In this document: positions 1 to 64,000 of the stretch, piece by piece
How positions within the stretch are numbered: the first letter of the stretch is position 1
Layout: every line of letters begins with the position of its first letter
From: Elusimicrobia bacterium UBA5214
GTDB taxonomy: Bacteria; Elusimicrobiota; UBA5214
Assembly (NCBI GenBank): GCA_002412545.1
Contig: DHVG01000013.1
Location: 129,315-193,314 of the forward strand
Length of the DNA stretch: 64,000 nt
Reading direction: 5' to 3'
The notes under the pieces: generated by a model
What the model was told of the DNA's origin: nothing
Databases searched by the model: none
What the model saw: only the letters and a program-made list of their open reading frames with translations
Position numbers and translations under genes: made by a program

Positions 1-1528
1 AATACAAACCTTTAGATATGAATAACGCAATAATCCAATAATAAGGAACAATTTCTACTGCCCGATAGAAACGGTCCATCCCTGGATTCAATGGCCATAA
101 GAAATAGAGTAACAGAGGATTGACAAAAATGAATAGGACAACTGCTGCGATTGAAAAACAATACAGTGCGCCTGGTTCTTTGCGGAAGAAACAGAACAAA
201 AAAGGTAAAAGCAAATAAGCAAGTGTACGCGGGAAGTTTGTCCATAGTGCCTTAAATGGGTCAATTAACGGGTACGTACCTCCAAGCTTAACGACCGGTT
301 TAAACTCAATAGCCATTGCCTCGGGAGTCAGATAGCATTTATTCACCAAGGGCAGATTAATCTTTGCTGTATAATAAGTAACATAGAAAAATGCCGGAAC
401 TGCAATGAATATTATCGCCAAAAGTATTTTTTTGGGTAGGTTTTCTATCTTGTTTGGTATGAATAAGGAAAACAAAAAGAAACAACCTAAAACAAAAAGT
501 AACATATAAAAATAATAGAAATGGGTCAGTGCTATAACTACTCCTAAAAGGGGAAGAATAAATAGGTATCGTTTGTTCCCTTGATAAATGAATTTGAAGA
601 CAAAAAATAGGATTACCAAGAGAATAATATCCCGGGCTATACTGGCCGGATACTGACTGGTGCTCCAGACCCAAAAAAAGGAAGTAAACTTCCCATCCAG
701 GGTGGAATAACTCATTATCCCATCAAAAAAGACAAAAATTGAAGTTGCCACTGTTGCATAGTTAGCTGAATCAAATACTACACGAGAAACCAACCAGAAA
801 GCAAGAACCATCAAGGAAGTTAAAAAAACCGGTGATAATACCCAAAATTCAACCGGGTCAAGGTGCGTGATTTTACTACCCATTGAAAAAAACAAATACC
901 AAATATTATGTCCGTAGATAGGCCTCGGTAAATCTTTAAGAATATAGTGTCCAAATATTATTTTAGGCAATTCAACTAATTTTCTTATTGCGGTCATATG
1001 ATGGATATAATCTCCAGAAGTGAAACCACCAAAATGAGCGCTGAGCAAAACAACAATTACTAAGAGAAATACAAGCACAAGGATTTGTTTTTTATTTTCC
1101 CATTTTTTCTGATTATTTATTTTTACTTTTTTCTTTTCTTTAGGAGATACGGGAGATTGGAAAGAACCTTTTGAAGAAACTGCAAGATTCACCAAACCAA
1201 ACAAAATGCTTAGAAGCAAATAACCACCAGTCAATTGATTCAAAGTTAGACCTCGCAAGTAGGCAAACAATCCTAAAGGAGTAAATAGTAACAACGAGAA
1301 AACAAATGATAAAGGCCACACTTCAAGTAAGTTAATTTTTTCCTTCGGATAAAAGAGTGCCAGGAGAAAGAATCCTGGTACCAGCGTAATCACTAAATTC
1401 ACAAACACAAAGTTAAACCAAAACAATTCACCCAGAATATTTTTGGCGAATTGCCAATAAATGACTATCAAACTAATCAGACCAAAAACAATTTTTACAG
1501 TTTTATTTTCCACTTTATTAAATTCATT
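1..1528 (-). CDS. polytopic integral membrane protein, 3' end beyond window (partial)
   Basis: Manual minus-strand translation: ATG at 1528..1526 (MNLIKWKIKLVKIVFGLISL...) stays open to position 1, >500 codons with many hydrophobic helices. Not in ORF track because no in-window stop; track ORFs 12..245 and 357..674 are wrong-frame pieces inside it. Confidence 0.6.
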
Positions 1529-1591
1529 AATTTTGTAAAATAAAAAAATTCACTAAACTGTGGGAAAAAGAAACCAAAAATTTTTTTACTA

Positions 1592-2449
1592 TTATTTTGA
1601 ACATTTGAATGTAGTATGCATTCCTGGCCCTGGCACTTTTGCTAATAATTTACCTTCCCAATAAATTATAAAATCTACAGTTAAAATAATGCTAAACCAC
1701 AATATATTTTTTCTTTTACTCACTATTAGAAGATTGGATGTAATTTGAGACAAACCAAAAATATTTGTTAGAAAATCAATGAATAAAAATAGGAGGAGAT
1801 CTGCAATTTGTCCCAACAAATGAAGACTATATTTCCTCTCTCTAGGAATTTCTATAAAACCATACTTCCTAAATATTTTGAGTACCTGTTTTCTACTAAA
1901 AGAGTGGATGTGTCCACCGTATATATTTTTTAAGTTTCTGTAAGGCATGAAATTCCCAATAAACTTCCAAATCGATAAAGAGTCACCTTCACAAGGAACA
2001 AATATATGGAGTTTACCTCCTCGTTTTAGCACACGTCTGCATTCAAAAATGAATTTTTCTGTATCTTTAACATGTTCTAATACATCGAAAAAAATAACAT
2101 AGTCAAAAAAATTATCCGGATAAGGAAATAGGTATTCTCCACATACTGTATAGCTAATGTTGCTCTTGTAATTTTGAGCGATACGAATTCCTGAATGAGA
2201 AATATCACAACCATATGCTTCAATTCTGGGTTTGTTTCTTACAATTGCCCGGATAAATCTTCCCGCGCCACAACCTACCTCGAGTACCCTCCCATTATCA
2301 GAATTAATAGCAGTAAGACAGCGTTCTAATCGCAATTTGGCTATACTATATTCTGAATTAGTAATTTTACCTTGTCCATATATATGAGATTCATAAAAAT
2401 TAGGATTACATATCTCTTTTGGTTTTAATATTTGTGAATTCCCTTCCAT
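1592..2449 (-). CDS. class I SAM-dependent methyltransferase with C-terminal hydrophobic tail
   Basis: Motif I LEVGCGAGRF, post-motif FDVLEHVKD...RVLKRGGKLHIFVP typical of class I methyltransferases. Confidence 0.8.
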   Translation of the reverse strand: MEGNSQILKPKEICNPNFYESHIYGQGKITNSEYSIAKLRLERCLTAINSDNGRVLEVGCGAGRFIRAIVRNKPRIEAYGCDISHSGIRIAQNYKSNISYTVCGEYLFPYPDNFFDYVIFFDVLEHVKDTEKFIFECRRVLKRGGKLHIFVPCEGDSLSIWKFIGNFMPYRNLKNIYGGHIHSFSRKQVLKIFRKYGFIEIPRERKYSLHLLGQIADLLLFLFIDFLTNIFGLSQITSNLLIVSKRKNILWFSIILTVDFIIYWEGKLLAKVPGPGMHTTFKCSK

Positions 2450-2481
2450 ATTAGTTCATATTACCGACATAATAATTTTTT

Positions 2482-3894
2482 TTACACTTTACTTATCCCC
2501 TTTGTTTTAATCATATATATTGCACTGACTCCGCTTAATGTATATCTCAAATTTCTAATGTTTGTTAATTTTCTTACACGTTTCAGAATATACTTGGGTC
2601 TGAAATAAAATTGTGTGTAAGCAATGGTAATCAACTTTTCTAATTCCATTTTCGTCATTGTATAGGGAACAAAAACTATCTCCATTCCTTGAAATTTACT
2701 CAAATCATCACAGACTAATTTACCATAGTCATTTAACTTTTCAGCAAGGTCACCGTAAGGAGTAAGTGGAAAAAAGCGAGCATAATCAATGTCAAGTTTT
2801 TTTACAAGTTTAATCGTTTTTAAACCATCCTCAAATGTTTCTCTTGGAATTCCAAAAATAAAAGACGCTTCTACTTCCATTTTGGCTTCTTTAGTCCACT
2901 TTACAGCGTTGAAATTTTGTTCTACAGTGGTACCTTTTCTTAACATATCCAAATTTTTCTGTAACATTGATTCTAAACCATAATGTATTTTCCAACACCC
3001 AGCCGATGCCATCTCTTTTAGTAACTCTTTATCAACTAGGTTGGCTCTTGCTTGAGCAGACCAGAGAATATCCAATTTATTTTTTTTAAGTAATTTTATG
3101 ATTTCTAATAATCTCTTTCTGTTGAGGGTAAGGGTATCGTCCCAGAATGCTATGTCTTTTATTCCATATTCAACCTTTAAATATTTAATTTCTTCAATAA
3201 CCGCTTCCGGACTTCTATAGCGTATTCTTTTTCCTAATACATCGGGAATACAAAAAATACATTGGTACGGACATCCTCGGGTAGTAAAAATATTTGTAAC
3301 CGGTAATTTCTTATATTGGGAAAAAGCCGGCACATAATCCAAAATGTTTACCAGACTCCGGTCAGGAAAAGAAAGTTCATCTACATTTTCAATAACATTC
3401 CGTGAGGGATTTTCAACAATAAACGAATTATCTCGGAAGATTAATCCTTTAATCTTATTTAAATCTCCTCCGTTTTCAATATAATTAACTAATTCTAAAA
3501 GTGTGTACTCACCTTCACCGTATACTAAAGCATCCAATTGAGCAGATTCCTGAAGACATTTCTTTTTAGAGATGGTAGCGTGAACACCACCAATAACAAT
3601 AAATGTTTCTGGGAATTTGTCTTTCAACATAGCGATCATTTCTTTTACTTTTGGCCAAGTAAAGGTCATCACCGAAATACCAATAATCTTTGGTTTTTCT
3701 TCAAAAATTATTCTTAACATTGAAGGAAAGTCAGTCCTACTTCCATCAAGTATGATTACTTGATGACTTGCTCTTTTTAATATTGTGCCCAAAGAGAGCA
3801 ATCCAAGTGGAGGAAGAGTCCCACCCACCTTTGCTATCGCTTTTCCATATCTTTCTTCCAAGGATATTGGCGGTAAAACTAATGCTATTTTCAT
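2482..3894 (-). CDS. B12-binding domain radical SAM protein
   Basis: N-terminal Rossmann-like B12-binding region followed by CxxxCxxC cluster motif (RGCPYQCIFC); 470 aa. Confidence 0.8.
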   Translation of the reverse strand: MKIALVLPPISLEERYGKAIAKVGGTLPPLGLLSLGTILKRASHQVIILDGSRTDFPSMLRIIFEEKPKIIGISVMTFTWPKVKEMIAMLKDKFPETFIVIGGVHATISKKKCLQESAQLDALVYGEGEYTLLELVNYIENGGDLNKIKGLIFRDNSFIVENPSRNVIENVDELSFPDRSLVNILDYVPAFSQYKKLPVTNIFTTRGCPYQCIFCIPDVLGKRIRYRSPEAVIEEIKYLKVEYGIKDIAFWDDTLTLNRKRLLEIIKLLKKNKLDILWSAQARANLVDKELLKEMASAGCWKIHYGLESMLQKNLDMLRKGTTVEQNFNAVKWTKEAKMEVEASFIFGIPRETFEDGLKTIKLVKKLDIDYARFFPLTPYGDLAEKLNDYGKLVCDDLSKFQGMEIVFVPYTMTKMELEKLITIAYTQFYFRPKYILKRVRKLTNIRNLRYTLSGVSAIYMIKTKGISKV

Positions 3895-4207
3895 TTTGTA
3901 CTTTATAATTGTATTTAGCAGTTCTTAACTTTTTTCCCAATTACTAACATTTCTCCACAAGAACTCCAGAACATTATCCAGCTTATTCGTCGTGGCATTA
4001 CCCTAAACAAGCAATTCACAAATGGTGTAAAAAAATAATTTTAACGTCTCTTTGTATTAAGAACTGCATGTACGTAAAATAAATTAAAGAATTTTCTTAC
4101 TGTTCCTTTATAAATCATTCAAAAACCTGTCTTTTCCAAAAGTTTATCTATGGTAAGTGCTGAAAAATAGTAATAACGCTTTGATATAAAAATATACCTA
4201 TTTTTCT

Positions 4208-4572
4208 TTAAAAAATTTTTGCCCTTAGGGAATCAATATCAGAAGTAACAATTATACAAGGACATTCTTTCTTAATAATTTTGTTTATCTCTTTTAACAA
4301 AGTAGTAGAATCAATTACATACTCAACAAGATCAAACATTGTAACCACATTAAAAAAATTGTCATTATATTTCATTTCTTCTAAAGTTCCAGTAGAAATT
4401 CTATCGTTGAATTTTCTCTTTGCTATTAAAATTGATTCAATTCTTCTTTTCTAGGTTGTGGATACTGTCTGATTAACCCACAGGAGGTGCATTGCACGAT
4501 TTTAAATTTATCTCTCTGAAAAAGTCCTTTATAATTATTTGAACCACAAAGATTACAACCGGTATTTTTCAT
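4208..4572 (-). pseudogene. remnant of a zinc-ribbon class I methyltransferase (internal deletion/frameshift)
   Basis: ATG at 4572..4570 overlaps the TGA stop of the upstream radical SAM gene (ATGA). Frame A gives MKNTGCNLCGSNNYKGLFQRDKFKIVQCTSCGLIRQYPQPRKEELNQF then TAA at 4428..4426; a second frame continues to a stop at 4210..4208 with ...FNVVTMFDLVEYVIDSTTLLKEINKIIKKECPCIIVTSD, resembling the C-terminal half of the 1592..2449 methyltransferase. The SAM-binding motif I region is missing. Confidence 0.5.
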
Positions 4573-5975
4573 CTTCCAGAAAAATATTTTATGCCTACTC
4601 TAATAAAGTATAAAGTCCGTTTTAAAGGAAATATCATTTTTATATAGTAAAAGATTATTTTAGGTCTTAAATAGAATTGAATCATAATCATTTGTTGAAT
4701 CCTTTTCAATTTCTTTATGGATATTGAATCCGGAGAATATACGGGAATAGCAAGGGAACCTTTTGATAGATGAAGAGAGGAATATTCTATTTTTTTTTCA
4801 CTCTTAAGCTGTTCTGTTATTTCAGAACCGGGTAGGGGGCAAAACAAAGAAAAAGTTGCTCCGACGAGATCCAGTTCTAGTGCAAGTTGTTTGGTTTTCA
4901 TAATGTCCTCAATAGTTTCATCAGGATATCCTAAAATAAAAAAAGCATGAATAGGTAAACTGCATCGCCTTACCAACGATACTTTTTCTCTTATCAAATT
5001 TAGGTTTAATCCTTTCTTCATATTGTTAAGAATCTTTTGAGAGCCGGATTCAATACCAAGAACAATCGAGTGACATCCTGATTTCTTCATCCAAGGCAAT
5101 ATTTCTTCGGTTAATGAATTTAACCTAATTCCGTTGTGCATTGTCCACTTTATTTTTATATTATTCTCAATTAGAGATTTACAAAATTCTATTACAAATG
5201 AAGAGTTGTGTATAAAATTGTCATCGGTAATTAAAATTTCTTCTACTTTAAATTTGTAATATAATAATTTAATTTCTGAGATTACACTCTCAAGGGAACG
5301 CGAACGCATTTTTCTCCCTGATATTTTATAACCGACACAGAAAGTACATCTGTATGGACATCCTCTGGTAACCACTATGGGTGCTGATTTCATTGTTCTT
5401 GCCTGAAAAGTCGGCATAAATTTATGATAAAGTGACAAATCCAAAACTGTTCCCCAAGGAGGATGCCCAAAAGAGTCAACATTCTCATAAAATATTGGTT
5501 CATTGCATATAATTCCTTTTTCTGTCCTATAGATTAAACCTGGTATTTTGTTTGCCCATCCAGTGATATCTTTCTTTGATGTAAGGCAATCTATGAACTT
5601 CGGTACACTAATTTCTCCTTCCCCTTGGAAAGCATAATCAATCCATTTTAATTGGTTTAATACTTCATAGGGAGCTGATGAAGGATGGGGTCCTCCTGCA
5701 AGAGTTATGGTATTCGGCCTGTTTCTTTTTATAATTTCTGATATTTTATCTACTACGGAAACATCGGTAGAAAACATCGTAATTCCTAATACATCGGGAT
5801 CGACTTCGTTAATTCGCTTTATTACCGATTGCATATCCAATCTTTCCGCATGAGCATCAAGAATTACAACCTCATACCCTCTTTTCAATAAAGCAGTAGC
5901 AAGATAACCTAATCCTAAAGGAGGCATTACCCAAAAAGAACTTTTTTTTATGGGGACCAATAGAAAAATACGCAT
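4569..5975 (-). CDS. B12-binding domain radical SAM protein (paralog of 2482..3894)
   Basis: CxxxCxxC motif RGCPYRCTFC and N-terminal B12-binding-like domain; same architecture as the neighbouring gene. Confidence 0.8.
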   Translation of the reverse strand: MRIFLLVPIKKSSFWVMPPLGLGYLATALLKRGYEVVILDAHAERLDMQSVIKRINEVDPDVLGITMFSTDVSVVDKISEIIKRNRPNTITLAGGPHPSSAPYEVLNQLKWIDYAFQGEGEISVPKFIDCLTSKKDITGWANKIPGLIYRTEKGIICNEPIFYENVDSFGHPPWGTVLDLSLYHKFMPTFQARTMKSAPIVVTRGCPYRCTFCVGYKISGRKMRSRSLESVISEIKLLYYKFKVEEILITDDNFIHNSSFVIEFCKSLIENNIKIKWTMHNGIRLNSLTEEILPWMKKSGCHSIVLGIESGSQKILNNMKKGLNLNLIREKVSLVRRCSLPIHAFFILGYPDETIEDIMKTKQLALELDLVGATFSLFCPLPGSEITEQLKSEKKIEYSSLHLSKGSLAIPVYSPDSISIKKLKRIQQMIMIQFYLRPKIIFYYIKMIFPLKRTLYFIRVGIKYFSGR

Positions 5976-6026
5976 AAATTTTAAATTCTAGAAAATTTAA
6001 TTTAAGATATTTTTAATAAGCGCTTT

Positions 6027-7181
6027 TTATTTGTTAATTTCCTTTTTGACTGCTTCAAATACTTCGTCAACTTCTATCGCCTGTAAACATTTTGGTTCAT
6101 TATACCGGCAACGACCTGTTTTCTGGTCATACACATGAATACAAGGACTACAAGAAATGTTCTTAAAGAACACTTTATGTCTATTACCTCTCGGACCATA
6201 AATTACTGGTGTTTCCGGACCAAAAAATGAAATGGTTGAAATATCAAGGGCATAAGCAATATGTAAAGGACCAGCGTCATTAGAAATAAATAATCTTACT
6301 TTTGAGATAAAACTTACCAATTGCTTTAAGTCAAGTTTACCTGCAAGATTTATTATTTTGTTTAAACTATTAGTTGCATTAATTATCTCTCCTACATAAT
6401 GTCTTTCATCTTCTGCCCCAATCAAAACAATTTTTACTTTGTTACTAAGATTAGCGATCCTGTCAATTAAACTAACAAATTTTTCTTTTGGCCATCTTCT
6501 TTGAAGACCAAGTGGACCAGCATTCACATTTATTCCAATTATATTATCCGATTTGTTAATTTCATATTCTTGCAATAAATTTTTTATGGTTTCATCAGAG
6601 GGAGTTTTTATTTCTGGATGGTATATTTGGTTAATAGTAGTCACTCCCACTGCGGCATTAATAAAATTTTCAGAAACATGCCAGTAATAATTAAAGGGAA
6701 TGTTAACATCATGAAAATTTCCTCTCCATATATCCCATGCATGAAAACCTACCCTTTTTTTTGCTCCGGCAAGGAAACTGAAAATTGCAGAAAATCGTGT
6801 AAAGAATTCAAAATCAAATAATATGTCATATTTCATTTTTCTTATTTTTATAAGTAGTTTTAGAACGTTTAATATAAAGGGAGTAAAATTTTTTTCTAAT
6901 CTTAATACTAATACATTGTCCAATTCTGGAATTAGTTCACATATTCCTTTATTCTGATGGAAGGTAAGAAAATCAATTCTTACTTCGGGATACCTTTGTC
7001 TCAACAACTTTATAGCAGGTGTAGTTTCTATAATACTTCCAACTCCCCAGAATTTTATTATAAGAATCTTTCCCACTTTTTCTATATTTACTCTTTTCCG
7101 TAGCCAGTTAAATGGCTGCAAAATAAGGCATAACAATTTGCCAACCCATAAATCTATTCTACGCATTGTCCATAATGTCAT
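6027..7181 (-). CDS. glycosyltransferase family 9 (heptosyltransferase-like)
   Basis: GT9 C-terminal signature NDAGPLHIAYALDISTISFFGPETP; 384 aa. Confidence 0.75.
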   Translation of the reverse strand: MTLWTMRRIDLWVGKLLCLILQPFNWLRKRVNIEKVGKILIIKFWGVGSIIETTPAIKLLRQRYPEVRIDFLTFHQNKGICELIPELDNVLVLRLEKNFTPFILNVLKLLIKIRKMKYDILFDFEFFTRFSAIFSFLAGAKKRVGFHAWDIWRGNFHDVNIPFNYYWHVSENFINAAVGVTTINQIYHPEIKTPSDETIKNLLQEYEINKSDNIIGINVNAGPLGLQRRWPKEKFVSLIDRIANLSNKVKIVLIGAEDERHYVGEIINATNSLNKIINLAGKLDLKQLVSFISKVRLFISNDAGPLHIAYALDISTISFFGPETPVIYGPRGNRHKVFFKNISCSPCIHVYDQKTGRCRYNEPKCLQAIEVDEVFEAVKKEINK

Positions 7182-7890
7182 TTCTATTTTTCTCCTTAGA
7201 ACCGAGGTAGAGATAAATGTAAAATTAATCCCATATTTTAAGTATCTTGCTGACCGTTATTGTCCAAGTTAACAAAGTAACCCCAATATTTGGACAGCAA
7301 GGTGTTTTTGGGAACTAGCAATGAAGATTTAAACTTTAAGTTGTTGATTAATAAATCAAAAAATAACTAAACTCGCCAATATTATTTGTAAATCGGGTAC
7401 AGTAGAAATAGAGGAAACTATTAGTAAAAAGTCGTACCACCCTGTCTATTTTGGAATCTTTTGAGTAAATACGGTGCGGTTTGCTTAAAAATTTCTGTTT
7501 AGAATAAAATCCTCTGTTTACGGTGTTAGCGAATAGATGTCCTTTATTATAAAGTTATAAAATTATCCTTAATTATTATTTTAACAAAAATATTGGGAAA
7601 AAACAAGGTTTTAGGTAGGAATTTAATTCAGAAAACTTGTTAAGACCACTCAAAGATTAGGACATAAGTTAGAATTGGTAATTAAAAGTTAAGGTTCTAT
7701 TTGAAAGAAATAAGCAATGATATTCTTTTCGTTCACTTACAGGCAAAATTTTTGTTTATCCGAATATTTATAGGACAAATTGATAACTGTTATTTTTTTA
7801 TTCTTTTTTCAATTTAATCTCTTTTGAATTAAACTTTATACGTCATTTCAGTACAATCATCTTTTTTGTATCCACAAAACTACGGCTTCA

Positions 7891-7937
7891 CCCTCACCTT
7901 TTTCCTCTCCCCTCGGAGGGAGAGGGTCGGGTGAGGG
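7891..7937. repeat. GC-rich nested inverted repeat (two-stem hairpin) just past the stop of the LamG/T9SS gene
   Basis: Outer stem ccctcacc (7891..7898) pairs with ggtgaggg (7930..7937); inner stem cctctccc (7904..7911) pairs with gggagagg (7918..7925). Strongly GC-rich against an AT-rich background; no U-tract follows on the minus strand. Confidence 0.8.
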
Positions 7938-7945
7938 GCAATCTT

Positions 7946-8952
7946 TTACTTCAATACTACCATTTTCTTAGTGTCAACAAAACTACCGGCTTTCACCTGG
8001 TAGTAGTAGATTCCTCTTGAGAGTTCGTCACTTTGATTAAATACAACTTTATGCGGACCAGCCGTTTGCCACTCGTCAACCAAGGTTGCTACTTCCTCTC
8101 CACCAACATTGTATAACTTTATGGTTACCTGACAATCCTGAGCAACGGAATACTCAATTGTTGTTGCTGGATTAAACGGATTTGGATAATTTTGTCCCAG
8201 AGAGTTGACATCTGCAGTTGCTGATGGACTAACTACGATTGTCCGTGGCTTACCGGGTTTCACATTTCCTTCGTAATGTGCTTTAATTTCTTCAGCACTT
8301 AAAGCACGGTTGTAAACCCGAGATTCATCGATTGTTCCTTTGAACCAATTGTAATCTCCGGAAAGACAGTGTGCTCCAATTTGTAAAGGAACATCATTAG
8401 TCACTATATGACCTGAAATTAGTCTGTTGCCTGTTTCAACACCGTTTACATATATTCGCTCAACAGAACCATCGTATGTCCCAACGATATGCGCCCACTC
8501 ACCAAAGGTAAGATTAACTGACGAAACTATGTAATTCCAAGTATTAGTATAAAGTACTAACTGAGGAGTTATTCCATTAGGTTGCAACTCCAGTACATAA
8601 CCACTTCATCCTCCCCACTTTGAACGATTATTTGATGATCTCCCGTTGTTTTAATAGGCTTAATCCACGCTTCAATTGTAATTGCATCTGTAATATCGAA
8701 ATTACTCGAATCATTCACACGTACATAATCATCCACTCCATCAAAACTTAGTGCTTTGCCAACTTTACCATCTACCCAGGTCGCACCGTAGATTGTTCCA
8801 TCATTACTATTTCCTGAATAGTCATGGGCGATTGTTCCTTCCCCTTCATCAAAACTCCAGTAACCAACTAAACCTTCTTCTGCTTTAAGCCGCTGTGTAA
8901 GAAGAAATAGTCCAAATTCTACCATAACCAAAAATCCAAAAATTTTTTTCAT
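7946..8952 (-). pseudogene. secreted LamG (concanavalin-like) domain protein with T9SS C-terminal sorting domain, split by an apparent frameshift
   Basis: Track ORFs 8569..8952 (signal peptide, LamG N-half GLVGYWSFDEGEG...IEAWIKP) and 7946..8587 (LamG C-half ...GEWAHIVGTYDGS..., then NYPNPFNPATTIEY...YYYQV T9SS-type tail) overlap by 19 nt in different frames. The downstream ORF starts at TTG. Frame switch near 8587..8625 beside a C-rich run; could be a real pseudogene or an assembly indel. Confidence 0.55.
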
Positions 8953-9130
8953 CGGTTTCTCTCCCTCCTTTTTTAGAATTTAGCGACTTGAAAGTCAACA
9001 CTTCTTTGGCTTGTCCCGATGAATCGGAACGCTACCTCCCTTTGCGGACTAAAGTCCGCCATTACGGAAAGATAATAAATCTCAAAATGTCGACTTTCAG
9101 AAAATTTCCTTAAACAAAAAACAGATGAGA

Positions 9131-9183
9131 CCCTCCCCCCACCGCTTTGCTTCGCAAAGCGAAGCAGTGAGGATCAGGGTGAC
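9131..9183. repeat. GC-rich palindromic element, degenerate relative of 7891..7937, containing a perfect hairpin
   Basis: ccctccccccacc ... gtgagg...cagggtgac flanks; internal perfect hairpin gcttcgc-aaa-gcgaagc at 9149..9165. Another perfect hairpin gcggac-taaa-gtccgc sits at 9044..9059. Confidence 0.6.
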
Positions 9184-9393
9184 ACACTCAAGGATGGACA
9201 CCTAGCACTTTACCGCTTAACGCTGACAACTGTCTTTATTATACCCCCCCAGAAAATTTGCCAAGAGTTTTTTGAGAATCTTTTAGATTTGAAAAAATCA
9301 GTTGATGAGGTCTACTGAAAGGAAAACTAAGATGTGAGTCAGGTTGGCAAAGAAATTTTTAGACAGGTAAAGGACGAACATAAAGGATTAAAA

Positions 9394-10218
9394 CTATTCG
9401 GATAACCCACTTTTAATTTCTTGAAGAGAGATGCTTTCTTTAAGAATAAAGAAAAGTCCAAGGAGAGTAACTAAAAGAAAATTAAAGAAATGGTGAGTTA
9501 AAGTAAAACTTAAGGCAAGTTCTTTGTTAATTTTATAAAAACTTAAAGCCAACACACCAAAAAATTCCCATGTCCCGATGTAACCCGGAGAAGAAGGAAT
9601 AGTTACACTTACTCCTACAATTCCTAAAAAAAACATCGCCGCGCTAAAAGGTAACTTCATATTGAAAGCGAAAAACATTACATAAACGCCTGAAATGTAA
9701 ATAAACCAAAGAATAAACGAAATAAAAAAAATCTTTAATAGAAGGTGCCCTTGTCGTAAAACTTTAAATCCGCTCACAAAAGAATTAAAAAGTTGGACAG
9801 ATCTCTCAGCAAGTTTTACGGAAAAAAAAGAAATTATTTTCTTCCCTAATTTCTCAGTTTGTTTCTCAAACTTAAGCAAAAAAGTAAAAAAAACTGCTAA
9901 ACCAAAAATAACAATAACCAAAGCAAAAATATTTATCTCTTTAGGAAGGACAAAAAAAAATGAAATGATAAAAAAAATAGAAATTAAGAAAATTAGGTCA
10001 GTCAGCCGCTCTAAAACTACAGTAGAAAAGACCGTACTTTTACTAATTTTTTCTTTTCGTCCTAAAAAATATGCCTGGACTAAATCACCAAAACGAAAAG
10101 GAAAAAGATTATTTGCTGCCTGACCAACACAGGTTGCGGAAACTAAACTAAATAAAGGTACCTTTTTTTGGGGAAGAAGCAAGTAACACCAACGAATACT
10201 ACGGACAAATAAACCCAA
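9394..10218 (-). CDS. flippase-like membrane protein (lysylphosphatidylglycerol synthase TM-region family, UPF0104-like); true start probably upstream
   Basis: Multi-TM protein with FGDLVQAYFL and PSSPGYIGTWE motifs. Track start is TTG; the frame stays open ~50 codons further upstream (..KKALWFGLLISVFFLVLVFYKIDFKEFF..) with no ATG/GTG/TTG. Confidence 0.6.
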   Translation of the reverse strand: MGLFVRSIRWCYLLLPQKKVPLFSLVSATCVGQAANNLFPFRFGDLVQAYFLGRKEKISKSTVFSTVVLERLTDLIFLISIFFIISFFFVLPKEINIFALVIVIFGLAVFFTFLLKFEKQTEKLGKKIISFFSVKLAERSVQLFNSFVSGFKVLRQGHLLLKIFFISFILWFIYISGVYVMFFAFNMKLPFSAAMFFLGIVGVSVTIPSSPGYIGTWEFFGVLALSFYKINKELALSFTLTHHFFNFLLVTLLGLFFILKESISLQEIKSGLSE

Positions 10219-10361
10219 AACACCGATTAGTAAAGCAAAAATTACATAAAAAAAATTGACTTTTTTTAAAGTAGAGAAAAATTCTTTGAAATCAATTTTA
10301 TAAAAAACTAAAACTAAAAAAAATACACTAATCAGTAGTCCAAACCATAAAGCTTTTTTCT

Positions 10362-11270
10362 TTATTTTTTTTCTCCTTCTTTTGAGACAATTTTATCTTT
10401 CTCTTTGAATAATTCAGCAATACCGGAAATCGCTCCTAAAACACCGCTTGTTTCTAAAGGTAAAAATATTTTTGTTGCCTGTCCTTCAGCAATTTTACCT
10501 AATGCCTCAAGATATTTAATCGCAATTAGGTCATTAGTTGGTCTACCTGAATGAATCGCATTAAAAACAGTTTCAATTTGATATTTTTCTGCTTCAGCAA
10601 CTTTTTTAATCGCTTCGGCTTTACCTTCGGCACTGAGAATCGCTGCTTGTTTTTCGCCTTCAGCTTTAGTAATTGCCGCTTGACGAAAACCTTCAGCTTC
10701 TAAAATTACTGCTCGTTTTTCGCGTTCTGCTTTCATCTGTTTAGACATCGCATCAGTTATATCTTTCGGTGGTTCAATTTTTTGGATTTCCACCCGGGTA
10801 ACCTTCACACCCCATTTGTCGGTTGCTTCGTCAAGGACACGGCGCAGTTGGTCATTAATCCTTTCTCTTGAAGTTAAGGTTTGGTCAAGTTCCATATCTC
10901 CAATTACATTGCGTAAATTTGTTTGGGCTAATTTAAGTGCGGCTAAAGCAAAATTGGCTACATTATAAATTACTTTAAAGGGGTCAGTCACCTGAAAATA
11001 AATTACCGCGTCAACCGTAACTAAAACATTATCTCTGGTAATCACATCCTGTGGTGGAACATCAATTACCTGTTCTCTAATGTCTACTTTTCTTATCGTC
11101 TCCAGCATCGGAATAATGAAAGCCAAACCCGATTCTTCGGTACGATTGTATTTACCTAATCTTTCTACTAACCCCTTTTCATAAGGACGAATAATTCTTA
11201 ATGCAGTTCTTGCGAAAATAAGTAAAAAAATTATTGCTAAAAATAAAAATGGCACCGGTAACCCTTCCAT
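10362..11270 (-). CDS. SPFH/band 7 (stomatin/prohibitin-like) membrane protein
   Basis: N-terminal TM helix, SPFH core (RTEESGLAFIIPMLETIRKVDIREQVIDVPPQDVITRDN...), repetitive AEGxxQAAI C-terminal coiled region. Confidence 0.85.
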   Translation of the reverse strand: MEGLPVPFLFLAIIFLLIFARTALRIIRPYEKGLVERLGKYNRTEESGLAFIIPMLETIRKVDIREQVIDVPPQDVITRDNVLVTVDAVIYFQVTDPFKVIYNVANFALAALKLAQTNLRNVIGDMELDQTLTSRERINDQLRRVLDEATDKWGVKVTRVEIQKIEPPKDITDAMSKQMKAEREKRAVILEAEGFRQAAITKAEGEKQAAILSAEGKAEAIKKVAEAEKYQIETVFNAIHSGRPTNDLIAIKYLEALGKIAEGQATKIFLPLETSGVLGAISGIAELFKEKDKIVSKEGEKK

Positions 11271-11290
11271 CTTTTTTCCTCCTTTTTAAC

Positions 11291-12466
11291 CTATAAAATT
11301 TTTTGGGCTGCTTTGTGGAATGTTTCAATAATTCGGTTAATTGTTTCTTCAGACATAATTACTGAAATTGAAATTGCTACACTCTTTTTAAGAATTTCAT
11401 CAGAGTGTGGAAATAATTCTTCTATCTTTTTATATTTTTTATAGCGACTAATCTTTTTGTATATTTGTGGCCAATTAGGAAAATAATGCCAGCCTAAAGC
11501 GGAAGGTAAAATTTTGAGTGGAACTTTTTCTTGATTGAGAAACTGTGCGAATTCTTTTGCTTGTTCAGGGGTCGGTAAAAATACTACCAAAGTGTCTCCG
11601 CCATCACCATCCGGGTCAGGTCGTTCTCTGAATTTAAGCCCTTTAATATTTTTTATCCCATTTTTTATTTTTTCTTTGTTCTTTCTTTGTTCTTGAATTA
11701 CATAATCTAACCGTGAAAGTTGCACTAAACCGATTGCACTTTGTAATTCATTCATCCGATAATTAAAACCGGCGATACTCTTTGTGTCTTCCCCACGAGG
11801 AATATCTGGTTTATGCTCGTGCCCATGGTCAGCATACCAAGAACTTCTTAAATAGAAATCTTTATTATTTGTCACCACCATCCCACCTTCACCGGTAGTG
11901 ATTGTTTTCACAAAGTCAAAACTGTAACAACCAAGATTACCAAGTGTGCCGACTTTTTTGCCAAAATAAGAAGAACCGCAGGACTGACAAGCATCTTCAA
12001 TTATAAACAAATTATACTTGCGGGCAATTTCCATAATTTCTTTCATTTCTGCCGGTACACCTAACATATGTATCGGAATAATCGCTTTTGTTCTTTTAGT
12101 AATTTTTTTCTCTATATCTTCCGGGAGAATATTTAATGTTTCATTAATCTCACAGATTACTGGCTCGGCTCCTGCTTCCAAGATTGCTTCTACCGTAGCA
12201 ACAAAAGTGAAACACGAAGTAATTACTTCATCATCTTTGCCGATATCTAAAGCCGCAAGAGCTACCCTTAATGCCGCTGTCCCTGAACTTACCGCTTGAG
12301 CATATTTTACACTCATATATTGGGCAAATTTTTCTTCAAATTCTTTAACTTTATAGATACCTTTCCTTTCTTTATCAAAACCATAGCGGAAAAATATCCC
12401 ACTCCGATTAATTACATCAAGTAAAGCACTTTTTTCTTCTTCACCGATTAACTCATATCCAGGCAT
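11291..12466 (-). CDS. DegT/DnrJ/EryC1/StrS-family PLP-dependent aminotransferase
   Basis: Fold-type I sugar-aminotransferase pattern with PLP-lysine region SFDFVKTITTGEGG; 391 aa. Confidence 0.8.
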   Translation of the reverse strand: MPGYELIGEEEKSALLDVINRSGIFFRYGFDKERKGIYKVKEFEEKFAQYMSVKYAQAVSSGTAALRVALAALDIGKDDEVITSCFTFVATVEAILEAGAEPVICEINETLNILPEDIEKKITKRTKAIIPIHMLGVPAEMKEIMEIARKYNLFIIEDACQSCGSSYFGKKVGTLGNLGCYSFDFVKTITTGEGGMVVTNNKDFYLRSSWYADHGHEHKPDIPRGEDTKSIAGFNYRMNELQSAIGLVQLSRLDYVIQEQRKNKEKIKNGIKNIKGLKFRERPDPDGDGGDTLVVFLPTPEQAKEFAQFLNQEKVPLKILPSALGWHYFPNWPQIYKKISRYKKYKKIEELFPHSDEILKKSVAISISVIMSEETINRIIETFHKAAQKIL

Positions 12467-12480
12467 TTTTTTATCTCCTC

Positions 12481-13665
12481 TTAACTATGTGCACTAATCA
12501 ATTCTTCAAGAATTTCTCTTGCTGTTTTTTCATCAAAAGGATGAGGATTATTTTCAATTACCGGCTTAAGTAAAAAAGTATTTTCTACTAATCCCGGGAT
12601 TGCAGATTCAGGAATATTGAATTTACTTAAATCTTTTGGTATTCCAATTTTTTCATTTAATTCGACCACTCTCTCCCAAACAAAAGAAACAGCCTTTTCT
12701 TCACTTTCTTCAAGGATGCTCATTTTTTGTGCGAGATGTGCAAACTTTTCTGGTCTATCTGGTCTATTTTTATAGTTATATCTCATTATATAAGGAATTA
12801 AAATACCATTCGCTAAACCATGAGGTATTTTAAAAAAAACACTTAAAGGGTAAGATAAAGCATGTGCTGCACCTACCCCGGCATTAGCAATTGCAATACC
12901 TGCTAAACAACTACCTAAAAGAAGGTTGGTCCGGGCTTGAACATCTTGACCATTTTTTACAGCCAGGGGAAGGTTGTTCCAAATCAACTCAAAAGCTTCT
13001 AAAGCAAACATATCTGAGATTGGTGAACTACGTTTAGCAACATAAGATTCAATGGCATGAGTTAAAGCATCCATACCAGTAGAAGCAGTAATTTCTTTTG
13101 GTAAACTTAAAGTCAATTCTGGGTCAAGTAAAACCAAATCAGTAAAAAGATAAGAACTATTTATACCTAATTTTATCTTTTTTCTACGGTTAATAAAAAC
13201 TGCTGTGGGGGTAACTTCACTACCTGTCCCGGCAGTGGTCGGAACTAAAATTGTCTTTACACCGGGGGCTTTAATTTTACTCCCAAATCCTTGATACTCT
13301 TCCGCTTTACCTTCATTAGTAATCAATATCGCCGCTGCTTTGGCTACATCTAAGACACTCCCTCCCCCGATACCAATAATTAAGTCGCATTTTTCTTTTT
13401 TTCCTAACTGCGCACAAGAATCGGCAATTTCTAATTCTGGCTCCGAACTGACTCCGTCGTAAAGAATAGTCTTCAGATTTTCATTTTTAAGTATTGTTTC
13501 AATTCTATTTATTAATCCCAAACTTTTTAGATTTTTGTCTGTAACAAGCAAAACTGTTTTTGCAGCAAAATTTTTTGCTTCTTTACCTAAATTACTAATT
13601 TTACCGTAACCAAAACTTATTCGTTTTACCGTATGAAAATTAAACTCCATTTGAGTTGACTGCAT
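12481..13665 (-). CDS. iron-containing alcohol dehydrogenase family protein
   Basis: GGGS dinucleotide-binding motif (IGIGGGSVLDVAKA) and metal-binding His region (AHALSYPL...HG) typical of Fe-ADH / DHQS-like superfamily. Confidence 0.8.
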   Translation of the reverse strand: MQSTQMEFNFHTVKRISFGYGKISNLGKEAKNFAAKTVLLVTDKNLKSLGLINRIETILKNENLKTILYDGVSSEPELEIADSCAQLGKKEKCDLIIGIGGGSVLDVAKAAAILITNEGKAEEYQGFGSKIKAPGVKTILVPTTAGTGSEVTPTAVFINRRKKIKLGINSSYLFTDLVLLDPELTLSLPKEITASTGMDALTHAIESYVAKRSSPISDMFALEAFELIWNNLPLAVKNGQDVQARTNLLLGSCLAGIAIANAGVGAAHALSYPLSVFFKIPHGLANGILIPYIMRYNYKNRPDRPEKFAHLAQKMSILEESEEKAVSFVWERVVELNEKIGIPKDLSKFNIPESAIPGLVENTFLLKPVIENNPHPFDEKTAREILEELISAHS

Positions 13666-13666
13666 C

Positions 13667-14143
13667 TCATTTACTTTCCAAAATTTTCTTTACCAATAAT
13701 TTTGTCCCTTCAATTCCGATTATTTCCACCCATTCGTCCCGTAGAATACTTTTACGGGATTCATTTGAGGTAATTATTTCTTTTTCGTCCAATAAAAAGG
13801 CAAGCCATTCTTCTCCTTCTACTTTAACTCTACCTTTCTTATCTACTGGGTTGAAAGATTCTACTACTAACGCTTTTTTGCCAATTAAAGAATCAACTGC
13901 CACTCGGGTAACACCTTTTTTCGTTAATCTTTTTGCTAAAGGACGAGTCAAAATTACAAGCAACAAAGAAGCAAAGAAAAAAATTAGCCAGAGGAAAAAG
14001 TTTTCCTTAACAAATAAAGAAAAAATAAAAGTAATTAAAGCCGCAGTTCCAATGGAAGCAAGAAAAAAAATGGAAGGAGTAAGAATTTCAAGCAGATAAC
14101 AAAGTATGGCAAAAATTAACCAAAAAAAATGTATGTCAATCAT
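13667..14143 (-). CDS. NfeD-family membrane protein (OB-fold C-terminus)
   Basis: Three N-terminal TM helices plus short C-terminal beta-rich domain, 158 aa; ATGA overlap with lepB upstream. NfeD normally pairs with an SPFH gene. Confidence 0.65.
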   Translation of the reverse strand: MIDIHFFWLIFAILCYLLEILTPSIFFLASIGTAALITFIFSLFVKENFFLWLIFFFASLLLVILTRPLAKRLTKKGVTRVAVDSLIGKKALVVESFNPVDKKGRVKVEGEEWLAFLLDEKEIITSNESRKSILRDEWVEIIGIEGTKLLVKKILESK

Positions 14144-14910
14144 TTGATTATTTTTATTCTTTTTATTGGCCAGTAAAGAAATAAGGCACGACCCTTAAGA
14201 TATTTGTCTGCTAACGGTCCCCAAAAACGTGAATCAAAAGAACTATCCCGGTTATCTCCAAGGACAAGATAATATCCTTGGGGAACTTTTACTGGACCAA
14301 AATTATCTCTTACTGTCCCTCCAATCATCTGAGCAAATTTCCCTTCTTCCCAAGATTTCTGGTAATTTTCTGAATTAGGGAAAAAATGTGGTGCGGGATA
14401 AACAACCTCTTGATTATAGTAAGCATGCAATTCGTCTAAAAGTTTACCATTAATATAAATTTTCTTATTTCTAATTTCCACCATGTCACCCGGCAAACCA
14501 ATACACCGTTTGATAAAATCTTTTTGTACTTTTTTTTCTCTTTCTAACGGTGAAAGTGCTTCCGGCGGACAGGAGAAAATGATTATTTCTCCCCGTTTAA
14601 CTTTCTGCAAGGGAAAAATTCTTATTTCCGTAAAAGGTATCCGTAAACCATAGATAAACTTGTTTACAAATAAATGGTCACCTTCAATTAGTGTTGGACG
14701 CATTGAACCGGAAGGTATTTTGAATGCTTGAATAATAAAGTTCATAATTAAGGCAGCTAAAATTACTGCTGAAAATAGAGTATCGATCCAGTCTAAAACT
14801 TGACTAAAGAATTTTTCACTTTTTTTACTCTTTATTCTCGGACGGAAAAGACGTAAAAAAATAGTTAATAAACCAAGAATAACACCAAACCAGATAATTT
14901 TCGTTTCCAT
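14140..14910 (-). CDS. lepB: signal peptidase I
   Basis: Catalytic Ser box SGSMRPTL and conserved GDNRDSSFDSRFWG box. Confidence 0.9.
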   Translation of the reverse strand: METKIIWFGVILGLLTIFLRLFRPRIKSKKSEKFFSQVLDWIDTLFSAVILAALIMNFIIQAFKIPSGSMRPTLIEGDHLFVNKFIYGLRIPFTEIRIFPLQKVKRGEIIIFSCPPEALSPLEREKKVQKDFIKRCIGLPGDMVEIRNKKIYINGKLLDELHAYYNQEVVYPAPHFFPNSENYQKSWEEGKFAQMIGGTVRDNFGPVKVPQGYYLVLGDNRDSSFDSRFWGPLADKYLKGRALFLYWPIKRIKIIK

Positions 14911-14927
14911 TGAGATGATTACCCCTT

Positions 14928-16712
14928 TTATGTTTTGAATATAGAAAAAAATGCTTCCGGTGGAATATTCACTTCACCAAATTGTTGCATTTTCTTTTTA
15001 CCTTCCTTCTGTTTCTGCAATAGTTTTCTCTTCCTTGTAATATCCCCACCGTAACATTTCGCGGTAACATCTTTACGCAACGGTGGTATATTTTCACGAG
15101 CAATAATTTTGTTATTCACTCGTGCTTGTATTGGCACAGAGAAAAGATGCCGCGGGATAAGTTGAGAAAGTTTTTCTACTAATTTATTTCCTTTATTATA
15201 TGCATTATCCCGATGGATAAGAAAAGAAAAAGCATCAACTACTTGATGATTAACCAAAATTTCTAATTTCACAAGGTCACTTTTTCTAAACCCAATTATT
15301 TCGTAATCAAAAGAGGCATAACCTTGAGTAACTGATTTCAATTGGTCATAAAAATCATAAACAATTTCTGCAAGCGGTAATTCATAATAAAGAAGAACAC
15401 GTTCTGAAGAAATATAACGGAGTGTTTTAAATTTCGCTTGCCGATTATCAAGCATATTCATTACTGCACCAACATACTCTTTGGGAGTAACAATCATCGC
15501 TGAAACATAATTTTCTTCAATTTCTTTAATTTCATTTATTGGTGGTAATTGTATCGGATGATTAATTTCTATTACTTCACCATTTATTTTTCTTACCTGA
15601 TAAATAACATTGGGTGAAGTAACCAAAAGTTCTAATCTAAATTCACGTTTTAATCGTTCTTTAACTATTTCTAAATGCAAAACACCTAAAAAACCACAAC
15701 GAAATCCCGCACCAAGAATTTGTGAATTCTCCGGAATAAAGTAAAAAGAACTATCCGTAAGATGTAATTTTTCTAAAGCAAGTTGTAAATGTGGGTAATC
15801 CGCTGGATTTAGAGGATAAAATCCACTAAAAACATAGGGTTTAACTTCTCGGAATCCAGGATAAGTTTTTTTCCTTTCCGAATCTTTCTCTATCAGAAGG
15901 TCACCTATTTTTACTTGATGAATATCTTTAATTCCCGCAATACAATAACCCACTTCACCCGCAAAGAGACTTTTACTTTTTACCATTTTCAGTTGTAAAT
16001 ACCCCACTTCATTTACTTCATAAATTCCACCTGAGGAAATAAATTGTATCTTTTGTCCTTCGAAAATTTTTCCTTCTAAAATTTTTACATACAACACTAC
16101 ACCCCGGAATGGGTCATAAAAAGAATCAAAAACTAAAGCTTCTAAAGAAGTTTCTGTAGAACCATAAGGAGGTCGAATCTTTTTTACAATCGTTTCTAAA
16201 ATTTCTTCTGTTCCTAATCCTTGCTTTGCACTCGCCAAAAGTGGTTCTTCTTCAATTCCTAAGATTTCTTTTATTTGTTTTTTTGTTCCTTCAATATCTG
16301 TCTGCGGCAAGTCAATCTTGTTGACCACTGGAATGACTACCAAATTATTTTTTCTGGCTAACTCAAAATTGGCTAAGGTTTGCGCTTCTACACCTTGACT
16401 TGCATCAATTAATAAAAGACATCCTTCACAAGCGGCTAACGCACGAGAAACTTCATAAGTAAAATCTACATGTCCCGGGGTATCAATCAAGTTGAAAATA
16501 TAATTCTTTCCGTCAAGAGATACATAGTTCAAACGTACCGTTTTTGCCTTGATGGTAATACCTCGCTCCCGTTCTAATTCTAAACCATCAAGAATTTGTG
16601 GTTGATGACTTTTTTGCGAAATCAACCCGGTATATTCTAAAAAACGATCAGCAAGAGTCGATTTACCATGGTCAATATGAGCAATAATCGAAAAATTACG
16701 AATATTTTTCAT
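14928..16712 (-). CDS. lepA: elongation factor 4 (LepA)
   Basis: G-domain NFSIIAHIDHGKSTLADR, DTPGHVDF, NKID; 594 aa; classic lepA-lepB pairing. Confidence 0.95.
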   Translation of the reverse strand: MKNIRNFSIIAHIDHGKSTLADRFLEYTGLISQKSHQPQILDGLELERERGITIKAKTVRLNYVSLDGKNYIFNLIDTPGHVDFTYEVSRALAACEGCLLLIDASQGVEAQTLANFELARKNNLVVIPVVNKIDLPQTDIEGTKKQIKEILGIEEEPLLASAKQGLGTEEILETIVKKIRPPYGSTETSLEALVFDSFYDPFRGVVLYVKILEGKIFEGQKIQFISSGGIYEVNEVGYLQLKMVKSKSLFAGEVGYCIAGIKDIHQVKIGDLLIEKDSERKKTYPGFREVKPYVFSGFYPLNPADYPHLQLALEKLHLTDSSFYFIPENSQILGAGFRCGFLGVLHLEIVKERLKREFRLELLVTSPNVIYQVRKINGEVIEINHPIQLPPINEIKEIEENYVSAMIVTPKEYVGAVMNMLDNRQAKFKTLRYISSERVLLYYELPLAEIVYDFYDQLKSVTQGYASFDYEIIGFRKSDLVKLEILVNHQVVDAFSFLIHRDNAYNKGNKLVEKLSQLIPRHLFSVPIQARVNNKIIARENIPPLRKDVTAKCYGGDITRKRKLLQKQKEGKKKMQQFGEVNIPPEAFFSIFKT

Positions 16713-18435
16713 TTATTTTTTGGGCAATTTCTTCGATTGTTTTTTTATCTTCAGCTGAAGTAATTTCTTCGGCTAATTTCTCTGCTTCAGAATAAGAAAA
16801 TTCACGAATAATTTTTTTCACTTTTGGCACTACACTCGCCGGGACACTTAACCCATTTATTCCCATACCAACAAACATTATTGTAAAGACCGGGTCAGCA
16901 ACCATCTCTCCACAAGTGCCAATCCACTTACTTGCACGCTGTGCTGCAACGATAATCTGTTTAATCAAACGCAAAATTGAGGGATGAGCGGGGTCATATA
17001 AATTAGCAACATTTTCATTACCGCGGTCTACGGCTAATGTATATTGAATAAGGTCATTAGTGCCAATGGATAAAAAATCAACTTCCTCTGCAACCAAACT
17101 GGTGATGAGCGCGGCAGCTGGTACTTCAATCAATACCCCAATTTCAATTTTTTCATCAAAAGGTATATTTTCTTCTCTGAGAGACTGTTTCGTTTCTTCA
17201 AGAATCTTTTTCACCTGATGTAATTCTTCGATGCGACTAACCATCGGAAAAAGTATCTTCAATTTACCTTCCACCGAAGCACGCAAAATTGCCCGCAGTT
17301 GCACTTTTAAAATCTCCGGATAACGTAAACAAAAACGTATTGAGCGCAAACCAAGAAAAGGATTACGTTCTGTTAAAGATATTCCTTTAAGTTCGGCAAT
17401 TTGTGGAAAAAGTTTATCTCCCCCTAAATCTAAAGTACGAATTACTACCGAATGAGGATAGACATTTTTAGCTACTTTTAAATAATTTTCGTATTGTTCT
17501 TTTTCACTTGGCAAATCTATACGGTCAAGATAAAGAAACTCGGTACGGTATAAACCAATTCCTTCTGCACCATAATGAAGGACTAATTCAATCTCTTCTG
17601 GTCGTTCAATATTGGCCGCTAAATTGATTGAACGTCCATCAAGAGTTGTTGCTTTTAACTTAACTAATTTTTGTAATTCTTCTTTTTTATACAGATACTC
17701 CTTAAGTTTTTCTTGATAAATTTTAACTGTTTGGTCATCAGGATTAACAGTTACTACACCTTCATTACCGTCAATGATTAAGGTATCACCATTTCTTACC
17801 TGGCGAGTAATATTTTTCAGTCCAACCACTGCCGGAATTTCAAAAGATTGAGCCAGTAATGCTGTATGACTCGTTCTTCCACCGACATCGGTAGCAAAAC
17901 CAATTACTTTTTCTTCTTTAAGGTTTACGGTATCTCCGGGAGCAAGATTATGGGCAACAACTATTGCATTTCCTGGTAAATTAATTAAAAAAGTCTTTTC
18001 TTTACCTAAGAGATAACGAACAATCTTCCTCCGCAGCGCAAGAATATCCTCGGTTCTTTCCCGAAAATAACTATCTTCTACCGTTTCCAAAGTCTTTATT
18101 ACTTTTTCAGTAACTTCATAAACTACCCAGTCAGCATTAAGGGCGCTGGAGGTAATTTTTTTCGGCACATCACGGGTCAAAAGAGGGTCATCAAGAATTA
18201 AAAGATGAGCATCAATCAGTCGGCTATGTTCTTTTCCTAAAGACCGCAAAACTTTATCTTTTGTCTGGAGTATTTCTTGACGGACAGAACTTACTGCTTC
18301 TCGAAAACGACGTAATTCATTTTTTATTTCTTCCTGACTTAAACTTCGGGGATAAATAGATAAATCTTCTTCCTCAAGGAAGAGAAATACTTTACCAATT
18401 GCAATACCTGAAGATGCCGGTATACCTTTAAGCAT
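16696..18435 (-). CDS. ptsI: phosphoenolpyruvate-protein phosphotransferase (PTS enzyme I)
   Basis: Phospho-His region GGRTSHTALLAQSFEIPAVVG and PEP-utilising TIM-barrel domain; 579 aa. Confidence 0.9.
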   Translation of the reverse strand: MLKGIPASSGIAIGKVFLFLEEEDLSIYPRSLSQEEIKNELRRFREAVSSVRQEILQTKDKVLRSLGKEHSRLIDAHLLILDDPLLTRDVPKKITSSALNADWVVYEVTEKVIKTLETVEDSYFRERTEDILALRRKIVRYLLGKEKTFLINLPGNAIVVAHNLAPGDTVNLKEEKVIGFATDVGGRTSHTALLAQSFEIPAVVGLKNITRQVRNGDTLIIDGNEGVVTVNPDDQTVKIYQEKLKEYLYKKEELQKLVKLKATTLDGRSINLAANIERPEEIELVLHYGAEGIGLYRTEFLYLDRIDLPSEKEQYENYLKVAKNVYPHSVVIRTLDLGGDKLFPQIAELKGISLTERNPFLGLRSIRFCLRYPEILKVQLRAILRASVEGKLKILFPMVSRIEELHQVKKILEETKQSLREENIPFDEKIEIGVLIEVPAAALITSLVAEEVDFLSIGTNDLIQYTLAVDRGNENVANLYDPAHPSILRLIKQIIVAAQRASKWIGTCGEMVADPVFTIMFVGMGINGLSVPASVVPKVKKIIREFSYSEAEKLAEEITSAEDKKTIEEIAQKINEKYS

Positions 18436-18481
18436 TTTTATCTTTCAGTAATCTCAAGATAATTTCAAACCTATTGAAAAG

Positions 18482-18754
18482 CTATTCTTCGCCAAATTTG
18501 TTTTTAATTAGTTCGTCTATTTTATCCAAAAATTTATCTTCTTCTTCTTTTTCACCATCAACAATTACCTTTATCTTTGAACCATATTCCGCAGCTAAGG
18601 TTAACAATCCCATTATTGATTTACCATCAACCTGTTCGTTATCTTTAATTACCTGCACTTTGCCACCAAATTTATTTACCGTTTGAACAAAAAGTGCAGA
18701 CGGACGAGCATGCAGACCAAGTTTATTTTTTATGAGAAAGTTTCGCTCTTGCAT
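18482..18754 (-). CDS. ptsH: phosphocarrier protein HPr
   Basis: Active-site GLHARPSA (His15) and regulatory Ser region KSIMGL; 90 aa. Confidence 0.9.
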   Translation of the reverse strand: MQERNFLIKNKLGLHARPSALFVQTVNKFGGKVQVIKDNEQVDGKSIMGLLTLAAEYGSKIKVIVDGEKEEEDKFLDKIDELIKNKFGEE

Positions 18755-18761
18755 GGTTATC

Positions 18762-20906
18762 TTATTTAAAATGTTCTACCGTTATTGAAAAACTCGTTGA
18801 CCAAGTTTTATCTGGTTTGATGTTCAACTTCCAGTGAGGAAGAAAAATTGTCCCTTGATAGGTGCGTTCAAAACCAGATTCGGAAGAAGAAACTGTCTCC
18901 AAAGGATAATACCAAACATTTACTGGTTTAGGAAAGTCAAATCTTATTTTCATTTTTTGGTTTTCATCAATTCTTTCCCAAGAATTCTTTACTAAAAGTT
19001 CACCACCATCATCTATTTTTTCAGATAAAGCAAGATTAAATTCACAAGCAAACCAAATACCAATTACAGAGGTAGAAAAATTACCAAGACGATAATTAAC
19101 CTGAATTAAAGCCGAATTATCAACTACAATTTCTTTTTCTAAAGAAAGAGGGATTTTTTCTTCACCAGACCAAACTACACCCCGTCTGCGAAAATGAATC
19201 TTAATTTGATTTTTACCCTTTTTTACTTCCAAATTGTAAGATTGATTAACAAAATCACCTTGCTCACCGTATTGACATTTCCGAAAATCATCCCAAGAAG
19301 TATGCGGATGAAGAAAATGGTCAATTAGACAATTACGATTGTACCAATCGTAAAAAAGGTAATTTTCCAATCCTTCTTCTTTAACTTTTACCAGTTCATG
19401 AATAGTTTTTACTGTTTCACTCTCCTTTGGTCGTTCTTTCAAATATTCTTGTAAATGTTTATGATATACTTCTGACCGACGAGTAAGAACATTGACTAAA
19501 TTTACTCCCGCTGGAATAAAATCCCATTCAAAAAGTGTTCCTCCTTGAGCTAAATCAAAATATAAATTATAAGTTGAAGTTTCTACAATAAGTTCTTCTT
19601 TACCATCACAATTAAAATCAATTAAGTCAGAATGTATTTTTTCCTTTTTTATTAAGGAATTAACAATATCTTCGGCTTTAATTAAATTGCGATAAACTGC
19701 TTGTCGTAAATGGGGTAAATAAAGCCCACCAAATACACCGTGCCAATAAGCACAATTACATTGTCCTGCATAGAGCAAATCCAGCGCTTGCTGGATTTGC
19801 GGTGTAAGGTGTAAGGTATAAGGTGTAAGAGTACTTTCTTTACCTTTCACTTTACACTTTACACTTTCAACTGCTTTATTAACTTTTTCACTAACATAAA
19901 GCATTTTTTTATGAATATTATTTGCTTCTGGATATTTAACTAAAAAATTGCGCCAAAAACCACCCTTTAAAAAGGGACGTAATTTTTCTTTAACTACTCC
20001 CGGTAAAACATCTAAATTTTTTAATACTCGAGAAAAATCTTCTCCTATTCTTATATTTGGTATTGCCCATTCCGACATTTCAAAATATGCCGCTGTCGGA
20101 AGATATATCCTTCCACGTGGAGAAAACTGGTCTAAATACTCAGAAAAAGTCATTGAGATTAACCAATCAGCATTCGCTTCTAAAAGAGTAAAAAATTTAT
20201 CCAGCCATCCATCACCATACACATGTTTATGTGTCTCTGGCCAAATACCAAATTTTTCACCGTCATCAATAATAGTTAGACCAATATCTTCTTTTCTCTC
20301 ACTGTAAGAACGTAAATATTCAATTATTTCCTCTGGAATACCAAAAGGGATAAGGTAACGTAAACGTTGACTAATTGGAAAAATTCTTAAAGTTTCTCCT
20401 TCTTCTTCCGTAAGAAAATAACCGGTTAGGTCTTCGGGATGAATACCGGCAGAGAGAAAATGTGTGTCATCAACAATTGTATACTCAATTTTACTTTCGG
20501 CAAGTGATTTCGCTAAATGTGGTTCCCACACTCTTTCCGCTAACCAAACACCACTTGCAGTTATCCCAAATTCTTCCTTCAAGAATTTAGTTTGTTTAGC
20601 AATTTGTCCAAATTTATCTCGGTCAGGTATTACCGGAAGAATTGGCTCGTAATAACCACCGGTAAGTAGCTCAAGCCGTCTATCTTTAAGCAATTTTTTT
20701 ACCCGGTCAAGAAATTCGGGATGGTGTTCTTTTAGCCATTCCCAAAGTATACCACTACAATGAAAGTTAAGTTTAATCAACGGATGTCTGAGTAAAACTT
20801 CAATAAATGGTGCATATGCTTTTTGGTATGCTTTTTCAAAAATCTCCGGGAAATTACCTATTGGCTGATGATTATGAATTCCAAAAAGAAAATATATTTT
20901 TTTCAT
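18762..20906 (-). CDS. glycoside hydrolase family 57 protein (alpha-amylase / 4-alpha-glucanotransferase-like)
   Basis: GH57 hallmark GIHNHQPIGNF near N-terminus; 714 aa. Confidence 0.8.
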   Translation of the reverse strand: MKKIYFLFGIHNHQPIGNFPEIFEKAYQKAYAPFIEVLLRHPLIKLNFHCSGILWEWLKEHHPEFLDRVKKLLKDRRLELLTGGYYEPILPVIPDRDKFGQIAKQTKFLKEEFGITASGVWLAERVWEPHLAKSLAESKIEYTIVDDTHFLSAGIHPEDLTGYFLTEEEGETLRIFPISQRLRYLIPFGIPEEIIEYLRSYSERKEDIGLTIIDDGEKFGIWPETHKHVYGDGWLDKFFTLLEANADWLISMTFSEYLDQFSPRGRIYLPTAAYFEMSEWAIPNIRIGEDFSRVLKNLDVLPGVVKEKLRPFLKGGFWRNFLVKYPEANNIHKKMLYVSEKVNKAVESVKCKVKGKESTLTPYTLHLTPQIQQALDLLYAGQCNCAYWHGVFGGLYLPHLRQAVYRNLIKAEDIVNSLIKKEKIHSDLIDFNCDGKEELIVETSTYNLYFDLAQGGTLFEWDFIPAGVNLVNVLTRRSEVYHKHLQEYLKERPKESETVKTIHELVKVKEEGLENYLFYDWYNRNCLIDHFLHPHTSWDDFRKCQYGEQGDFVNQSYNLEVKKGKNQIKIHFRRRGVVWSGEEKIPLSLEKEIVVDNSALIQVNYRLGNFSTSVIGIWFACEFNLALSEKIDDGGELLVKNSWERIDENQKMKIRFDFPKPVNVWYYPLETVSSSESGFERTYQGTIFLPHWKLNIKPDKTWSTSFSITVEHFK
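19801..19871. repeat. inverted pair of heptamer arrays inside the GH57 CDS
   Basis: GTGTAAG x4 (19802..19829, one variant GTATAAG), 15-nt spacer, then TTTCAC/TTTACAC/TTTACAC/TTTCAAC (19845..19871) in inverted orientation. In-frame; encodes ...VKCKVKGKESTLTPYTLHLTP... Confidence 0.85.
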
Positions 20907-22573
20907 TCCTTCTCCTTTGAAGAAAATAGATAATAGTCAATCTCTGGGAATAGATTGTCAATATCTTCAATCTCTTGCAGATAATTTATTTCCTTTTGAC
21001 CAAATTCACTTTTTTCTAATATACCAATTAAATTACGGAATCTTTGATAATGCAAAAGGAAGCGTTGAGTTGCATATTCTTTCGCTTGTCCAGTAGTAAC
21101 TAAGAAAGGCCAGTCTGAGGATTGAAGAAGCAAAAGTTCACGGGCAGCTTGGTTAAGTAAACCACGGGACACACCTTTTGAATGAGTGTATTTTTTCACC
21201 GCTGATTCCATTAACTTTTCCGCTTCATAGATATATGGCCAGAACCACTCGGTTTCTGAATTATACCAGACATAATGTTTCCCACCATTACCCCAAGATG
21301 ATTCCGGTAAATCAATAACTTCTACTGGATTAGAACAAGTGAAATACTCACTTAAAGTCATCGCTTTAACATTGGGATTCAAATATATTTTTTTAACCAC
21401 TTCTTTTAACCAGAAAATTCCTTCAAACCACCAATGTCCAAAAAGTTCTGTATCATACGGTGAAACAACAATTCCGTATTGCCCATTTCTTTTTCTAAAA
21501 TTAAGAAGGAGGTCTTCTACTAAATGGTTGAAATGGTCAGCGTTCTCGTTAATTTTTAACACTGTATTTTCTGGGACATAGATTTGTTTAAGACCTAAAT
21601 CAATTTTTCGGTCAGTAATTCGCCAATACTGCAATCCAGAATCAGAATCTTTTTTATGAAATTCGCGATAGTTACCATCACCCGGATATCCCCATTCACC
21701 AGACCAAACTTGTAATCCAGTTTCTTTATTCCGGGAAAAAACTGCACAACCACTCTTCAAAAAATAAGGAAGAAAACTCGTCCCTCGACTTTTTCTTTCA
21801 CACTCAATTTTTGGTGCTTTTACTTCACCATACGGACCTATTCTTTTCTCTGCTGAATATGTCTCCATCCCTTCTAAAGCATGTGTATCACAGATAAAAT
21901 ATTCTACTCCTTGTTCAACAAGAAATTCATCCAAAGCTGGTTTATAATACTTTTTCCCTGCCTCTTCAAAATAGTATTCCGGCCGATAACCACATTCTGG
22001 TAACCAAAAACCACGTGGTCTTTTACCGAAATACTTACGATAAGTTTCTATTCCTATCTTAACCTGCGCATAAATTGAAGAATCACATTTTAATAACGGC
22101 AAATAACCATGAGTTGCTGTGCTACATAGAACCTCAATACAGTTCTCATTCTGCAGTTTACGGAAAGCACTAAGCAGATCGCGTTGATATCTTTCATAGT
22201 AACTCTTTTTAACTTTAGAAAAAATCGTTCTATAAAAAATTGCCAAACGTTCATAAGCGTAATCTTTACGAGAAGAAAACTTTCGCGCATCTCTATCTGC
22301 ACGTTCAATTTCTTTATCCATAAAATGTTCAAAACGACTCAGCAAATACTGGTCATTCAGTTGTTCCATAAGTACGGGAGTAATACTGATAGCGAACTTT
22401 GCTTTAATTCCCTCTTCAAGTAAATCATAAATAATATCTAAGAGAGGAATATAAGTTTCCATTAATCCTTCATAGAGCCATTCTTCACCAAAAGGCCATT
22501 CACCTGCCTTCCGGACAAAAGGAATATGACTATGCAACACCAAAGCAAATGCACCTACTGATTCGTTATTCAT
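20903..22573 (-). CDS. GH57-family 1,4-alpha-glucan branching enzyme-like protein
   Basis: GH57 branching-enzyme style N-terminus ALVLHSHIPFV. Track ORF extends to 22636; start preferred at internal ATG 22573..22571 (MNNESVGAF..., AGGAG-like RBS ~9 nt upstream), which removes the 70-nt overlap with the upstream gene. Confidence 0.75.
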   Translation of the reverse strand: MNNESVGAFALVLHSHIPFVRKAGEWPFGEEWLYEGLMETYIPLLDIIYDLLEEGIKAKFAISITPVLMEQLNDQYLLSRFEHFMDKEIERADRDARKFSSRKDYAYERLAIFYRTIFSKVKKSYYERYQRDLLSAFRKLQNENCIEVLCSTATHGYLPLLKCDSSIYAQVKIGIETYRKYFGKRPRGFWLPECGYRPEYYFEEAGKKYYKPALDEFLVEQGVEYFICDTHALEGMETYSAEKRIGPYGEVKAPKIECERKSRGTSFLPYFLKSGCAVFSRNKETGLQVWSGEWGYPGDGNYREFHKKDSDSGLQYWRITDRKIDLGLKQIYVPENTVLKINENADHFNHLVEDLLLNFRKRNGQYGIVVSPYDTELFGHWWFEGIFWLKEVVKKIYLNPNVKAMTLSEYFTCSNPVEVIDLPESSWGNGGKHYVWYNSETEWFWPYIYEAEKLMESAVKKYTHSKGVSRGLLNQAARELLLLQSSDWPFLVTTGQAKEYATQRFLLHYQRFRNLIGILEKSEFGQKEINYLQEIEDIDNLFPEIDYYLFSSKEKE

Positions 22574-23000
22574 TGCTGGGAACTCCTTTTTTAAGGAAGA
22601 AATCTTTAGCGTTGAGAATGTTTTTCCTTCCATCATTAATCACCTGTTCGATTAATTCTTCTAAAGATAAATTTACCCTTTTGCTTAAAACAGAAATAAG
22701 TAGATACAAGTTAAAACCGCTAACCAATCCACATTTAATATTCTTTTTTTCTATTTCTTTGACCACTGAAAGTGCAAGATTACATGGTGTTCCACCACAC
22801 ATGTCCGTCAAAATAAGCACCCCTTCCGGACAATTTAACTCATAGATTTTTTCAATAATTTGTTGTTTAAGTATCTCCGGGTCTTGGTCAGAAAAGAAAG
22901 AAAAGGAATAAGTCTTCTCCTGAGGACCAAGAATTTCTATTGCCGATTCCAACATTTTTTCACCAAAATTACCACGGGTGAGTATAATTACAGTTGTCAT
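22566..23000 (-). CDS. PTS EIIA-Man-family domain protein with His-to-Arg substitution at the expected phospho-acceptor position
   Basis: MTTVIILTRGNFGEKMLESAIEILG and LTDMCGGTPCN match the EIIA-Man fold pattern (IVIGTHG...; LVDTWGGSP), but TRG replaces THG. Confidence 0.55.
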   Translation of the reverse strand: MTTVIILTRGNFGEKMLESAIEILGPQEKTYSFSFFSDQDPEILKQQIIEKIYELNCPEGVLILTDMCGGTPCNLALSVVKEIEKKNIKCGLVSGFNLYLLISVLSKRVNLSLEELIEQVINDGRKNILNAKDFFLKKGVPSNE

Positions 23001-23015
23001 CTAATTAGACACTAT

Positions 23016-23867
23016 CTATTTATCTATATCTCGGTGCAAAAGTTTGAGAACAAATTTTTTCTTTTCTAAAAATTTTTTTAAAGCATTAGCCACTACTACC
23101 GAACGATGTTTACCTCCGGTGCAACCTATCCCAATCGTCAGATAAGATTTACCTTCCTTAATATACCAAGGAATAAGAAACTCAATTAAGGAAAAAAATT
23201 TTTTTAAAAAACTTTTTCCCACGGGGTTATCCAAAACATATCTTTGAATTTTTTCCTCATTACCATCAAGATTGCGTAATAAATTTTCATATTGTGGGTT
23301 AGGTAAAAATCGCACATCAAAAATTAAATCTACATCTGGTGGTAATCCATACTTGTAACCAAAAGATATAATTGACAGATTAAGAATTCCTTTTTCCATT
23401 GGTCTAAGAAATTTAGTAACTACTTCTTTTAACTCACCGGGAGTTAAATTACTTGTATCAATAATTTTATCAGCCCTTGCTTTAATTTCGGTTAATCTTT
23501 TCCTTTCTTCACGAATACCCTCAATAATGCTTTTACCCAGAGGATGTCTCCTGCGTGTCTCGGAATATCGACGAACCAAAATCCGCGTGTTCGCTTCAAG
23601 AAAAATAATTTTATAATTAAACCCTTGCCGTTTTAATTCATTCAAAAAATCAAAAAATGTATCCAAAAATTCACCTTCTCGAATGTCAATGCCTAATGCT
23701 ACTTTGCTTAATTTGCCTTCCGATTGATTTACAATTTCACCAAATTTTGGAATTAAAGTAGTAGGGAGATTATCAACACAAAAGAATCCCATATCTTCAA
23801 AAGATTTAAGTGCTTGACTTTTCCCGGCACCGGAAATACCGGTAATAATAAAAAAATTTGTGCTCAT
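23016..23867 (-). CDS. rapZ: RNase adapter protein RapZ (P-loop NTPase, UPF0042)
   Basis: Walker A GISGAGKS at N-terminus; 283 aa; next to hprK/ptsN. Confidence 0.85.
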   Translation of the reverse strand: MSTNFFIITGISGAGKSQALKSFEDMGFFCVDNLPTTLIPKFGEIVNQSEGKLSKVALGIDIREGEFLDTFFDFLNELKRQGFNYKIIFLEANTRILVRRYSETRRRHPLGKSIIEGIREERKRLTEIKARADKIIDTSNLTPGELKEVVTKFLRPMEKGILNLSIISFGYKYGLPPDVDLIFDVRFLPNPQYENLLRNLDGNEEKIQRYVLDNPVGKSFLKKFFSLIEFLIPWYIKEGKSYLTIGIGCTGGKHRSVVVANALKKFLEKKKFVLKLLHRDIDK

Positions 23868-24841
23868 TTTTGTTTCTTCTGCATTAATTTAATTAAGTAT
23901 TTATCTAATTCTCGGGCAGAATAATATCCTTTACTCTTCAACCGTTGATTCATCGCTGCTACTTCAATCAAAACAGCAATATTTCTTCCTGGGCGCACGG
24001 GAATAACCAATTCTGGTATTTTTACTCCCAAGATTTCTGTATAATTATCTTCCAAACCTAAACGCTCGTATTCTTTAGATTCATTCCATTCTTCTAAATG
24101 GACAACTAATTCAATTCGTGTAGATTCAAGTATCGCACCCATACCGAAAAGTGTGCGCACATCAATTATCCCTAAACCACGAATTTCCATATGATGGGAA
24201 ACAATCCCTTTCCCTGAACCAATAAGTACTCCACCAGGTTTTTGTCGTATTTCTACAACATCATCAGTGACAAGCATATGCCCGCGTTTAATTAACTCCA
24301 ATGCTGTTTCGCTTTTCCCAATTGCACTTTCACCAAGAATTAGAACACCTAGACCATATACGTTGGTCAAAGTTCCATGCATCGTAATAAGCGGAGCAAG
24401 TTTTTCTTCTAAATAAGCAATCAATTCAGTAATAAATGGTGGCGTCCCAAGAGAAGTTAAAAAGAGTGGGACATAGTATCGCTGAGCAATAGTAATTAAC
24501 TCCCTTAATGGTTGTACGTTACGAGTGATAATTGCACAGGGTGGCTCGTAAGAAAAAAATTTATCCAAAATTTCAATTCTTTTTTTCTTGGTTAAAAACT
24601 GTAGATAACTATGTTCACCACCACCAATAATTTGTATTCGTTCATACCGAAAATATTTAAAATAACCAGTTAAAGTCAACCCGGGACGATTTATCTCAGT
24701 CACTGTGATTTGACGATTCAAACCTTTTTCACCTGCTAACAGTTTTAAACATAAATCTTTACCTTTATCTCGGAACAATTCCTCAACAGTAAATTTGGCC
24801 ATTCTTATTGGATAATCCTTTCTAATATTTATCTTCTTCAT
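23864..24841 (-). CDS. hprK: HPr kinase/phosphorylase
   Basis: P-loop GESAIGKSETALELIKRGHMLVTDD and HprK C-terminal signature; 325 aa. Confidence 0.9.
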   Translation of the reverse strand: MKKINIRKDYPIRMAKFTVEELFRDKGKDLCLKLLAGEKGLNRQITVTEINRPGLTLTGYFKYFRYERIQIIGGGEHSYLQFLTKKKRIEILDKFFSYEPPCAIITRNVQPLRELITIAQRYYVPLFLTSLGTPPFITELIAYLEEKLAPLITMHGTLTNVYGLGVLILGESAIGKSETALELIKRGHMLVTDDVVEIRQKPGGVLIGSGKGIVSHHMEIRGLGIIDVRTLFGMGAILESTRIELVVHLEEWNESKEYERLGLEDNYTEILGVKIPELVIPVRPGRNIAVLIEVAAMNQRLKSKGYYSARELDKYLIKLMQKKQK

Positions 24842-25280
24842 TAATAATTCTGATTACCTCCTCAGGGTTTTTTGCCTCTTTTAAATTCTGTCGGAAAAAT
24901 TTATCTTTTAATAGACGTGAGATTTTTGCTAATGCTTTTAAATGTGTTCCAGCGGCTTCTACCGGGGCAAGGAGAAGAAAAATTAAATATACTGGTTCAC
25001 CATCTAAAGCGTCAAATTCAATACCTTTTTTCGAAATACCAAAAGCAGCAACAATTTCATTTACGATTTCGGTTTTACCATGCGGAATTGCTACACCTTG
25101 GCCAATACCAGTAGAACCAAGTTGTTCTCGTTCCATAAGGATTTTCACTATTTCTTCCGAATCTTTCACTTTTTTTGCTTTCACTAAGAGATTAACTAAT
25201 TCTGTAATTGCTTCTTTCTTCCCCCGAGTTTCTAAATCGGTAACAATTGCTTCCCGACAGAGAAAATCCAAAATTTTCAT
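24822..25280 (-). CDS. ptsN: PTS IIA-like nitrogen-regulatory protein (EIIA-Ntr)
   Basis: EIIA-Fru type fold with phospho-His box GQGVAIPHGK; 152 aa. Confidence 0.8.
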   Translation of the reverse strand: MKILDFLCREAIVTDLETRGKKEAITELVNLLVKAKKVKDSEEIVKILMEREQLGSTGIGQGVAIPHGKTEIVNEIVAAFGISKKGIEFDALDGEPVYLIFLLLAPVEAAGTHLKALAKISRLLKDKFFRQNLKEAKNPEEVIRIINEEDKY

Positions 25281-25297
25281 GTTTACTCCTTTTTCAA

Positions 25298-26017
25298 CTA
25301 AAGTTGAAACTTTTCTCCAAAATATAATTTCCTTGCTTCTTGATTAGCCAAAAGTTCTTCTGCACTACCTTGGAAAAGAATCCTACCTTGATGAATCAAA
25401 TAAGCACGAGCTGTAATTTTTAAAGTATCTCTTACATTATGGTCAGTGATTAATATTCCAATTCCTCTTTTTTTTAGAAATGCAATGATATCTTGGATTT
25501 CACTTACAGTAATTGGGTCAATACCGGTAAATGGTTCATCTAAGAGAAGAATTTTTGGTTCAATAACTAAAGAACGTGCTATTTCGCAGCGTCTTCTCTC
25601 ACCACCAGAAAGAAGAAATGCCTTCTGTTTAGCCAAATGAGTTAATCCAAATTCTTCCAGAAGAAGAGACAATCTTCTTTTTCGTTCTTGTCTCGTCAAC
25701 GGTAAAGTTTCAAGTACAGCCAGAATATTTTCTTCAACTGTTAATCCACGAAATATTGATGGTTCTTGAGGTAAGTAACCGATTCCTCTTTTTGCTTTTT
25801 GATAGGTGGGTAAATGAGTAATTTCTCTCTCTTCCAAATAAATCTTCCCTTCAAGTGGACGAACTAACCCGATAAGCATATGAAAAATTGTTGTTTTTCC
25901 GGCACCATTAGGTCCAAGAAGACCAACAATTTCTTTATCTGATAACTCTAAATTAACCCCATTGACAACACGTCTTGAGGAGTATTCTTTAATTAGATTT
26001 TCTGCCCAAAGTTTCAT
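25298..26017 (-). CDS. lptB: LPS export ABC transporter ATP-binding protein
   Basis: Walker A GPNGAGKTT, ABC signature LSGGERRR, Walker B LLLDEP; follows kdsD-kdsC-lptC/A-like genes. Confidence 0.9.
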   Translation of the reverse strand: MKLWAENLIKEYSSRRVVNGVNLELSDKEIVGLLGPNGAGKTTIFHMLIGLVRPLEGKIYLEEREITHLPTYQKAKRGIGYLPQEPSIFRGLTVEENILAVLETLPLTRQERKRRLSLLLEEFGLTHLAKQKAFLLSGGERRRCEIARSLVIEPKILLLDEPFTGIDPITVSEIQDIIAFLKKRGIGILITDHNVRDTLKITARAYLIHQGRILFQGSAEELLANQEARKLYFGEKFQL

Positions 26018-26028
26018 TACAAATATAA

Positions 26029-26991
26029 TTATTCCTCGGAATAAGTAATTGTACCCTGCACATTTTCTTCAAAAGATATACGTTTTTCTCTAAGATAAAA
26101 AATAACCTTTTCTGCTTGATATTCCCCTCTATGTTTCTCTTCATTCTGAAAAACTAAAGGTGGTCCTCCGACAAGAATTAATTTTTCATCTTTATCATAA
26201 TAGTAAGATTCATTACTAATTGCATAATTTTGCCCTTGTTCAATTTTTACATTTCCTTTTGCATATATTTGTTCATCCTTTTCGTAAAAAATAATCTTCC
26301 CCGCATTAATTTTTATCTTTTCACCGGTAGTATTCTCCAAGAGAAGTTCACTATTCCCCTCCGCTTCAGCGATTTGTTCCTTCTCATTATAAGAAAGATA
26401 GTCAGCATTAAGAATAAATTTTTCTTTAGTAAATTTTACCCTGTTTTTGAATTCAACGATTGCTTTATCTTGAAAAATTTCCATTTTTTCACTAGAAATA
26501 TTAAACTTTCTTACTGGATTAAAAGAAGAAGCGTTCTGTTTAATCGCAATATACGCAAAATTGGGTGTCGTCTCTAATCCTTCCCCTTTAATTAAAGTTT
26601 CATTTCTTTTTACATCCACAAACGAGGAAGAAAAAAATTTCTTTTCTTGACTTGAGTATCTAATTTCATCAGTATTTATTTTTATTTTTTCTTTTAATGA
26701 TTCCATCTGGACGTTGTTTCTACCTTCCATTTGTTTATTTCTTTCATCAATTTTGCCATGCTCAGCGGTTAAACGTGAAATTGCTTCATTCCCTTCATAA
26801 AATTTAACTAAAAAATTTTTTAAATAAATTTCATTTTTTTCTTTATTCATCTCCACTTTTTCTGCATTCATTTCCCAAGATTTCTTTCCTTCTTCAAAAT
26901 GAGCAAATTGAAAAGAAGTAATTATCTCTTTCTGCGAAAATACCAAAGTTGTACTTAAAAGAAGCAAGAAAGTAAATATAATTTTTCTCAT
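26029..26991 (-). CDS. LptA/LptC-like (OstA-family) periplasmic LPS-transport protein
   Basis: Signal/anchor N-terminus, beta-rich Lys/Glu-rich body, positioned between kdsC and lptB where lptC-lptA normally sit; one 320-aa ORF in place of two. Confidence 0.5.
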   Translation of the reverse strand: MRKIIFTFLLLLSTTLVFSQKEIITSFQFAHFEEGKKSWEMNAEKVEMNKEKNEIYLKNFLVKFYEGNEAISRLTAEHGKIDERNKQMEGRNNVQMESLKEKIKINTDEIRYSSQEKKFFSSSFVDVKRNETLIKGEGLETTPNFAYIAIKQNASSFNPVRKFNISSEKMEIFQDKAIVEFKNRVKFTKEKFILNADYLSYNEKEQIAEAEGNSELLLENTTGEKIKINAGKIIFYEKDEQIYAKGNVKIEQGQNYAISNESYYYDKDEKLILVGGPPLVFQNEEKHRGEYQAEKVIFYLREKRISFEENVQGTITYSEE

Positions 26992-27521
26992 CGTAAATAG
27001 TCACTTACCGTTTTACGCCACAAACCTTTTGCTTTGAGGATTATTTCAATAACTTCACGGAATACACCTTTCCCACCCGGAAAAGGAGATACATAATCAA
27101 CTATTTTCTTTAAGTCCTCCGGTGCATCATTAGGACAGACGGAGAAACCTACTCGTTTTAACACTGGCAAATCCATCAAGTCATCACCAATATAAACAAC
27201 TTCATCTTGTTTTAAAGAAAAATTCTTTAAAACTTCTTTATATGCTACTAATTTATCATAGCAATTCTGATATACACAATCAATACCAATTTCTTTTGCT
27301 TGTCTTTCTATCTCTTTAGATTCTCTCCCGGTAATCCAGACGAATTTTATTCCACTACCCGATTTACGTGCTAAAACAAAACCAAAACGGTCTTTCACAT
27401 TCCAAAATTTTATTTCTTCCTCTGAATTTAAAACTACTATTTCTCCCTTTGTAAGTACACCGTCAATATCCATACCAACTAGTTTTATTTTTTTTGCTTT
27501 TTCTAATATCTTTTTATTCAT
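26988..27521 (-). CDS. kdsC: 3-deoxy-D-manno-octulosonate 8-phosphate phosphatase (HAD family)
   Basis: HAD motif I VGMDIDGVLT, motif IV YIGDDLMDLP; 177 aa; adjacent to kdsD. Confidence 0.85.
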   Translation of the reverse strand: MNKKILEKAKKIKLVGMDIDGVLTKGEIVVLNSEEEIKFWNVKDRFGFVLARKSGSGIKFVWITGRESKEIERQAKEIGIDCVYQNCYDKLVAYKEVLKNFSLKQDEVVYIGDDLMDLPVLKRVGFSVCPNDAPEDLKKIVDYVSPFPGGKGVFREVIEIILKAKGLWRKTVSDYLR

Positions 27522-27567
27522 TCTCGTATTTCTTCAATACTTCTTTCTATCAACTTCAATATTTACT

Positions 27568-28527
27568 TTACACTATCCCTTCAGCTAAAAGGTCACCTTC
27601 GTCAATTATACCTATTACTTTACCTTTTTTATCTACTACTGGTAAATTATCACAACTTTTTTCTTTAAGAAGCCTCGCTGCTTCAACAGCTAATTTATCG
27701 GGAGTTGTCACCAGTGGTTTTTTTGTCATTACTAAAGAAATCCTTTTCTTTAGTAAATTTCCATCACTTTGCAATCCCCGTCGTAAATCACCATCGGTAA
27801 AATAACCAACCAATTTACCGTTTTTATCAACAACATTTACCGCGCCAAGACCTTTCTCGGTCATCACAAATAGTGCATCTTTTACAGTTTCATTCTCAAA
27901 AATAAGTGGGTTGTCTTCACCAGAACGCATTATATCTTTCACCTGTAAAAAAAGTTTCTTCCCAATTGTTCCCGCAGGGTGAAAATAAGCAAAGTCCTCT
28001 TTTTTTAGTTTTCTTTTTTCTAAAAGAGAAATTGCTAAACTATCACCGAGAGCAAGACAGGCAGTCGTAGAAGCAGTGGGAGCTAAATTATAAGGACAAG
28101 CTTCACGGTTCACTTGAATATCAAGAACAACATCACTAAATTTCGCCAAACGTGATTTTCTATTCCCGGTCATCGTAATTAGTTTCAAACCCATTTTCTT
28201 AACTAAAGGCAAAATTTGAGCTAACTCGGTTGTTTCTCCCGAATAAGAAATTGCTAAAAGGCAATCATCTTTCATTATCATTCCCAAATCACCATGTAAT
28301 CCTTCTGCTGGATGCAAATAGAATGCTGGTGTTCCAGTAGAAGCTAAAGTTGCCGCAATTTTCCTTCCTACTAATCCACTTTTACCCATGCCGGTAACAA
28401 TAACCCGACCACGACAAGAAAAAATTATTCCTACTGCTTTCTCAAAATTAGTATCAAGACGGGGAATTAAATTATAAATTGCCTCGGCTTCAATTTCTAA
28501 AACTTTTTTTGCTCGTTCAATTATCAT
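27568..28527 (-). CDS. kdsD: arabinose-5-phosphate isomerase (SIS + tandem CBS domains)
   Basis: SIS motif VIVTGMGKSGLVGRKIAATLASTG and C-terminal CBS pair; 319 aa. Confidence 0.9.
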   Translation of the reverse strand: MIIERAKKVLEIEAEAIYNLIPRLDTNFEKAVGIIFSCRGRVIVTGMGKSGLVGRKIAATLASTGTPAFYLHPAEGLHGDLGMIMKDDCLLAISYSGETTELAQILPLVKKMGLKLITMTGNRKSRLAKFSDVVLDIQVNREACPYNLAPTASTTACLALGDSLAISLLEKRKLKKEDFAYFHPAGTIGKKLFLQVKDIMRSGEDNPLIFENETVKDALFVMTEKGLGAVNVVDKNGKLVGYFTDGDLRRGLQSDGNLLKKRISLVMTKKPLVTTPDKLAVEAARLLKEKSCDNLPVVDKKGKVIGIIDEGDLLAEGIV

Positions 28528-28573
28528 TTGAGGTGATTATTTTCTTATTCTGTCCCAACGGTAACCGTCGGCG

Positions 28574-28801
28574 TTACCAGTTCTCTATAATTGGTCTGAC
28601 ATATGACTTTAAAAGTATCCTCAGGAGAAAAAAAAGAACAACCAAAATAATATATATAATCCCAAGTGCACGAAGATGCCACTTCCAAGTCGGCATCCAG
28701 AAAGGTAATACTGTTAAACTCGTCCCGCATTTAGAACAATATTTTGCGCTTTCTTTATTTTCCTGACCACATTTTGGACATTTCATTTTCTTCGCTCCCA
28801 A
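28574..28801 (-). CDS. small zinc-ribbon membrane protein
   Basis: CPKCG...CSKCG zinc ribbon followed by a single TM helix; 75 aa. Small ORF, modest support. Confidence 0.4.
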   Translation of the reverse strand: MGAKKMKCPKCGQENKESAKYCSKCGTSLTVLPFWMPTWKWHLRALGIIYIILVVLFFLLRILLKSYVRPIIENW

Positions 28802-28819
28802 TTACTATTTTTAAGTCAA

Positions 28820-29647
28820 CTATCTTTTTATCAATTGGTCAATTGCTTTTAAACTAGTCAAAAGGTTAAATAATTCTTCTAATTTTAGCATTGTCATTTG
28901 GTCAGATAAAGCTCTCTCGGGGTTAGGATGTACTTCCAAAAAAATACCATCTATACCACAAGCAACACCTGCCCGAGCAAGATATTCAATAAATTCACTT
29001 TCTCCACCACTACTTTTACCTTCTCCTCCCGGTAACTGTATACTATGGGTTACATCAAAGATTACCGGATAACCAAATGAACGGAGTATCGGCAAACTAC
29101 GAAAATCAACAACTAAGTTGTTATAACCAAAAAAACTGCCTCGTTCAGTTAAAATTATTTTTCTATTTTTTGTAGTCTCTACTTTCTCAATAACATTTTT
29201 CATTTCTTGTGGACTTAAGAATTGTCCTTTTTTAATATTTACTACTTTACCGGTATGTCCAACTGCCAATAGTAAATCTGTCTGCCGACAAAGAAAAGCG
29301 GGTATTTGAAGAATATCAACCACTTCTGCAACTGGTTTTACTTCCGAAATTTGATGCACATCAGTCAATACGGGGACAGCAAATATTTTTTTTACTTTTT
29401 TTAATATTCTTAGACCTTCTTTCAAACCTACTCCTCTAAATGATTTTATTGAAGAACGATTTGCTTTATCATAAGAAGATTTAAAAATAAACCCAATCCT
29501 AAGTCGCGAAGTAATTTCTTTTAACTTTTCAACAATGGAAAGAATCATCTTCTCCGAATCAATTACACATGGTCCGGCAATAAGAATAAAAGGTTCATTA
29601 CCACCAATGGTAAGATAATCAATTTTTATTTTCTTTGTTTTTAACAT
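28820..29647 (-). CDS. kdsA: 3-deoxy-8-phosphooctulonate (KDO-8-P) synthase
   Basis: DAHP/KDO8P synthase TIM-barrel pattern (FKSSYDKANRSS, GIDGIFLEVHPNP); 275 aa. Confidence 0.9.
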   Translation of the reverse strand: MLKTKKIKIDYLTIGGNEPFILIAGPCVIDSEKMILSIVEKLKEITSRLRIGFIFKSSYDKANRSSIKSFRGVGLKEGLRILKKVKKIFAVPVLTDVHQISEVKPVAEVVDILQIPAFLCRQTDLLLAVGHTGKVVNIKKGQFLSPQEMKNVIEKVETTKNRKIILTERGSFFGYNNLVVDFRSLPILRSFGYPVIFDVTHSIQLPGGEGKSSGGESEFIEYLARAGVACGIDGIFLEVHPNPERALSDQMTMLKLEELFNLLTSLKAIDQLIKR

Positions 29648-29681
29648 TTATGACTTTTTGAGGATTCATCCCGAAGGGTAA

Positions 29682-30413
29682 TTACCTCTCCTCTAATATT
29701 TTTTCTACTAAAGACAAATCAGCAGGTGTTTCTACACTATGGGTATCTTCTTTAACTAAAACAATTCTAATTTTAAAACCGTGTTCAAGTATACGTAACT
29801 GTTCCAAATTTTCAATTTTTTCCAAAGTACCTACCGGAAGAGTCACAAATTTGAGTAGCCGTTCCTTTGGATAAACAAAAATACCCATATGTTTATAAAA
29901 AGAATAATATTCAATTAACCCCCCTTGTGGGTAAGGTATTGGTGCACGAGAAAAATACAACGCATAACCATCGTAGCTGCATACTACTTTCACCATATTT
30001 TCGTCACGGAATTCGTCACGATTTCTTATTTTTACTGCCGCCGTAGTAAGAAATACATTCTTCTCTTTTCTGGCGATTTCAATAACTTTGTCAATTGTTT
30101 TAGCTAAAACTAATGGTTCATCACCTTGCAGATAAACAATTAAATCAGCAGATATTTTCCTTGCTACCTCAGCACAACGTTCGGTACCGCTTCTCCATTT
30201 CTTGGAAGTCATCATCACGTCTGCACCAAATTTCTCTGCCCTTTCTAAAATTTGTCGGTCATCAGTAGCAATAATTAAATCATTCAAAAATTTGACCTTT
30301 TTTGCCTCTTCCCAAACCCATTGTACCATTGGTTTTCCTAGAAGCAAAGCTAAAGGTTTACCCGGATAACGAGTTGAACCGTAACGGACGGGGATAATCC
30401 CGACAATCTTCAT
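29682..30413 (-). CDS. kdsB: 3-deoxy-manno-octulosonate cytidylyltransferase (CMP-KDO synthetase)
   Basis: IIPVRYGSTRYPGKPL N-terminal signature, QGDEPL motif; 243 aa. Confidence 0.9.
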   Translation of the reverse strand: MKIVGIIPVRYGSTRYPGKPLALLLGKPMVQWVWEEAKKVKFLNDLIIATDDRQILERAEKFGADVMMTSKKWRSGTERCAEVARKISADLIVYLQGDEPLVLAKTIDKVIEIARKEKNVFLTTAAVKIRNRDEFRDENMVKVVCSYDGYALYFSRAPIPYPQGGLIEYYSFYKHMGIFVYPKERLLKFVTLPVGTLEKIENLEQLRILEHGFKIRIVLVKEDTHSVETPADLSLVEKILEER

Positions 30414-31441
30414 TTGAAGTAAACACCTCTGGAAATAATTGTTTCTTTCAATTCTTGAGTTGTGACGGTTGCCGTGCCTAATTTGCCGACCACAATACCT
30501 GCTGCATAATTGGCTAGATACGCCGAATCGTGGATGTCCAATCCACTGGCGATACCTAAACTTAAAACACCTACAACAGTGTCTCCAGCACCGGTAACAT
30601 CATAAACTTCCTTTGCAGCTGTAGGTATCTTAGTAATCTGCAATTTAGAACCAGCAAAAGAATACTGGAAAAGAATCATTCCTTTTTCTCCAAGAGTAAT
30701 CAAAACTGCTAAACAATTTAGTTTTTTCAAAATTTTTTTACCCAATTCTTCAATATCTTTTTCTGAACTTATACGATGCCAATGCATTCCTGCCATCGCT
30801 TCCACAAGATTAGGTGTGACAATCGTTACTTTACGGTAACGAAGAAAATGTTCTACTTTGGGATCAACAATTATGACTTTAGAATAAGCATGGGTAAGAG
30901 AAATAATTTTACTAAGTAAAAAAGGATTAACTACACCTTTGCCATAATCAGAAATAATAATACAATCAACTTTGGAAATAATATTTTTTAGATAATTTAG
31001 AATCTTCTTATTTATGGAAAGAGAAAGATGGCTCCTATTTTCCCAATCACAACGAACGACCTGTTGATGATGGGCAATAATTCTTGTCTTCAATGTTGTT
31101 GGACGAGAATCATCTTCAAATATTCCTTCAATATTAATTCCTTGGTTTGATAATTCAGCAATTAACTCTTTCCCAAGATTATCTGTGCCCACCGTACCAC
31201 TTAAAAACACTTCACCACCTAAAGCAGCGATGTTGTTCGCTACATTACCTGCACCACCAGGCATTGTTTTTTCGTTGGTCACTTCAACTACCGGCACTGG
31301 TGCCTCCGGTGAAATACGAGACACTTTGCCGTATATATATTTATCTACCATTAAATCACCGAGAACAAAAATTTTCGTTTTAGAAAAACAGTCAATAGAT
31401 TCATAAAACTTAACTTTTGAGGCAATCATTTTTTTGGTCAT
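30410..31441 (-). CDS. hldE: D-glycero-beta-D-manno-heptose-7-phosphate kinase (HldE kinase domain, PfkB family)
   Basis: PfkB motifs GGAGNVA and DVTGAGDT; kinase domain only, no adenylyltransferase domain seen. Confidence 0.75.
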   Translation of the reverse strand: MTKKMIASKVKFYESIDCFSKTKIFVLGDLMVDKYIYGKVSRISPEAPVPVVEVTNEKTMPGGAGNVANNIAALGGEVFLSGTVGTDNLGKELIAELSNQGINIEGIFEDDSRPTTLKTRIIAHHQQVVRCDWENRSHLSLSINKKILNYLKNIISKVDCIIISDYGKGVVNPFLLSKIISLTHAYSKVIIVDPKVEHFLRYRKVTIVTPNLVEAMAGMHWHRISSEKDIEELGKKILKKLNCLAVLITLGEKGMILFQYSFAGSKLQITKIPTAAKEVYDVTGAGDTVVGVLSLGIASGLDIHDSAYLANYAAGIVVGKLGTATVTTQELKETIISRGVYFK

Positions 31442-31453
31442 TTCTTGAGGGAA

Positions 31454-32419
31454 TTACTTCTTCATTCTTTCAATTAAACAACGATATAACAAAGGTAACA
31501 GAATTTCATGATGTCCAATAAAAATGTATCCTTTACTATCCTTTGATTCACCGGGACGATGAATAATGTTTTCCCGAGGACGATAATGGTTATAGAGGTC
31601 AAAATTTGCGCGGGTAAAATTTTTCACCTCATATTCAAGATTGCGAGTTAAGTTAAACGCTTTAAGAAATATTTCCGGCAAAATTACCGCTGAACCAAAA
31701 TTAAGTACAACTCCACCATTGCCAAGATTGGTTATACTTTGAGTAAACTTTAAAAAATCAAGATAACTCGTTTTACCCCAGGCAGCACCATCACAACTCG
31801 GATGCTGATAAATTATATCTGTGCCAATGGCAATATGTACAGTCACGGGAATACCTAATTTTTTTGCTTGTGCCAAAAGGCTATACCTAGCGTAGGGCAA
31901 TTTTTTTTGCAATATTGCTTCCCCGACTGCTTCACCAAGACCAAGGTTATTTTTTGCCGCTTCAGATATTGTTTGATTTAAAAAAGTTGCTGTCTCTTCT
32001 GCCATACCAAATTTCCCATCTCTAAGGTTTTCCGCAACATCTTCGGAAGTTTCCCCATGATAGGCAATTTCAAAATCGTGAATCGGACCAGCACCGTTTA
32101 GAGCCAGTAAATTAACAAATCCCATCCTCATCAAATCAATAAGTAAAGGCGAAAGACCACACTTGATGACATGTGCACCACACATAAAAATTATTGGTTT
32201 TTTTTTCTTATAAGCTAAAAGAAGTAATTTTATCAAATTTTGCCAATCTTTTCCAGCAAGTATTCTTGGTAAAGAATCAACAATTCTACTCTCCTTTTTG
32301 AAAGGACGAACAAAATCTTCTATTTTCACTTTACTTTTTCTCTCTTTTAGGGAATAAATTTTAACTTTTGATAAATCAATTTTTTTCATTTCAAATTTTC
32401 CAAGAAGTAATTGCCTCAA
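31454..32419 (-). CDS. deoxyhypusine synthase-like (DHS-like NAD-binding fold) protein
   Basis: Pattern CGAHVIKCGLSPLLIDLMRMGFVNLLALNGAGPIHDFE and IPVTVHIAIGTDIIYQHP resembles DHS-family architecture; weak, by-eye assignment. Confidence 0.35.
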   Translation of the reverse strand: MRQLLLGKFEMKKIDLSKVKIYSLKERKSKVKIEDFVRPFKKESRIVDSLPRILAGKDWQNLIKLLLLAYKKKKPIIFMCGAHVIKCGLSPLLIDLMRMGFVNLLALNGAGPIHDFEIAYHGETSEDVAENLRDGKFGMAEETATFLNQTISEAAKNNLGLGEAVGEAILQKKLPYARYSLLAQAKKLGIPVTVHIAIGTDIIYQHPSCDGAAWGKTSYLDFLKFTQSITNLGNGGVVLNFGSAVILPEIFLKAFNLTRNLEYEVKNFTRANFDLYNHYRPRENIIHRPGESKDSKGYIFIGHHEILLPLLYRCLIERMKK

Positions 32420-33711
32420 TTTTTAATTTCAGTTAATTCAGTATCAATTGAGCCCAGCGGTATTTTTGTCCGCATTAGTACAGGTATTTTCTTTTCATCA
32501 GCAGTCAACCAAATAAGAATCCTTCCTTTGTGCTGGAATATTCCTTCATGTCTTAAAAATGGCTCAATTAGCCAGCAATCAAACTTACCGACGGGAACAC
32601 TCACCTCCTCACGATTCAAAATTTTCACTTCCAATTGCCAATTTTTTCCATTATTATTTACATCAAAAAAATAAGTTTTGCCAAGAGTAAAATTTTGTGT
32701 CCGTATAAAATAAAGTCCCGAGAGAACATCATGGGTGTAGGAATTGATCAAAATCCTTTCATTTTTACCTTCAACTAAGGCAAAACCTCCCTCTTGGTCA
32801 TAAATAACTTTTTCATCCTTACTATAATTGCCTTCTCTTAAATGCTTTTCATAACCAAGTGAACATAAACTTTCTGTATCCATCCAAGATTCATTATGAT
32901 CTCTTACTTTATAGAAAATATCAAAAAATGAATTTGTCCAAGCACGAGAAATAATCCGGTAAGCTTGGCGTCCATTGACTGTGACTTCTTGAGGAACTTC
33001 CAAGGTTGCCCAACCACCAGGAATTACCCCCCATTTGACAATAAAAAGCAATTTTTCACCAACTTGAAAACTTCTATTTTCTAATTTTCTCCAGGTAAAA
33101 TTTGACTGTGACTCCCTATATAATTCACCGAAAGCATAGCGCACACTTATAAATATGCCAACGAGCAAGAATCCAATTAAAGCGAGATATTCTTTATTTT
33201 TACGAAATAATTTAAAATCAAAAAAACTGACCTTTTGTCCATCAAATTTCGTTAAACACGGGAAAAAAAGTGGCACTGCTCGGCTATACTGGAGATAATC
33301 TTCCCCAAAAATTTTTTCTAATTTTTTTTCTTCAGCAAGAATCTGAAAAAAATAAATTATACCAAAACTAAATAAAAAAATTAACCAAATTATACTACTT
33401 CGTGCCCAATATTTAAAAGAACTGCCGGCTAAACAAAAACCAAAACCAAGCAAGAAACTACCTAAATATAAAGGATGACGTACATAAGCATATGGACCGG
33501 AGATACACAATTCTTCAGACTTCCGTAAATAACCCGCTGCCCAAAATCTTATAAGTAAACCAAAAAAGGCAATCTCAATACCAACTACTAATAGAAATAA
33601 TGAAGTCGGGCGGACTAACAAAACATATACTAAAGCAAACAAATAACCAAAACTTACCCGCCAATGGATTGTATATTTCTCTATGGAATTGATAATTCTT
33701 TGAGAATCCAT
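32416..33711 (-). CDS. fusion protein: N-terminal isoprenylcysteine-carboxyl/phospholipid methyltransferase-like membrane domain, C-terminal DUF3108-like domain
   Basis: N-terminal TM region with ICMT/PEMT-type motif ISGPYAYVRHPLYLGSFLLGFG; C-terminal ~250 aa beta-rich domain. Confidence 0.55.
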   Translation of the reverse strand: MDSQRIINSIEKYTIHWRVSFGYLFALVYVLLVRPTSLFLLVVGIEIAFFGLLIRFWAAGYLRKSEELCISGPYAYVRHPLYLGSFLLGFGFCLAGSSFKYWARSSIIWLIFLFSFGIIYFFQILAEEKKLEKIFGEDYLQYSRAVPLFFPCLTKFDGQKVSFFDFKLFRKNKEYLALIGFLLVGIFISVRYAFGELYRESQSNFTWRKLENRSFQVGEKLLFIVKWGVIPGGWATLEVPQEVTVNGRQAYRIISRAWTNSFFDIFYKVRDHNESWMDTESLCSLGYEKHLREGNYSKDEKVIYDQEGGFALVEGKNERILINSYTHDVLSGLYFIRTQNFTLGKTYFFDVNNNGKNWQLEVKILNREEVSVPVGKFDCWLIEPFLRHEGIFQHKGRILIWLTADEKKIPVLMRTKIPLGSIDTELTEIKN

Positions 33712-34247
33712 TCTACCGCCTCGTATAAACTGGGAACAATATATTCAGGTTCTTCCTTCCAAGTATGTCGCATATATTCATATTCACCTTTTCCATAACC
33801 AGTAAGGACTAAGATACCTTTCGCTTGCACACGGTGTGCCCATTCAATATCTTTAATCCGGTCACTTACAACATAACAATTTTTAAGGTCAAGATTAAAA
33901 TCCTTGGCTGCTTGTTCAAATATACCTGTTTTTGGTTTACGACAGGAACAATTATCTTCCGGATGATGCGGACAAAAGTATATTTTATCCAAATGTGCAC
34001 CTTTTTCAAGTAGTAATTTCCCCATTTTTTTATTAATTATTCCAATCATCTCCATAGGGAAAAAACCGCGTGCTACACCTGACTGGTTAGTCGTTACAAT
34101 TACCAGAATATTATTTTGATTCAGCCTTTTTATCGCTTCGGCAACATGCGGAAGTAGAAAGAAACGGTCCGGATGATTCAAATAGCCCATTTCTTCATTG
34201 ATTGTCCCATCCCGGTCTAAAAATACCGCAATTCTTTTTTTCACCAT
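33681..34247 (-). CDS. gmhB: D-glycero-D-manno-heptose 1,7-bisphosphate phosphatase (HAD-IIIA)
   Basis: FLDRDGTIN motif I and CxC Zn-site CSCRKPKTG; 188 aa. Confidence 0.85.
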   Translation of the reverse strand: MVKKRIAVFLDRDGTINEEMGYLNHPDRFFLLPHVAEAIKRLNQNNILVIVTTNQSGVARGFFPMEMIGIINKKMGKLLLEKGAHLDKIYFCPHHPEDNCSCRKPKTGIFEQAAKDFNLDLKNCYVVSDRIKDIEWAHRVQAKGILVLTGYGKGEYEYMRHTWKEEPEYIVPSLYEAVEWILKELSIP

Positions 34248-35134
34248 TATCCTCTTTTCCAGCGATTATGTACCCAAAACCAATAATGAGGGTATTTCTC
34301 AATCCAACCTTCTATAATTCTACTAAAAATAACTGTATTAAGCAAAGTATTTTCACGAATATTATTAACCATTTTTATTTTTAAAGGTTCCTCTACATAT
34401 ATTTCTATTATCCCGTCTTCTTTACGAACACTATAAATTGGAATAACCGCTGTTCCCGTTCTTCTTGCCAGCAGGGCAACTATTGGTGAAGTGGCCGCTG
34501 GACGATTAAGAAAATTAACATAAATATCACCCTCGGTTATCCGCTGGTCAAGTAAAACATAAAGTAAACGATTCGTTCTTAACCAGTTTAAAGCTTGTCC
34601 AATACTATTTTTAGCTGAGATAATTTTCGTCCCAAATGATTCACGAATAAGATTAACGAAACGGTCAACCAAAGGATTCTCTAAAGGACGAGCGATAGCT
34701 AAGATAGGATAACCTTTTAAAGAAAGGGCAGCATGCACAATTTCCCAATTACAAAAATGTGCCGAAAAAAGAATACCGCCTTTACCAGTGGCTAAACTTT
34801 CTTTCAAATATTCTTCACCCTGTATTTTTATATAATGCAATAAATTACCATGAGCCAGTTGTTGCATTTTAATAAATTCAGCTGCCGTTATTCCAATATT
34901 ATCCCATACTTTTTTTGCAATTTGTATTCTTTCCTGTTCCTTTTTTTCTGGAAATGCGTATTTAAGATTATCCGTAACTATTTTTCTTCTTCCGGGGAGA
35001 AAATGTCGTACCAACCATCCCAAAAGGAAACCGCCTCGCTGTGCCCAACGCCAAGATAAAACAAAAAAAATATTTTTCCCCAGCCAAGTAAGAAAATATT
35101 CTAACCACAAACTTGCTTTATTTTTTCTTCCCAA
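34247..35134 (-). CDS. lipid A biosynthesis late acyltransferase (LpxL/LpxM, HtrB/MsbB family)
   Basis: HFCNWE catalytic H-x4-E box; 295 aa. The 34-nt overlap with lpxK suggests the real start may be slightly internal. Confidence 0.75.
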   Translation of the reverse strand: MGRKNKASLWLEYFLTWLGKNIFFVLSWRWAQRGGFLLGWLVRHFLPGRRKIVTDNLKYAFPEKKEQERIQIAKKVWDNIGITAAEFIKMQQLAHGNLLHYIKIQGEEYLKESLATGKGGILFSAHFCNWEIVHAALSLKGYPILAIARPLENPLVDRFVNLIRESFGTKIISAKNSIGQALNWLRTNRLLYVLLDQRITEGDIYVNFLNRPAATSPIVALLARRTGTAVIPIYSVRKEDGIIEIYVEEPLKIKMVNNIRENTLLNTVIFSRIIEGWIEKYPHYWFWVHNRWKRG

Positions 35135-36159
35135 ATATTTTTACCTCGGATAATTTTTAATTCTATTTCCAGAATATAAACCCGTGCAAAAAGACTCTCA
35201 AATTCCGGAGAAATAAATTTTTTTAATTTCATTTCGTCTTTTTCTGTAGTTACTATTAACTCTTGTCTTTTAGATAAAAACAACAAATCTTTTTCCTGAT
35301 ACCAATGGTGGTCAGGAAAATTGTACCGATAAACAACTTCTGCTCCAAGTTTTTCTACCGTTTTTTCGAAAGCATATGGATTAGCAAGTGAAGAAAAGAT
35401 TACGACCCTTTCACCCTGCAAAAAATTTGAATCTACTACTAAAGAATTATCACTTAATAAATGCAAACTTAAAGGTTGATGAATACTTTCAACAATTGGC
35501 ACTTGTGGACAAATCTTTCTTAAATAGATATACCATCTTTCTAATTCTTCTAAATTAACTAAATTAACATTGGTTAAAAGAATTAAATGTGCCCGTTTCA
35601 ATGCCGATGCTGACTCACGCCGAGTGCCCAAAGGAAAAGATGGCTCATCTTCTAAAGAGGTCAAACTATCCAAACAGACAATATCTAAATCTCTTTTTAA
35701 AGACCAGTGTTGGAATCCATCGTCAAGAATTACTAATTCCGAATTAAATTTTTCTTTTGCTAAGAGTCCAGTCTTATATCTATCTTTACCAACAATTACC
35801 GGTACACCTTCCAATTTTTTTGTCAAAAGATAAGGTTCATCGCCGGATTCTTCAAGAGTAACTAAAATTTTTTTTCCATCGGAAACAATTACTACCCCTG
35901 ATACCTGATACTTGATACTTGATACTTGTCTTCTATAACCTCTACTTAATACGGTAATTTTCTTACCTTTATCTCTCAACTCTTTCGCGAGAACAATTAC
36001 AGCAGGTGTTTTACCTGCTCCTCCAAGTGTAATATTTCCAATACTAATCACTTTTATTTCTAATTTTTTACTTACCGTAAACAATCTCTTGATTTTTACT
36101 CCTAAAGAATAAAAAAATGAAAGAATATATAAAATAATTTTTAAAAAAGTGGTTCCCAT
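35101..36159 (-). CDS. lpxK: tetraacyldisaccharide 4'-kinase
   Basis: P-loop GNITLGGAGKTP and VLSRGY motif. Track start 36219 is 59 nt inside the upstream GT2 gene; start preferred at ATG 36159..36157 (MGTTFLKII...), 1 nt after the GT2 stop. Confidence 0.85.
   Translation of the reverse strand: MGTTFLKIILYILSFFYSLGVKIKRLFTVSKKLEIKVISIGNITLGGAGKTPAVIVLAKELRDKGKKITVLSRGYRRQVSSIKYQVSGVVIVSDGKKILVTLEESGDEPYLLTKKLEGVPVIVGKDRYKTGLLAKEKFNSELVILDDGFQHWSLKRDLDIVCLDSLTSLEDEPSFPLGTRRESASALKRAHLILLTNVNLVNLEELERWYIYLRKICPQVPIVESIHQPLSLHLLSDNSLVVDSNFLQGERVVIFSSLANPYAFEKTVEKLGAEVVYRYNFPDHHWYQEKDLLFLSKRQELIVTTEKDEMKLKKFISPEFESLFARVYILEIELKIIRGKNIWEEKIKQVCG
35899..35926. repeat. heptamer tandem array TGATAC(C/T) x4 inside lpxK
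   Basis: tgatacc tgatact tgatact tgatact; in frame, encodes ...RQVSSIKYQVSG... in the region after the SRGY motif. Confidence 0.85.
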
Positions 36160-36160
36160 T

Positions 36161-36925
36161 TTACTTTTTTCGTTTCTCCCAGAGTTTGAAATAGATAAAT
36201 ATCTCCGTGAGCAAATCATGAAGGCAAGCTAACAGACCCGGATAACCATCAAGAAAACCCAATTTTAAAAAATAACGACGGAAAAACCGTGTTCCGGGAC
36301 GCCAAAATAAATATCGCCAGGCAACGAATAAATTTGGTTTTACCCCTTTATTGCGGAGATAGCCAACTTGAAAATCAGTGTAGAAAACTAATTTTTTCAA
36401 TAACTCATTAATCGTTGAGTAGGGATAATGTTCAAGATAACCTTTTAGTGTAGCAATTTTGCCGTCAATTTGAATCCGTTCGTGGACATGTTCACAAAGA
36501 AATTTAGCTTTCCCTTTTTTAAATAGCCGCAGTTGCCGGTCAGGATACTGCCCCCCCCAACGTAGCCATTTACCAAGATAATGATTTTTCCGGGGGGTTA
36601 AGTACCCATTGATACTGGATGCCGGATGCTGGATACAGGACAAAATTTCTTCTTTTAATTCTTTACTTACTCTTTCATCAGGGTCAAGATATAAAATCCA
36701 ATCTCCCTTTGTTTGTCCGATGCCAAAAGATTTGTTCAGATTAAGATTAGGTAAATTAGGTCGAGAAAATATTTTATCAGTATACTTCCTTGCTACCTCA
36801 ACCGTATTATCATTACTTTCACAATCAACCACAATAATTTCATCTGCCCAAGAAATACTTTCCAAACATTTATCCAAGTGTTCTGCTTCGTTATGAGCAA
36901 TGATTGATACTGATAGTTTTTTCAT
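36161..36925 (-). CDS. glycosyltransferase family 2 (LPS core-type)
   Basis: GT2 N-terminus SVSIIAHNEAEHL...VVDCESND and DPDE (DxD-like) motif; 254 aa. Confidence 0.8.
   Translation of the reverse strand: MKKLSVSIIAHNEAEHLDKCLESISWADEIIVVDCESNDNTVEVARKYTDKIFSRPNLPNLNLNKSFGIGQTKGDWILYLDPDERVSKELKEEILSCIQHPASSINGYLTPRKNHYLGKWLRWGGQYPDRQLRLFKKGKAKFLCEHVHERIQIDGKIATLKGYLEHYPYSTINELLKKLVFYTDFQVGYLRNKGVKPNLFVAWRYLFWRPGTRFFRRYFLKLGFLDGYPGLLACLHDLLTEIFIYFKLWEKRKK
36610..36637. repeat. heptamer tandem array (TGATACT GGATGCC GGATGCT GGATACA) inside the GT2 gene
   Basis: Period-7 array sharing the TGATAC unit with the lpxK array ~700 bp away; in frame (..SCIQHPASSINGY..). Confidence 0.8.
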
Positions 36926-37018
36926 TTTTTTAGTTATATCTTAAAACAACATTTCGATTTAAATTGACAATTTTATCAGTTTTACTCAAAGGAAAATACA
37001 TACCGTTTTGTCTTTCAT

Positions 37019-38977
37019 CTATTTAATTCCCAAAATATAGTCAGACATCTGTAAGTAAGCTCTCAAATCAGTTTGTAGATTCTGGAGAACATTTTTTTTA
37101 GATAACGCTAAATCTTCAGTCGGATTTTTAGAGTTGTATTCATAAAGTGATGCGTTTACACCAATTCTATCGATGAGAAAAAATCTTTTATCAATCAAAC
37201 CGTTCAATTTACCCTCAGTGAATTGAGCGAATCCTTCGTCTTCTTTCAAAGCGAATAAATTTCTACCTAATGTGTTATCCATATAATTCAATTTCAAAAT
37301 ACCCATTACCGTAGGCAGCATATCTACTTGTCCACCAAATGTATTTATTCGTTTTTGCTTATTACCTAAAATATGAGGTGCATAGATTAAAAGTGGTATA
37401 TGAAATGCTGAAATATCCAAATCGTATTTAGGCTTATATAAAAGACCCGAATCAGCAGCAATAATAAAAATTGTATCCTTGAAATAATTTTGTTTTTGTG
37501 AAAGTTCAATAAACCTACCTAACGCCCAATCCGAATACTTAAAAGCATTAAATTTTTTTGCCTCTGGCAGTTGTGAATCTACTTTCCCAAAATCAACTTC
37601 AGGAACAAGCCAAGGTCCATGGTTAGTTGCGGTAAGGATAAATGCAAAAAACGGTTTATCCTTTATTTCAGATAACACATTTACCGCTTTTTCAAACATT
37701 ATATGGTCCGGTACACCCAGCGTACTTAGAACTAATTCCCGGCTATAATCTTCTTCACCAATAATTTTTTTAAATCCGTTATTTCTCAAAAAACCTGCCA
37801 TATTATCAAATACCGGGTCATGAGTGCAAAAAAATAATGTTTCATAACCATTGTTTCTTAGAATACTGCCAAGTCCCAAGAATTCTTTTTGCCCTGCCGT
37901 TCTTATCATAATCGATTTTCCAGGTGGTGTAGGCATTCCAATTATACTTGAAAATATACCCGTATAAGTATGCATACCATTGGAAAAAAAATTAGTAAAC
38001 AGTATTCCATTTTTACATAGTTTGTTGAAATTCGGGGTTAAATCTATTTCTCCACCCTGAGCACCGATGAAATTTGACCCAAAACTTTCCATTAGGATTA
38101 ATACTACATTATACTTTATGGAATTCTTTGGGTTGAAAATCACCTCTCTGGTAAGTGAGTAATTCGGACTTATCGCCGGTTTTATTTTTAATAATTCCTG
38201 CGTATGTTTAACTGCATCTGAGATACTGTAAAATTTCAACTCAATCCCTTTCTGGTTTTTGGTCTCAATATTTTCAATTATCGCATTCCCAAAAGTAAAA
38301 ACAGGATTCAAAGCCATCTGGTTTGCAAAATTATAGTCACTAAAATATGCATTACCCCAGCGAATAGGTGACTTGTGATGAATTCTACCTCTCATTCCTA
38401 AAAAAACTAAAAAACTAAATATGAAAAAGTATAGTGTTCTCAACATCAAATTAGGTTTATAATTAAACCGGTCTATCTTTTTGAGAATCTTTTTTACTAA
38501 TATTACAAAACCAATCATCGCTAAAGTAAAGAAAAATAAATACCAAACCACCGGATACATTTCCCAGATCATTTTAATAACAAAAAAAGGTGTGTCTAAC
38601 CAACTTACTGCGAAATAGTTCAATCTACTATTGAACTGTCTAAAAAATTCAATATCAACCAGAGTCAAAAAGTAGACAATAATAAATAGTGTTATCAACG
38701 GTATAAATAAAATATTACGGAATAATTTTCGGCTAAAGAGTTCAAATAGAGGCATATTACCAACAATAAAAAATGGAGCAATTACATAACATGTAATAAC
38801 CATGTCAAACCTCAACCCGACTAAAAATGATTCTACTAATACCCAAAAAGGAACTTCATCCGCAAGATTAAAATTTCTTAACAAAAACACCAACCTAAAA
38901 AACTCAAAAAAAACAATTCCAACAATACAAAGCAGTATAAAAAATATAATTTCTTTCTGTGGCCGGTAGTTTTTCAT
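37019..38977 (-). CDS. membrane-anchored sulfatase / LTA-synthase-family transferase (alkaline-phosphatase superfamily)
   Basis: Five N-terminal TM helices then extracytoplasmic domain with VVLILMESFGSNF and TNHGPW motifs; 652 aa. Confidence 0.7.
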   Translation of the reverse strand: MKNYRPQKEIIFFILLCIVGIVFFEFFRLVFLLRNFNLADEVPFWVLVESFLVGLRFDMVITCYVIAPFFIVGNMPLFELFSRKLFRNILFIPLITLFIIVYFLTLVDIEFFRQFNSRLNYFAVSWLDTPFFVIKMIWEMYPVVWYLFFFTLAMIGFVILVKKILKKIDRFNYKPNLMLRTLYFFIFSFLVFLGMRGRIHHKSPIRWGNAYFSDYNFANQMALNPVFTFGNAIIENIETKNQKGIELKFYSISDAVKHTQELLKIKPAISPNYSLTREVIFNPKNSIKYNVVLILMESFGSNFIGAQGGEIDLTPNFNKLCKNGILFTNFFSNGMHTYTGIFSSIIGMPTPPGKSIMIRTAGQKEFLGLGSILRNNGYETLFFCTHDPVFDNMAGFLRNNGFKKIIGEEDYSRELVLSTLGVPDHIMFEKAVNVLSEIKDKPFFAFILTATNHGPWLVPEVDFGKVDSQLPEAKKFNAFKYSDWALGRFIELSQKQNYFKDTIFIIAADSGLLYKPKYDLDISAFHIPLLIYAPHILGNKQKRINTFGGQVDMLPTVMGILKLNYMDNTLGRNLFALKEDEGFAQFTEGKLNGLIDKRFFLIDRIGVNASLYEYNSKNPTEDLALSKKNVLQNLQTDLRAYLQMSDYILGIK

Positions 38978-39016
38978 AATTTTTCTTTCAACAAGTAAAA
39001 CTATCCCATAAATTCG

Positions 39017-40129
39017 TTAGCAACTACTTTGATAAATCTTTTCAATTCCTTGAAGATGTTTTTCCAGAGAGAATTTTTTTTCTACCGTTTCTCGGGCATT
39101 TTGCGACAAGGTCCGGCATAAACTCCAGTCAGAGACCAAATTTCTAATTGCCCGGGCTAAATTCTTATAGTCCCTTGGTGGAACTAAAAGACCACTCTTA
39201 TTATGTTCGATTATCTCCGGTACACCACCAGCATCAGTGCCAATTACCGTTTTCTTCATTGCCATTGCTTCAACTAAAACTAAGCCAAATGCTTCACAAT
39301 AGGAAGCGAGAACAAAAATGTCAATTACAGAAAGCATTTCCGGAATATCATTTCGGAAACCAGTAAAAATTACTCTCTCTTTCAACAGAGGTTCATCAGC
39401 AATTTTTCTTAATTCGTTTTCATAACCAGTAAACCCCGGTTCGGTTGCACCAACAATGAGAAATTTTATTCCCGGGAAATCATTAGCTATTTCTTTTGCC
39501 GCAAGTAAGAATTCTTTTTGACCTTTTTTTGGTTCAATCCTTCCGATAATCCCGACCACCAGGGTGCTGTTTGAAATACCAAATTCCTCGCGTATTTTAT
39601 AGCGTTCATATTTATGAGGGGCAAATTTCTTCAAGTTAATACCATAATATATTGTTCTCGTTTTTTCCGGTAAAAGCGGACAAGAATCAAGCATTTTCTT
39701 TCGTCCGACTTCAGTGGTAGCAATCGCTAAATCTAGACGACGATAAAGAAGACGATGCAAGAAATCTCTTTTCGGATAAATTGAAGCCATATGGTCAGTG
39801 AAAATTATGCGTAGTTTTACTTGACTCAAAAATACCGATGGAATAACATACCAAATATCACCAGCGAGATGCAAATGAATTATTTCACTTTTTAAATGCT
39901 TAATTAGTATAAGAATTTTGCGAATTAGGAAAATATCCAAGTACTTAATTCTCACTACGAAACTAAAATATTCCAAATTTTCTTTTTTTGCCTCTCTCTC
40001 CAAACGGGAATTATGGGCAACTAAAAGAATTACCTGATGTCCCATTTTCTTAAGTTCCTTAACCAGCTCCAAAACATACATTTCCAGTCCACCCCAACTG
40101 TAAGAAAGACATACCTGTAAAATGTTCAT
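39017..40129 (-). CDS. glycosyltransferase family 4
   Basis: GT-B C-terminal motif EAFGLVLVEAMAMKKTVIGTDAGGVPEII; 370 aa. Confidence 0.85.
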   Translation of the reverse strand: MNILQVCLSYSWGGLEMYVLELVKELKKMGHQVILLVAHNSRLEREAKKENLEYFSFVVRIKYLDIFLIRKILILIKHLKSEIIHLHLAGDIWYVIPSVFLSQVKLRIIFTDHMASIYPKRDFLHRLLYRRLDLAIATTEVGRKKMLDSCPLLPEKTRTIYYGINLKKFAPHKYERYKIREEFGISNSTLVVGIIGRIEPKKGQKEFLLAAKEIANDFPGIKFLIVGATEPGFTGYENELRKIADEPLLKERVIFTGFRNDIPEMLSVIDIFVLASYCEAFGLVLVEAMAMKKTVIGTDAGGVPEIIEHNKSGLLVPPRDYKNLARAIRNLVSDWSLCRTLSQNARETVEKKFSLEKHLQGIEKIYQSSC

Positions 40130-40148
40130 CGGAATAATGCTCAGTCAG

Positions 40149-41198
40149 TTACTTGTTTAAAGTTTTATTTAAATTTTCAACGAAGACCCTTACTGCTGAA
40201 AAAACTTTTTCCGGGGTTAATTCAGTTAGACAACGATATTTTATTTTTTTATCGCAATCTCTCGCCTCACAAGGTTGACATTCTAATCCTTCTTGTGTCC
40301 AACCTACAAAAAGATTACCCACGGGTGACCAGTTAACCGGACTCCTTCCGCCATAAATTGTGAAACTTGGCGTCTTTTGAGCAATTGCTACATACACATG
40401 ACCTGAATTTGTCCCGATATGTAAATTTGCCCGCTTAAGCAAGGCAGCAAATTCCTTTAGGGAGAAAGGAGGCGAAAGATAATGTTTATTCTTGGTTAAA
40501 GATACTGTTTGTCTTACATATTCTTCTTCACCGGGACCGTAGGTAAAAACTATTTTTGCTTTAAATTCTTCCCCAAGCATATCAGCTAATCTAGCAAAAT
40601 ATTCTTTAGGCCAACGACAAACATTCCAAATTGATGTTACACTAAGAGTGATTAAGAAATTGTTTCTTTTTATTCCTATATTTGACAGAAAATCAAAAAC
40701 GTTTCTCTCAGCCCAATCTGGGACAGAAAAGAATAGGTTTGTATTTGGATCTTTTATTCCTAACGGTTCCAAAAGTTTAAAACGAACAAATACACTGTAA
40801 CCACGGTTTTCCCAAGGAATATTTAGATTATAAAAAATTTTCCTCAACGGATTATGGAAAGCGATTCTCCATTTTGCACCCGAAAAAAACACATAGTAAG
40901 CGGTACGCGGATTGTGAAGAATATCAATTACTACATCAAATTTATGTCGAGCAATCTCCTTCCAGAGTTTAATTTCTTCAAACAACGAACCCCGGGAATT
41001 TCTCACCAGAACCCCCTCCAGGAAGGGGTTATCTTCCACAACCTCAAGGTAGTCACTTTCTACCATAAAATATACTTTTGATTTCGGATATTTAATTTTT
41101 ATCGCTTCAATTAGCGGTGTGGAAAGAATTACATCACCAAGTTTGCGTAATTGAATTAAAAGAATTTTTTCCTCACCCTGCAATACAATTTGTTTCAT
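40149..41198 (-). CDS. glycosyltransferase family 9 (heptosyltransferase-like)
   Basis: GT9 N-terminus ILLIQLRKLGDVILSTP and C-terminal TNSGHVYVAIAQKTPSFTIYG; 349 aa. Confidence 0.8.
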   Translation of the reverse strand: MKQIVLQGEEKILLIQLRKLGDVILSTPLIEAIKIKYPKSKVYFMVESDYLEVVEDNPFLEGVLVRNSRGSLFEEIKLWKEIARHKFDVVIDILHNPRTAYYVFFSGAKWRIAFHNPLRKIFYNLNIPWENRGYSVFVRFKLLEPLGIKDPNTNLFFSVPDWAERNVFDFLSNIGIKRNNFLITLSVTSIWNVCRWPKEYFARLADMLGEEFKAKIVFTYGPGEEEYVRQTVSLTKNKHYLSPPFSLKEFAALLKRANLHIGTNSGHVYVAIAQKTPSFTIYGGRSPVNWSPVGNLFVGWTQEGLECQPCEARDCDKKIKYRCLTELTPEKVFSAVRVFVENLNKTLNK

Positions 41199-42253
41199 CA
41201 GCTTGAACTAATCTTTCTTTCTATTGTCCTGTATACCTCTTCCGGAATCACCAGTTTCATACAGTCAAAATATTTACATTTTCCAAATATACATTCTCTA
41301 CATTCTTTAATCTCGGGACGGAAGACCCGGTGTTTCTCTTTCTCCAAAGTATATGGACCCCAGCGAACCGGTGAAGTAACCAAAATCGGCGAAAAGAAGG
41401 AAATTGTCGGTATGCCTAAAGCAACCGCAAGATGCAAAGGACCGGTAGAATTAGTAATCAGCAATCGGTATTTGGAAATAAGCGCAACAAGTTCCCGTAA
41501 AGAAAGTTCACCGGCAAAAACAAAAGGTCGAGAAAGTTTATCTGCTATTTTTTGAATAATCCCTGACTCTTCACTGCTACCGGTAAGGAAAATTTTCGCT
41601 TTGAGGTTTTTCTCCAAACTTATCGCAAGCTGAGTAAAATATTCTTCCGGCCAGCGTGGTGCTGAACCTTTACCGCCGGGATGAATCCCAATGATTAAAT
41701 CGTTATTCTTTAAGCCCCGGTCAGAAAAGAAATTGTTTACCCGGTTTTTTTCTTCCGGAGAAATGAACAATCGTGTCTCTCTCGGTTTTGAAGAAGCACC
41801 TAAAGTTTCTACTAACTGAAGATTGTAATCGGCTTCATGCTTCTCAACTTTAGAACGATGTTGCCAAATACGCTGATTGAAAAAAATTGACTCTGGTTTT
41901 GATGCTGGACCAATGCGCAATGGTATTCCACTCAGGAAAACTGCCAAGGCGACTTTGGGATTAACAAAAAAAACTATCGCTGCATCAAACTTTCTTTCTT
42001 TTAATTTTCCAATTAAAGAAAATAATGAACCGTCAGCAGTAATAACTTTATCTATCGCCGGGTTATTTTCTAAGAGCGGTTTTGTATATTCGCGGGCTAA
42101 AAAACTTATTTTTGTTTCTGGGAAATGCTCCTTAATCACAGAAACTGCCGGCGTAGTTAAGATTACATCCCCGATTTTATCAGTTCGGCATAAAAGTATA
42201 TTTTTTATTTTTAACTTTTCATTTTCCATCTTTAGCGATTTATATATCCCCAT
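41198..42253 (-). CDS. glycosyltransferase family 9 (heptosyltransferase-like)
   Basis: ILLCRTDKIGDVILTTP and TNSTGPLHLAVALGIPTISFFSP motifs; 351 aa. Confidence 0.8.
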   Translation of the reverse strand: MGIYKSLKMENEKLKIKNILLCRTDKIGDVILTTPAVSVIKEHFPETKISFLAREYTKPLLENNPAIDKVITADGSLFSLIGKLKERKFDAAIVFFVNPKVALAVFLSGIPLRIGPASKPESIFFNQRIWQHRSKVEKHEADYNLQLVETLGASSKPRETRLFISPEEKNRVNNFFSDRGLKNNDLIIGIHPGGKGSAPRWPEEYFTQLAISLEKNLKAKIFLTGSSEESGIIQKIADKLSRPFVFAGELSLRELVALISKYRLLITNSTGPLHLAVALGIPTISFFSPILVTSPVRWGPYTLEKEKHRVFRPEIKECRECIFGKCKYFDCMKLVIPEEVYRTIERKISSS

Positions 42254-44682
42254 TCTTCAAGCATTGTTTTCAATTCCCGAGGAAGGAACGCTTGTTCTCC
42301 CCCAGAGACAACAATTTTAGATAATCGTCCGAGAAAAACCGTCAGTTCTTTTTCATGCGGCGAAATCCGGCCGATTCCTTTGAGGTAAGCAAAATCTTGC
42401 CTAGTAATTTTGTTTGTGTTACCATCCAACAGAGGTAATCCAAGACCGGAAACCAAAATTTCATTAAGCGGAATTCTGCGATTAACCGCTTTTAGATCTA
42501 AAGTAAATTCAGCGTTATTCGGTTCGGTCTCAAAAGTTAACTCGTCATCAGAAACAAATCTAAACTTAATCTCCGAGCCGGATAATTCCAGACGGTTATT
42601 TTCTGATTTCTTCTCACCGAATTTTACCTTACCGGAAATTTTTATTTCTCCTTCTATCGGACTCCCGAGCACATTTTGGAATACTAACTTATTCTGTTCA
42701 AAAAGAGGAATGAAACTCTCGTTTATCTTCCGCATTTGGAGTAGTCTTTCTTGGTTCATGCCCGCGAGATTATTGTTTTCCAGAGGGTCTTCCTTAAGGT
42801 TGTATAACTCTTCCCGGTCAATTAAACGCCGTTCCCTTTTTCGCGAGTAGGTCCCAAAATTGTAGATGTATTTATAACGGTCATCCACCCGGATTCCGTA
42901 GTTATTTCTCCCGTAAGTGAAGATAACTTTGGGGTGGATATTTTTCTCTCTCCGGAGTAGAGGATAGAGATTACAACCCTGGAAGAAACACTTATCTTCA
43001 ATTCCCAAAATTTCCAGTGCCGTAGGAACTACATCAAGTAACTGTACTGATTCTTGAATTGTCCTGCTTTCCGGTATTTTACCGGGCAAACTAAAAATCA
43101 AGGGAACTTTTATTTCATCATCAGTTAAAGAAACACCGTGGTCATAAAAAACACTTTTGCCTACTTTTTTGCTCTTCTTCTTTTCTACCAAATATTCTTT
43201 AAAAGTATCTCCGTGGTCGGAACAAAGAATCACCAAAGTAGTTCCAGTTAACTTAAGTTGTTCCAAGGTTTCTAATACTTTCCCAATATAATAATCGGTA
43301 TAGGCAACCTCTCCACGATAAAATATCTTGTACCAATCTTTAAAATTAGCAAGTTCACTCCGGTAGGTTTGTTTTAGGAAACGTAACGGTGGACGGTAAG
43401 GACCGTGAGCACCTCCGTAATAAAGTAAAAGGAAAAAGTTCTTTTTATAGTTTTCTTTTAGCCATTTAATTGCTGCATAAGTAGTTTGTGGTTGCTCGTA
43501 ATTCGCCTGTTCAACTATTGTTAAATCATCGAAACCCCAATCTACACCGAAACCGATACCGTCGGATAATAAGGACATACAACCAATCGCCTTAGTTAAA
43601 TACCCGTGATTACTAAGGATTGAAGCGAGTGTAGGAATTTTTTTCTGATAAAAATCATTTTTGGTTTCCTGACTACTGTGATATTCAAAAGCAATTTTTC
43701 CCAATTCTTGCGGATAGCGAGAAGTGAAAAATGAACTCATTGATTGTTCGGTCATATTCCCGTTAGCAAAACATTGCCGGAAATTGACTCCTTTTTTTGC
43801 CAGAGAATCAATGTTCGGACTAATTGTGCCCGGTGCACCATTGATACCCAAATGGTCACTACGCAAAGTATCAACAACAATGAGAACAAAATTGTGCGGT
43901 TGTTTATTTGCTAAATCACCGATTTGATAAAGACGCGGATTAGCCCAGAAAGCATGAGTAAGTTTATTTTCCGGATTAGAAGTGCAAAACTGGATTCTAA
44001 TTCTCTGCCCAGCAAAAGGACTTAAATCCAGAGCAGCCGGTTCCCATTTCCCTTCACGATTTTCGATGTTTACTTTCAAATACTTGTAGAAATTCTTATA
44101 GTAAGAATCGGAATAACGCCAGCGGTAGGGAGGTAGCGGCTTAACTTCTTTTTTGAAAACTGAATGAACTTCATTTTTCTCGTCAATAATTTTGATTTCA
44201 AAAACTGCTGATGCCTGAAGAACACCATTAATTGACGAAATAATCCCGCAGTCAAATTCCAGGATTGTCTCTCCGGGTAAGAAAAGATTATATTCAAAAA
44301 CAGTATTGACCGGTGCATAAAGTGCATTTTTATGTTCCGCAAATAGAGGGAACCAACCCAACGAAAGATGAACATTTTGCGGGTGCAAATGGTAGTCTGC
44401 ACTATTATTCAAAAAGGAATATCCTTTAAGTTCTTTCTGGGCTAAAGACAAATTGGCGATTTGAATCCTTGCTCTTTTTACATTTCTAATGAAATCGTAA
44501 ATAAGAGTTTCCCTCTTTAGGGAATATTCAGTCTTGATTTCTTCGGCTCGGATGCGTTTATCCCAAGGATAAACAAAGAAAATGTAGAAAAATAAAAATA
44601 GCAAAATTATACTCAGCAGAGTAAAAATACAATATTTCAGGAGTTTAAACATTTTAATAATACAATGGTAAAAAAAAGTCAT
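42232..44682 (-). CDS. membrane-anchored sulfatase-family protein (alkaline-phosphatase superfamily) with ~260-aa N-terminal extension
   Basis: NFVLIVVDTLRSDHLG metal-site motif and CSDHGD; 816 aa. Confidence 0.7.
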   Translation of the reverse strand: MTFFYHCIIKMFKLLKYCIFTLLSIILLFLFFYIFFVYPWDKRIRAEEIKTEYSLKRETLIYDFIRNVKRARIQIANLSLAQKELKGYSFLNNSADYHLHPQNVHLSLGWFPLFAEHKNALYAPVNTVFEYNLFLPGETILEFDCGIISSINGVLQASAVFEIKIIDEKNEVHSVFKKEVKPLPPYRWRYSDSYYKNFYKYLKVNIENREGKWEPAALDLSPFAGQRIRIQFCTSNPENKLTHAFWANPRLYQIGDLANKQPHNFVLIVVDTLRSDHLGINGAPGTISPNIDSLAKKGVNFRQCFANGNMTEQSMSSFFTSRYPQELGKIAFEYHSSQETKNDFYQKKIPTLASILSNHGYLTKAIGCMSLLSDGIGFGVDWGFDDLTIVEQANYEQPQTTYAAIKWLKENYKKNFFLLLYYGGAHGPYRPPLRFLKQTYRSELANFKDWYKIFYRGEVAYTDYYIGKVLETLEQLKLTGTTLVILCSDHGDTFKEYLVEKKKSKKVGKSVFYDHGVSLTDDEIKVPLIFSLPGKIPESRTIQESVQLLDVVPTALEILGIEDKCFFQGCNLYPLLRREKNIHPKVIFTYGRNNYGIRVDDRYKYIYNFGTYSRKRERRLIDREELYNLKEDPLENNNLAGMNQERLLQMRKINESFIPLFEQNKLVFQNVLGSPIEGEIKISGKVKFGEKKSENNRLELSGSEIKFRFVSDDELTFETEPNNAEFTLDLKAVNRRIPLNEILVSGLGLPLLDGNTNKITRQDFAYLKGIGRISPHEKELTVFLGRLSKIVVSGGEQAFLPRELKTMLEEWGYINR

Positions 44683-46741
44683 TTTTGAAAACTATGTTTT
44701 TGTCCTGTAATATCCAAACATAGAGTTGTTTTTTCAATTTTTCCATTATTTCTTTGTGCCTGTTGACGATATTTCTGGTTTCTGAAGGGTCATTTTTTAA
44801 ATCGTATAGTTCAAAAATTATACCTTTCGGTGTAGGCATATAAATCAACTTATAATCTTTTGTGCGTAACATCCGATGTTTAGCAGTAATAATTAAAGGA
44901 CGATATTCTTCTTTAATGACAACTTCATTATTATAGGAATTATCAATTTTACCTAAAGAGGTAATATCCGGATAATAAATCCTTTTTTCTTGATAAAATC
45001 CTTCCGCGGTATCACTGAACCAAATACCGGTTTCGGCAAAAGCACTGAGATTTAAAGTTTTATTTTTTCCTACCAGTAAAGGCAAGAGGCTAACTCCATC
45101 TATTTTTCCCGGTACCGGTAAATCCAACATTCCCAAAATTGTCGGCATCAGGTCAACATCACGAACAATTGTATCAACTTTCTTAAGCGGATAGATTCTC
45201 AGTGGATTACATACAATTAAAGGGATATTCACTACATAATCCCCGCGAAAATGCTCTCCATGACCAACATACCACTCATTTTCATATAGATTTTCACCAT
45301 GGTCACTAGTAACAATAATTATCGTTTTGTTTAAAAGTTCTTCTTTTTCTAAAAACCTAATAATCTCACCAAGAGCGTCATCTACACTTTTTACTGCTCC
45401 GTTATAAATACCCCGAATTTGTTTTGTTTCTAAATCACCAATGTTTTCTTTTTCATAAATTGAAGGTGGTTTATGATACTTATATCTTCCTTTATATCCG
45501 GGAACTGTATACATTTGGTAGTAAGGATAAGGTGCCGCATAAGGAAAATGTGGTGTAGAAAAAAAGAGAAAAAGAAAAAATTTTTTCTTTCTTTGGAATT
45601 TCTTCAATAAATCTTTTGTTTCGTCAGCCAGAAGAAAAGGGTCAGCATTATGCGCAAATTCTTTCAAAACTGGGAAAATTTTCCGTCCTAAAGAATTAGT
45701 AATATAGGGTAACAAAAAATAATGCATCTCTAATGAACGCTGTTTGAGAATAGTGTAAAAATTGAAGTAAGGTGCTTTTACTACATCAAATCCAATATTC
45801 ATCCTGCTGAATACATCACCAGCAAAATCGGAAACTACACCAGTAACATAACCTTGCTTACGCAAAATTTCCGGCAAAGAACCGTCGCGATGCTCACGTT
45901 CATCTTTAGAAGGAAACATATGTCTCACCCGATGATTGTGCGGATATTTACCCGTAAGCAAAGTTATAACTTCCGGAAATGTCCGGGGTAAGGAAACATA
46001 AGCGGAAGAAAAAATAATTCCCTCATCAGCTAACTGCTGTATGTGGGGAGTAAACCGAGAGTTTACTCGGTCCTTGCGCAAAGAATCAACACCAACAATT
46101 ATAAGATTTGGTCCTTGGTTATTATTTCTTCTATAAATCACACTTGAGAAGAAAATTACTAACCCAACAAAAATTATACTGCTAATATAAATTTTACCTT
46201 TTCTTTGTAATTTGAAAAAAGCATTAACCAAAGAGATAAGAAATAGAACAAAAAGAAATAGACCAGTAAGTTTCAAAACCATAAATGGAACTTTATCAGT
46301 AAAAAAAATCTGCAGATTTTGTCTCCACCCTGAACGGTCATAAAAGAATTCCGTATATAATTGTGGGTATTTTTTAAGATTGTAAATAAAAAAATATGAA
46401 TTGAGTAAAATTATACCTACTGGGATAGAAAGATATCTAAGCCATTTGAGGTGATTGTCTTTTTTTTCGGAGTAAAAAAAAGGAAAATATGTCCAAAAAA
46501 AATTTAGCACTATACCGAGAAATAAACCAAGGAAAAGGTAAGAAAAAAGTATCTTCAATTGAATAAAAAGAATGTTTTGCCAGAAATTTTTGAGAATCAT
46601 TTTCTCGGCCAGCGGATTTTTTACTCCCATCACTGAGAGACCACTTCTTTCTAAGAGACAGAATAGATAAAGCAAAAAGAAAAAAATCAAACCACTTAAT
46701 ACAGAAAATGAACATTTTTTAACTATTTTACTTATAGGCAT
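44654..46741 (-). CDS. polytopic membrane sulfatase-family transferase (alkaline-phosphatase superfamily)
   Basis: Multiple TM helices then LIIVGVDSLRKDR and VTSDHGE motifs; 695 aa. Confidence 0.7.
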   Translation of the reverse strand: MPISKIVKKCSFSVLSGLIFFFLLYLFCLLERSGLSVMGVKNPLAEKMILKNFWQNILFIQLKILFSYLFLGLFLGIVLNFFWTYFPFFYSEKKDNHLKWLRYLSIPVGIILLNSYFFIYNLKKYPQLYTEFFYDRSGWRQNLQIFFTDKVPFMVLKLTGLFLFVLFLISLVNAFFKLQRKGKIYISSIIFVGLVIFFSSVIYRRNNNQGPNLIIVGVDSLRKDRVNSRFTPHIQQLADEGIIFSSAYVSLPRTFPEVITLLTGKYPHNHRVRHMFPSKDEREHRDGSLPEILRKQGYVTGVVSDFAGDVFSRMNIGFDVVKAPYFNFYTILKQRSLEMHYFLLPYITNSLGRKIFPVLKEFAHNADPFLLADETKDLLKKFQRKKKFFLFLFFSTPHFPYAAPYPYYQMYTVPGYKGRYKYHKPPSIYEKENIGDLETKQIRGIYNGAVKSVDDALGEIIRFLEKEELLNKTIIIVTSDHGENLYENEWYVGHGEHFRGDYVVNIPLIVCNPLRIYPLKKVDTIVRDVDLMPTILGMLDLPVPGKIDGVSLLPLLVGKNKTLNLSAFAETGIWFSDTAEGFYQEKRIYYPDITSLGKIDNSYNNEVVIKEEYRPLIITAKHRMLRTKDYKLIYMPTPKGIIFELYDLKNDPSETRNIVNRHKEIMEKLKKQLYVWILQDKNIVFKNDFFLPLYY

Positions 46742-48185
46742 TTTTCGTTCTTAAAACCTCTTTTACTGTCGAATAAACCTGTTCCGCCGAAATCATCCGC
46801 ATACAATTAAAATGTCCCAAGGGACATTTCTTGCCCCCATGTAAACTGCAGGGACGGCAGGGTAAATCCACTTCTACTATCCGATGTTCTTCACCATAAG
46901 GATAAAAACCTAATTCTTTAGTTGTTGGACCAAAGATTGCTACTGTCGGTACTTTACTTGCTACCGCAATATGCATCGGACCAGAATCGTTGGTTAGAAA
47001 AATATTGCACCCGGAAATAAGTGCAATTAATTCTTTCAAATTAGTTTTCCCGGCTAAGTTAATTATTGGATAGTGAACTTTTTTTTCTATTTCTTCAGTT
47101 GAACCTGTATCTTCTTTCCCACCAAAAATAATGACTTTCACTTTATCTCTCTCAATCAGCAAATCAATCACTTCAGCAAACCTTTCCGGTAACCATCGTT
47201 TTGTTGGCCAGACCGAACCCGGATTGATTCCAACAATTAAATCCTTTTCGTCCAAATTATATTCATGGAGAAATTCCATTTTTGTATTTTCATCCACAGA
47301 TATGGATAATTCTCCGGAATGACCTAATCTTTTTACTCCCAAAGGTTTCAACAATTCTAAATTTCGTTCTGCATCGTGTATTCGCCAATCAAAAGGTACA
47401 AGGTCAGTAAGAAATATTTTCCCTTCACTAGAAATAAAACCAATCCGTCTGGGGATACCCGCTAACCAAACTAGTAATGCACTACGAAAAGAACGATGTG
47501 GTAAAATCGCAAGGTCAAAATTTTCTTTTTTAATTTTTTTTACTAACCGGAAAAAAGGTAATAGACCTTTTTCTTTGTTTCGTTTATCGTAAACAATTAA
47601 GTTATTTACTTCTGGTGATTGAGCAAAAATTTCTTTTATTTCTGGAGTAGAAAGAACAGTAAGAAGAGCATCCGGAAAATTTTCTTTAGTTTCTCTCAGG
47701 AGAAGTGTAGTCAAAACTGCATCACCAAGATACGCAGTTTGAATAATGAACACCCGTAAACCTGCTTTAACCGTGAGTTGGTTCAAAACATCTAAATAGC
47801 GTTCAACTGTATGTTTTTTTAATTCTTCCGTGCGTTTTTTACCATAGACCAAAAGATACCGCGCACGGATTGCTTTATTATATTTAATTTTCTTTTTCAC
47901 TTTAGAAAAGAAACGAATAAGATTACTCCGCAGATTATTATGTAAATCAATTAATAAATCATATTTTCCCGCATTTATCATTCGGATATAAAAAAGTAAT
48001 CCTTTATCCTGTTCAAAGGGTATAATTTCATCTAAATAAGGATTATTTTCAAAAAGAGGAACGAATTCTTTCTTCACCAAAAGAGTAATTCTTGCTTCCG
48101 GGAAGAGTTGTTTCAAATTTTGATAGACCGGGGTAGTTAATACTAAATCACCAAGTGAACTGAGACGAATAATTAATATTTTCAT
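46728..48185 (-). CDS. glycosyltransferase family 9 with an extra (duplicated) GT9 N-terminal half-domain
   Basis: Residues ~1-145 look like a GT9 N-domain (ILIIRLSSLGDLVLTTP...), followed by a complete GT9 (RVFIIQTAYLGDAVLTT ... TNDSGPMHIAVASKVPTVAIFGPT); 485 aa vs ~340 typical. Confidence 0.7.
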   Translation of the reverse strand: MKILIIRLSSLGDLVLTTPVYQNLKQLFPEARITLLVKKEFVPLFENNPYLDEIIPFEQDKGLLFYIRMINAGKYDLLIDLHNNLRSNLIRFFSKVKKKIKYNKAIRARYLLVYGKKRTEELKKHTVERYLDVLNQLTVKAGLRVFIIQTAYLGDAVLTTLLLRETKENFPDALLTVLSTPEIKEIFAQSPEVNNLIVYDKRNKEKGLLPFFRLVKKIKKENFDLAILPHRSFRSALLVWLAGIPRRIGFISSEGKIFLTDLVPFDWRIHDAERNLELLKPLGVKRLGHSGELSISVDENTKMEFLHEYNLDEKDLIVGINPGSVWPTKRWLPERFAEVIDLLIERDKVKVIIFGGKEDTGSTEEIEKKVHYPIINLAGKTNLKELIALISGCNIFLTNDSGPMHIAVASKVPTVAIFGPTTKELGFYPYGEEHRIVEVDLPCRPCSLHGGKKCPLGHFNCMRMISAEQVYSTVKEVLRTKNAYK

Positions 48186-48245
48186 CTAAATAAGATTACA
48201 GTAATTTAGAAAAACCGATTACAGCGATTAAACTTTATTGGTTTA

Positions 48246-49553
48246 TCATTGTAATCGTTGTTCACAATCGTTGTAATCAAGCAGTTTCTTAATTAATTCA
48301 ATATTTTTTTCTACTGCACTTTCTTCATTTCTTACTGCTTGTAAAGCGTTAATCCCAATTTTTTCTCGGAGAGCAGGAGAACCAAGTAAATTCAAAATTT
48401 GTAGTTTCAGTTCTTCACTATTTTTAACCTGTATTGCGGCTGAAGCAGAAAGCAATCTCTCAACTATTTCCTGGAAACTTTCCACATAAGGTCCAAAGAT
48501 TACTGGTTTGCCCAATGCGGCGGGTTCAAAGATATTATGTCCTCCTTGAGGAACTAAACTACCACCAATAAAAACAATAGTAGCTAAGGCATAAGCATTC
48601 ATTAGTTCACCGTAAGTATCCCATAAAATACAGTTTATAGTTGATAGTTCATAGTTAATAGTTAAACTGCTTTTACGGAGGAAAGAAATATTTCTTTGTT
48701 TAAGCAAGTTTTCAATTTCGGGAATCCGTTCTAAATGGCGGAGAGCGAGAATAAGTTTCAAATTCGGATATTTCTTTAAAACTTCTAAATAAACTTCAAG
48801 GATAATTTCTTCTTCACCTTCTCTTGTGCTTCCACAAACCCAGACCACCTCCTCAGGTTTAAAACCCAACCTCTTGAAATTGGTGACTGGGTGAATGGGT
48901 GACTGGGTGACTGCGTCATATTTCATATTCCCGGTTATTTTCACCTTCTCTCTCGGTGCACCTAAGGCAATAATCCTTTCTCCATCAGTATTCTCACGCA
49001 TAGCAAAAAAGTCAATGTATGACAAAACTTCACAAATAAAAGGATAAAAGATTTTATACCGTTGATAACTTTTATTTGAGATACGTCCATTAACTAAAAC
49101 AATTTTTGCTCCAAATATTTTTGTTTGCTGGATAAAATTAGGCCAAATTTCACTTTCAATCAGAATCAATAAAGCCGGTTTTATAAAAGACAATATCTTC
49201 CTTATCGCCCATTTAAAATCTAAAGGTAAATAAATTACCAAGTCAGTTAAATTTTCTTTTTTCGCTAATTCCCTACCCGTCGGAGTAACCGTAGAAAGAA
49301 GAATCATTTTTTCTGGAAAAATTTTTCGCAAACCGATAATTAAATTTGTTGCGGTTCTAACTTCACCTACTGAAGCAGCATGTATCCACAACCAATCTTT
49401 TGACTGATTAATTTTTTTCTTTATCTCTGAAGGAAAAAATCCCAAACGTTGGCTAAAATCAGAAAAGATTTGTCCTTTGTACTCAAAAAAATAAAAAAAG
49501 AAAATAAAAGGGAAACTGAGATAAAGCAGTAGTTTGTAAAACAAGTAATACAT
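48246..49553 (-). CDS. waaA: 3-deoxy-D-manno-octulosonic acid (KDO) transferase
   Basis: GT30 N-terminal signature WIHAASVGEV; 435 aa; adjacent DUF374 gene as is common for waaA. Confidence 0.85.
   Translation of the reverse strand: MYYLFYKLLLYLSFPFIFFFYFFEYKGQIFSDFSQRLGFFPSEIKKKINQSKDWLWIHAASVGEVRTATNLIIGLRKIFPEKMILLSTVTPTGRELAKKENLTDLVIYLPLDFKWAIRKILSFIKPALLILIESEIWPNFIQQTKIFGAKIVLVNGRISNKSYQRYKIFYPFICEVLSYIDFFAMRENTDGERIIALGAPREKVKITGNMKYDAVTQSPIHPVTNFKRLGFKPEEVVWVCGSTREGEEEIILEVYLEVLKKYPNLKLILALRHLERIPEIENLLKQRNISFLRKSSLTINYELSTINCILWDTYGELMNAYALATIVFIGGSLVPQGGHNIFEPAALGKPVIFGPYVESFQEIVERLLSASAAIQVKNSEELKLQILNLLGSPALREKIGINALQAVRNEESAVEKNIELIKKLLDYNDCEQRLQ
48637..48664. repeat. heptamer tandem array ATAGTT(G/C/A) x4 inside waaA
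   Basis: atagttg atagttc atagtta atagtta; in frame (..SLTINYELSTINCIL..). Confidence 0.85.
48882..48913. repeat. octamer tandem array GGTGA(C/A)TG x4 inside waaA
   Basis: ggtgactg ggtgaatg ggtgactg ggtgactg; in frame (..YDAVTQSPIHPVTNFKR..). Confidence 0.85.
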
Positions 49554-49555
49554 TC

Positions 49556-50293
49556 TTAGATAGGTAATTTTACTAAACGGTCAGCTTCCTGAGTAATTGA
49601 ATTAATTTCTTTTTCTAATTGGCTTATTTTATCTTTCCAACGATCCCCTTTTTTGACTTCAATCGGGTTGCCGTAAATTACTACTACACGATTAAAGGGG
49701 AAAGGCAATAGATATTCATCCCAACTGTGAGGAATAATCTTTTTATATCTTGCCGAACTACTTAAAGGCACAATCACGCTACCGGTTAACTGTGCTAAAT
49801 AGATTGCTCCTGGTTTTACTTCATAAACTGGACCTTGAGGGCCATCAACTGCAAAAGCTGCATCTCTACCTGTTTCAATCTTTTCTGCAATTTTTCTTGT
49901 TGCACTAAGCCAACCACGACTACTTGAACCTCGGATACAAAAATAACCAAACTTAGAAAGTATCCCCGTCTGGAGAGCACCGTCACGAGAAAGACTAGTC
50001 ATAATTGTAATTCCTTGGAGTCGGTGAGTGTAAACCAGAAGAAACTGTCGTCCATGCCAGAAACTGTAAATAACATTTTTTCCATTTTCTTTTATCCTTT
50101 TAACAATTTCGTAATTGATGGTTTTTATTCTTGATGTTTTTCCGACAAATTGAATAAACAACCAAGCTAACCAAGAAAGGATATATTCTTTAATCACTTT
50201 TTTTTGTTTTAATTTTTTTCTTAGATAACCAAGGAATAAATCCGCCACAGAAACCAATTTGCTCACCAATAATATTTTCTTTTCCCAAACCAA
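49556..50293 (-). CDS. DUF374-family protein (lysophospholipid-acyltransferase-like, commonly adjacent to waaA)
   Basis: FWHGRQ motif and 245-aa size; overlaps the next ORF by 104 nt, so the start may be internal. Confidence 0.65.
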   Translation of the reverse strand: MVWEKKILLVSKLVSVADLFLGYLRKKLKQKKVIKEYILSWLAWLFIQFVGKTSRIKTINYEIVKRIKENGKNVIYSFWHGRQFLLVYTHRLQGITIMTSLSRDGALQTGILSKFGYFCIRGSSSRGWLSATRKIAEKIETGRDAAFAVDGPQGPVYEVKPGAIYLAQLTGSVIVPLSSSARYKKIIPHSWDEYLLPFPFNRVVVIYGNPIEVKKGDRWKDKISQLEKEINSITQEADRLVKLPI

Positions 50294-50768
50294 GTCGATT
50301 AAAATCTATTAACTTAAAAATTTTTCTTGTTTTTTCATCTATCGGTAAATCTACATTCATACCAAGTAGATAATTTTCTTTTTTTGCCTCTTCATTAACC
50401 AAACGATAAACAAAACGTCTTGCCTGTTCTTGAGCACTTTCAATGATTGCTTGATAAATTTCTGCTTGGTCTCCTTTCATAAATTTTGTTTTTTCACCTA
50501 AAACTATTACATAAATAGTTAAAGATACACAATTATCTTTCTCACTATCATCAGAAAAAAATCCTTTTGGGCTTAACCGAGGAAAGATTTGTTCAGGCTT
50601 AAATGTTTCGTAGACAGTTGCGGGAAGGAGTAATTTCTCTACTTCTTCAATTTTTTCGCTAATTATCTTTTTAATTTCTGGAAGAATTTCCGCATAACTT
50701 TTTTCTTTCAGTTTCTTCTCTACCAAGTACGGACTTATCTTTAATTTGAATTTTTTTATCTTTTTCAC
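50190..50768 (-). CDS. hypothetical protein
   Basis: 192-aa ORF, Lys/Glu-rich, ATGA-coupled to secF stop; no recognisable motif; overlaps 49556..50293. Confidence 0.4.
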   Translation of the reverse strand: MKKIKKFKLKISPYLVEKKLKEKSYAEILPEIKKIISEKIEEVEKLLLPATVYETFKPEQIFPRLSPKGFFSDDSEKDNCVSLTIYVIVLGEKTKFMKGDQAEIYQAIIESAQEQARRFVYRLVNEEAKKENYLLGMNVDLPIDEKTRKIFKLIDFNRLGLGKENIIGEQIGFCGGFIPWLSKKKIKTKKSD

Positions 50769-51673
50769 TTTTTATTCATTGTCTTTTTTCTTATTTCCCA
50801 TTCGTAGACTAAAGGTGCAGCAACAAAAATAGTTGAATAACTACCGACAACCACACCAAATAGTAACGCAAAAGAAAAATCATGAATTACTTTACCACCG
50901 AAAAAGAAAAGTGCCAAAAGAATAAGAAATACAGTCAAAGAAGTAATAACTGTCCGAGAAAGTGTTTCGTTAACACTAAAATTAATTAATTCCCCTAAAG
51001 AAAGATTGCGTCGTAAATGTAAATTTTCTCTCATTCGGTCAAAGATTACTATGGTATCATTTATAGAATATCCGGCTAAAGTTAAAAGTGCAGAAATTAC
51101 TAATATTGTTACTTCTCTATTAAGTAGAGAAAAAATACCTAAAGTAACAAATACATCATGTGCCAAAGCAAGAACTCCAGCGGTACCCCAAACACCAGAT
51201 TTGAATCGGAAAGCGACATAAATAACTATTCCTAATAAAGAGAACAGGATTGCTAAACCAGCACGTTTGACTAAGTGTCTGCCAATAGCTGGACCCACAT
51301 ATTCACTACGTTCGATTTCAAAATATTTCTCATCAAAATTTTGAATGAGCGATTCCCGCAATTTTCCAATTATTTCTGCTTCATCCTGACTGGTTAATTT
51401 TGTTCTAATGAGTATACTGTGATGATAGGGAAAACTCTGCAATTCGGAGATACTTATCCCTTGGTCAGCAAATATTTTTCGTAATTGTTCCAAAGGAGGA
51501 AGTTCTTTAAATTTTATCTCAGTCAATGTACCTCCAGTAAAATCAATACCTAAACGCGGTCCTCCCTTAAGAATTAGAGAAAGAGCGCCCAGGAGAATCG
51601 CTCCCCCGGAAATAGCAAAGAAAATGTATCTTTTACCTATAAAATCAATTTTGGTCTGCTTAAAAAATTTCAT
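50765..51673 (-). CDS. secF: protein translocase subunit SecF
   Basis: SecF signature GIDFTGGT and 6-TM topology; 302 aa; follows secD. Confidence 0.9.
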   Translation of the reverse strand: MKFFKQTKIDFIGKRYIFFAISGGAILLGALSLILKGGPRLGIDFTGGTLTEIKFKELPPLEQLRKIFADQGISISELQSFPYHHSILIRTKLTSQDEAEIIGKLRESLIQNFDEKYFEIERSEYVGPAIGRHLVKRAGLAILFSLLGIVIYVAFRFKSGVWGTAGVLALAHDVFVTLGIFSLLNREVTILVISALLTLAGYSINDTIVIFDRMRENLHLRRNLSLGELINFSVNETLSRTVITSLTVFLILLALFFFGGKVIHDFSFALLFGVVVGSYSTIFVAAPLVYEWEIRKKTMNKK

Positions 51674-51680
51674 TTCCTTC

Positions 51681-53105
51681 TCAAATACTTAAATGTTTAA
51701 TTGTCCTCTCCGTAAGTGTATATTCATAAATGGTCCTGGTTACCACAATGGCAGTAAACATACTAATGACGATTCCTAAAGTAAGCGTTACCGCAAAACC
51801 TCTAACCGGTCCAGTCCCAAATTGAAAAAGAAAGAGAGCCGCAATCAAAGTAGTGAGATTAGAATCAACGATTGCTGAAAAAGCTTTTGAGTATCCCAAA
51901 TCTATCGCTACCCGTACAGTTTTACCCAGTTCCAATTCTTCACGGATACGCTCAAAAATCAGTACATTGGCATCTACCGCCATACCCAAGGAAAGAATAA
52001 TTCCCGCAATTCCCGGCAGAGTCAAAGTTGCTCGTAAATATGCCATTGCTCCTAAAAGTAAAATAAAATTCATTAAAAGTGCGATATCAGCAATTAGCCC
52101 GGAAAGATGGTAATAAACAACAATGAAAACGAATACAAACAAACATCCAAGAATTGATGCTTGTATTCCCTGTTGGATAGAATCTTCACCTAAAGAAGGA
52201 CCAATAGTTCGCTCTTCAATAATTTTTAAAGGTGCGGGTAAAGCGCCACTTCGCAGAACAATCGCTAAATTTTTAGCTTCTTCCAGAGTAAAATTTCCTT
52301 CAATAATGGCGTTCCCATCAGGTATTCTTGTCCGAATTACTGGTGCTGATTGAACAATATTATCAAGAACAATGGCTAAATTCCTTCCTACATTCAAACC
52401 AGTAGTTTGGGCAAAAATTTTTGCCCCCTCTTTATTAAACTTTAATCCCACATAAGGAAACCCGTATTCACCACCAATTTCCACTTTCACCTTATCACCA
52501 ATTAAGTAAGCACCGCTAATTTCCGGTGTCGATTTCAATAAATAATAACTTCCCTTACCGGGTAATAGAACATAGCCGGTAGGAATTAGTGTTTTCAATT
52601 CTTCTTGTATCCTAGGTAGTTCTTCCCAAGAAAGATTAAGTTCCCTTATCTTTTCGGCAATTTTGCTAATTGCACCACTATTATCCACAAGACGAAATTC
52701 TAAAAGTGCTGTTTTCCCAATTATTTCTTTCACTCGTTCTGGTTCCCTTACTCCTGGCAGTTGTAAAGCAATCCATTTCTCACCCTGTCGGACAATCATC
52801 GGTTCGGCTACACCAAACTGGTCAATTCGGTTACGAATAACCTCTAAAGCACGGTCAACCGCATCAGAAACGGATGTTCCCGGCTCCAGTTTCATTGTAT
52901 CTACTTCCAAAACTAAATGCATACCACCACGCAAATCTAAACCTAAATTCAAAATTTTATTTAATATTTTATCTTTACTCTTTTCACGCTGAATCCGTTC
53001 ACTTAAAGGTAAACGATACCAAGTATAAGTGGGATAAAGGAGATAAACCGATAACGCTAAAATACCTAAAATAAGAAATATTTTTATTTTTAATGAAGTG
53101 GACAT
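51681..53105 (-). CDS. secD: protein translocase subunit SecD
   Basis: Large periplasmic domain then SecD/F TM bundle (LGLDLRGGMHLVLEVD...); 474 aa. Confidence 0.9.
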   Translation of the reverse strand: MSTSLKIKIFLILGILALSVYLLYPTYTWYRLPLSERIQREKSKDKILNKILNLGLDLRGGMHLVLEVDTMKLEPGTSVSDAVDRALEVIRNRIDQFGVAEPMIVRQGEKWIALQLPGVREPERVKEIIGKTALLEFRLVDNSGAISKIAEKIRELNLSWEELPRIQEELKTLIPTGYVLLPGKGSYYLLKSTPEISGAYLIGDKVKVEIGGEYGFPYVGLKFNKEGAKIFAQTTGLNVGRNLAIVLDNIVQSAPVIRTRIPDGNAIIEGNFTLEEAKNLAIVLRSGALPAPLKIIEERTIGPSLGEDSIQQGIQASILGCLFVFVFIVVYYHLSGLIADIALLMNFILLLGAMAYLRATLTLPGIAGIILSLGMAVDANVLIFERIREELELGKTVRVAIDLGYSKAFSAIVDSNLTTLIAALFLFQFGTGPVRGFAVTLTLGIVISMFTAIVVTRTIYEYTLTERTIKHLSI

Positions 53106-53122
53106 CTTAGTTAATTTGGTGA

Positions 53123-53455
53123 TTAAGTGGTTGCCTGTTCCTCTGAACCGATAACTTCCGCTACTGCCGAACGGGTAAGTTCTATTTTTATTTCTTCAGC
53201 AATTTTTACTTCTAAAATATTCCCTTTAAGATTAACAATTGTCCCGTATATTCCGCCATTAGTCAGAATACGGTCACCTTTTTTCAACTCCCGTAACAGT
53301 TTTTGATGTTCGCGCATCTTTTTCTGCTGTGGACGGATAAGTAAAAAATAAAAAATAACAAAAATCAAAATCAAAGGAAAAAAACTGGTAAACATTCCGG
53401 CACCGGGTGAAACCGGTTGACTACCCTGGGCAAAAAGAAAATTAAACATTGACAA
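53123..53455 (-). CDS. yajC: preprotein translocase subunit YajC
   Basis: Single TM then conserved IRPQQKKMREHQ...LKKGDRILTNGGIYGTIV; 110 aa. Confidence 0.9.
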   Translation of the reverse strand: MSMFNFLFAQGSQPVSPGAGMFTSFFPLILIFVIFYFLLIRPQQKKMREHQKLLRELKKGDRILTNGGIYGTIVNLKGNILEVKIAEEIKIELTRSAVAEVIGSEEQATT

Positions 53456-53464
53456 CCTCCTCTT

Positions 53465-54697
<1,233 letters not shown>

Positions 54698-54729
54698 TTA
54701 ACTATCCACTATAAACTATCAACCATCAA

Positions 54730-55806
54730 CTAAATTATAAGCATCGCATCGCCGTAACTGTAGAAACGATATTTTTCTTTCTTCGCTTCCTCATAAAGTT
54801 GTAATATTTTTTCTCGTCCAGCAAAAGCAGAAACTAAAATTAAATTCGTTGATTTCGGTAAATGAAAATTGGTAATCAGCGTATCCACAAGTTGAAATTG
54901 ATAACCGGGGTAAATATAAGCATCAGTATATCCTTCACCCGGGTTAAGAATCCCATTTTTAACCTGCAATTCCAACACTCTTACCACTGAAGTACCACAA
55001 GCAATAATCTTTTTCTTCTTTTTTTTAGCCGAATTGATTTCTTTTGTGGTATCCGTAGGAAGAAAAAAGTATTCTTTCTCCAAATTATGTTCACGGATAT
55101 CCGCACTTTTTACCGGTTGAAAAGTTGCTGGACCAATATGCAAAACAAGATAAACAATTTTCACTCCCCGGGCAGATAACTTTTCTAAAAGTTCTTTCGT
55201 AAAATGTAAACCGGCAGTCGGTGCCGCTACCGCTCCTTCTTCTTTAGCATATACGGTCTGGTATCTCTCCCTATCCAACATCCTCTCCGTTCTCCGTTCT
55301 CCCTGCCTCGCCGGCAGGCAGGCGTTTTCCGTTTCTTGCGCATTTCTCTTTATGTAGGGTGGTAAAGGCATTTCACCGATTTCTTTCCAATAAGCACGTG
55401 GTGTTGAACTAAACTCTAAAATTGAATAGTTTTTTTCTTTCCCTTTGAGTACTGCTTTCAAACTATGAGAAAAAAAAATTTCTTTGTTCACTGCAACCTG
55501 AGAATTAACCAACCCTTTCCATAATTTAGGACTGATTTCTTCTAAAAGTAAAACTTCCACTTTACCACCGGTATCCTTTTTACCTTGTAATCTTGCCGGA
55601 ATAACCTTGGTCCGGTTAAGCATTAAACAATCTCCCGGAGAAAAAAAATTAACTATTTCCGAAAAAATTCTATGCTCAATTCTATTTTCTTTCCGGTGAT
55701 AAACCAAAAGCCGTGATTTATCTCTTTCGGCTGAAGGATACTGGGCAATCATTTCTTTCGGCAAAAAATAATCATAACTCTCTAATCTAAAATCTATTTT
55801 CCCCAT
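54730..55806 (-). CDS. queA: S-adenosylmethionine:tRNA ribosyltransferase-isomerase
   Basis: PLPPYI box, ERYQTVYA, AAPTAGLHFT signatures; 358 aa. Confidence 0.95.
   Translation of the reverse strand: MGKIDFRLESYDYFLPKEMIAQYPSAERDKSRLLVYHRKENRIEHRIFSEIVNFFSPGDCLMLNRTKVIPARLQGKKDTGGKVEVLLLEEISPKLWKGLVNSQVAVNKEIFFSHSLKAVLKGKEKNYSILEFSSTPRAYWKEIGEMPLPPYIKRNAQETENACLPARQGERRTERMLDRERYQTVYAKEEGAVAAPTAGLHFTKELLEKLSARGVKIVYLVLHIGPATFQPVKSADIREHNLEKEYFFLPTDTTKEINSAKKKKKKIIACGTSVVRVLELQVKNGILNPGEGYTDAYIYPGYQFQLVDTLITNFHLPKSTNLILVSAFAGREKILQLYEEAKKEKYRFYSYGDAMLII
55284..55322. repeat. heptamer array TCTCCGT x3 plus GC hairpin inside queA
   Basis: tctccgt tctccgt tctccct (55284..55304) then hairpin cctgcc-tcgcc-ggcagg (55302..55318); encodes the extra segment ..ETENACLPARQGERRTERM.. 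between PPYI and ERYQTVY. Confidence 0.8.
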
Positions 55807-55949
55807 TATTTTTTAAATTCGCAATAATTCAGTTCTACTGAGAAATTGATTTTTGAGCGATTTTGATATTTTTAGTAAAAACAAATGAAGAAATCGTTTT
55901 CGCCAGAGGCGAATCTGCCTTGGACAGAAAAAAATTGTCCTGTCTGAAG

Positions 55950-55964
55950 CCGATGTCACATCGG
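55950..55964. promoter_or_regulatory. perfect 7-1-7 palindrome CCGATGTcACATCGG (candidate operator) in the queA upstream / SpoIID downstream spacer
   Basis: Exact dyad symmetry; neighbouring hairpins ttcgcc-aga-ggcgaa (55899..55913) and ccccg-ttctgag-cgggg (55987..56003). Confidence 0.4.
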
Positions 55965-56115
55965 ATGAGTTTGACAATTATACCTGCCCCGTTCTGAGCG
56001 GGGGATTTCCGAATGCAGTTTTTGCGTTAAAAAAATATCACTGAGCGAAAAAATCTAATTTCTCAGGAAACTTACCTTTTTTCCAAACCCACGAATAAAC
56101 CACTTGACTATAAAA

Positions 56116-57282
56116 CTAATCCACTCTCTTTAATTTCGTCCCCGGATAATAATACTTGAGAATTTCCTTGTAATCATGTCCTTTCAAACCCATACCCCGT
56201 GCACCCCACTGGCATAAACCTACCCCGTGTCCCCATCCTTTACCTTTAAACTGGTAAGCATCACTATAAATTTTCATTTCCACAAAAGTACTGCGTTGAT
56301 TTTCCGGATTAAAAAATATCCGGAATTGGTTAGCCAGAATGATGTGTTTCTTTCCCTTTCCATCAATAATTCTCAACTTGCTTACTCTGCCGCCATTTCC
56401 CCTTTTGTCAATTTCCAATTTTTCAACTTCGTCTATCGGGTATCCTTTCTTTTTTAAAACCGCAGCAATTCTTCTTTTACTTAAACTATGTTCCCAATAA
56501 TATCGTGGGTCATCTTCACAGAATTTACATTTTACACCTTCCAAATATTCCGGGTCATTAGCACTACCCCAGACATTGCTTGGTTTATCCGTACAACCTC
56601 CACAGGTGGAATGAAAAAAAGCATTAATCGGTTCACCGTCATAAATAAGAATTTCTCCCCTTGTTGCATCCACTGCTTGATTCGTCAGCACACTTTCACC
56701 CGATAAACCAGCATAAACCTGACAATGAACACGATTACAGAGATTAAAACCGTCACCGGTATGTTTAGTCAAATTCTTCAAAGCATAAGTGCGGGAAATG
56801 ACCGCTTGTGCTTTCAAGGTTTCCTCGGGCCAATTTGGTGAAATTTCCGGCTTCATTACCCCGTAAAGATATTGTTCTAACTCAACCCGATTAACTACAG
56901 TAAACCTATTTTTTGATTTTTTTATTAAAATCAAAGAACCACGATAACCACGTCGATTAACTTTGAGATAGCCGGAAGAAATAATTTCTACCCGGGAAGT
57001 AAAATTTTTCTTTCCAATTTTTAATCCATCTTCAACAGCAGTAACTGAGTAGTCCCCGGCAGAAAAATTCACCGTTTTATCTTTACTTATAATCTTTAAT
57101 TCTTTTTCCCCACTGATACTTACCCGATTTACCCCGGACAAAATACCTATCTCTACCATAACTTCGGGATTAACCGCTAAAGTTTCCCTAAAAGGAAATA
57201 AAATTACCAAATAAAAAATCAGAGATCCCGCTAAAGCGGTGAAAAGAAAATACCAACTTCTCGGTTTAATTTTATGATTCAT
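56116..57282 (-). CDS. SpoIID/LytB-domain protein (amidase enhancer / lytic transglycosylase-like)
   Basis: SpoIID motifs AQAVISRTYA, HCQVY, AFFHSTCGG. Track start is TTG at 57294; ATG at 57282..57280 (MNHKIKPR...) preferred. Confidence 0.75.
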   Translation of the reverse strand: MNHKIKPRSWYFLFTALAGSLIFYLVILFPFRETLAVNPEVMVEIGILSGVNRVSISGEKELKIISKDKTVNFSAGDYSVTAVEDGLKIGKKNFTSRVEIISSGYLKVNRRGYRGSLILIKKSKNRFTVVNRVELEQYLYGVMKPEISPNWPEETLKAQAVISRTYALKNLTKHTGDGFNLCNRVHCQVYAGLSGESVLTNQAVDATRGEILIYDGEPINAFFHSTCGGCTDKPSNVWGSANDPEYLEGVKCKFCEDDPRYYWEHSLSKRRIAAVLKKKGYPIDEVEKLEIDKRGNGGRVSKLRIIDGKGKKHIILANQFRIFFNPENQRSTFVEMKIYSDAYQFKGKGWGHGVGLCQWGARGMGLKGHDYKEILKYYYPGTKLKRVD

Positions 57283-57311
57283 CTTTATCCACAAATCTTC
57301 CCGAATGATAA

Positions 57312-57386
57312 CACGAATTTACACTAATTAAGTCCAAGGAAATTATTCGTGAACATTCGTGTGACTTAAATTCGTGCTCATTCGTG
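57312..57386. promoter_or_regulatory. phased direct repeats ATTCGTG (x4, one inverted copy) upstream of the SpoIID/LytB gene
   Basis: ATTCGTG at 57345, 57355, 57370, 57380 (10-15-10 bp spacing) and inverted CACGAAT at 57312..57318; 60-100 bp upstream of the ATG at 57282. Confidence 0.5.
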
Positions 57387-57391
57387 CATAT

Positions 57392-57625
57392 TTATTTTCG
57401 TCCAAAAAGTTTAAAAAGTAGAGTTAGAATTATACTGATAATAATACAAGTAGTCAACGGAAAATAGAAACGAAAATTTTCTTTCTCAATCCGGATATCC
57501 CCGGGTAATTTTCCCAACTTGTTCAAAAAAGGTATATTAGATATCTTTTCCCCGAAAAGCATAAATATACCAATCAAAACAAATAATAAACCAAGAAAAA
57601 TAAAAATTCTACCCATGTAATTCAT
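57392..57625 (-). CDS. DUF2905-family small membrane protein
   Basis: KLPGDIRIEKENFRFYFPLTTCIIISIILTLL matches the DUF2905 LPGDI...FYFPL pattern; 77 aa. Confidence 0.65.
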   Translation of the reverse strand: MNYMGRIFIFLGLLFVLIGIFMLFGEKISNIPFLNKLGKLPGDIRIEKENFRFYFPLTTCIIISIILTLLFKLFGRK

Positions 57626-57635
57626 TTTCTAATAC

Positions 57636-57731
57636 GATTCAAACAGATAAAATCTCCGATTCAAACGAGATAACAACCAAAATTTAGTCAGGTCTTCCGT
57701 CTGTTCGAATCCGTTTGAATCTGTATGAATC
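57636..57731. repeat. iteron-like array: two direct CGATTCAAAC copies (22-bp period) and three tandem inverted GTWYGAATC copies (10-bp period)
   Basis: cgattcaaac at 57635 and 57657; gttcgaatcc / gtttgaatct / gtatgaatcg at 57703..57731; followed by hairpin gtcgcc-tcttc-ggcgac (57772..57788). Lies between queH stop and DUF2905 start. Confidence 0.8.
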
Positions 57732-57817
57732 GTCTTTTGGATTATCTGTCTGCATCTCGCCTTTTTTATCTGTCGCCTCTTCGGCGACCTGCCGACGAGG
57801 CATGGCGGCAATCTGCG

Positions 57818-58396
57818 TTATTTCTTCTCTGCGTAATCAGCGCTTCTTTTCTGCGTAATCTGCGTTATACTATAGAGACAGCCACAATATTTTTGTGAAT
57901 ATAAACCTAATTCTTTGGCTTTCTTTTTCTCTGGATAATAACTATTCCGCAAATCCTGATAACAAAATTTTACTCCGTTTTTTTCTTCTAATTCTTTACC
58001 AATTCTTTTAATCTCTTCGTGCTTTTGCTGCGGACTGGAAAGAAGCGAACTGCTGAAATAAGTAAAACCATTTCCCCGGGCATATTTTGCCGTCTTCTCT
58101 AAACGCAAACGGTAACAAAAAAGATGTCGTTTTTCCGCATCATCGGCGAAATCTTTCACCGCCTTCAGCCATGCTTCCTGACTATATCCGTCATCATAAA
58201 TCACCGGGAATCCGATTTTTTCACTCAACTGCTTCACTGCTTCCCGCCGTTTCCGGTATTCTTCTTCGGGATGGACATTTGGATTAAACCAGAATACCGT
58301 AACCAATCCCGCCCTTTCAATGAAAGAACGGGATAATTCTTCATAAATTCCTAATCCGCAAATCGCACAACAAAAATGCAAGAGTAATTTTTCCAT
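57818..58396 (-). CDS. queH: epoxyqueuosine reductase QueH (DUF208)
   Basis: LLLHFCCAICG, FWFNPNVHPEEEY, YSQKYCGCLYS Cys motifs; 192 aa. Last ~40 nt hold a ~20-nt direct duplication (GATTACGCAGARAAGAA). Confidence 0.85.
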   Translation of the reverse strand: MEKLLLHFCCAICGLGIYEELSRSFIERAGLVTVFWFNPNVHPEEEYRKRREAVKQLSEKIGFPVIYDDGYSQEAWLKAVKDFADDAEKRHLFCYRLRLEKTAKYARGNGFTYFSSSLLSSPQQKHEEIKRIGKELEEKNGVKFCYQDLRNSYYPEKKKAKELGLYSQKYCGCLYSITQITQKRSADYAEKK

Positions 58397-58405
58397 CAGT
58401 ATATT

Positions 58406-58735
58406 TTACCGCTTTATTCTTGCCGCGTAGCAAAAAACATAAAAATATTTTCGCCAGAATTGGTCAGAGGAAGAGAATTGATTATCAGAATAAAAATAAT
58501 CAACTAATGTTTCGCGTAATCGTGTTAATTCTTTTAAGTGGGATTTGTTTTTTGGATTAGAAATTGTTAAATCCAAAAGTTCCAAGGCGCGTTCAACGGC
58601 TTTGCTGCTGTAATTATTATTCTTGTTTCTCCAGTTGATTGCCCGCTCAACCTCACTCCCGATGTTTGCCATCTGCTCAAAAAAAGTTAACTCAAACCAC
58701 CTGCCGGACGATAGTTGTTTATGCTGATAGTTCAT
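58406..58735 (-). CDS. hypothetical protein (downstream member of overlapping two-gene module)
   Basis: 109 aa, predicted helical; ATGA overlap with the upstream 113-aa ORF; no motif I can name. Confidence 0.5.
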   Translation of the reverse strand: MNYQHKQLSSGRWFELTFFEQMANIGSEVERAINWRNKNNNYSSKAVERALELLDLTISNPKNKSHLKELTRLRETLVDYFYSDNQFSSSDQFWRKYFYVFCYAARIKR

Positions 58736-59073
58736 TGTTTAATTAAGTTGTTTACGATTTCAATTATTTTTTCCCTGATTTCGGGATTATCAATTCCACG
58801 ACTACGGTTCCCTTGCGATGGTCGCAGATTTATCAATGCGTCAAATTCAATCCAACTTTCATCCTTTATTTCAGGATATAGATTAATCCCCCAGAGAGTT
58901 TGTTGATTTGAACCGTTTTCAATTAATAGAGCTTCCTCATCCGAGTGAAGTTCACCGCCAACAACCAAGATTCCTTTTTCCACATCAACCACTGCTTTAA
59001 CCAGGTCGCCAAACATTTCTTCTGCCATTTTCTTTAGCTCAGCAATAGAAATTTTATCCTTAATAATTTTCAT
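58732..59073 (-). CDS. hypothetical protein (upstream member of overlapping two-gene module)
   Basis: 113 aa, contains GILVVGGELHSDEEALLIENG; translationally coupled to 58406..58735; unknown family. Confidence 0.5.
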   Translation of the reverse strand: MKIIKDKISIAELKKMAEEMFGDLVKAVVDVEKGILVVGGELHSDEEALLIENGSNQQTLWGINLYPEIKDESWIEFDALINLRPSQGNRSRGIDNPEIREKIIEIVNNLIKQ

Positions 59074-59114
59074 AAATGTAATTTTTTTCTTTTGGCTTTC
59101 TTTTTGATTTTCTA

Positions 59115-59145
59115 AACTTCTTCTCCTACCCGCAATGAGCAGATA
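59115..59145. promoter_or_regulatory. conserved ~31-bp motif, copy 1, upstream of the two-gene module
   Basis: cttcttctcctacccgcaatgagcagataac; 28/31 identical to the copy at 60424..60454; minus-strand core GTTATCTGCTCATTGCGG lies ~45 nt upstream of the ATG at 59073. Confidence 0.6.
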
Positions 59146-59333
59146 ACATGTTCAGGGAAAAAATAAAACTGCCCCCTTTTTCGTCAAATGCTTAAGTCCC
59201 CATTCTTAGTTTTGCTTATAAATCCCTGCGGTTAGATTTATTTTAATAAATCTGCAGGGATGCAAAACTATGGGGGTCAAGGTTTTACACCTATTTCTAT
59301 TCCTATTTCACCCATTTATTTGAGCCCCGTAAA

Positions 59334-60404
59334 CTAAGTACCATTTGTCAATAATTTCTCCGGTAGTTTAATTCTTTCTAATCGTTGTTGGATAAGTTTT
59401 TTATCCGGCAATTTAGTTTGATAAACTGAAATTTTTATCGGTTTGTGTGTCTTACTTAAGGTCAAACGGACAATACTGTCTCTCTTAGAGCGACATAGAA
59501 TTAAACCGACCGATGGACTTTCCTCTGGTAATTTTATTTGTTCGTCAAGAGCAGCAAGATAAAACTGCATCTTACCCACATATTCCGTTCTAAATTCGCC
59601 TATTTTAAGTTCAACCGGGATAAGACATTTCAGTTCCCGATGAAAAAAGAGCAGGTCAATTCTAAATTCTTCACCATCTATCACCAGAGGATATTCTTCT
59701 CCAACAAAAGATAAGTTTTTACCAAATTCCAGAAAGAAATCTCTGAGATTGTCAAGAATTGCCTTGCGTAGTTCTTTTTCCGAGAAAGTTTTTGTTAAGT
59801 CTAAGAATTCTAAAACATATTCATCTTTTAAATGACGATGAATATCATCAAGCGGTATAGCAAGTTTCCCCTGAGTGGAACGAAGGGTCTCCTTTTCTAT
59901 CTCCATCAGTTTATCTGGTTTTTTAGAGAGAGCAAATCTTTCAAAATAAGCAGAATCAATCTGACGCTGTAATTCCCTCTTACTCCATCGTTCTTTTAAG
60001 CACATTTTGATATAAAACTCTTTTTCTTCAATGGTTCTTGTATGGTCTAAGATAATCACATTGTTTGTCCAGCTAATTTCTCCAGCCAGTGGCTGGAGAA
60101 TTGTTTTGTCTCTGTAAGTTAAATAAAATTTCTTCATATACCATAAATTCTGGACTGAAAATCCGCTCATTTCCGGATACTTCATCCTCAAATCCTGTGA
60201 TAGTTTCTCAACCACCCCATCACCCCATTCGCTCTTCTCTTGAAGACTTACAATACGCTCACCAATAAACCAGTAAAGGTCAATCAGCAGTTTATTTACA
60301 GTAGTGATTGCCTTATGTTTATTTTCTTCAACCTTTTTTATGATAGCTGAAAGTGATTCTCCGTAATCTTGAGTTTGTTTTTTTACAATATTAATTTTTC
60401 CCAT
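59334..60404 (-). CDS. YhcG-family (DUF1016) PD-(D/E)xK nuclease-domain protein
   Basis: N-terminal DUF1016 pattern (LIDLYWFIGERIV...WGDGVVEKLSQDL...GFSVQNLWYMKKFY...WSKRELQRQI) and C-terminal PD-(D/E)xK core (IDLLFFHRELKCLIPVELKIGEF); 356 aa. Confidence 0.8.
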   Translation of the reverse strand: MGKINIVKKQTQDYGESLSAIIKKVEENKHKAITTVNKLLIDLYWFIGERIVSLQEKSEWGDGVVEKLSQDLRMKYPEMSGFSVQNLWYMKKFYLTYRDKTILQPLAGEISWTNNVIILDHTRTIEEKEFYIKMCLKERWSKRELQRQIDSAYFERFALSKKPDKLMEIEKETLRSTQGKLAIPLDDIHRHLKDEYVLEFLDLTKTFSEKELRKAILDNLRDFFLEFGKNLSFVGEEYPLVIDGEEFRIDLLFFHRELKCLIPVELKIGEFRTEYVGKMQFYLAALDEQIKLPEESPSVGLILCRSKRDSIVRLTLSKTHKPIKISVYQTKLPDKKLIQQRLERIKLPEKLLTNGT

Positions 60405-60423
60405 AGGTACATTTTAAATTCTA

Positions 60424-60454
60424 TTTCTTCCCCTATCCGCAATGAGCAGATAAC
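60424..60454. promoter_or_regulatory. conserved ~31-bp motif, copy 2, immediately upstream of the YhcG-family gene
   Basis: tttcttcccctatccgcaatgagcagataac; ends ~20 nt from the YhcG ATG; TAGAAT-like hexamer follows the core on the minus strand. Confidence 0.6.
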
Positions 60455-60537
60455 GATCTCTGGATAAAAGAAGTTGCTGGAGGCAATTTGGGAAAATCTT
60501 TGATTTCCCTTTTGTCCGCTGTTAGGCGATGTGAAAA

Positions 60538-61110
60538 TTATAGTGTTGGCAAAATAACAAGAGCAACAAAAAGAAACAATGAAATTCCATAGATAAAAAG
60601 AACATATTTAGGCATAAGTAAAAATAATCCTCGTTCTTTTCTTTGTTCTGGCGAAAGTTTCAGGCTATATATACAGAAAAAAATAACAGGAATTATTCCA
60701 AATATCGCAATTGCAAAAATTATCTCCAAGACAAATAATATCCATATAGACCATAGCGGACGTTTAACTACCATTTCCTTTATGCCGAATAATGCTGAAT
60801 AGATTCCATAACCTATTGTGCACCAAAATAACCATTTACCAACAAAGTAATAATCTCTCTTTTTGATTGCTTGCTTTAACTTCTTCTCTCCAAATATATC
60901 TCTATCGTTTTTTTGCAATTCTTTTATTTGCATTTTATAGTTTTTAGCCTGCTGCAAAATCTCATTTGAAGGTTGACTTAACCTTCTTTCATCTAAAATT
61001 GATTTAGCAATTTCAATCGCTTCTTCAATATAATCTGAACTGTCAAAATATACCATAACTAAGAGTTCATTATCGCTAAGTTTTGAATACTGATCTTTTA
61101 GTTCATTCAT
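60538..61110 (-). CDS. hypothetical membrane protein (soluble N-terminal domain plus 3-4 TM helices)
   Basis: 190 aa; Lys/Glu-rich N-terminal ~90 aa, then hydrophobic helices; no known motif. Confidence 0.5.
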   Translation of the reverse strand: MNELKDQYSKLSDNELLVMVYFDSSDYIEEAIEIAKSILDERRLSQPSNEILQQAKNYKMQIKELQKNDRDIFGEKKLKQAIKKRDYYFVGKWLFWCTIGYGIYSALFGIKEMVVKRPLWSIWILFVLEIIFAIAIFGIIPVIFFCIYSLKLSPEQRKERGLFLLMPKYVLFIYGISLFLFVALVILPTL

Positions 61111-61183
61111 TATTTGACCTCTTTATATTTTTATGTAGCTTAACTTTTTTGTTTCCAAGCAGGTTTGGATACTTTTCCGGTTT

Positions 61184-62209
61184 TTAGAATAGTTCTTTGT
61201 TTTTTGGTGGAAGTAGCCCTAAATGACGATAGGCGTTTTCGGTAGCGATACGTCCACGGGCAGTGCGAGAAAGGAAACCGACTTGAATCAGATAAGGTTC
61301 ATAGACATCGGTGAGCGTATCCACTTCTTCGGAAACGGCGACTGCCAAAGTTTCTATCCCGACCGGACCACCGGAAAATTTTTCCATTATCGTCAATAAG
61401 ATTTTTCTATCCATTGAATCCAACCCGGCAGTATCTACTTCTAACGAACTTAACGAATCTTCGGCAATCTTACGGGTAATTATTCCTTGTCCTTTGACTT
61501 CGGCAAAATCACGGATTCTCCGTAAAAGACGGTTGGCTACCCGCGGGGTTGCTCGGGAACGGGAAGCAATAATTTCTGCACCGTCATCTTCAATTTTTAT
61601 CTCTAATAGTTTCGCTGAACGGAGAACAATCTTTTTCAATTCATCAAAGGTATAAAAGTTTAAATGTCCGATAATCCCGAATCTTTCTCTTAAGGGACTG
61701 GTGAGCAGACCGGCACGGGTAGTCGCTCCGACTATGGTAAAACGCGGTAAAGGGAGACGCATATTCCGTGCACTTGCTCCTTCACCAATAATGATGTCTA
61801 ATTTGAACTCTTCCATTGCCGGATATAATGCTTCTTCAACTAAACGATTCAGCCGATGAATTTCGTCAATAAAGAAGACATCACCGTCAGTTAAATTGGA
61901 AAGAATTGCCGCAAGGTCACCGACCCGTTCTAAAGCCGGTCCGGAGGTGGGACGAATATTTACATTTAATTCGTGGGCAATAATGTAGGCAAGAGTGGTT
62001 TTGCCTAATCCGGGAGGACTGTAAAATAAACAATGGTCTAAAGGTTCTTTTCTTTGTTTTGCCGCCTGGATAAAGATACGCAGGTTATCCTTTAATTTAT
62101 CCTGCCCGACAAATTCGTCTAATGTCTTCGGACGCAAGGTAATATCAATTTTTTCTTCTTCCGGAGTAATCTCGGTAGTAAGTATACCCCGCACCTTTTC
62201 ATTCTGCAT
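61184..62209 (-). CDS. ruvB: Holliday junction branch-migration ATPase RuvB
   Basis: AAA+ Walker [12 protein letters not shown], Walker B DEIHRL, sensor regions; 341 aa. Confidence 0.95.
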
Positions 62210-62334
62210 TTTGTTTATTTTCCTTCTTTAGTAGTCTTGACGCTAAGCAAACCCCACACTAATAAAGATGCGGGGTAAGCGGTCTTTCAAAGGTGTTCAC
62301 CTTTAAGGGTTAAGTGATTCCACAAAAATGGCTA

Positions 62335-62444
62335 GGCAATTTGTTGAGGGGTTCCTCTTTGAACGACATCAGAGTTTTTGACGACCTTCGATTTTGGTCA
62401 AAAAATCATAAAGTGAAAAGAGGGTTCCCGAGACAAAAATTGCC
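62335..62444. other. structured element in the unusual 327-bp ruvA-ruvB spacer
   Basis: Closing helix ggcaattt (62335..62342) with aaattgcc (62437..62444); internal hairpin tttttgac...gtcaaaaa (62375..62404); direct repeat gagggGTTCC; separate hairpins aaaggt-gttc-accttt (~62290..62305) and gccgagc-aa-gctcggc (62484..62499). No ORF of 60 aa or more. Confidence 0.45.
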
Positions 62445-62536
62445 TACTCAAAACTCTGCTTTAACAAATTCTATTATTTTTTAGCCGAGCAAGCTCGGCA
62501 ACTACAATTGCGATACAACCTCTTAGATAAAGTTAC

Positions 62537-63145
62537 TTAGCGGTTAAATTTTTTTAATGCCTGAGTAACTAAATCTTCAGCCGATAATTTACTTTTCTGC
62601 TGGCTACTTGCGGCACTAAGCACTTCTTCTACTGCTTCCCGTGCCTGGAATTCCCGGTAACCGAGTGCAACTAAACCAGCAATCGCATCCAGTATTTCTT
62701 TTTCTTCGGTGGCTATTTCTCCCTTTTCTTCAGAAATTATCCATTCTTTAATTTTTTCTTTTAATTCCAGAATAATCTTTTCGGCAGTTTTCTTACCAAT
62801 ACCAGGAATAGTGGTGAGATAAGAGATTTCTTTACTGGAGACGGTTTTTTTAAATCTTACCGGCGGGCAATGGGAGACAACCGAAAGGGCAATCTTCGGA
62901 CCGACATCCGGAACATCTAAAAGATAACCGAAGAGTTGTCTTTCTTCCCGGGTAAAAAAACCGTAAATCTGTTGAATATTTTCCCGCACATGAAAGTAAG
63001 TATAAAGTTTCAATGGTTGATTTATTTTCGGTAATTTTTCGTAAGTAGTCAGCGGGACAAAAATCTGGTAACCAATACCGTTCACGGCTAAAGTAACTTC
63101 TTCTCTACTTTTATCGGCTAAAGTGCCTTCTAAAAAATTATACAT
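62537..63145 (-). CDS. ruvA: Holliday junction DNA helicase RuvA
   Basis: RuvA domain I (GIGYQIFVP), helix-hairpin-helix domain II (LLDVPDVGPKIALSVVS, IPGIGKKTAEKI), C-terminal RuvB-binding domain; 202 aa. Confidence 0.9.
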   Translation of the reverse strand: MYNFLEGTLADKSREEVTLAVNGIGYQIFVPLTTYEKLPKINQPLKLYTYFHVRENIQQIYGFFTREERQLFGYLLDVPDVGPKIALSVVSHCPPVRFKKTVSSKEISYLTTIPGIGKKTAEKIILELKEKIKEWIISEEKGEIATEEKEILDAIAGLVALGYREFQAREAVEEVLSAASSQQKSKLSAEDLVTQALKKFNR

Positions 63146-63152
63146 TTGTTAA

Positions 63153-63677
63153 TCACAAATCTAATTTATTCGCTTGAACTTGTTTATTATATTTTGCGTT
63201 ATAAAGGTGACAGAGGGCTACGGCTAAAGCATCACTGACATCATCCGGTCCCTGAATCTGATTACCGCTAACCGGCAAATTAAGACAGAGTTTTACCATT
63301 TTTAGCACTTGCGATTTTACTGCTCTCCCCTGCCCGGTAAGCGCTTGTTTAACTTGTAAAGGGGTATATTCAAATACCGGAATCCCTGCCTCGGCAGCGG
63401 CAAGCATGATAATTCCTTGACTCTGGCCAACTACAATTGCGGTTTTTACATTCTGAGCAAAAAAAAGTTTCTCCATCACTAAACAGGAAGGTTTATCCTG
63501 CTGAATAATTTTTTTTAATTCAGAATAAATCTTTTTTAATCTCTCCGCTGTAGAACTCTTTGTTTCTGTTTCAATACAACCGTAATTTTGAACTCTTAGC
63601 TCCTTGCTCTTTGCTATTTGCTCTATTGTTCCCCACCCACATCGGGCAATACCCGGGTCTATTCCAAGAATTGTCAT
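63153..63677 (-). CDS. ruvC: crossover junction endodeoxyribonuclease RuvC
   Basis: RNase H-like N-terminus ILGIDPGIARCGWG with catalytic Asp. Track start is TTG at 63686; ATG at 63677..63675 (MTILGIDPG) preferred. Confidence 0.9.
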   Translation of the reverse strand: MTILGIDPGIARCGWGTIEQIAKSKELRVQNYGCIETETKSSTAERLKKIYSELKKIIQQDKPSCLVMEKLFFAQNVKTAIVVGQSQGIIMLAAAEAGIPVFEYTPLQVKQALTGQGRAVKSQVLKMVKLCLNLPVSGNQIQGPDDVSDALAVALCHLYNAKYNKQVQANKLDL

Positions 63678-63685
63678 TTTGTTCA

Positions 63686-63775
63686 ACTTATAACTTATGA
63701 CCTATAACTTATAACTATTAGTTGTTGTATGTTATCGGTTATTGGTCATCGGTTATCAGTCATCAGTTATTAGTC
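63686..63775. repeat. two adjacent heptamer arrays filling the ruvC-yebC spacer
   Basis: AACTTAT-type x5 (63686..63720) then ATCGGTT-type x6 (63734..63775: atcggtt attggtc atcggtt atcagtc atcagtt attagtc), ending at the yebC stop codon; TGATAC periodicity continues into the yebC 3' end (63779..63792). Confidence 0.85.
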
Positions 63776-64000
63776 CTACGATACTGATACTACCTTCTCC
63801 ATCACTGCCTTCGGAATATCAAAATTAGCATAAACATTCTTTACATCTTCGTGTTCTTCCAAAGCATTCATTAAGGCAAGCATCGTTTCCGCTTTTTTCT
63901 CATCCAATTTTATGTAGGTCTGCGGGAAAAAAGTTATTTCGGCGCTGCTTAAAGGAATTTTCTTCTCTTCCAGTATCTTTTTTACTTTTTCATATTCTTC
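63776..64000 (-). CDS. yebC: YebC/PmpR-family transcriptional regulator, C-terminal 74 codons (5' end beyond window)
   Basis: Manual minus-strand translation from the window edge: ...MLALMNALEEHEDVKNVYANFDIPKAVMEKVVSVS then TAG at 63778..63776; matches the conserved YebC C-terminal box; yebC-ruvC-ruvA-ruvB is a classic arrangement. Absent from ORF track (edge-truncated). Confidence 0.8.
   Translation of the reverse strand, partial: EEYEKVKKILEEKKIPLSSAEITFFPQTYIKLDEKKAETMLALMNALEEHEDVKNVYANFDIPKAVMEKVVSVS

Follow-up and report, generated by a model that had tools for sequence, protein, structure and literature searches.

A recurrent gene module of B12-type radical SAM proteins, methyltransferases and glycosyltransferases in an LPS locus of an Elusimicrobiota genome

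Genes of the locus

We analysed a window of 64,000 nucleotides (the whole stretch of DNA considered here) from an Elusimicrobiota MAG. The genes of interest form a module that is terminal in a 64-kb LPS locus, which within the window holds Kds, Lpt, Lpx and WaaA genes as well as genes for a PfkB kinase and a GmhB-like phosphatase. The open reading frames (ORFs) that a preliminary description had placed here were all found. The module genes, i.e. methyltransferase (MT), rSAM1, MT remnant, rSAM2, GT9 and membrane ORF, lie on the minus strand throughout:

1..1513, minus strand: P0241, GT-C glycosyltransferase by predicted fold, N-terminal ~504 codons
1592..2449, minus strand: MT285, class I SAM-dependent methyltransferase, 285 aa (Methyltransf_23/11, 72/71 bits)
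2482..3894, minus strand: rSAM1, B12-binding and Radical_SAM domains, 470 aa (Pfam 86.1 and 90.6 bits)
3927..4572, minus strand: pseudogene of a zinc-ribbon class I MT (tblastn, three-frame translation, lesions)
4569..5975, minus strand: rSAM2, B12-binding and Radical_SAM domains, 468 aa (Pfam 75.8 and 78.5 bits)
6027..7181, minus strand: non-canonical GT9 glycosyltransferase, 384 aa (Pfam PF01075, 95 bits at a cut-off of 22)
9394..10218, minus strand: LPG_synthase_TM (UPF0104) membrane protein (Pfam 146 bits)

The GC content of the sequence is 32%, and the pseudogene region marks the minimum of the cluster with 27.7%. Scanning positions 1400-8000 for promoters and terminators gave chance level only. 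Beyond the window the cluster goes on with genes for a GT9, an epimerase, an MT, an rSAM protein, an RmlD-like protein and a split transketolase, and nucleotide-sugar enzymes are abundant in this downstream part. Among about 45 scanned ORFs of the window no genes of hopanoid, isoprenoid or fatty-acid synthesis were seen and no pigment or (bacterio)chlorophyll genes were found; hpn or shc genes were seen neither in these ORFs nor in the downstream cluster. Next to the module lie a LamG/T9SS gene that is split by a frameshift, and a relic T9SS tail. The frame of the LPG_synthase_TM gene is open upstream to position 10362, where a canonical start codon is absent. Members of the same family also adjoin B12-rSAM genes in a Nanoarchaeia locus (L004). 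The protein is possibly a flippase-like partner of the module, an association that we regard as tentative.

Both rSAM proteins exceed the Pfam cut-offs for the B12-binding domain (PF02310, 32.1 bits), which is N-terminal, and for the Radical_SAM domain (PF04055, 29.5 bits). In rSAM1 the [4Fe-4S] motif reads C208-x3-C212-x2-C215, with all three cysteines invariant in 32 orthologs, and in rSAM2 the CxxxCxxC motif is TRGCPYRCTFC. Both proteins thus carry both marks of class B radical SAM enzymes, and the domain architecture supports the cobalamin-type pair of the preliminary description. Use of cobalamin itself we infer for both proteins from the Pfam domain only; for rSAM1 this is because its top PDB sequence match, AprD4, binds no cobalamin. 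AprD4 and ArsL have similar domains, yet are without B12 binding (PMC12931638), and methylating and non-methylating class B enzymes are not separable by sequence (PMC12931638). For rSAM2 the best solved-structure match is MgmA (PDB 9CCB), a protein glutamine C-methylase. Hydropathy analysis gave no hydrophobic segments in either protein.

The two rSAM proteins are 31% identical to each other and fall into separate clades, each with its own orthologs in other lineages at 50-75% identity. The low identity and the separate clades rule out a recent tandem duplication of the rSAM genes and do not bear out the duplicated rSAM-methyltransferase module that had been suggested. The specific pairing of rSAM1 with rSAM2 is likewise not kept elsewhere. 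Orthologs of rSAM1 (47-68% identity) come from Endomicrobiales, Aminicenantales, Nanoarchaeota and metagenomic contigs. The rSAM2 ortholog P0122 is 75% identical, and since its alignment spans residues 1-468 it supports the long start of rSAM2. In the proposed profile comparison with BchE and other class B families, no match to a well-characterised family emerged, all NCBIfam scores of curated families being far below the cut-offs. The best match of both proteins was BchE (TIGR02026; 236 bits for rSAM1 and 181 bits for rSAM2 vs 481), by which the JGI annotation names them; these scores rule that annotation out. HpnJ was second-best (TIGR03471; 196 and 167 bits vs 577.6), and weak matches far below cut-off were obtained for HpnR and the ladderane lipid rSAM family TIGR04072 (139 bits for rSAM2).

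Glycosyltransferases and methyltransferases of the module

The large polytopic membrane protein that had been noted at 1..1528 was confirmed. Its ORF is open over positions 1-1528, in the source contig it is called from a GTG at ~1513, and the gene continues past the window start to a full length of 668 aa. An AlphaFold model of P0241, for which 47 sequences from an exhaustive phmmer search were used, gave AftA, AglB/STT3, DPY19 and ArnT as best structural matches. It has the multi-helix membrane domain and the conserved acidic residue in an outward-facing loop that characterise GT-C enzymes (conserved loop motif D168, H172, R177); the WWDYG motif that STT3/AglB/PglB carry in the C-terminal domain was not found. 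In the GT-C fold the multi-helix membrane domain is often followed by a soluble domain. A Pfam match to YfhO (PF09586) was absent, and profile-profile comparison linked P0241 (probability 96%, E 4e-9) to archaeal neighbours of rSAM1 orthologs that are annotated as YfhO. Judged by the predicted structure, P0241 is a GT-C fold glycosyltransferase, and the profile comparison makes it a probable YfhO-like remote homolog. Members of its family match DUF6077, DUF6541, DUF1616 and PTPS_related. The only clear homolog, P0243, adjoins genes for SIS_2 (GmhA-like), a HAD phosphatase (GmhB-like), a transaldolase and an epimerase.

The window GT9 resembles WaaC, WaaF and WaaQ in its Pfam domain, in aligning with the HepI and HepII structures over its full length and in a C-terminal Cys motif common to it and other GT9s. 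It differs from them by an N-terminal extension of ~37 aa (about 25-45) with the motif K/R-x-I-D-x3-G, by a score below the NCBIfam equivalog cut-off for heptosyltransferase II (WaaF; 121.3 vs 134.6 bits) and by a serine in place of Asp13, the general base of heptosyltransferase I (HepI). We aligned it with five further rSAM-adjacent and three canonical GT9s and in addition carried out a motif scan. In these alignments Ser49 of the window GT9 falls on Asp13 of 2GT1 (HepI) and, in 1PSW and 3TOV, on the Gly-Asp. Gly-Ser is present in all six rSAM-adjacent GT9s, while the canonical GT9s, which are located elsewhere in the window and adjoin WaaA, have Gly-Asp. Two N-extended GT9s that do not directly adjoin an rSAM gene carry Glu rather than Ser. 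Of the heptosyltransferase-like GT9 proposed earlier, the GT9 domain stands, whereas the heptosyltransferase equivalog score and the Gly-Asp are missing. Hydropathy analysis also placed a hydrophobic segment at the N-terminus of the protein.

MT285 exceeds the Pfam gathering scores of Methyltransf_23/11/25/12/31, contains motif I (GxGxG) as VLEVGCGAG and stays below every NCBIfam equivalog cut-off. It lacks a zinc ribbon, carries one C-terminal hydrophobic segment (residues 208-230) and is not orthologous to the partner MTs at other loci, which themselves do not form a single orthologous group. The MT between the two rSAM genes is of a different kind. By tblastn, residues 3-35, 120-190 and 190-283 of MT283 from locus L086 match the window at ~4557-4459, ~4426-4214 and ~4214-3927, respectively (E 8e-18; E 3e-10 for MT300 from locus L088), i.e. 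as three colinear pieces in three different frames with several in-frame stops. A 48-aa ORF (4426-4572), which has a 4-nt overlap with the rSAM2 stop, encodes the zinc-ribbon piece; motifs II/III are on the piece at 4208-4375, and a frameshift affects the C-terminal one. A deletion has removed ~84 residues, the SAM-binding motif I among them, and the remnant shows ~29-34% identity to the orthologs. In L088 an intact 300-aa MT stands in this place.

Three assemblies of the host population have the 678-nt remnant in identical form, which excludes a single-assembly error; the remnant is a genuine pseudogene, derived from a zinc-ribbon class I methyltransferase. The decay that had been noted at 4208..4572 is thus borne out by the lesions and the deletion, while the extent is larger, about 3927-4572. 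The remnant is no decayed copy of the intact MT as had been assumed: the dead MT was a zinc-ribbon protein orthologous to the L088 and L086 MTs, whereas MT285 lacks the ribbon and is not its paralog. By these comparisons, an ancestral zinc-ribbon MT between the rSAM genes has decayed here, and a different one, MT285, follows rSAM1.

Conserved co-localisation

Using locally built HMMs, we counted neighbours within 2.5 kb at seven non-redundant loci of rSAM1 orthologs. An MT was found at six of the seven, a GT9 at five and a large polytopic membrane protein at all seven, compared with 13%, 0% and 19%, respectively, for 99 distant homologs by the same measure. The density of membrane-protein genes was 0.257 per kb near the rSAM1 orthologs vs 0.019 per kb at 4-10 kb. 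The linkage to MT, GT9 and large membrane protein, for which conservation had been proposed as a check, is thus kept in related genomes. The locus of the closest rSAM2 relative (75%) has the order GT9 - rSAM - intact Zn-MT - rSAM, with a GT9 that shares 42% identity with that of the window. Two independent fusions join rSAM and MT in one protein (P0092, 694 aa; a 779-aa ORF in L035). At two loci with rSAM2 relatives of 43-44% identity (L171, L172) rSAM genes are interleaved among small GT2 and PMT_2 genes, and Wzx and Wzy genes flank the module in L090-L092 and L088.

The family of P0241 (Memb668) again adjoins related rSAM genes in L006, L024, L110 and L155. For more distant rSAM relatives, all ten sampled large membrane neighbours were PMT_2/PMT or YfhO. 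The large membrane proteins of several ortholog loci (L090-L092, with 608 aa in L090; L087, 577 aa; L086, 507 aa) showed no similarity to the GT-C family of P0241 in phmmer, jackhmmer and hhalign searches. The locus of the P0004 ortholog has no adjacent MT, and an rSAM2 relative of 43% identity (L089) has none of the partners beside it. As judged from gene content, the module recurs across many uncultured bacteria and archaea.

Proposed function and alternative explanations

On our reading, to which we assign a probability of about 0.45, the region is the proximal half of a cluster that tailors and assembles a surface glycan of LPS outer-core or O-chain-like type, and its core is a recurrent four-part module that would work in a stepwise manner. 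The module probably serves an uncharacterised envelope-glycan tailoring that acts on a lipid-linked sugar. Of the envelope lipid or glycan modification considered at the outset, the glycan part is supported by the GT-C enzyme and the LPS locus, while the neighbourhood gives no support for the lipid part. In the following scheme we infer the substrate, the order of the steps, the lipid-linked intermediate and the chemistry alike. The N-extended GT9 would add a sugar at the cytoplasmic membrane face to a lipid-linked acceptor. The sugar is probably heptose from ADP-heptose, which the host genome can apparently make, and the acceptor may be a phosphate, as suggested by the Ser that stands in for the general-base Asp. 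One or more of the class B rSAM enzymes would then radically modify the transferred sugar, most likely by C-methylation or, alternatively, by an HpnJ-like rearrangement. The class I MT would add a conventional O- or N-methyl group. Finally, the GT-C enzyme would pass the tailored sugar or glycan from polyprenyl-phosphate to its final acceptor outside the cytoplasmic membrane. Given the pseudogenes nearby, the module is possibly partly inactive in this genome.

Three-component lipid-carrier glycosylation that ends in a GT-C enzyme is known from ArnC/ArnD/ArnEF/ArnT and CsbB-GtcA-YfhO, and the conversion of decaprenyl-P-ribose to arabinose by DprE1/E2 followed by Aft/Emb is likewise a GT-C-ended pathway. 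The module resembles these systems in that genes for tailoring enzymes lie between those for a cytoplasmic GT and a GT-C enzyme, and in the GT2 - rSAM - PMT_2 orders of related loci. It differs in that the tailoring enzymes are B12-binding rSAM proteins and a class I MT instead of a deformylase or epimerase, that a GT9 (GT-B fold) takes the place of the GT2 as cytoplasmic GT, and that carrier intermediate and flippase are putative. HpnI/HpnK/HpnJ synthesise the hopanoid cyclitol ether, with HpnJ being a BchE-like B12-domain rSAM enzyme that acts on a lipid-bound sugar. Here the likeness is a GT paired with a BchE/HpnJ-like rSAM protein, presumably on a membrane-anchored sugar; the low HpnJ scores, the lack of hopanoid genes, the GT9 and GT-C partners and the dedicated, linked or fused MT set the module apart. 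With GenK, GenD1, MoeK5 and Fom3 (PMC12931638) it has in common the B12-binding and radical SAM architecture, presumed carbohydrate-type substrates and probable methylation. Unlike these, rSAM1 and rSAM2 have no family-level membership and stand in an envelope-glycan rather than an antibiotic-synthesis context, and among the matches listed their clade occurs only in uncultured lineages. A literature search found nothing relevant that links B12-rSAM proteins with GT9, YfhO, O-antigen, polysaccharide or LPS.

The rSAM proteins and the MT could instead act on a soluble sugar that is nucleotide-activated (ADP-, NDP- or CMP-linked) and tailor it prior to transfer, such that the GT9 uses the finished donor and the GT-C enzyme is a polymerase, ligase or transferase of the same pathway without direct hand-over. 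Small soluble molecules are the substrates of GenK and Fom3, the two rSAM proteins have no hydrophobic segments, and the downstream cluster is rich in nucleotide-sugar enzymes. In addition, an rSAM-MT pair in the P0028 locus lies amid genes for a UDP-sugar dehydrogenase, epimerases, DegT aminotransferases, a GFO oxidoreductase and an acetyltransferase, and neither a GT9 nor a large membrane protein was called nearby. Against this, the rSAM genes of most loci are placed tightly between GT and GT-C or other membrane-protein genes, the GT-C enrichment reaches distant relatives, and hydrophobic segments are found at the C-terminus of MT285 and the N-terminus of the GT9. We consider a soluble substrate conceivable but doubtful. 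Modification of a membrane lipid, i.e. methylation or cross-linking of acyl, isoprenoid or polyprenol chains as by HpnP/HpnR and the ladderane or tetraether rSAM enzymes, appears improbable. The HpnR and TIGR04072 matches hint at it, and the polyprenyl-phosphate carriers that GT-C enzymes need could be a target; however, these matches are far below cut-off, genes of hopanoid, isoprenoid or fatty-acid synthesis were not seen in the ~45 scanned ORFs of the window, and the neighbours at every related locus are glycosyltransferases and sugar-modifying enzymes.

Equally little weight falls on the module being a decaying, mostly non-functional relic in which intact ORFs persist by chance or after recent inactivation. 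The dead MT in the operon, the split LamG/T9SS gene with the T9SS tail, the LPG_synthase_TM gene without canonical start and the slightly low GC content would fit this. However, five ORFs of 285-668 codons are uninterrupted at 32% GC, where stops arise easily, and the catalytic Cys motif, MT motif I and the conserved GT-C residues are kept. Moreover, rSAM2 is 75% identical to its ortholog over the full length vs ~29-34% for the remnant, which therefore indicates selection on the rSAM protein and not on the remnant. Finally, BchE-type Mg-protoporphyrin cyclases or peptide/RiPP C-methyltransferases come to mind from the top NCBIfam match, the JGI name and the similarity of rSAM2 to MgmA. The scores against the BchE cut-off, an Elusimicrobiota host without (bacterio)chlorophyll genes in the scanned ORFs, and a uniformly glycan-related neighbourhood in which nothing pointed to a precursor peptide, protease or transporter effectively refute this assignment.

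Returning to the tailoring of a lipid-linked sugar, we tentatively extend the proposal beyond this locus. An unexplored large branch of B12-rSAM proteins may tailor polyprenyl-phosphate-linked or lipid-anchored sugars between a cytoplasmic GT (a GT2, or a base-less, phosphate-glycosylating GT9) and a GT-C enzyme, such that C-methylated or rearranged surface sugars would arise in Elusimicrobiota, Omnitrophota, CPR and DPANN by a new variant of the three-component pathway. This locus and about 170 related loci provide a concrete, testable functional context for the two B12-rSAM clades, which are genetically coupled to GT-C glycosyltransferases, methyltransferases (also as fusions) and an atypical GT9. 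If the proposal is true, many 'BchE-like' genes that are mis-annotated as chlorophyll cyclases would gain a role in envelope-glycan diversification. New C-branched or rearranged sugars would be predicted in CPR, DPANN and Elusimicrobiota, the surfaces of which are to our knowledge essentially uncharted, and radical chemistry would join the pathways of lipid-carrier glycosylation.

Gene content, linkage and the methyltransferase remnant

All ORFs named in the preliminary description were found, each on the minus strand, and the scores of MT285, rSAM1, rSAM2 and the GT9 exceeded the Pfam gathering thresholds. Exactly the same proteins are encoded on a JGI contig and in NCBI assembly GCA_002400355.1.

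Genes of the module
runs off window start (-): polytopic membrane ORF
1592-2449 (-): class I methyltransferase (MT), 285 aa (MT285)
2482-3894 (-): rSAM1, B12-binding radical SAM protein, 470 aa
4569-5975 (-): rSAM2, B12-binding radical SAM protein, 468 aa
6027-7181 (-): GT9 glycosyltransferase, 384 aa

Both rSAM proteins carry a CxxxCxxC motif, whose three cysteines are invariant in 32 orthologs of rSAM1. Their top NCBIfam matches were BchE and HpnJ, each scoring under half the curated cut-off, in keeping with the uncharacterised pathway supposed at the outset. The closest solved structures (AprD4, MgmA (9CCB), TokK, TsrM, OxsB and CysS) gave low scores throughout.

The pair had initially looked like a duplicated rSAM-methyltransferase module. 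This view is not supported: rSAM1 and rSAM2 are only 31% identical and have separate ortholog sets. Relatives of rSAM1 at 47-68% identity occur in Endomicrobiales, Aminicenantales and Nanoarchaeota, while among the matches listed for rSAM2 there is one ortholog at 75%, followed by a broad family at 40-44%. The best 120 matches of either protein have no member in common. Moreover, rSAM1 orthologs pair elsewhere with B12-rSAM paralogs other than rSAM2 orthologs, and the converse is also true. The pair is thus not a recent duplication but combines two old clades.

Gene linkage was evaluated in about 170 related loci by means of custom HMMs and a filter on hydropathy. Within 2.5 kb of the rSAM gene, the seven non-redundant rSAM1-ortholog loci keep an MT (6/7), a GT9 (5/7) and a large polytopic membrane protein (7/7). 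For 99 distant homologs the same measures gave 13%, 0% and 19%. The co-localisation on which an envelope pathway had been proposed is therefore conserved in related genomes.

Gene orders in related loci
L090-92: Wzy, GT9, rSAM, 608-aa membrane protein, MT
L087: 577-aa membrane protein, GT9, rSAM, MT
L086: GT9, MT, rSAM, rSAM, 507-aa membrane protein, GT2
L004: YfhO, rSAM, MT

Two independent rSAM-MT fusion proteins were also found. In more distant relatives the family of the window's 668-aa membrane protein (Memb668) adjoins the rSAM gene in four loci (L006, L024, L110, L155), and 10 of 10 sampled large membrane neighbours were PMT_2/PMT or YfhO, i.e. GT-C proteins. In L171 and L172 rSAM genes alternate with small GT2 and PMT_2 genes. 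Some related glycan loci hold 4-10 B12-binding rSAM ORFs in about 20 kb (L088 from Logan SRR17498766, L172, L006, L018, L077), intermixed with GT4, Wzy_C, PMT_2 and MT genes, which suggests that many divergent B12-rSAM clades are employed in mix-and-match fashion.

Between rSAM1 and rSAM2 there is no long ORF; instead, the interval holds three colinear MT fragments, each in a different reading frame. In L088, the closest related locus, the 75% rSAM2 ortholog stands in the order GT9 (42% identical to that of the window), rSAM, intact 300-aa zinc-ribbon MT, another B12-rSAM. The remnant is colinear with this MT and, better, with its L086 ortholog MT283 (combined E 8e-18), of which the pieces represent residues 3-35, 120-190 and 190-283. 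The remnant has lost about 84 residues, SAM motif I among them, and contains internal stops; its sequence does not differ between three assemblies, and its GC is lower than elsewhere in the cluster. The decayed methyltransferase described before thus exists as a dead gene, but it is not a copy of MT285, which has no zinc ribbon and is no ortholog of the partner MTs in other loci.

The GT9 and the membrane protein

Six GT9s adjoining rSAM1 or rSAM2 orthologs have in common an N-terminal extension of 25-45 residues (K/R-x-I-D-x3-G), hydrophobic in several cases. At the position of the Gly-Asp seen in the heptosyltransferases HepI and HepII, the GT9 structure 3TOV and the canonical GT9s of the window, these six have Gly-Ser; Asp13 of HepI is the general base. 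Two other N-extended GT9s have Gly-Glu at this site. Given the extension and the replaced Gly-Asp, we do not class the module GT9 with the canonical LPS heptosyltransferases. A GT9 sharing this extension, 34% identical to that of the window, lies in the 8933 region of a Woesearchaeota MAG (L024).

For the membrane protein a word-indexed search returned three relatives, while exhaustive phmmer found 124 representative proteins. The confident AlphaFold model (pLDDT 90.4, pTM 0.92) rests on 47 of these 124, the three-sequence alignment being insufficient, and predicts a GT-C fold. Profile-profile comparison related the family with 96% probability to the YfhO-annotated neighbours of Nanoarchaeia rSAM1 orthologs. 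D168, H172 and R177 are conserved in the family; an OST-type WWDYG motif was looked for in the protein and is absent. The clearest homolog, P0243, is surrounded by two GT2s, a GT4, SIS_2 (GmhA-like), a HAD phosphatase (GmhB-like), a transaldolase and an epimerase, which may be read as a heptose-pathway context. The archaeal loci L024, L004 and L094 (the latter two Nanoarchaeia-type) bear on this context: a Memb668-family GT-C occurs together with the N-extended GT9 in an archaeal MAG. As this MAG lacks LPS, the module is not restricted to an LPS setting.

The surrounding LPS locus

The window is a single long co-directional LPS locus containing KdsA/B/C/D, LptB, an LptC/A-like gene, LpxK, a lipid A acyltransferase and WaaA. 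Counting one just past the window start, six GT9 paralogs lie in about 70 kb.

Features around the module
1-64000: almost every sizeable ORF on the minus strand; in the first 14 kb, the stretch profiled, GC skew is negative throughout
L001 14454-21413 (source contig, beyond window start): cluster continuation with an MT of 244 aa (MT244)
7182-7945 (-): 764-nt ORF-free gap with what is left of a second T9SS tail end (relic tail), SFVDTKKMIVLK*
7946-8952 (-): secreted LamG (Laminin_G_3) protein with T9SS C-terminal sorting tail, broken by a frameshift into ORFs of 127 aa and 213 aa that overlap
9394-10362 (-): LPG_synthase_TM (UPF0104), frame open as far back as the stop codon of Band_7, the gene upstream
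18762-25280 (-): two GH57 glucan enzymes and a regulatory set (HPrK, RapZ, EIIA(Ntr), EIIA(Man), PtsI)
28820-50293 (-): dense LPS inner-core/lipid A set (KdsA, KdsB, PfkB kinase, GmhB-like HAD, lipid A acyltransferase, LpxK, GT2, GT4, WaaA, DUF374), three GT9 genes, of which two are of canonical size and one encodes 485 aa, plus three large membrane proteins of the sulfatase family (EptA/LtaS-like)
32416-33711 (-): 431-aa protein with PEMT-like (phospholipid methyltransferase) membrane region and DUF3108, in the LPS locus

The PfkB kinase and the GmhB-like phosphatase fit ADP-heptose synthesis. Past the window start follow a GT9, an SDR epimerase/dehydratase, an MT, a SPASM/twitch-like rSAM, an RmlD-like reductase, a split transketolase and a further rSAM. 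Of these, an alphaproteobacterial MAG (L058) has counterparts of the transketolase pair, MT244 and the epimerase at 45-53% identity, and an Omnitrophica MAG (L015) also has the transketolase pair; this set may form a conserved sugar-branching sub-module of its own.

At the cluster border, the split LamG gene is either a second pseudogene beside the cluster or a sequencing error. The relic tail is almost a repeat of the LamG gene's own end, GSFVDTKKMVVLK*, and suggests a past rearrangement. In the LPG_synthase_TM gene the first 47 profile positions precede any ATG, GTG or TTG, which means that its start codon is non-canonical or has been lost; this family also adjoins B12-rSAM genes in L004, a locus from Nanoarchaeia. 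The GH57/PTS-regulatory block consists of ordinary genes and lies inside the envelope locus, with the glycan genes on one side and the Lpt/Kds block on the other.

A proposed lipid-carrier route and its alternatives

In the Arn, CsbB/YfhO and decaprenyl-P-arabinose (Aft/Emb) routes a cytoplasmic glycosyltransferase attaches a sugar to a lipid carrier, the sugar is tailored by enzymes, and a GT-C protein transfers it outside. The module resembles this pattern. The GT9 would carry out the loading, its missing general base suiting a phosphate acceptor; the rSAMs, presumably using cobalamin, and the class I MT would then act on the carrier-linked sugar, and the GT-C would finally pass it on outside. 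Alternatively, tailoring may plausibly occur at the nucleotide-sugar level, which fits the locus of the related protein P0028. A lipid target, a peptide target or a BchE annotation has little or no support from the neighbourhood or the NCBIfam scores.

C-methylation is the commonest class B rSAM chemistry. The module enzymes could instead perform an HpnJ-like sugar rearrangement, since sequence does not tell methylating and rearranging class B rSAMs apart (PMC12931638). Possibly the module is partly decayed in this genome, as the nearby pseudogenes would suggest. However, long intact ORFs persist in AT-rich DNA, and rSAM2 is 75% identical to its ortholog compared to about 30% for the remnant, which argues for selection on the rSAM.

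Our literature search returned no link of B12-rSAM enzymes with GT9, YfhO, O-antigen or LPS. A 2026 review of class B rSAMs lists no envelope-glycan member and calls the largest groups unexplored (PMC12931638). We rate the module as a putative glycan-tailoring cluster employing class B rSAM enzymes.

Follow-up and report, generated by a model that had tools for sequence, protein, structure and literature searches.

A probable unitary pseudogene of a zinc-ribbon methyltransferase between two B12-binding radical SAM genes in an Elusimicrobiota glycan locus

Unitary pseudogenes are an established general phenomenon in the surface-polysaccharide and lipopolysaccharide loci of bacteria. The family of the ancestral protein discussed here, an uncharacterised zinc-ribbon branch of the class I methyltransferases, is found in cell-envelope glycan loci. 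Its intact members considered below comprise 15 proteins of 280–307 aa (P0001–P0015), found with E-values down to 2e-21 in a search of 5.8 billion protein clusters, and the products of two genes located at 9434..10336 of the Logan contig L003 and at 1188..2117 of L015, a contig of a Brocadiales MAG. These uncharacterised proteins match Pfam Methyltransf_23, Methyltransf_11 or Methyltransf_25, and members of the family are annotated in the sources merely as “class I SAM-dependent methyltransferase.” Neither Methyltransf_13 nor Methyltransf_14 was matched in the Pfam search, and NCBIfam gave no specific family above cut-off for these methyltransferases or for the radical SAM genes of the locus. 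PDB entry 4e2x is a TcaB9-type sugar C-methyltransferase, in which an N-terminal Cys4 zinc domain is joined to a class I methyltransferase acting on nucleotide sugars. The family resembles TcaB9 in its general architecture (a zinc ribbon ahead of a Rossmann methyltransferase) and in its glycan-biosynthesis setting; the intact L003 homologue matches 4e2x_A only marginally (E=9e-4, no stretch passing alone), and better PDB matches were obtained to small uncharacterised methyltransferases (3cc8, 1vlm, and 3dli), the best being the structural-genomics entries 3cc8 and 1vlm.

The sequence analysed here, termed the window, is a 64,000-nucleotide stretch of the genome of Elusimicrobia bacterium UBA5214 (assembly GCA_002412545.1, contig DHVG01000013.1, positions 129,315 to 193,314), and positions are those of the window unless another contig is named. 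It contains a glycan locus with GT9 heptosyltransferase-family genes, an NAD-dependent epimerase gene, further methyltransferase genes, and genes for B12-radical SAM enzymes. The 677-base spacer between two of the latter (3895..4572) is best read as one carcass of a single gene; from its sequence, it is very probably a unitary pseudogene of a class I SAM-dependent methyltransferase of approximately 290–300 aa with an N-terminal Cys4 zinc ribbon.

Layout of the spacer and its surroundings

In this part of the window, every long gene is on the minus strand, and the features of the spacer are described in that direction. Upstream of the spacer is an intact gene encoding a B12-binding radical SAM protein of 468 aa (4569..5975; Pfam B12-binding and Radical_SAM), for which the public gene call begins at a later ATG; downstream is a second intact B12-binding radical SAM gene of 470 aa (2482..3894; Pfam). 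The TGA stop codon of the upstream gene (4571..4569) overlaps an ATG (4572..4570) in the sequence ATGA (4572..4569), and this ATG opens a 48-codon reading frame (4572..4426) that matches P0001 and encodes the Cys4 zinc ribbon with which the former methyltransferase began. The translation of this first fragment, MKNTGCNLCGS...CTSCGL...NQF (in full MKNTGCNLCGSNNYKGLFQRDKFKIVQCTSCGLIRQYPQPRKEELNQF), is closed by the tandem stop codons TAA TAG (4428..4423). The original prediction had noticed both the overlap and the zinc-ribbon frame, and had described the remnant as translationally coupled; this description holds as anatomy for the 48-codon frame, and for nothing beyond it.

A deletion junction, accompanied by a change of frame, is situated at 4423..4432, where the coordinate of the homologue leaps from residue 56 to residue 135 of P0001 between 4432 and 4426. 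The second fragment (approximately 4426..4208) lies in a second frame, matches Methyltransf_11 and P0001, and extends from beyond motif II to beyond motif III. This frame is open from 4450 to 4211, ends at a stop codon at 4210..4208, and reads IAKRKFNDRISTGTLEEMKYNDNFFNVVTMFDLVEYV...IIKKECPCIIVTSDIDSLRAKIF, also containing IAKRKFNDRISTGTLEEMKYNDNFFNVVTMFDLVEYVIDSTTLLKEINKIIKKECPCIIVTSDIDSLRAKIF, with the recognisable blocks GTLEE...FNVVTMFDLVEYVIDS...IIKKECPCIIVTSDIDSLRAKIF; the 55-aa ORF reported by gene callers (4375..4208) is located inside it. The remnant had been thought to end at 4208, but a third frame continues through approximately 4205..4122 and, past a stop codon, to 4044. This third fragment, LKKNRYIFISKRYYYFSALTIDKLLEKTGF, is the C-terminal “YFSxxTIxKLLEKTGF” block, matches P0001 and P0004, and covers Methyltransf_23 positions 130–162. 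It is followed by an in-frame TGA (4121..4119) at a site where several homologues read GF-E, and then, in the same frame, by the 25 codons of a fourth fragment, MIYKGTVRKFFNLFYVHAVLNTKRR (4118..4044), which in the alignment falls on the region “GRY FNLGY..” of the homologues. The stop codon of this frame is positioned at 4043..4041, and the fourth fragment is the last recognisable piece. The remaining ~145 bases (approximately 3895..4040) carry no coding signal in any frame by codon usage and gave no significant tblastn match from the intact homologues; this tail is presumably a fully degraded, poorly conserved C-terminus, and is now the spacer 5′ of the radical SAM gene at 2482..3894.

Several other irregularities are present on the minus strand of the window. 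Within 4 kb of the remnant, a secreted LamG gene with a T9SS sorting domain (7946..8952) is split by a frame change into the ORFs 8569..8952, which covers Laminin_G_3 positions 1–49, and 7946..8587, which covers positions 60–151 together with Por_Secre_tail; the two overlap by 19 bases, the junction is not in a homopolymer, and the gene is a probable second pseudogene or frameshift. The last 12 codons of this gene (SFVDTKKMVVLK) recur 103 bases downstream as SFVDTKKMIVLK (7847..7986), forming a 37-nt direct repeat that is 78% identical, with a G+C-rich hairpin (about 7900–7945) between the copies; the repeat looks like the relic of another gene with a T9SS tail in the otherwise ORF-free gap 7182..7945. 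Further upstream, the LPG_synthase_TM gene (9394..10361) is listed from a TTG at 10218, corresponding to Pfam profile position 47, while its frame has no stop codon upstream as far as 10359, and this extension would plausibly encode a membrane segment at the N-terminus (KKALWFGLLISVFFLVLVFYKIDF...); no ATG, GTG, or TTG is found in it, its G+C content is 21%, and the start codon may have been lost or may be non-canonical.

Homology and lesions of the remnant

The relationship of the remnant to methyltransferases is detected both by profiles and by alignment to intact proteins. The second fragment alone scores 26.8 bits against Methyltransf_11 (E=8.4e-6; Pfam cut-off 21.2), which bears out the earlier view that the second frame is methyltransferase-like, and the stitched translation of 176 residues scores 38.4 bits against Methyltransf_23 (E=1.3e-9; cut-off 27) over positions 73–162 of 164. 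In tblastn comparisons of the intact homologues with the spacer, for which E-values were computed for a single subject, P0001 residues 11–56 matched 4569–4432 (48% identity, E=2e-13), residues 135–213 matched 4426–4193 (43%, E=8e-15), and residues 200–240 matched 4238–4122 (41%, E=2e-4), while P0004 residues 218–242 matched the third fragment with 48% identity. The three pieces are collinear and lie in three frames, and the similarity goes beyond chance. The N-terminal ribbon CNLCG...CxxCGL is carried by 15 of 15 intact relatives, all of which are class I methyltransferases, and the alignment-invariant residues C6, N7, L8, C9, G10, C28, C31, and P38 are all present in the 48-aa ORF. Identity to any intact member is at most 37% overall and reaches 48% in single fragments.

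The principal lesion is located at the junction 4423..4432, where 67–84 residues are missing, depending on the homologue (~200–250 bp). The absent segment includes 14 columns conserved in the family alignment, among them motif I (LDVGCAxG), GW, and GVE; the loss of motif I, as noted originally, is evident both from this alignment and from the profile coverage. The segment carrying motifs I and II is encoded in no frame of the spacer and nowhere else in the window; therefore the pieces could not reconstitute a SAM-binding enzyme, which speaks against the original alternative of a split gene. The frame changes at the deletion junction itself and again within the homopolymer-rich stretch GCAAAAATTTTTTAAAGAAAAATAGG (approximately 4195–4222), which contains A5, T6, and A5 runs. 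Substitutions affect 5 of the 17 columns of the second fragment that are at least 75% conserved (EH to EY, DP to DS, R to K, G to C, and P to S) and two of the seven such columns of the third (W to R, and the H of “HxxYFS” to R). Across fragments 2–4, 18 of 26 columns that are at least 75% conserved are retained; the first fragment retains 10 of 11, as well as 7 of 7 columns that are at least 90% conserved, but with so few columns no case for selection on the stub can be made.

Neither the glycine-rich loop of motif I (xLDxGCGxG) nor the acidic residue of motif II is present, and an uninterrupted frame of ~280–310 codons is replaced by three frames with stops at 4428..4423, 4210..4208, and 4121..4119. 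Judged from its sequence, the remnant appears to descend from the Methyltransf_23/Methyltransf_11 family without being a functional member of it. Homology to intact proteins of 280–309 aa and disabling lesions (67–84 residues lost, two frame changes, and an internal stop) are thus found together and reproducibly, in agreement with the suggestion of a pseudogene.

The spacer was also inspected for other elements. A promoter and terminator scan gave a background result (7 found versus 5.7 expected), a search of Rfam over the window gave nothing at gathering thresholds, with two chance-level matches only at E<=1 on 3800–4700, and a tRNA search found none. The repeats of the spacer are short and probably due to chance. 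A perfect 12-nt inverted repeat (4433..4444 and 4673..4684) has one arm at the deletion junction and the other in the 3′ end of the radical SAM gene; it is probably a chance occurrence in AT-rich sequence.

The same slot in relatives

Directly downstream of each of the two nearest relatives of the upstream radical SAM gene lies an intact gene for a zinc-ribbon methyltransferase, with motif I present. On L003, the radical SAM protein (P0017) is 75% identical and a methyltransferase of 300 aa (9434..10336) follows after a spacer of 26 bases; on L015, which was found by a second genome scan with a three-sequence alignment, the radical SAM protein is 56% identical and a methyltransferase of 309 aa (1188..2117) follows after 7 bases. 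When the upstream radical SAM protein alone served as query, the genome collection yielded nothing and a metagenome scan yielded only a 25% relative. L003 shares with the window the order GT9, radical SAM, methyltransferase, B12-radical SAM, and P0001 is likewise located in a cluster of glycosyltransferase and epimerase genes.

The L003 and L015 proteins are 48% identical to each other as methyltransferases and 55% as radical SAM proteins, and the remnant is 25–30% identical to the methyltransferases in their slots, against 37% overall to P0001. Since an orthologue beside a 75%-identical radical SAM gene should far exceed this value, the remnant would belong to the same family as the slot methyltransferases of the closest relatives without being their vertical orthologue, and the argument for an ancestral methyltransferase in this slot rests for the same reason on family membership and position, not on orthology. 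The ribbon linker of the remnant is short, as in P0001–P0003, whereas the L003 and L015 proteins have a long linker. Homologues at a greater distance from the upstream radical SAM gene (42–44% identity; L010–L014) lie in glycan loci with no methyltransferase in the slot; a 48-aa ORF upstream of the L010 radical SAM gene shows no relationship to the zinc ribbon. For the downstream radical SAM gene, the relatives (68 and 61% identity) stand in other gene orders and are not preceded by a methyltransferase gene, and hence no true orthologue of the remnant was recovered through them.

Comparison of window 4569..7181 with L003 6807..11781 showed that identity varies from gene to gene: 75% for the radical SAM protein (even along its length), 42% for GT9, 25–30% in the methyltransferase slot, and 35% for the next radical SAM protein. 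This unevenness suggests gene-by-gene mosaicism or the recent transfer of the upstream radical SAM gene alone, and the locus as a whole appears, from these comparisons, to be a mosaic of interchangeable glycan-modification genes.

Two proteins of such loci merit separate mention. A 694-aa homologue of the downstream radical SAM protein (P0229) combines class I methyltransferase, B12-binding, and Radical_SAM domains (Pfam), a fusion that hints at a functional link between a methyltransferase and B12-radical SAM enzymes. The methyltransferase gene at 1592..2449 is followed by a gene for a 668-aa protein without a Pfam domain (1..1513, minus strand), which runs off the window; the region 1..1590, ORF-free at first sight, is part of this gene. 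A 661-aa relative (32% identity over 521 aa) is encoded at L030 3011..4996, immediately 5′ of the radical SAM gene with 68% identity, and proteins of this type are a recurring uncharacterised component of these loci.

Decay of the gene and alternative readings

An assembly or sequencing artefact, with an intact single-frame methyltransferase in the true genome and indels introduced by assembly, would fit the position of the second frame change in the A5/T6/A5 runs, a typical place for indel errors, and the frame split of the LamG/T9SS gene (7946..8952). Against it, the window lies within the 230-kb JGI contig Ga0134309_00005 (3300038308), to which it is identical over the 13.9 kb compared, and three more assemblies agree at 100% identity over the 4–6 kb that surrounds the remnant: Logan SRR1573578_82, GCA_002400355.1 (DHFL01000041.1), and JGI 3300030373. 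The run SRR1573578 derives from arsenic-contaminated groundwater in Bangladesh (PMC7327174). NCBI lists the LepA protein of the window under Elusimicrobia/Elusimicrobiota. The four identical assemblies were made by different pipelines, but may share reads or samples. Moreover, the main lesion is the loss of 200–250 bp of catalytic core, not a 1-base indel; an in-frame TGA and substitutions at conserved residues accompany it; and no intact near-identical protein was found in 5.8 billion clusters. Because several pipelines gave the same sequence and the main lesion exceeds 200 bp, an artefact is very unlikely. The original prediction had suggested decay after duplication. A decayed tandem duplicate, in which a local pair of radical SAM and methyltransferase genes would have been duplicated and the second methyltransferase copy would have decayed, is extremely unlikely: the order radical SAM, remnant, radical SAM, methyltransferase does resemble a repeated two-gene unit, but the radical SAM proteins encoded at 4569..5975 and 2482..3894 are only 30% identical, no DNA-level repeat is found, and the methyltransferase encoded at 1592..2449 has no zinc ribbon, is 29% identical to the remnant over 89 aa, and is not the parent copy. 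The remnant is nearer to unrelated metagenomic proteins (37–48%), and neither the window nor the next 3.4 kb contains a closer paralogue.

A split or partly functional gene, in which the coupled 48-aa zinc-ribbon ORF is kept as a small protein (for example, one that partners the radical SAM enzyme), alone or together with the second fragment of 55–80 aa, draws on the perfect ATGA overlap, the clean closure in tandem stops, and the retention of every invariant zinc-ribbon residue, with the higher column retention of the first fragment. The difference in retention, however, is small; the codon usage of this fragment (0.00 bits/codon) is the lowest of all fragments and ~2.5 SD below that of real genes; the closest relatives carry a full-length methyltransferase with a spacer instead of an overlap; searches for a free-standing homologue of the 48-aa peptide gave none; and the second fragment has neither a start-codon context nor SAM-binding motifs. 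Such a gene is accordingly improbable. There is a similarly slim chance that the ATGA-coupled Cys4 stub has been retained as a new micro-protein working with the radical SAM enzyme, or that the homopolymer frame change is a strain-variable on/off site for one glycan methylation. The DHFL01000041.1 and JGI Ga0134312_100236 contigs, from two other assemblies of the same population, both end, within 7 bases of each other, at ~5216..5223 inside the radical SAM gene 4569..5975; these shared ends may mark a boundary of strain variation upstream of the remnant.

In the unitary pseudogene, an internal loss of ~200–250 bp took away motif I, the glycine loop that binds SAM, together with the acidic motif II, and changed the frame; further lesions are the homopolymer frame change near 4205–4215, the TGA in the C-terminal block, the substitutions, and the disappearance of the coding signal of the tail. 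No methyltransferase product would then be possible, and the glycan of the locus would lack one methylation step. The spacer is presumably transcribed with its same-strand neighbours; ribosomes ending the radical SAM gene can probably still restart at the overlapping AUG and produce a 48-aa Cys4 peptide as a by-product, and the remainder beyond the 48-codon ORF would be untranslated.

Inactivation seems to have been fairly recent relative to the divergence of the family, since each fragment keeps a long open stretch and the codon usage of the genome in its own frame. At the composition of the spacer, the chance of an open stretch is P of about 4e-4 for 80 codons and 9e-3 for 48 codons. Against a gene mean of 0.38 bits/codon (sd 0.15) and an off-frame mean of -0.90, fragments 2–4 score +0.23 to +0.30 (fragment 4, +0.23) and fragment 1 scores 0.0; the score of each fragment is highest in its own frame, the other two frames of fragment 4 are negative, and the tail scores -0.35 to -1.0 in all three frames. 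At 27.7%, the G+C content of the remnant region is below the minimum (29.0%) of the 35 intact genes sampled, whose mean is 34.7%; this fits relaxed selection in an AT-biased genome, and it fits the origin of the region as a foreign cassette as well. The low G+C, the lost conserved residues, and the silent tail are indirect signs of relaxed selection. No close intact orthologue is available (best 37–48% per fragment) against which the lesions could be retraced one base at a time or given an age.

In the public annotation, a single pseudogene should take the place of the 48-aa and 55-aa “hypothetical proteins”; it then explains the 677-base “intergenic” stretch. For this Elusimicrobiota population, the remnant would represent the loss of one methylation step in a mosaic envelope-glycan locus. 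The succession of a B12-radical SAM gene and a zinc-ribbon methyltransferase gene recurs in the closest relatives, and offers a small lead on uncharacterised radical SAM enzymes. The feature is otherwise a standard unitary pseudogene, a dead gene of an ordinary sort within a cell-surface sugar locus of variable content, with little import beyond annotation.

In comparison with the intact zinc-ribbon methyltransferases, the remnant shares the CNLCG...CxxCGL...P ribbon and the blocks GTLEE, FDVVTMFDVxEHV, PNxxSLxAK, and HxxYFSxxTLxxLLEKxGF in their original order; unlike them, it lacks the residues bearing motifs I and II, is distributed over three frames with an internal stop, and carries substitutions at conserved H, P, G, and W positions. 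It resembles the known pseudogenes of surface-polysaccharide loci in that a modification gene has been disabled by deletion, homopolymer frameshift, and nonsense codon while the flanking biosynthetic genes are intact, and in that the content of the locus is mosaic between relatives. The sole distinction from these ordinary surface-locus pseudogenes, and the one mildly unusual point, is the intact zinc-ribbon stub of 48 codons, which is retained in ATGA overlap with the radical SAM gene.

Follow-up and report, generated by a model that had tools for sequence, protein, structure and literature searches.

A copy of an apparently undescribed palindromic repeat family in the putative leader of a LamG gene from Elusimicrobiota

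The 441-bp spacer (8953-9393) that separates a flippase-like gene from a LamG gene contains a copy of a dispersed palindromic element, the core of which is found exactly in at least 114 stretches of species-representative genomes. This spacer most likely consists of ordinary regulatory sequence and junk DNA located where synteny breaks, and is not an RNA gene. The reading that we favour, with modest confidence, is a promoter followed by a 5' UTR of about 270 nt in which sits a passenger copy of a repeat similar to the Rickettsia palindromic elements (RPEs). On the minus strand, which carries the genes on both flanks, the order would be the 3' flank of the flippase gene, a sigma-70-type promoter cassette and the ~270-nt leader of a frameshifted gene for a LamG/T9SS-cargo protein; the dominant stem-loop of this leader would be the passenger repeat, with an invariant core closed by a C-run/G-run stem. 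Most of the structure signal is due to a repeat that sits within an ordinary promoter and leader, and the spacer is therefore not to be listed as a new sRNA or riboswitch. The main interest lies in the repeat family, since the identical string is present in Omnitrophota, Planctomycetota, Elusimicrobiota and other uncultivated lineages.

Setting and anatomy of the spacer

The window, by which we mean the whole 64,000-nucleotide stretch of Elusimicrobia bacterium UBA5214, had been annotated before from its letters. This first-pass annotation described the spacer as a structured region with several perfect hairpins, and its reading of the sequence proved accurate: the hairpins gcggac-taaa-gtccgc (9044-9059) and gcttcgc-aaa-gcgaagc (9149-9165), the C-rich run ccctcccccc (9131-9140), the C7 run (9244-9250) and the bounds of the spacer (flippase-like stop, LamG ATG at 8952-8950 and GGAGGG) were all found in place, and the spacer has no ORF of 60 aa or more, only ORFs of 40-41 aa touching the region. 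RNase P, SRP, tmRNA and 6S, which had not been recognised by eye, were not recovered by Rfam or ARAGORN either. The Rfam 15 covariance models gave zero matches at gathering thresholds over the whole window and, at E up to 10 in the region 8850-9500, only four chance-level matches (13-16 bits); ARAGORN found neither tRNA nor tmRNA. No small ORF with a start codon that could encode a leader peptide was found in the leader. The annotation had passed over the minus-strand location of all the relevant genes, the overlap of two 8-bp hairpins and the long-range helix 8989-9003/9085-9099 (Table 1).

Table 1. Features of the spacer and its flanking genes, numbered along the window
Feature	Position	Strand	Remarks
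LamG gene (Laminin_G_3 and T9SS C-terminal sorting domain)	7946..8952	-	frameshift near 8569-8587, two ORFs
Ribosome-binding site GGAGGG	8963..8968	-	10 nt before ATG 8952-8950
Second folded leader domain (predicted)	8989..9099	-	15-bp long-range helix, 9085-9099 with 8989-9003
U-rich tract UUUUUUGUUU	9112..9121	-	begins 8 nt past base of element hairpin
Dispersed palindromic element copy	9130..9180		core 9144-9165; flanked by C 9143 and AG 9166-9167
Conserved leader start AAAGACAG..GTTAAGCGGTAAAGTG	9205..9237	-	aligns with L005 and L126 paralogous leaders
Promoter cassette CTC-TTGGCA-AATTTTCTGGGGGGG-TATAAT (putative)	9238..9267	-	recurs in three paralogous copies
Minus-strand cassette segment CTCTTGGCAAATTTTCTGGGGGGGTATAAT	9267-9238	-	
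Weak hairpin TCAGT...ACTGA, 5 bp, then T6	9292..9318	-	possible terminator of flippase-like gene, read from sequence
Flippase-like gene (LPG_synthase_TM)	stop at 9394	-	upstream gene

The relatives with a flippase 76-85% identical keep the upstream genes and have a family-2 glycosyltransferase (GT2) gene 20-150 nt past the flippase stop. These closest relatives lack both this spacer and LamG, and synteny therefore breaks at the flippase stop. A remnant of the GT2 gene was rejected as the origin of the spacer, because tblastn gave only a 10-residue match that corresponds to the translated element. At the upstream end, the hairpin with T6 was not flagged by the terminator scan because its stem has too few G-C pairs. 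Concerning LamG, the Pfam Laminin_G_3 profile is divided between the two ORFs (positions 1-49 in ORF 8569-8952, positions 60-151 together with Por_Secre_tail in ORF 7946-8587), and the homologs of LamG each consist of one protein of ~330-345 aa. Four assemblies agree on the split gene model, with identical products; phase variation at the frameshift was rejected, the site having no homopolymer run. Homolog searches found no close LamG ortholog, the next full-length match being 40% identical, and the exact-protein look-up returned only the same gene, in two assemblies with an identical spacer and in two Logan contigs. The window matches a JGI contig and NCBI assembly GCA_002400355.1, and NCBI gives an Elusimicrobiota MAG as the source of its LepA protein. 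The two assemblies that span the stretch (L001 and L002) are identical to the window over the spacer, including a G7 tract.

This G7 tract is the C-run 9244-9250 of the first-pass annotation, which lies between the -35 (9259-9264) and -10 (9238-9243) of a cassette that would act as a sigma-70-like promoter: TTGGCA agrees with the consensus at 5/6 positions and TATAAT at 6/6. The -35/-10 spacer of 15 nt is suboptimal beside the 16-18 nt of sigma-70-type promoters, which counts against the preferred reading, and because of this length the scan omitted the cassette. The cassette (CTCTTGACAAATT..CTGGGGGGG..TATAAT) occurs once in the window (0.04 expected by chance) and recurs at L005:12183, L126:2131 and L126:4671 in one related Elusimicrobiota genome, where it precedes an NHL/T9SS gene, an operon ending in a T9SS protein and a methyltransferase gene. 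The -35/-10 spacing in these paralogous copies is 17-20 nt (17 or 20, 18, 20), and G-tract length explains part of the variation. A metagenome scan for the promoter returned only the known relative and two unrelated promoters. Phase-variable promoters, such as those of porA and opc in Neisseria and fim in Bordetella, carry a homopolymer tract between -35 and -10. The cassette resembles them in the G7-G8 tract of its spacer, in the surface or secreted-protein genes behind it and in a spacing that differs among paralogous copies; it differs in that no length polymorphism is seen at one locus, L001 and L002 both having G7.

The first ~30 transcribed bases that the cassette would give are common to the window and the paralogous copies. 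The L005 leader (~125 nt) is homologous at both ends, i.e. at the promoter and leader start and at TTCAAGTCGC before the ribosome-binding site, and it contains neither the central hairpin with its element, nor hairpin 9044-9059, nor the long-range helix. A T-run stands at the equivalent place in this leader, which has no element; the element therefore did not bring in the U-tract, and the tract 9112-9121 predates it. In an intrinsic terminator the U-tract follows a G+C-rich hairpin by 0-2 nt; here U6 starts 8 nt past the stem, and the terminator scan found only a weak, G-U-rich alternative stem of 7 bp that abuts the tract, at 9143-9124. An independent sRNA gene of about 110-120 nt could be drawn from the promoter (9238-9267) to the hairpin and U-tract (9112-9180), with near-consensus -10 and -35 boxes, a GC-rich segment (53-58% vs 34% for the genome) and a stable terminal hairpin followed by U6. 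We hold it to be very unlikely, as the position of the U-tract is poor for intrinsic termination, protein-coding operons elsewhere begin with the same promoter and first transcribed bases, the 5' part (9191-9235) does not fold stably (z = +0.7), the transcribed segment has no homolog as a unit among the fetched loci and Rfam gives no match.

When folded, the minus-strand RNA of the spacer (-127.6 kcal/mol, z = -3.2) was equalled by 0/100 shuffles, whereas the plus-strand RNA was no better than shuffles (z = -1.0). At the central site two perfect 8-bp hairpins overlap (9143-9161 and 9148-9166). The 15-bp long-range helix encloses three small hairpins, including 9044-9059 and 9013-9030, and the region 8953-9100 reaches -49.3 kcal/mol, a value equalled by 0/200 shuffles (z = -4.1); no further copy of the domain 8989-9099 was found among all the sequences compared, and it is absent from the L005 leader. 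A perfect 6-bp hairpin such as 9044-9059 is at chance expectation, a shuffle yielding 1.1 hairpins with stems of 6 bp or longer on average, and other copies of it or of the other small hairpins were not found in the sequences compared. The overlapping 8-bp hairpins of the central site are not expected by chance, 0.6% of shuffles having as many stems of 7 bp or longer as the spacer. Small stems such as 9044-9059 fit the idea that the hairpins arose by chance in an AT-rich spacer, an idea hardly credible for the spacer as a whole: the core of the central hairpin is identical in at least 114 other places, with the characteristic flanks of the family. Chance is refuted for 9130-9180 and holds only for 9044-9059 and similar small stems.

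A leader acting as a cis-regulatory RNA (attenuator, thermosensor or riboswitch) is in our view unlikely. In such a leader, hairpin 9130-9180 and the weaker GGUGGGG/UCUCAUC hairpin by the U-tract would compete over read-through, and the domain 8989-9099 would control access to the ribosome-binding site; the 7-bp hairpin with U-tract (9143-9124) has its 5' arm sequestered by the element hairpin. The folding advantage of the minus strand, the z near -4 of both subdomains and the substitutions in the element stem, which yield G-U pairs in the sense RNA only, are consistent with such a role. However, the gene to be regulated is frameshifted, Rfam is empty even at E up to 10, the sole homologous leader (L005) lacks the element as well as hairpin 9044-9059 and the long-range helix, and the main hairpin is a repeat that also occurs elsewhere, in unrelated settings and in either orientation. 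The first-pass proposal of a small RNA or a long structured 5' UTR thus survives in part. A long 5' UTR is plausible, the promoter cassette lying ~280 nt upstream of the LamG start, but neither a small RNA gene proper nor a leader of conserved structure is supported by Rfam, by the relatives, which lack the spacer, by LamG, which has no close ortholog, or by the L005 leader, which lacks both hairpins. The strong form of the structured-RNA reading fails because no structure is conserved in relatives, and the perfect hairpins that had been taken as its signal come down to one stem at chance level (9044-9059) and one copy of a dispersed repeat (9149-9165), not a structure specific to the locus.

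In our preferred reading of a promoter and leader with a passenger repeat, the copy would add a very stable hairpin ~50 nt downstream of the likely transcription start, which may incidentally stabilise the transcript, pause it or partly terminate it at the U-tract 8 nt downstream. The substitutions that leave G-U pairs only in the sense RNA are a hint of such stabilisation or partial termination, though they number only two. Against this reading, the sense-only G-U pairs and the U-tract that follows may allow a selected RNA role, e.g. attenuation, and the domain 8989-9099 folds well (z = -4.1).

Structure and distribution of the palindromic element

The copy in the window combines the hairpin 9149-9165 with the C-run 9131-9140. 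Its 22-nt core, GCTTTGCTTCGCAAAGCGAAGC, reads as pentanucleotide units (GCTTT GCTTC GCAAA GCGAA GC) and can pair in two 8-bp registers, CGCTTTGC/GCAAAGCG or TGCTTCGC/GCGAAGCA, with a 5-nt bulge on one side either way. Beyond the closing stem, which pairs the C-run 9135-9141 with 9168-9174, there is an outer stem of 5 bp (ACCCT/AGGGT). Folding energies are -33.6 kcal/mol for the minus-strand hairpin (z = -3.9) and -26.5 for its plus-strand counterpart. In the plus-strand 3' arm, two G-to-A changes leave G-U pairs only in the minus-strand, LamG-sense RNA. With a covariance model built from 119 copies, the window copy scores 55.4 bits (E = 4e-11) and no second copy is found in the 64 kb; the core, the promoter and the small hairpins likewise each occur only once in the window, and window shuffles lead one to expect no chance match to the core.

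Over the family, the element measures 40-60 nt and follows the consensus CCCC-NN-N-C-core-AG-NN-GGGG (117 copies with full 30-nt flanks). The closing stem covaries (0.203, vs 0.078 when shuffled, a value reached by 0/500 shuffles, and 0.04-0.07 with slid partners), and none of the six frames of the consensus contains a stop codon. Variants differ in the number of pentanucleotide units, or carry compensatory changes by which both pairing registers are preserved; among the secondary copies inside fetched loci, 11 are variant and 3 exact. Kink-turn, sarcin-ricin and integron attC motifs were compared with the core by eye at the level of their consensus, and none fits.

A first lead to the family came from a local BLAST that placed the hairpin sequence in the GT2 gene of relative L005. 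The exact 22-nt core was then scanned against one genome per GTDB species; all counts are lower bounds, and diverged copies are under-sampled because of the exact 22-mer requirement. According to the depositors' record titles, the loci belong to Omnitrophota (at least 51), Planctomycetota (at least 42), NPL-UPA2 (at least 6), Thermodesulfovibrionia (at least 3), Ratteibacteria (at least 2), Desantisbacteria (at least 1), Paceibacterota (at least 1) and unclassified MAGs (at least 8). Among the matches listed, several MAGs hold 5-8 or more exact copies each and two of the records are complete chromosomes. Strings of 22-38 nt are identical between phyla, and this identity could reflect strong selection on a protein-binding RNA or DNA module. 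Core matches are absent from the phage, viral and plasmid collections IMG/VR, INPHARED and PLSDB. A sequence search of the literature returned no paper with the core, topic searches returned only general papers on REP, RPE, MITE and mini-hairpins, and no Rfam family covering the element was found; judged by the literature and Rfam searched, the repeat family is apparently undescribed.

Insertion sites and possible mobility

By a crude ORF call, which makes the genic/intergenic split approximate, most copies are intergenic. They show no orientation bias with respect to co-directional genes (17 same, 21 opposite), are found in convergent and divergent spacers alike (6 each), and have a weak bias relative to GC skew (65:42, p = 0.03, uncorrected). 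Clustering of the neighbouring ORFs gave no enriched gene or transposase, the largest cluster covering 5 of ~114 loci. Nearly all loci hold a single copy, which sets them apart from CRISPR repeats; where 2-3 copies are present, they are 1.6-4.3 kb apart in mixed orientation with housekeeping genes between, and L070 has three copies among pyrK, pyrD, H+-pyrophosphatase and pyrF.

Other copies lie inside functional RNAs and proteins. Four loci with common flanking genes hold RNase P RNA, in which the element occupies different helices in different RNAs: (i) the P3 tip, with a copy in L042 and a variant core in L100, (ii) the P12 tip of L042, with a perfect-hairpin variant, and (iii) the P13 region, with an inserted copy in L019 and L064. 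The Moco riboswitch aptamers of L018 and L101 each have a copy as the tip of their third hairpin. At least 8 copies are in frame within real enzymes, in four different reading frames; the in-gene count was based on Pfam-verified cases only. The insert lies within the span of a Pfam domain in an aconitase-family protein, NadE, QueA and Fmt, and domains or matched stretches flank it in PEP carboxylase, a GFO/IDH/MocA oxidoreductase and a radical-SAM/DUF2344 fusion; GT2 is the eighth in-frame case and was shown by comparison with relatives. The inserts encode the peptides RFASQSEA, ASLCEAK, LRFAKQS and ALLRKAKQ, and the element can be inserted in proteins because its consensus is stop-free in six frames.

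These sites bear on whether the element hairpin is a terminator or insulator against read-through from the flippase-like gene, and the family terminator-like hairpins in general. A stable hairpin that works in both directions could stop transcription arriving from either side, some copies abut tRNA genes and directly follow them (in L015 the tRNA ends 9 nt from the core), and in 10/117 copies the stem, read one way or the other, is immediately followed by a T-run. We find this quite unlikely, since the remaining 107/117 have no T-run, termination would be lethal inside ORFs and RNase P RNA, divergent intergenic regions are as common as convergent ones, and the window hairpin is located downstream of the promoter of the next gene.

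The distribution and one empty/filled comparison, at GT2, suggest a mobile element. Of the three relatives with the GT2 site, L006 is empty, L007 has the same outer arms with a different tip, and L005 has the arms and the core. In another MAG (L097), the same 60-nt composite as in L005 is found in an aconitase-family gene, with the core inverted relative to the arms. About 23% of copies stand at the apex of a longer palindrome, vs 5% expected. Held against the criteria for MITEs, the whole element is one inverted repeat, and the GT2 insertion replaces 12 nt with no visible target-site duplication; the loci compared showed neither a transposase nor target-site duplications nor any recent identical insertion. 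The family would behave like selfish or neutral mobile DNA, with copies settling where an extra hairpin is tolerated, i.e. in intergenic spacers, at the helix tips of structured RNAs and in surface loops of proteins.

More tentatively, and at a little short of even confidence, we propose that this undescribed palindromic family spreads horizontally across phyla by seeking or converting hairpin tips or, alternatively, that the core is a module bound by a conserved protein. If hairpins are sought, the targets would be the tips of RNA helices, terminators and palindromes, and possible routes are template switching between C-run/G-run stems or a structure-specific enzyme. The absence of stops in six frames could let the element colonise essential proteins and ribozymes alike.

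Comparison with described repeats

Among the systems compared, the family seems to work most like the RPEs, which are palindromic repeats inserted in frame in unrelated genes and also present in non-coding DNA (PMC10969869). The likeness is seen in the copies in frame in PEP carboxylase, NadE, QueA, the aconitase-family protein, Fmt and GT2. It is one of described behaviour, and length sets the element apart from RPE families 1-10: RPEs measure ~100-150 bp and are described from Rickettsia, whereas the element, at 40-60 nt, is about a third as long, with an invariant core of 22-26 nt. Unlike RPEs, it is found in at least 7 phylum-level groups and at the helix tips of RNase P RNA and a riboswitch.

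REP, REPIN and BIME sequences are GTAG- and CGTC-tagged repeats (PMC3733652). Like them, the element is a short imperfect palindrome with many copies per genome and no dependence on orientation, and some copies are nested in larger inverted repeats or stand at terminator-like positions. As to the tags, GTAG is found in 0/117 copies and CGTC directly 5' of the core in 11/117. In contrast to REPs, the tip of the hairpin is conserved and the stem variable, and copies lie inside genes and RNAs instead of keeping to extragenic DNA; most REP families keep to one species or genus, whereas the element sequence is common to several phyla. REP and REPIN elements are 20-40 nt long and associated with RAYT, an IS200-like transposase; no RAYT gene was seen among the neighbours of the ~114 element loci.

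STRRs are reportedly located in helix P12 of the RNase P RNA genes of heterocystous cyanobacteria, a finding attributed to Vioque in 1997. They and the element are alike as repetitive DNA that a working RNase P RNA accommodates in one of its peripheral helices, but STRRs are tandem heptanucleotide repeats of cyanobacteria only and the element is a single palindromic module that replaces the P3, P12 or P13 tips. Finally, d(GCGAAGC) is an 'extraordinarily stable' DNA mini-hairpin with occurrences at phage and plasmid priming sites (PMC13037366). GCGAAGC is present in both strands of the core and, in one register, caps an 8-bp stem (CGCTTTGC-GAA-GCAAAGCG); this is a likeness of sequence only, the review covering priming sites and not dispersed repeats.

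The presence of the repeat inside an RNase P RNA, a riboswitch aptamer and core enzymes extends to several phyla a phenomenon described for RPEs. The repeat also points to some mechanism that would carry it between distantly related bacteria living in the same habitats. In practice, such a repeat may break metagenome assemblies, inflates structure scores in ncRNA screens and puts spurious peptide inserts in protein alignments. Two Logan contigs stop inside the spacer, both at window position 9163, and several MAG contigs end within ~100 nt of an element copy; the identity of strings of 37 nt across phyla may contribute to these contig ends.

Forms and genomic setting of the palindromic element

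The dispersed palindromic element occurs in composite and variant forms. In many Omnitrophota and some Planctomycetota, an extra outer layer, GAATTnnCCCC...GGGGnnAATTC, surrounds the element (seen in the core flanks at L013, L045, L070, L076, L077, L107, L108, L111 and L113, among others). Separate hairpins of the form ACTTAYG...CRTAAGT adjoin these GAATT-wrapped copies, often with a ribosome-binding site directly after; the whole resembles an intergenic repeat of composite, cassette-like build. Long nested palindromes of repeated modules, with the core at the apex, were found in Ratteibacteria (L025, L119) and Planctomycetota (L046, L085, L094, L115); the modules combine a C-run with CTTGCTGTTCT on one palindrome arm and a G-run with AGCAAG on the other. 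On either strand, pyrimidines predominate in the 5' arms and purines in the 3' arms. The tip of P12 in the RNase P RNA of locus L042 is a perfect-hairpin variant, CCCCCACTGCTTCGCAAAGCGAAGCAGTGGGGG, which is devoid of the extra GCTTT unit and may be a simpler ancestral form of the element.

Some contigs end in or near a copy of the element. Both Logan contigs of the same spacer (L003 and L004), which come from different sequencing runs, end exactly at position 9163, in the middle of the core, and in several MAGs (for example L039, L095, L071 and L093) a copy lies 26-100 nt from a contig end. Such ends could possibly be due to k-mers common to different species or, another possible cause, to reduced coverage at a very stable hairpin.

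Predicted promoter cassette and folded domain of the leader

The conserved cassette (see table) is a predicted promoter that would drive secreted proteins. The -35/-10 spacing varies between paralogous cassettes (15, 17 or 20, 18 and 20 nt). This variable spacing and the G-tract between the two boxes recall phase-variable promoters, but no length polymorphism of the tract was seen here at any single locus. The folded domain of the leader (about -49 kcal/mol, z = -4.1), closely followed by a ribosome-binding site, was found at the LamG locus only, with no counterpart in the paralogous leader of the related genome (L005), and could be a further inserted element or a regulatory structure.

Coordinates of the features (window positions unless a locus is named)
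Feature	Location	Strand	Description
G-tract (G7-G8)	9244-9250; L005:12190-12215; L126:2140-2165; L126:4680-4700		between -35 and -10 of the conserved promoter cassette
Folded domain	8989-9099	minus	111 nt; closed by a 15-bp long-range helix; 3 hairpins inside
G+C-rich inverted-repeat pair	7887-7925 and 53484-53522		TTCACCCTCACC...CCTCTCCCCTCGGAGGGAGAGG
P12-tip variant	L042:2508-2545		RNase P RNA
LamG/T9SS gene	7946-8952	minus	frameshift near 8569-8587
Flippase-like frame	9394-10362	minus	precedes the spacer

Flanking genes and a second repeat candidate

The frameshift splits the LamG/T9SS gene into two ORFs of 127 and 213 aa, and no homopolymer run was found at its site. This split gene model and identical products are common to four independent assemblies; the homologs are unsplit, each a single protein of 330-345 aa.

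The flippase-like frame stays open right back to where the preceding Band_7 gene stops; its alignment to homologs begins at homolog residue 30. Because no ATG, GTG or TTG occurs in this frame before 10218, its start is non-canonical or lost. In relatives DegT directly precedes the flippase, whereas in the window the Band_7 gene lies between them.

Finally, the G+C-rich inverted-repeat pair, one arm of which lies just 3' of the LamG stop and includes a terminator-like hairpin, may represent a second repeat family of the source genome.

Follow-up and report, generated by a model that had tools for sequence, protein, structure and literature searches.

A predicted Kdo-aminating enzyme pair located between the nfeD and SPFH genes of an uncultured Elusimicrobiota bacterium

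Considering that nfeD and SPFH genes are usual neighbours, NfeD being encoded in a shared operon with 229 of 353 SPFH1 genes (PMC2636767), the locus described here raises the question of why two enzyme genes lie between them, and whether these enzymes have any functional connection to the membrane proteins on either side. The locus is part of a 64,000-nucleotide stretch of DNA (hereafter the window), on the minus strand of which six genes follow each other. These are lepB (signal peptidase I; 14140-14910; Peptidase_S26 in Pfam, 162 bits; TIGR02227 likewise passes its cutoff), a short nfeD of 158 aa (13667-14143; PF01957, C-terminal domain, 44 bits, residues 83-153), a gene for an iron-type (group III) alcohol dehydrogenase (Fe-ADH; 12481-13665; Pfam Fe-ADH and ADH_Fe_C), a gene for a KdnA-like PLP aminotransferase of the DegT family (11291-12466; Pfam DegT_DnrJ_EryC1, 303 bits), a gene for an SPFH/stomatin-like protein of 302 aa (10362-11270; Pfam Band_7, PF01145, 150 bits) and a flippase-like gene (9394-10218 as listed; LPG_synthase_TM, PF03706, 146 bits; TIGR00374, 95 bits). 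All six identities, and their order, agree with a previous sequence-only reading of this DNA with respect to coordinates, and the family of each gene is backed by Pfam and NCBIfam profile matches.

The same reading had described the whole series as tightly packed, which holds from lepB through SPFH: the lepB and nfeD reading frames share 4 nt, and the subsequent gaps are 1 nt (nfeD to Fe-ADH), 14 nt (Fe-ADH to DegT) and 20 nt (DegT to SPFH). The junction between SPFH and the flippase-like gene is tight solely if an ATA at 10365 is the start codon. The earliest ATG, GTG or TTG of this gene is found at 10218, 143 nt downstream, and its conserved N-terminus reaches back to the ATA, from which the gene (then 9394-10365) would overlap the SPFH stop codon and encode a protein of ~323 aa; this N-terminus and the ATA following an SD sequence are conserved in five lineages. 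Given their common direction, the 4-nt overlap and the gaps of 1-20 nt, these genes are likely to be co-transcribed, and a terminator-like hairpin with a T-run located 3' of the flippase-like gene (9124-9143, minus strand; a pattern match only, retrieved by a consensus scan) is the probable operon end.

Direct adjacency of nfeD and SPFH is absent here, the two genes being separated by 2396 nt filled by the two enzyme genes. The encoded NfeD consists of a hydrophobic N-terminal half and a C-terminal partner-binding domain, while the SPFH protein, 74-93% identical across many Elusimicrobiota, has a membrane anchor at its N-terminus and a C-terminal region rich in repeats (periodic 33-nt repeats are present at 10623-10733 inside the gene). 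In this phylum HPr-ptsI-lepA-lepB-nfeD-SPFH represents a conserved block that includes lepB, and lepB synteny is present in loci L003, L005, L145, L146, L153, L155 and L157. The lepB-nfeD-SPFH series is uninterrupted in four other Elusimicrobiota contigs, one of which (SPFH 93% identical) runs on into the flippase-like gene, with gaps of 10-70 nt in L153/L154, L155/L156 and L157. The relatives thus confirm the usual adjacency of nfeD and SPFH for the phylum, as the cited survey does generally, and, by carrying an unbroken nfeD-SPFH in the same lepA-lepB context, they also uphold the description of the enzyme pair as inserted. Since adjacency is the norm both in Elusimicrobiota and generally, the split is real and derived, and no chance arrangement. 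No insertion scars were found around the Fe-ADH and DegT pair.

A search for the same arrangement in relatives recovered the split in the window's own contig and in one close relative only, L005. In the latter, nfeD is a pseudogene (59 nt are deleted, a TGG codon has become the stop TAG and further indels break the frame) and so is SPFH (deletions of 2 nt and 125 nt); lepA, lepB, Fe-ADH and DegT, by contrast, show in-frame indels only. Four more relatives (L003, L007, L145 and L146) are devoid of both nfeD and SPFH and retain lepB-FeADH-DegT(-flippase) with intact enzymes. These loci may be ordered as a series starting with an unbroken lepB-nfeD-SPFH-flippase (L153, L155, L157), followed by insertion of the pair (window), decay of nfeD and SPFH (L005) and deletion of both (L003, L007, L145, L146). 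The split itself may have triggered the joint decay.

This series bears directly on a functional model built on the sequence-only reading, according to which the operon would link production of an aminated head group or small molecule to membrane microdomains of SPFH/NfeD, and the flippase-like protein would export what is made. Such a model would explain why six closely spaced, co-directional genes include a flippase-like membrane protein next in line, and the enzyme pair indeed adjoins the flippase-like gene in L003, L007 and L146; however, the only other split locus has lost both membrane partners to pseudogenisation, and four relatives dispense with them altogether. Moreover, among 80 genome loci retrieved around KdnA-like genes of other species, none has an nfeD, SPFH, flippase-like or lepB homologue nearby. 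In L157, where the enzyme pair is absent, the next gene after SPFH is the flippase-like one, which is therefore ancestrally tied to the lepB-nfeD-SPFH block and not to the enzymes. The enzymes also match a known, unrelated cytoplasmic sugar pathway, namely the formation of 8-amino-3,8-dideoxy-D-manno-octulosonate (Kdo8N) by KdnA and an Fe-ADH-type enzyme; this match and the scarcity of the split arrangement largely correspond to the two outcomes that the earlier reading had itself named as counting against its model. Coupling to microdomains is accordingly considered very improbable, the pair being found elsewhere beside kdsB, hldD and lptB without nfeD or SPFH, and no evidence was obtained here for a link between amino-lipid synthesis and membrane microdomains. 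Because the 80 loci lack nfeD and SPFH nearby, four relatives keep the pair without them and the decay of these two genes in L005 has spared the enzyme genes, the enzyme pair is independent of NfeD and SPFH.

The assignment of the aminotransferase starts from its top PDB match, KdnA of Shewanella (5K8B; E 6e-96, 325 bits), which covers residues 1-386 of 391, whereas the next-best PDB match reaches 198 bits in an alignment starting only at residue 40. The KdnA match thereby includes an N-terminal segment of ~40 residues (FRYGF motif) with which other DegT structures do not align. The PLP-lysine motif SFDFVKTITTGEGG at position 182, containing K187, is invariant in alignment A1 and is aligned to SFDSVKTIT of KdnA; the protein is ~42% identical to the KdnA of Shewanella locus L142, and its JGI annotation is Kdo8N transaminase. 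With respect to KdnA (EC 2.6.1.109), the protein belongs to the catalytic-lysine DegT family, has KdnA as its nearest characterised enzyme over the full length, and is encoded by a gene with an Fe-ADH gene 14 nt upstream and linkage to Kdo/LPS genes. By these features it is placed in the KdnA group and is predicted to convert 8-oxo-Kdo to 8-amino-Kdo (Kdo8N). Catalytic residues are intact in both enzymes, neither of which reaches an NCBIfam equivalog cutoff.

The Fe-ADH meets the fold expected of KdnB, with the NAD motif GGGSVLD at residue 100 and four metal ligands (D199, H203, H268 and H282). KdnB is catalogued as 3-deoxy-manno-octulosonate 8-oxidase (EC 1.1.3.48; CDD cd08184; PMC5125639). 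An orthologous relationship to KdnB was rejected: in phmmer comparisons the window enzyme scores 110-138 bits (~29% identity) against all KdnB-type partners versus 228 bits against the best generic alcohol dehydrogenase in the PDB, a methanol dehydrogenase. Likewise, the Fe-ADH encoded downstream of kdnA in L142 is KdnB (711 bits to 5K8C), and the window enzyme scores 110 bits against it. The highest phmmer scores, 282-354 bits, are obtained with Fe-ADH partners of KdnA-like genes linked to kdsB or hldD. Fe-ADH is located upstream of the aminotransferase gene in the window and at every locus with the same Fe-ADH subgroup except L106, and not directly downstream of kdnA, the position of KdnB. 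The enzyme thus belongs to another subgroup of Fe-ADHs, one found repeatedly together with KdnA-like genes, which is a new point; its predicted reaction is oxidation of the terminal hydroxyl of Kdo, at C8, to the aldehyde, and for this step an NAD+-dependent dehydrogenase is more plausible than an oxidase such as the catalogued KdnB.

It is hardly credible that chance alone brought together two unrelated enzymes, a generic alcohol dehydrogenase serving central metabolism and a sugar aminotransferase. The closest characterised relatives of the Fe-ADH, being methanol, 1,3-propanediol and lactaldehyde dehydrogenases, and its public annotation as plain 'alcohol dehydrogenase' would fit such a view, but Fe-ADH and KdnA-like genes adjoin each other at over 40 loci in several phyla, with two gene orders and two Fe-ADH subgroups represented, and this adjacency is preserved at each relocation within the lineage (lepB context and lptB context). 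In 26 of the 80 comparison loci, the neighbouring gene is an Fe-ADH with 40% identity or more to that of the window; kdsB and/or hldD lie within 6 kb in 18 of these 26, and neuB in none, representative neighbours passing the equivalog cutoffs for KdsB and the heptose epimerase. In L147/L148 (DegT 68%) the pair is located between lptB and ptsN, inside a kds-lpt-ptsN cluster. L147 reads lptB C-terminus, Fe-ADH, DegT, ptsN, hprK and rapZ, and is syntenic with 20903-26017 of the window, where the corresponding lptB/ptsN junction (25281-25297, minus strand) measures 17 nt. Judging from shared samples, L147 and L157 would derive from one genome, and the direction of movement, namely relocation of the pair into nfeD-SPFH, is inferred.

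The window itself contains the genes required to supply a Kdo substrate: kdsC (26988-27521; KdsC subfamily TIGR01670), kdsD (27568-28527; KpsF/KdsD subfamily TIGR00393), kdsA (28820-29647; TIGR01362) and kdsB (29682-30413; TIGR00466), each above its NCBIfam cutoff, and the Kdo transferase gene waaA (48246-49553; Pfam Glycos_transf_N, 194 bits), all on the minus strand. Further LPS genes of the window are lptB/C, hldE, gmhB, lpxL, lpxK and four GT9 heptosyltransferase genes. The enzyme pair lies 13-16 kb from kdsA-D and is not adjacent to them. It is probable, though by no means assured, that Fe-ADH and DegT constitute a stand-alone cassette of two enzymes, which adds an amino group to the terminal carbon of a ulosonic acid, most likely Kdo, and which was placed in the nfeD-SPFH spacer. 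In the proposed pathway, KdsA-D would supply and activate the substrate, Fe-ADH, probably using NAD+, would turn the primary alcohol at C8 of Kdo into an aldehyde, and the KdnA-like enzyme would transaminate this aldehyde to Kdo8N, which KdsB would activate and WaaA would attach to lipid A as part of the LPS inner core. The cassette would have landed in the short nfeD-SPFH spacer of a housekeeping lepA-lepB-nfeD-SPFH-flippase-like operon, with which it is probably co-transcribed without depending on it. The general chemistry anticipated by the sequence-only reading (alcohol to aldehyde to amine, on a sugar) is supported.

Kdo as the substrate is an inference from gene content and similarity, and a reading in which the same stand-alone cassette, likewise landed between nfeD and SPFH, aminates a primary alcohol other than Kdo C8 (C9 of a nonulosonic acid, a heptose or another envelope sugar) has to be weighed against it. 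Related pairs in L068, L076, L081, L095 and L122 are located within NeuB/NeuC/PseF-like clusters of Methanolobus, Spirochaetota, Bacteroidota and Actinomycetota, including an archaeon and Actinomycetota without Kdo-LPS; the KdnA-like/Fe-ADH family is therefore regarded as not confined to Kdo. In an unbootstrapped neighbour-joining tree of DegT proteins this branch adjoins the window clade, and the Fe-ADH, as described above, is no KdnB orthologue. On the other hand, the window Fe-ADH scores only 180-243 bits against neuB-linked partners, below its scores with the kdsB/hldD-linked ones, and the third metal-binding histidine is missing from L068 and L122, two neuB-linked representatives included in the alignment. 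Among informative DegT relatives, the closest ones (L066 and L067) are kdsB-linked, the pair in L147 lies beside lptB, and in the 64-kb window no neuB homologue was found while the full Kdo path is present. A non-Kdo substrate is thus unlikely, although it deserves serious consideration.

Returning to Kdo as the favoured substrate, the pair is predicted to represent a variant Kdo8N pathway outside Shewanella, because its Fe-ADH belongs to a non-KdnB subgroup recurring with KdnA-like genes. A broader proposal, to which we attach somewhat less than even confidence, is that a KdnA-like enzyme and a non-KdnB, NAD-type Fe-ADH form a second, probably oxygen-independent route to Kdo8N, widespread in anaerobic diderms (Elusimicrobiota, Syntrophales and other Desulfobacterota), and that the sister branch in NeuB/NeuC clusters (archaea, Actinomycetota and Bacteroidota) makes undescribed terminally aminated nonulosonic acids; if so, Kdo8N would no longer be a hallmark of Shewanella. 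Comparison across genomes suggests that the LPS inner core is modified in the Kdo8N manner much more widely than the Shewanella-only picture of the literature implies, and Fe-ADH partners for this chemistry appear to have been drawn from two or more different subgroups. As for the arrangement itself, the evidence points to an evolutionary accident in which a sugar-modification cassette was relocated into a housekeeping envelope operon with no new functional partnership. The series from intact to split, pseudogene and deleted states amounts to a small natural experiment in which NfeD and SPFH are lost together, which fits an obligate partnership of both.

Among known systems, the flippase-like gene matches the Pfam and TIGR models of TIGR00374/LPG_synthase_TM proteins (the MprF membrane domain; HpnL) over most of its length. 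An MprF-type lysyl-phosphatidylglycerol synthase was ruled out: the window protein, ~323 aa in total, consists of the membrane domain alone (PF03706, 274-323 aa) and, unlike MprF, has no C-terminal aminoacyl-transferase (lysyl-transferase) domain. In the ArnA/ArnB system, a dehydrogenase generates a carbonyl, a DegT-family aminotransferase introduces an amine at this site, and LPS decorated with the product has a lower negative charge. The logic of oxidation followed by transamination for an LPS amino sugar is shared with the window pair; however, the substrate of the Arn enzymes is a UDP-linked sugar, modified at C4'', and their route requires a GT2, a flippase and ArnT, whereas the window pair resembles enzymes that use free Kdo before it is activated with CMP, and it has no linked gene for a dedicated transferase.

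The membrane partners resemble the two-gene NfeD1a-SPFH1a operons ybbJ-qmcA of E. coli and PH1510/PH1511 of Pyrococcus (Hinderhofer et al. 2009, PMC2636767), in that a short NfeD of the same build is combined with a membrane-anchored SPFH protein and both are adjacent, after lepB, in other Elusimicrobiota. In the window, by contrast, the partners are 2.4 kb apart, and close relatives have pseudogenised or deleted both together.

In Shewanella, Kdo8N modification affects resistance to polymyxin and bile salts. The KdnA/KdnB pathway is that of Shewanella oneidensis (Gattis et al. 2013, J Biol Chem 288:9216, as cited in PMC4402001; structures 5K8B and 5K8C), and chemical reports of Kdo8N are restricted to Shewanella according to PMC4402001 and PMC6357163. 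Both systems are two-gene cassettes of a PLP aminotransferase and an oxidoreductase of the Fe-ADH fold, linked to Kdo/LPS core genes, and the chemistry predicted for the window pair is the same, a primary alcohol of a free ulosonic acid being oxidised to an aldehyde and then aminated. They differ in that the window oxidoreductase groups with classical NAD-type Fe-ADHs and is not a KdnB orthologue, in that the gene order is reversed, with Fe-ADH upstream, and in that the host is an uncultured Elusimicrobiota bacterium.

The genes considered here are located on the minus strand of the window, which comes from an uncultured member of the Elusimicrobiota. In order of transcription, HPr, ptsI and lepA are followed by lepB (14140-14910), nfeD (13667-14143), an iron-type alcohol dehydrogenase gene (Fe-ADH; 12481-13665), a DegT-family aminotransferase gene (11291-12466), a gene for an SPFH/Band 7 protein (10362-11270) and, directly after the latter, a gene encoding a flippase-like LPG_synthase_TM/TIGR00374 protein. 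The coordinates and gene calls that a sequence-only reading had given for the lepB-to-flippase block are borne out by the gene positions and by family-model matches, and the window proteins are identical to their counterparts in the NCBI MAG GCA_002400355.1 and in a 230-kb JGI contig. From lepB to SPFH, the first two genes overlap by 4 nt and the subsequent gaps measure 1, 14 and 20 nt; judged from this spacing, the enzyme pair is likely to be co-transcribed with lepB, nfeD, SPFH and the flippase-like gene, which does not imply a joint function with these neighbours. A terminator-like hairpin is present past the flippase-like gene (9143-9124, minus strand); the promoter scan returned fewer sites than were found in shuffled sequence, and an Rfam scan of the entire 64-kb window gave zero matches.

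The SPFH/flippase-like junction is tight only if translation begins at an ATA (10365) overlapping the SPFH stop. A canonical start codon is not reached until 143 nt beyond this ATA, but the conserved N-terminus reaches back to it. The N-terminal region (10362-10379, minus strand) is without ATG, GTG or TTG, and an ATA is found 6-7 nt after a strong AGGAG-type ribosome-binding site in all five lineages, these being the window and the Elusimicrobiota relatives L003 (~9300), L007 (~7270), L146 (~6925) and L157 (~1775), with overlap of the SPFH stop (ATAA) in the window and L157. A conserved non-canonical start and tight translational coupling are the candidate explanations. Within the SPFH gene, three tandem 33-nt (11-residue) repeats (10623-10733) encode an AEG...AA(I/L) coiled-coil segment in the C-terminal region; such repeats are commonplace in stomatin-like proteins.

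Among solved structures, the aminotransferase is closest to Shewanella oneidensis KdnA (5K8B), the transaminase for Kdo8N (8-amino-Kdo), with an E value of 6e-96 and 325 bits over residues 1-386 of 391, whereas all other solved DegT enzymes score at most 198 bits and align only from about residue 40. Its PLP lysine motif is intact and the JGI annotation likewise reads Kdo8N transaminase; by sequence, the enzyme can be counted as a new KdnA-group member. In the Fe-ADH, the GGGS nucleotide motif is present, as are the four metal ligands, and an Asp occupies the position where NAD-preferring enzymes typically have one. At the Shewanella locus (L142), the true KdnB, encoded 3’ of kdnA, scores 711 bits against the KdnB structure 5K8C, and the window Fe-ADH matches this L142 protein with 110 bits. 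The identification of the Fe-ADH as a KdnB orthologue was rejected on scores, since it reaches 110-138 bits with all KdnB-type partners as compared to 228 bits with a PDB entry for a generic methanol dehydrogenase.

The distribution of the pair was assessed in 80 loci encoding KdnA-like proteins from different species, in which neighbouring genes were identified by a simple ORF finder and BLAST against the window proteins, with family models being applied to representatives only, and which display three arrangements. An upstream Fe-ADH at least 40% identical to that of the window is present in 26 of the 80 loci, mostly from Syntrophales and other Desulfobacterota, with kdsB and/or hldD (ADP-heptose epimerase) at a distance of 6 kb or less in 18 of these and neuB in none. 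A KdnB-type Fe-ADH is encoded downstream in 11 loci, including those of Shewanella, Cloacimonadota and Desulfobacterales (kdsB nearby in six), while a small group formed by a Spirochaetota MAG, a Bacteroidota MAG and the archaeon Methanolobus has a divergent upstream Fe-ADH in NeuB/NeuC/PseF-like nonulosonic-acid clusters; two Actinomycetota loci have a neuB context too. Representative neighbours score above the NCBIfam KdsB and heptose-epimerase equivalog cutoffs. A metagenome scan with a single protein yielded just two loci of use, the bulk of its matches being generic DegT genes.

The NeuB/NeuC/PseF-linked pairs are found at 6209-11484 of L122 (Methanolobus psychrotolerans) and, in loci of other species, at 4876-11962 of L068 and 7453-11968 of L076, and also in the Actinomycetota loci L081 and L095. 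The third metal-binding histidine is missing from the Fe-ADH of L068 and L122, the two neuB-linked enzymes that were aligned. The context of these pairs suggests a terminal amination of nonulosonic acids, which to our knowledge is undescribed so far.

In a relative with 68% identity (L147/L148), the pair is located between lptB and ptsN in a stretch otherwise collinear with window positions 20903-26017, where a gap of 17 nt separates lptB from ptsN, and therefore lies inside the kds-lpt-ptsN LPS cluster of that organism. That a generic alcohol dehydrogenase adjoins the aminotransferase by chance is scarcely credible, given that the pairing recurs across phyla and at two different positions in this lineage. 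By gene content, the window is largely an LPS inner-core region, encoding functions for Kdo synthesis and LPS transport (kdsA, kdsB, kdsC, kdsD, lptB, lptC), heptose synthesis (hldE kinase, gmhB), lipid A steps (lpxL, lpxK) and transfer (waaA and four GT9 heptosyltransferases), besides three sulfatase-family (phosphoethanolamine-transferase-like) proteins; a Kdo8N pathway would find its substrate, activating enzyme and transferase all provided for in the window. Action of the pair on a different sugar (a heptose or a nonulosonic acid, for instance) would agree with the existence of a neuB-linked branch of pairs and with a Fe-ADH without KdnB orthology; we consider it possible but rather unlikely in view of the window’s own gene content, the kdsB/hldD/lptB contexts of related pairs and the scores of the window Fe-ADH, which amount to 282-354 bits with kdsB/hldD-linked enzymes versus 180-243 bits with neuB-linked ones and place it in the former group. 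In a neighbour-joining tree of the aminotransferases, computed without bootstrap, the clade sister to the window lineage contains two kdsB-linked loci (L066 and L067).

The LPS genes form one long co-directional region (~23000-50000, minus strand) with rapZ, hprK, ptsN, lptB, lptC, kdsC, kdsD, kdsA, kdsB and the hldE kinase gene, and also a GSU2086-family gene (31454-32419), a DUF3108+PEMT fusion (32416-33711), gmhB, lpxL, lpxK, a GT2 gene, three sulfatase-family (EptA-like) genes, a GT4 gene, three GT9 genes and waaA. Elsewhere in the window, a Laminin_G_3 protein with a T9SS C-terminal sorting domain (7946-8952, minus strand) is encoded by two overlapping ORFs in different frames, of which 8569-8952 covers Pfam profile positions 1-49 and 7946-8587 covers positions 60-151 and Por_Secre_tail, and L003 contains an intact 350-aa homologue; a frameshifted pseudogene, an assembly error and a programmed frameshift are candidate explanations.

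The SPFH protein is 74-93% identical over many Elusimicrobiota contigs. Two more distant members (L153/L154 and L155/L156) display the order HPr-ptsI-lepA-lepB-nfeD-SPFH, with nfeD directly adjoining SPFH and with radical-SAM, GT2 and methyltransferase genes 3’ of SPFH that are found downstream in the window too, and the nearest intact relative by SPFH (L157/L158; 93% identity) has an uninterrupted lepB-nfeD-SPFH-flippase-like block. SPFH1 genes share one operon with NfeD in 229 of 353 cases (PMC2636767), and because of this general rule and the uninterrupted relatives the split order of the window is considered to be derived. The sequence-only reading was therefore right to call the pair inserted, nfeD and SPFH being contiguous in L153, L155 and L157. 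Flanking scars, which it had regarded as the mark of a random insertion, were not observed at the pair: a search for direct and inverted repeats across 9300-15000 yielded AT-rich low-complexity matches only, the intergenic gaps of 1-20 nt leaving no space for scars between the block genes, and the uniform GC content of the region (0.34-0.35) gives no sign of a recent foreign origin.

Following the lepB-SPFH block, window positions 1592-7181 (minus strand) contain two B12-binding radical SAM genes, a methyltransferase gene and a GT9/GT2 gene, as is the case in L153 and L155, and this module appears to be conserved and envelope-related in the window and distant Elusimicrobiota. In another Elusimicrobiota contig (L151/L152, 6001-6897), a lone SPFH gene whose product is 83% identical to that of the window is flanked by genes for a PALP enzyme and a T2SSE ATPase and situated downstream of gyrB; there is no nfeD nearby, which indicates that the phylum has seen more than one relocation or orphaning of SPFH.

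The lepA-lepB context is common to the relatives whose DegT protein is 79-86% identical to that of the window. Four of these (L003, L007, L145 and L146, the L003 type) have the order lepB-FeADH-DegT(-flippase-like) and lack nfeD and SPFH, of which permissive tblastn detected no remnants except the last SPFH bases, which carry the flippase ribosome-binding site and ATA codon. The closest relative (L005; DegT 86%), a Logan assembly of unknown read type, retains the window order, but both genes are broken: nfeD lacks 59 nt, has a TGG changed to a TAG stop and contains six small indels, five of which break the frame, and SPFH shows deletions of 2 nt and 125 nt. Its lepA, lepB, Fe-ADH and aminotransferase genes differ from those of the window by in-frame indels only, and sequencing error was rejected as the cause since only nfeD and SPFH contain frame-breaking indels, a nonsense codon or large deletions. 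The simplest series of states would lead from the uninterrupted block (L157) to the inserted pair (window), decaying flanks (L005) and deleted flanks (L003 type), the pair being retained in the last three states and NfeD and SPFH being lost together.

The sequence-only reading had proposed that synthesis of an aminated head group is coupled to NfeD/SPFH microdomains and a flippase. This functional coupling, whose sole support is the tight operon structure, is very improbable, as the enzymes persist without nfeD and SPFH in the L003 type and alongside broken copies in L005, and nfeD, SPFH, the flippase-like gene or lepB is near the KdnA-like gene in none of the 80 loci. The split of nfeD and SPFH most plausibly reflects a relocation with a neutral or mildly disruptive effect. 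The flippase-like gene was rejected as the third member of an enzyme-flippase trio, since L157, which lacks the enzymes, has it in the block, and no such gene accompanies the pair in any other phylum; its position next to the pair in L003-type genomes appears to be a by-product of the SPFH deletion. Exactly at the missing SPFH, the aminotransferase/flippase-like spacer of L003 (9177-9313) and L007 (7177-7280) is occupied by a GC-rich element containing repeated hairpin units of the CCCTTTAC/GTAAAGGG type, different in length between the two and embedded in an otherwise AT-rich genome, which may be a small repeat involved in the SPFH deletion or a later insertion.

In the mechanism proposed here, the Fe-ADH would oxidise the C8 hydroxymethyl group of free Kdo, the presumed substrate, to an aldehyde, with NAD+ instead of oxygen as the putative electron acceptor; the KdnA-like enzyme would then transaminate this aldehyde to Kdo8N, which KdsB and WaaA would use for the LPS inner core. 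The same pathway is established for Shewanella (PMC4402001, citing Gattis et al. 2013): conversion of Kdo precedes its incorporation, and gene loss increases sensitivity to polymyxin and bile salts. The literature regards Kdo8N as restricted to Shewanella or as its hallmark (PMC4402001, PMC6357163), and the wide genomic distribution found here therefore amounts to a prediction worth testing. Compared to the Shewanella Kdo8N system, the window pair has a non-orthologous Fe-ADH partner, a reversed gene order and a new phylum as its host and, on the sequence comparisons made here, is as a whole a variant of that known system.
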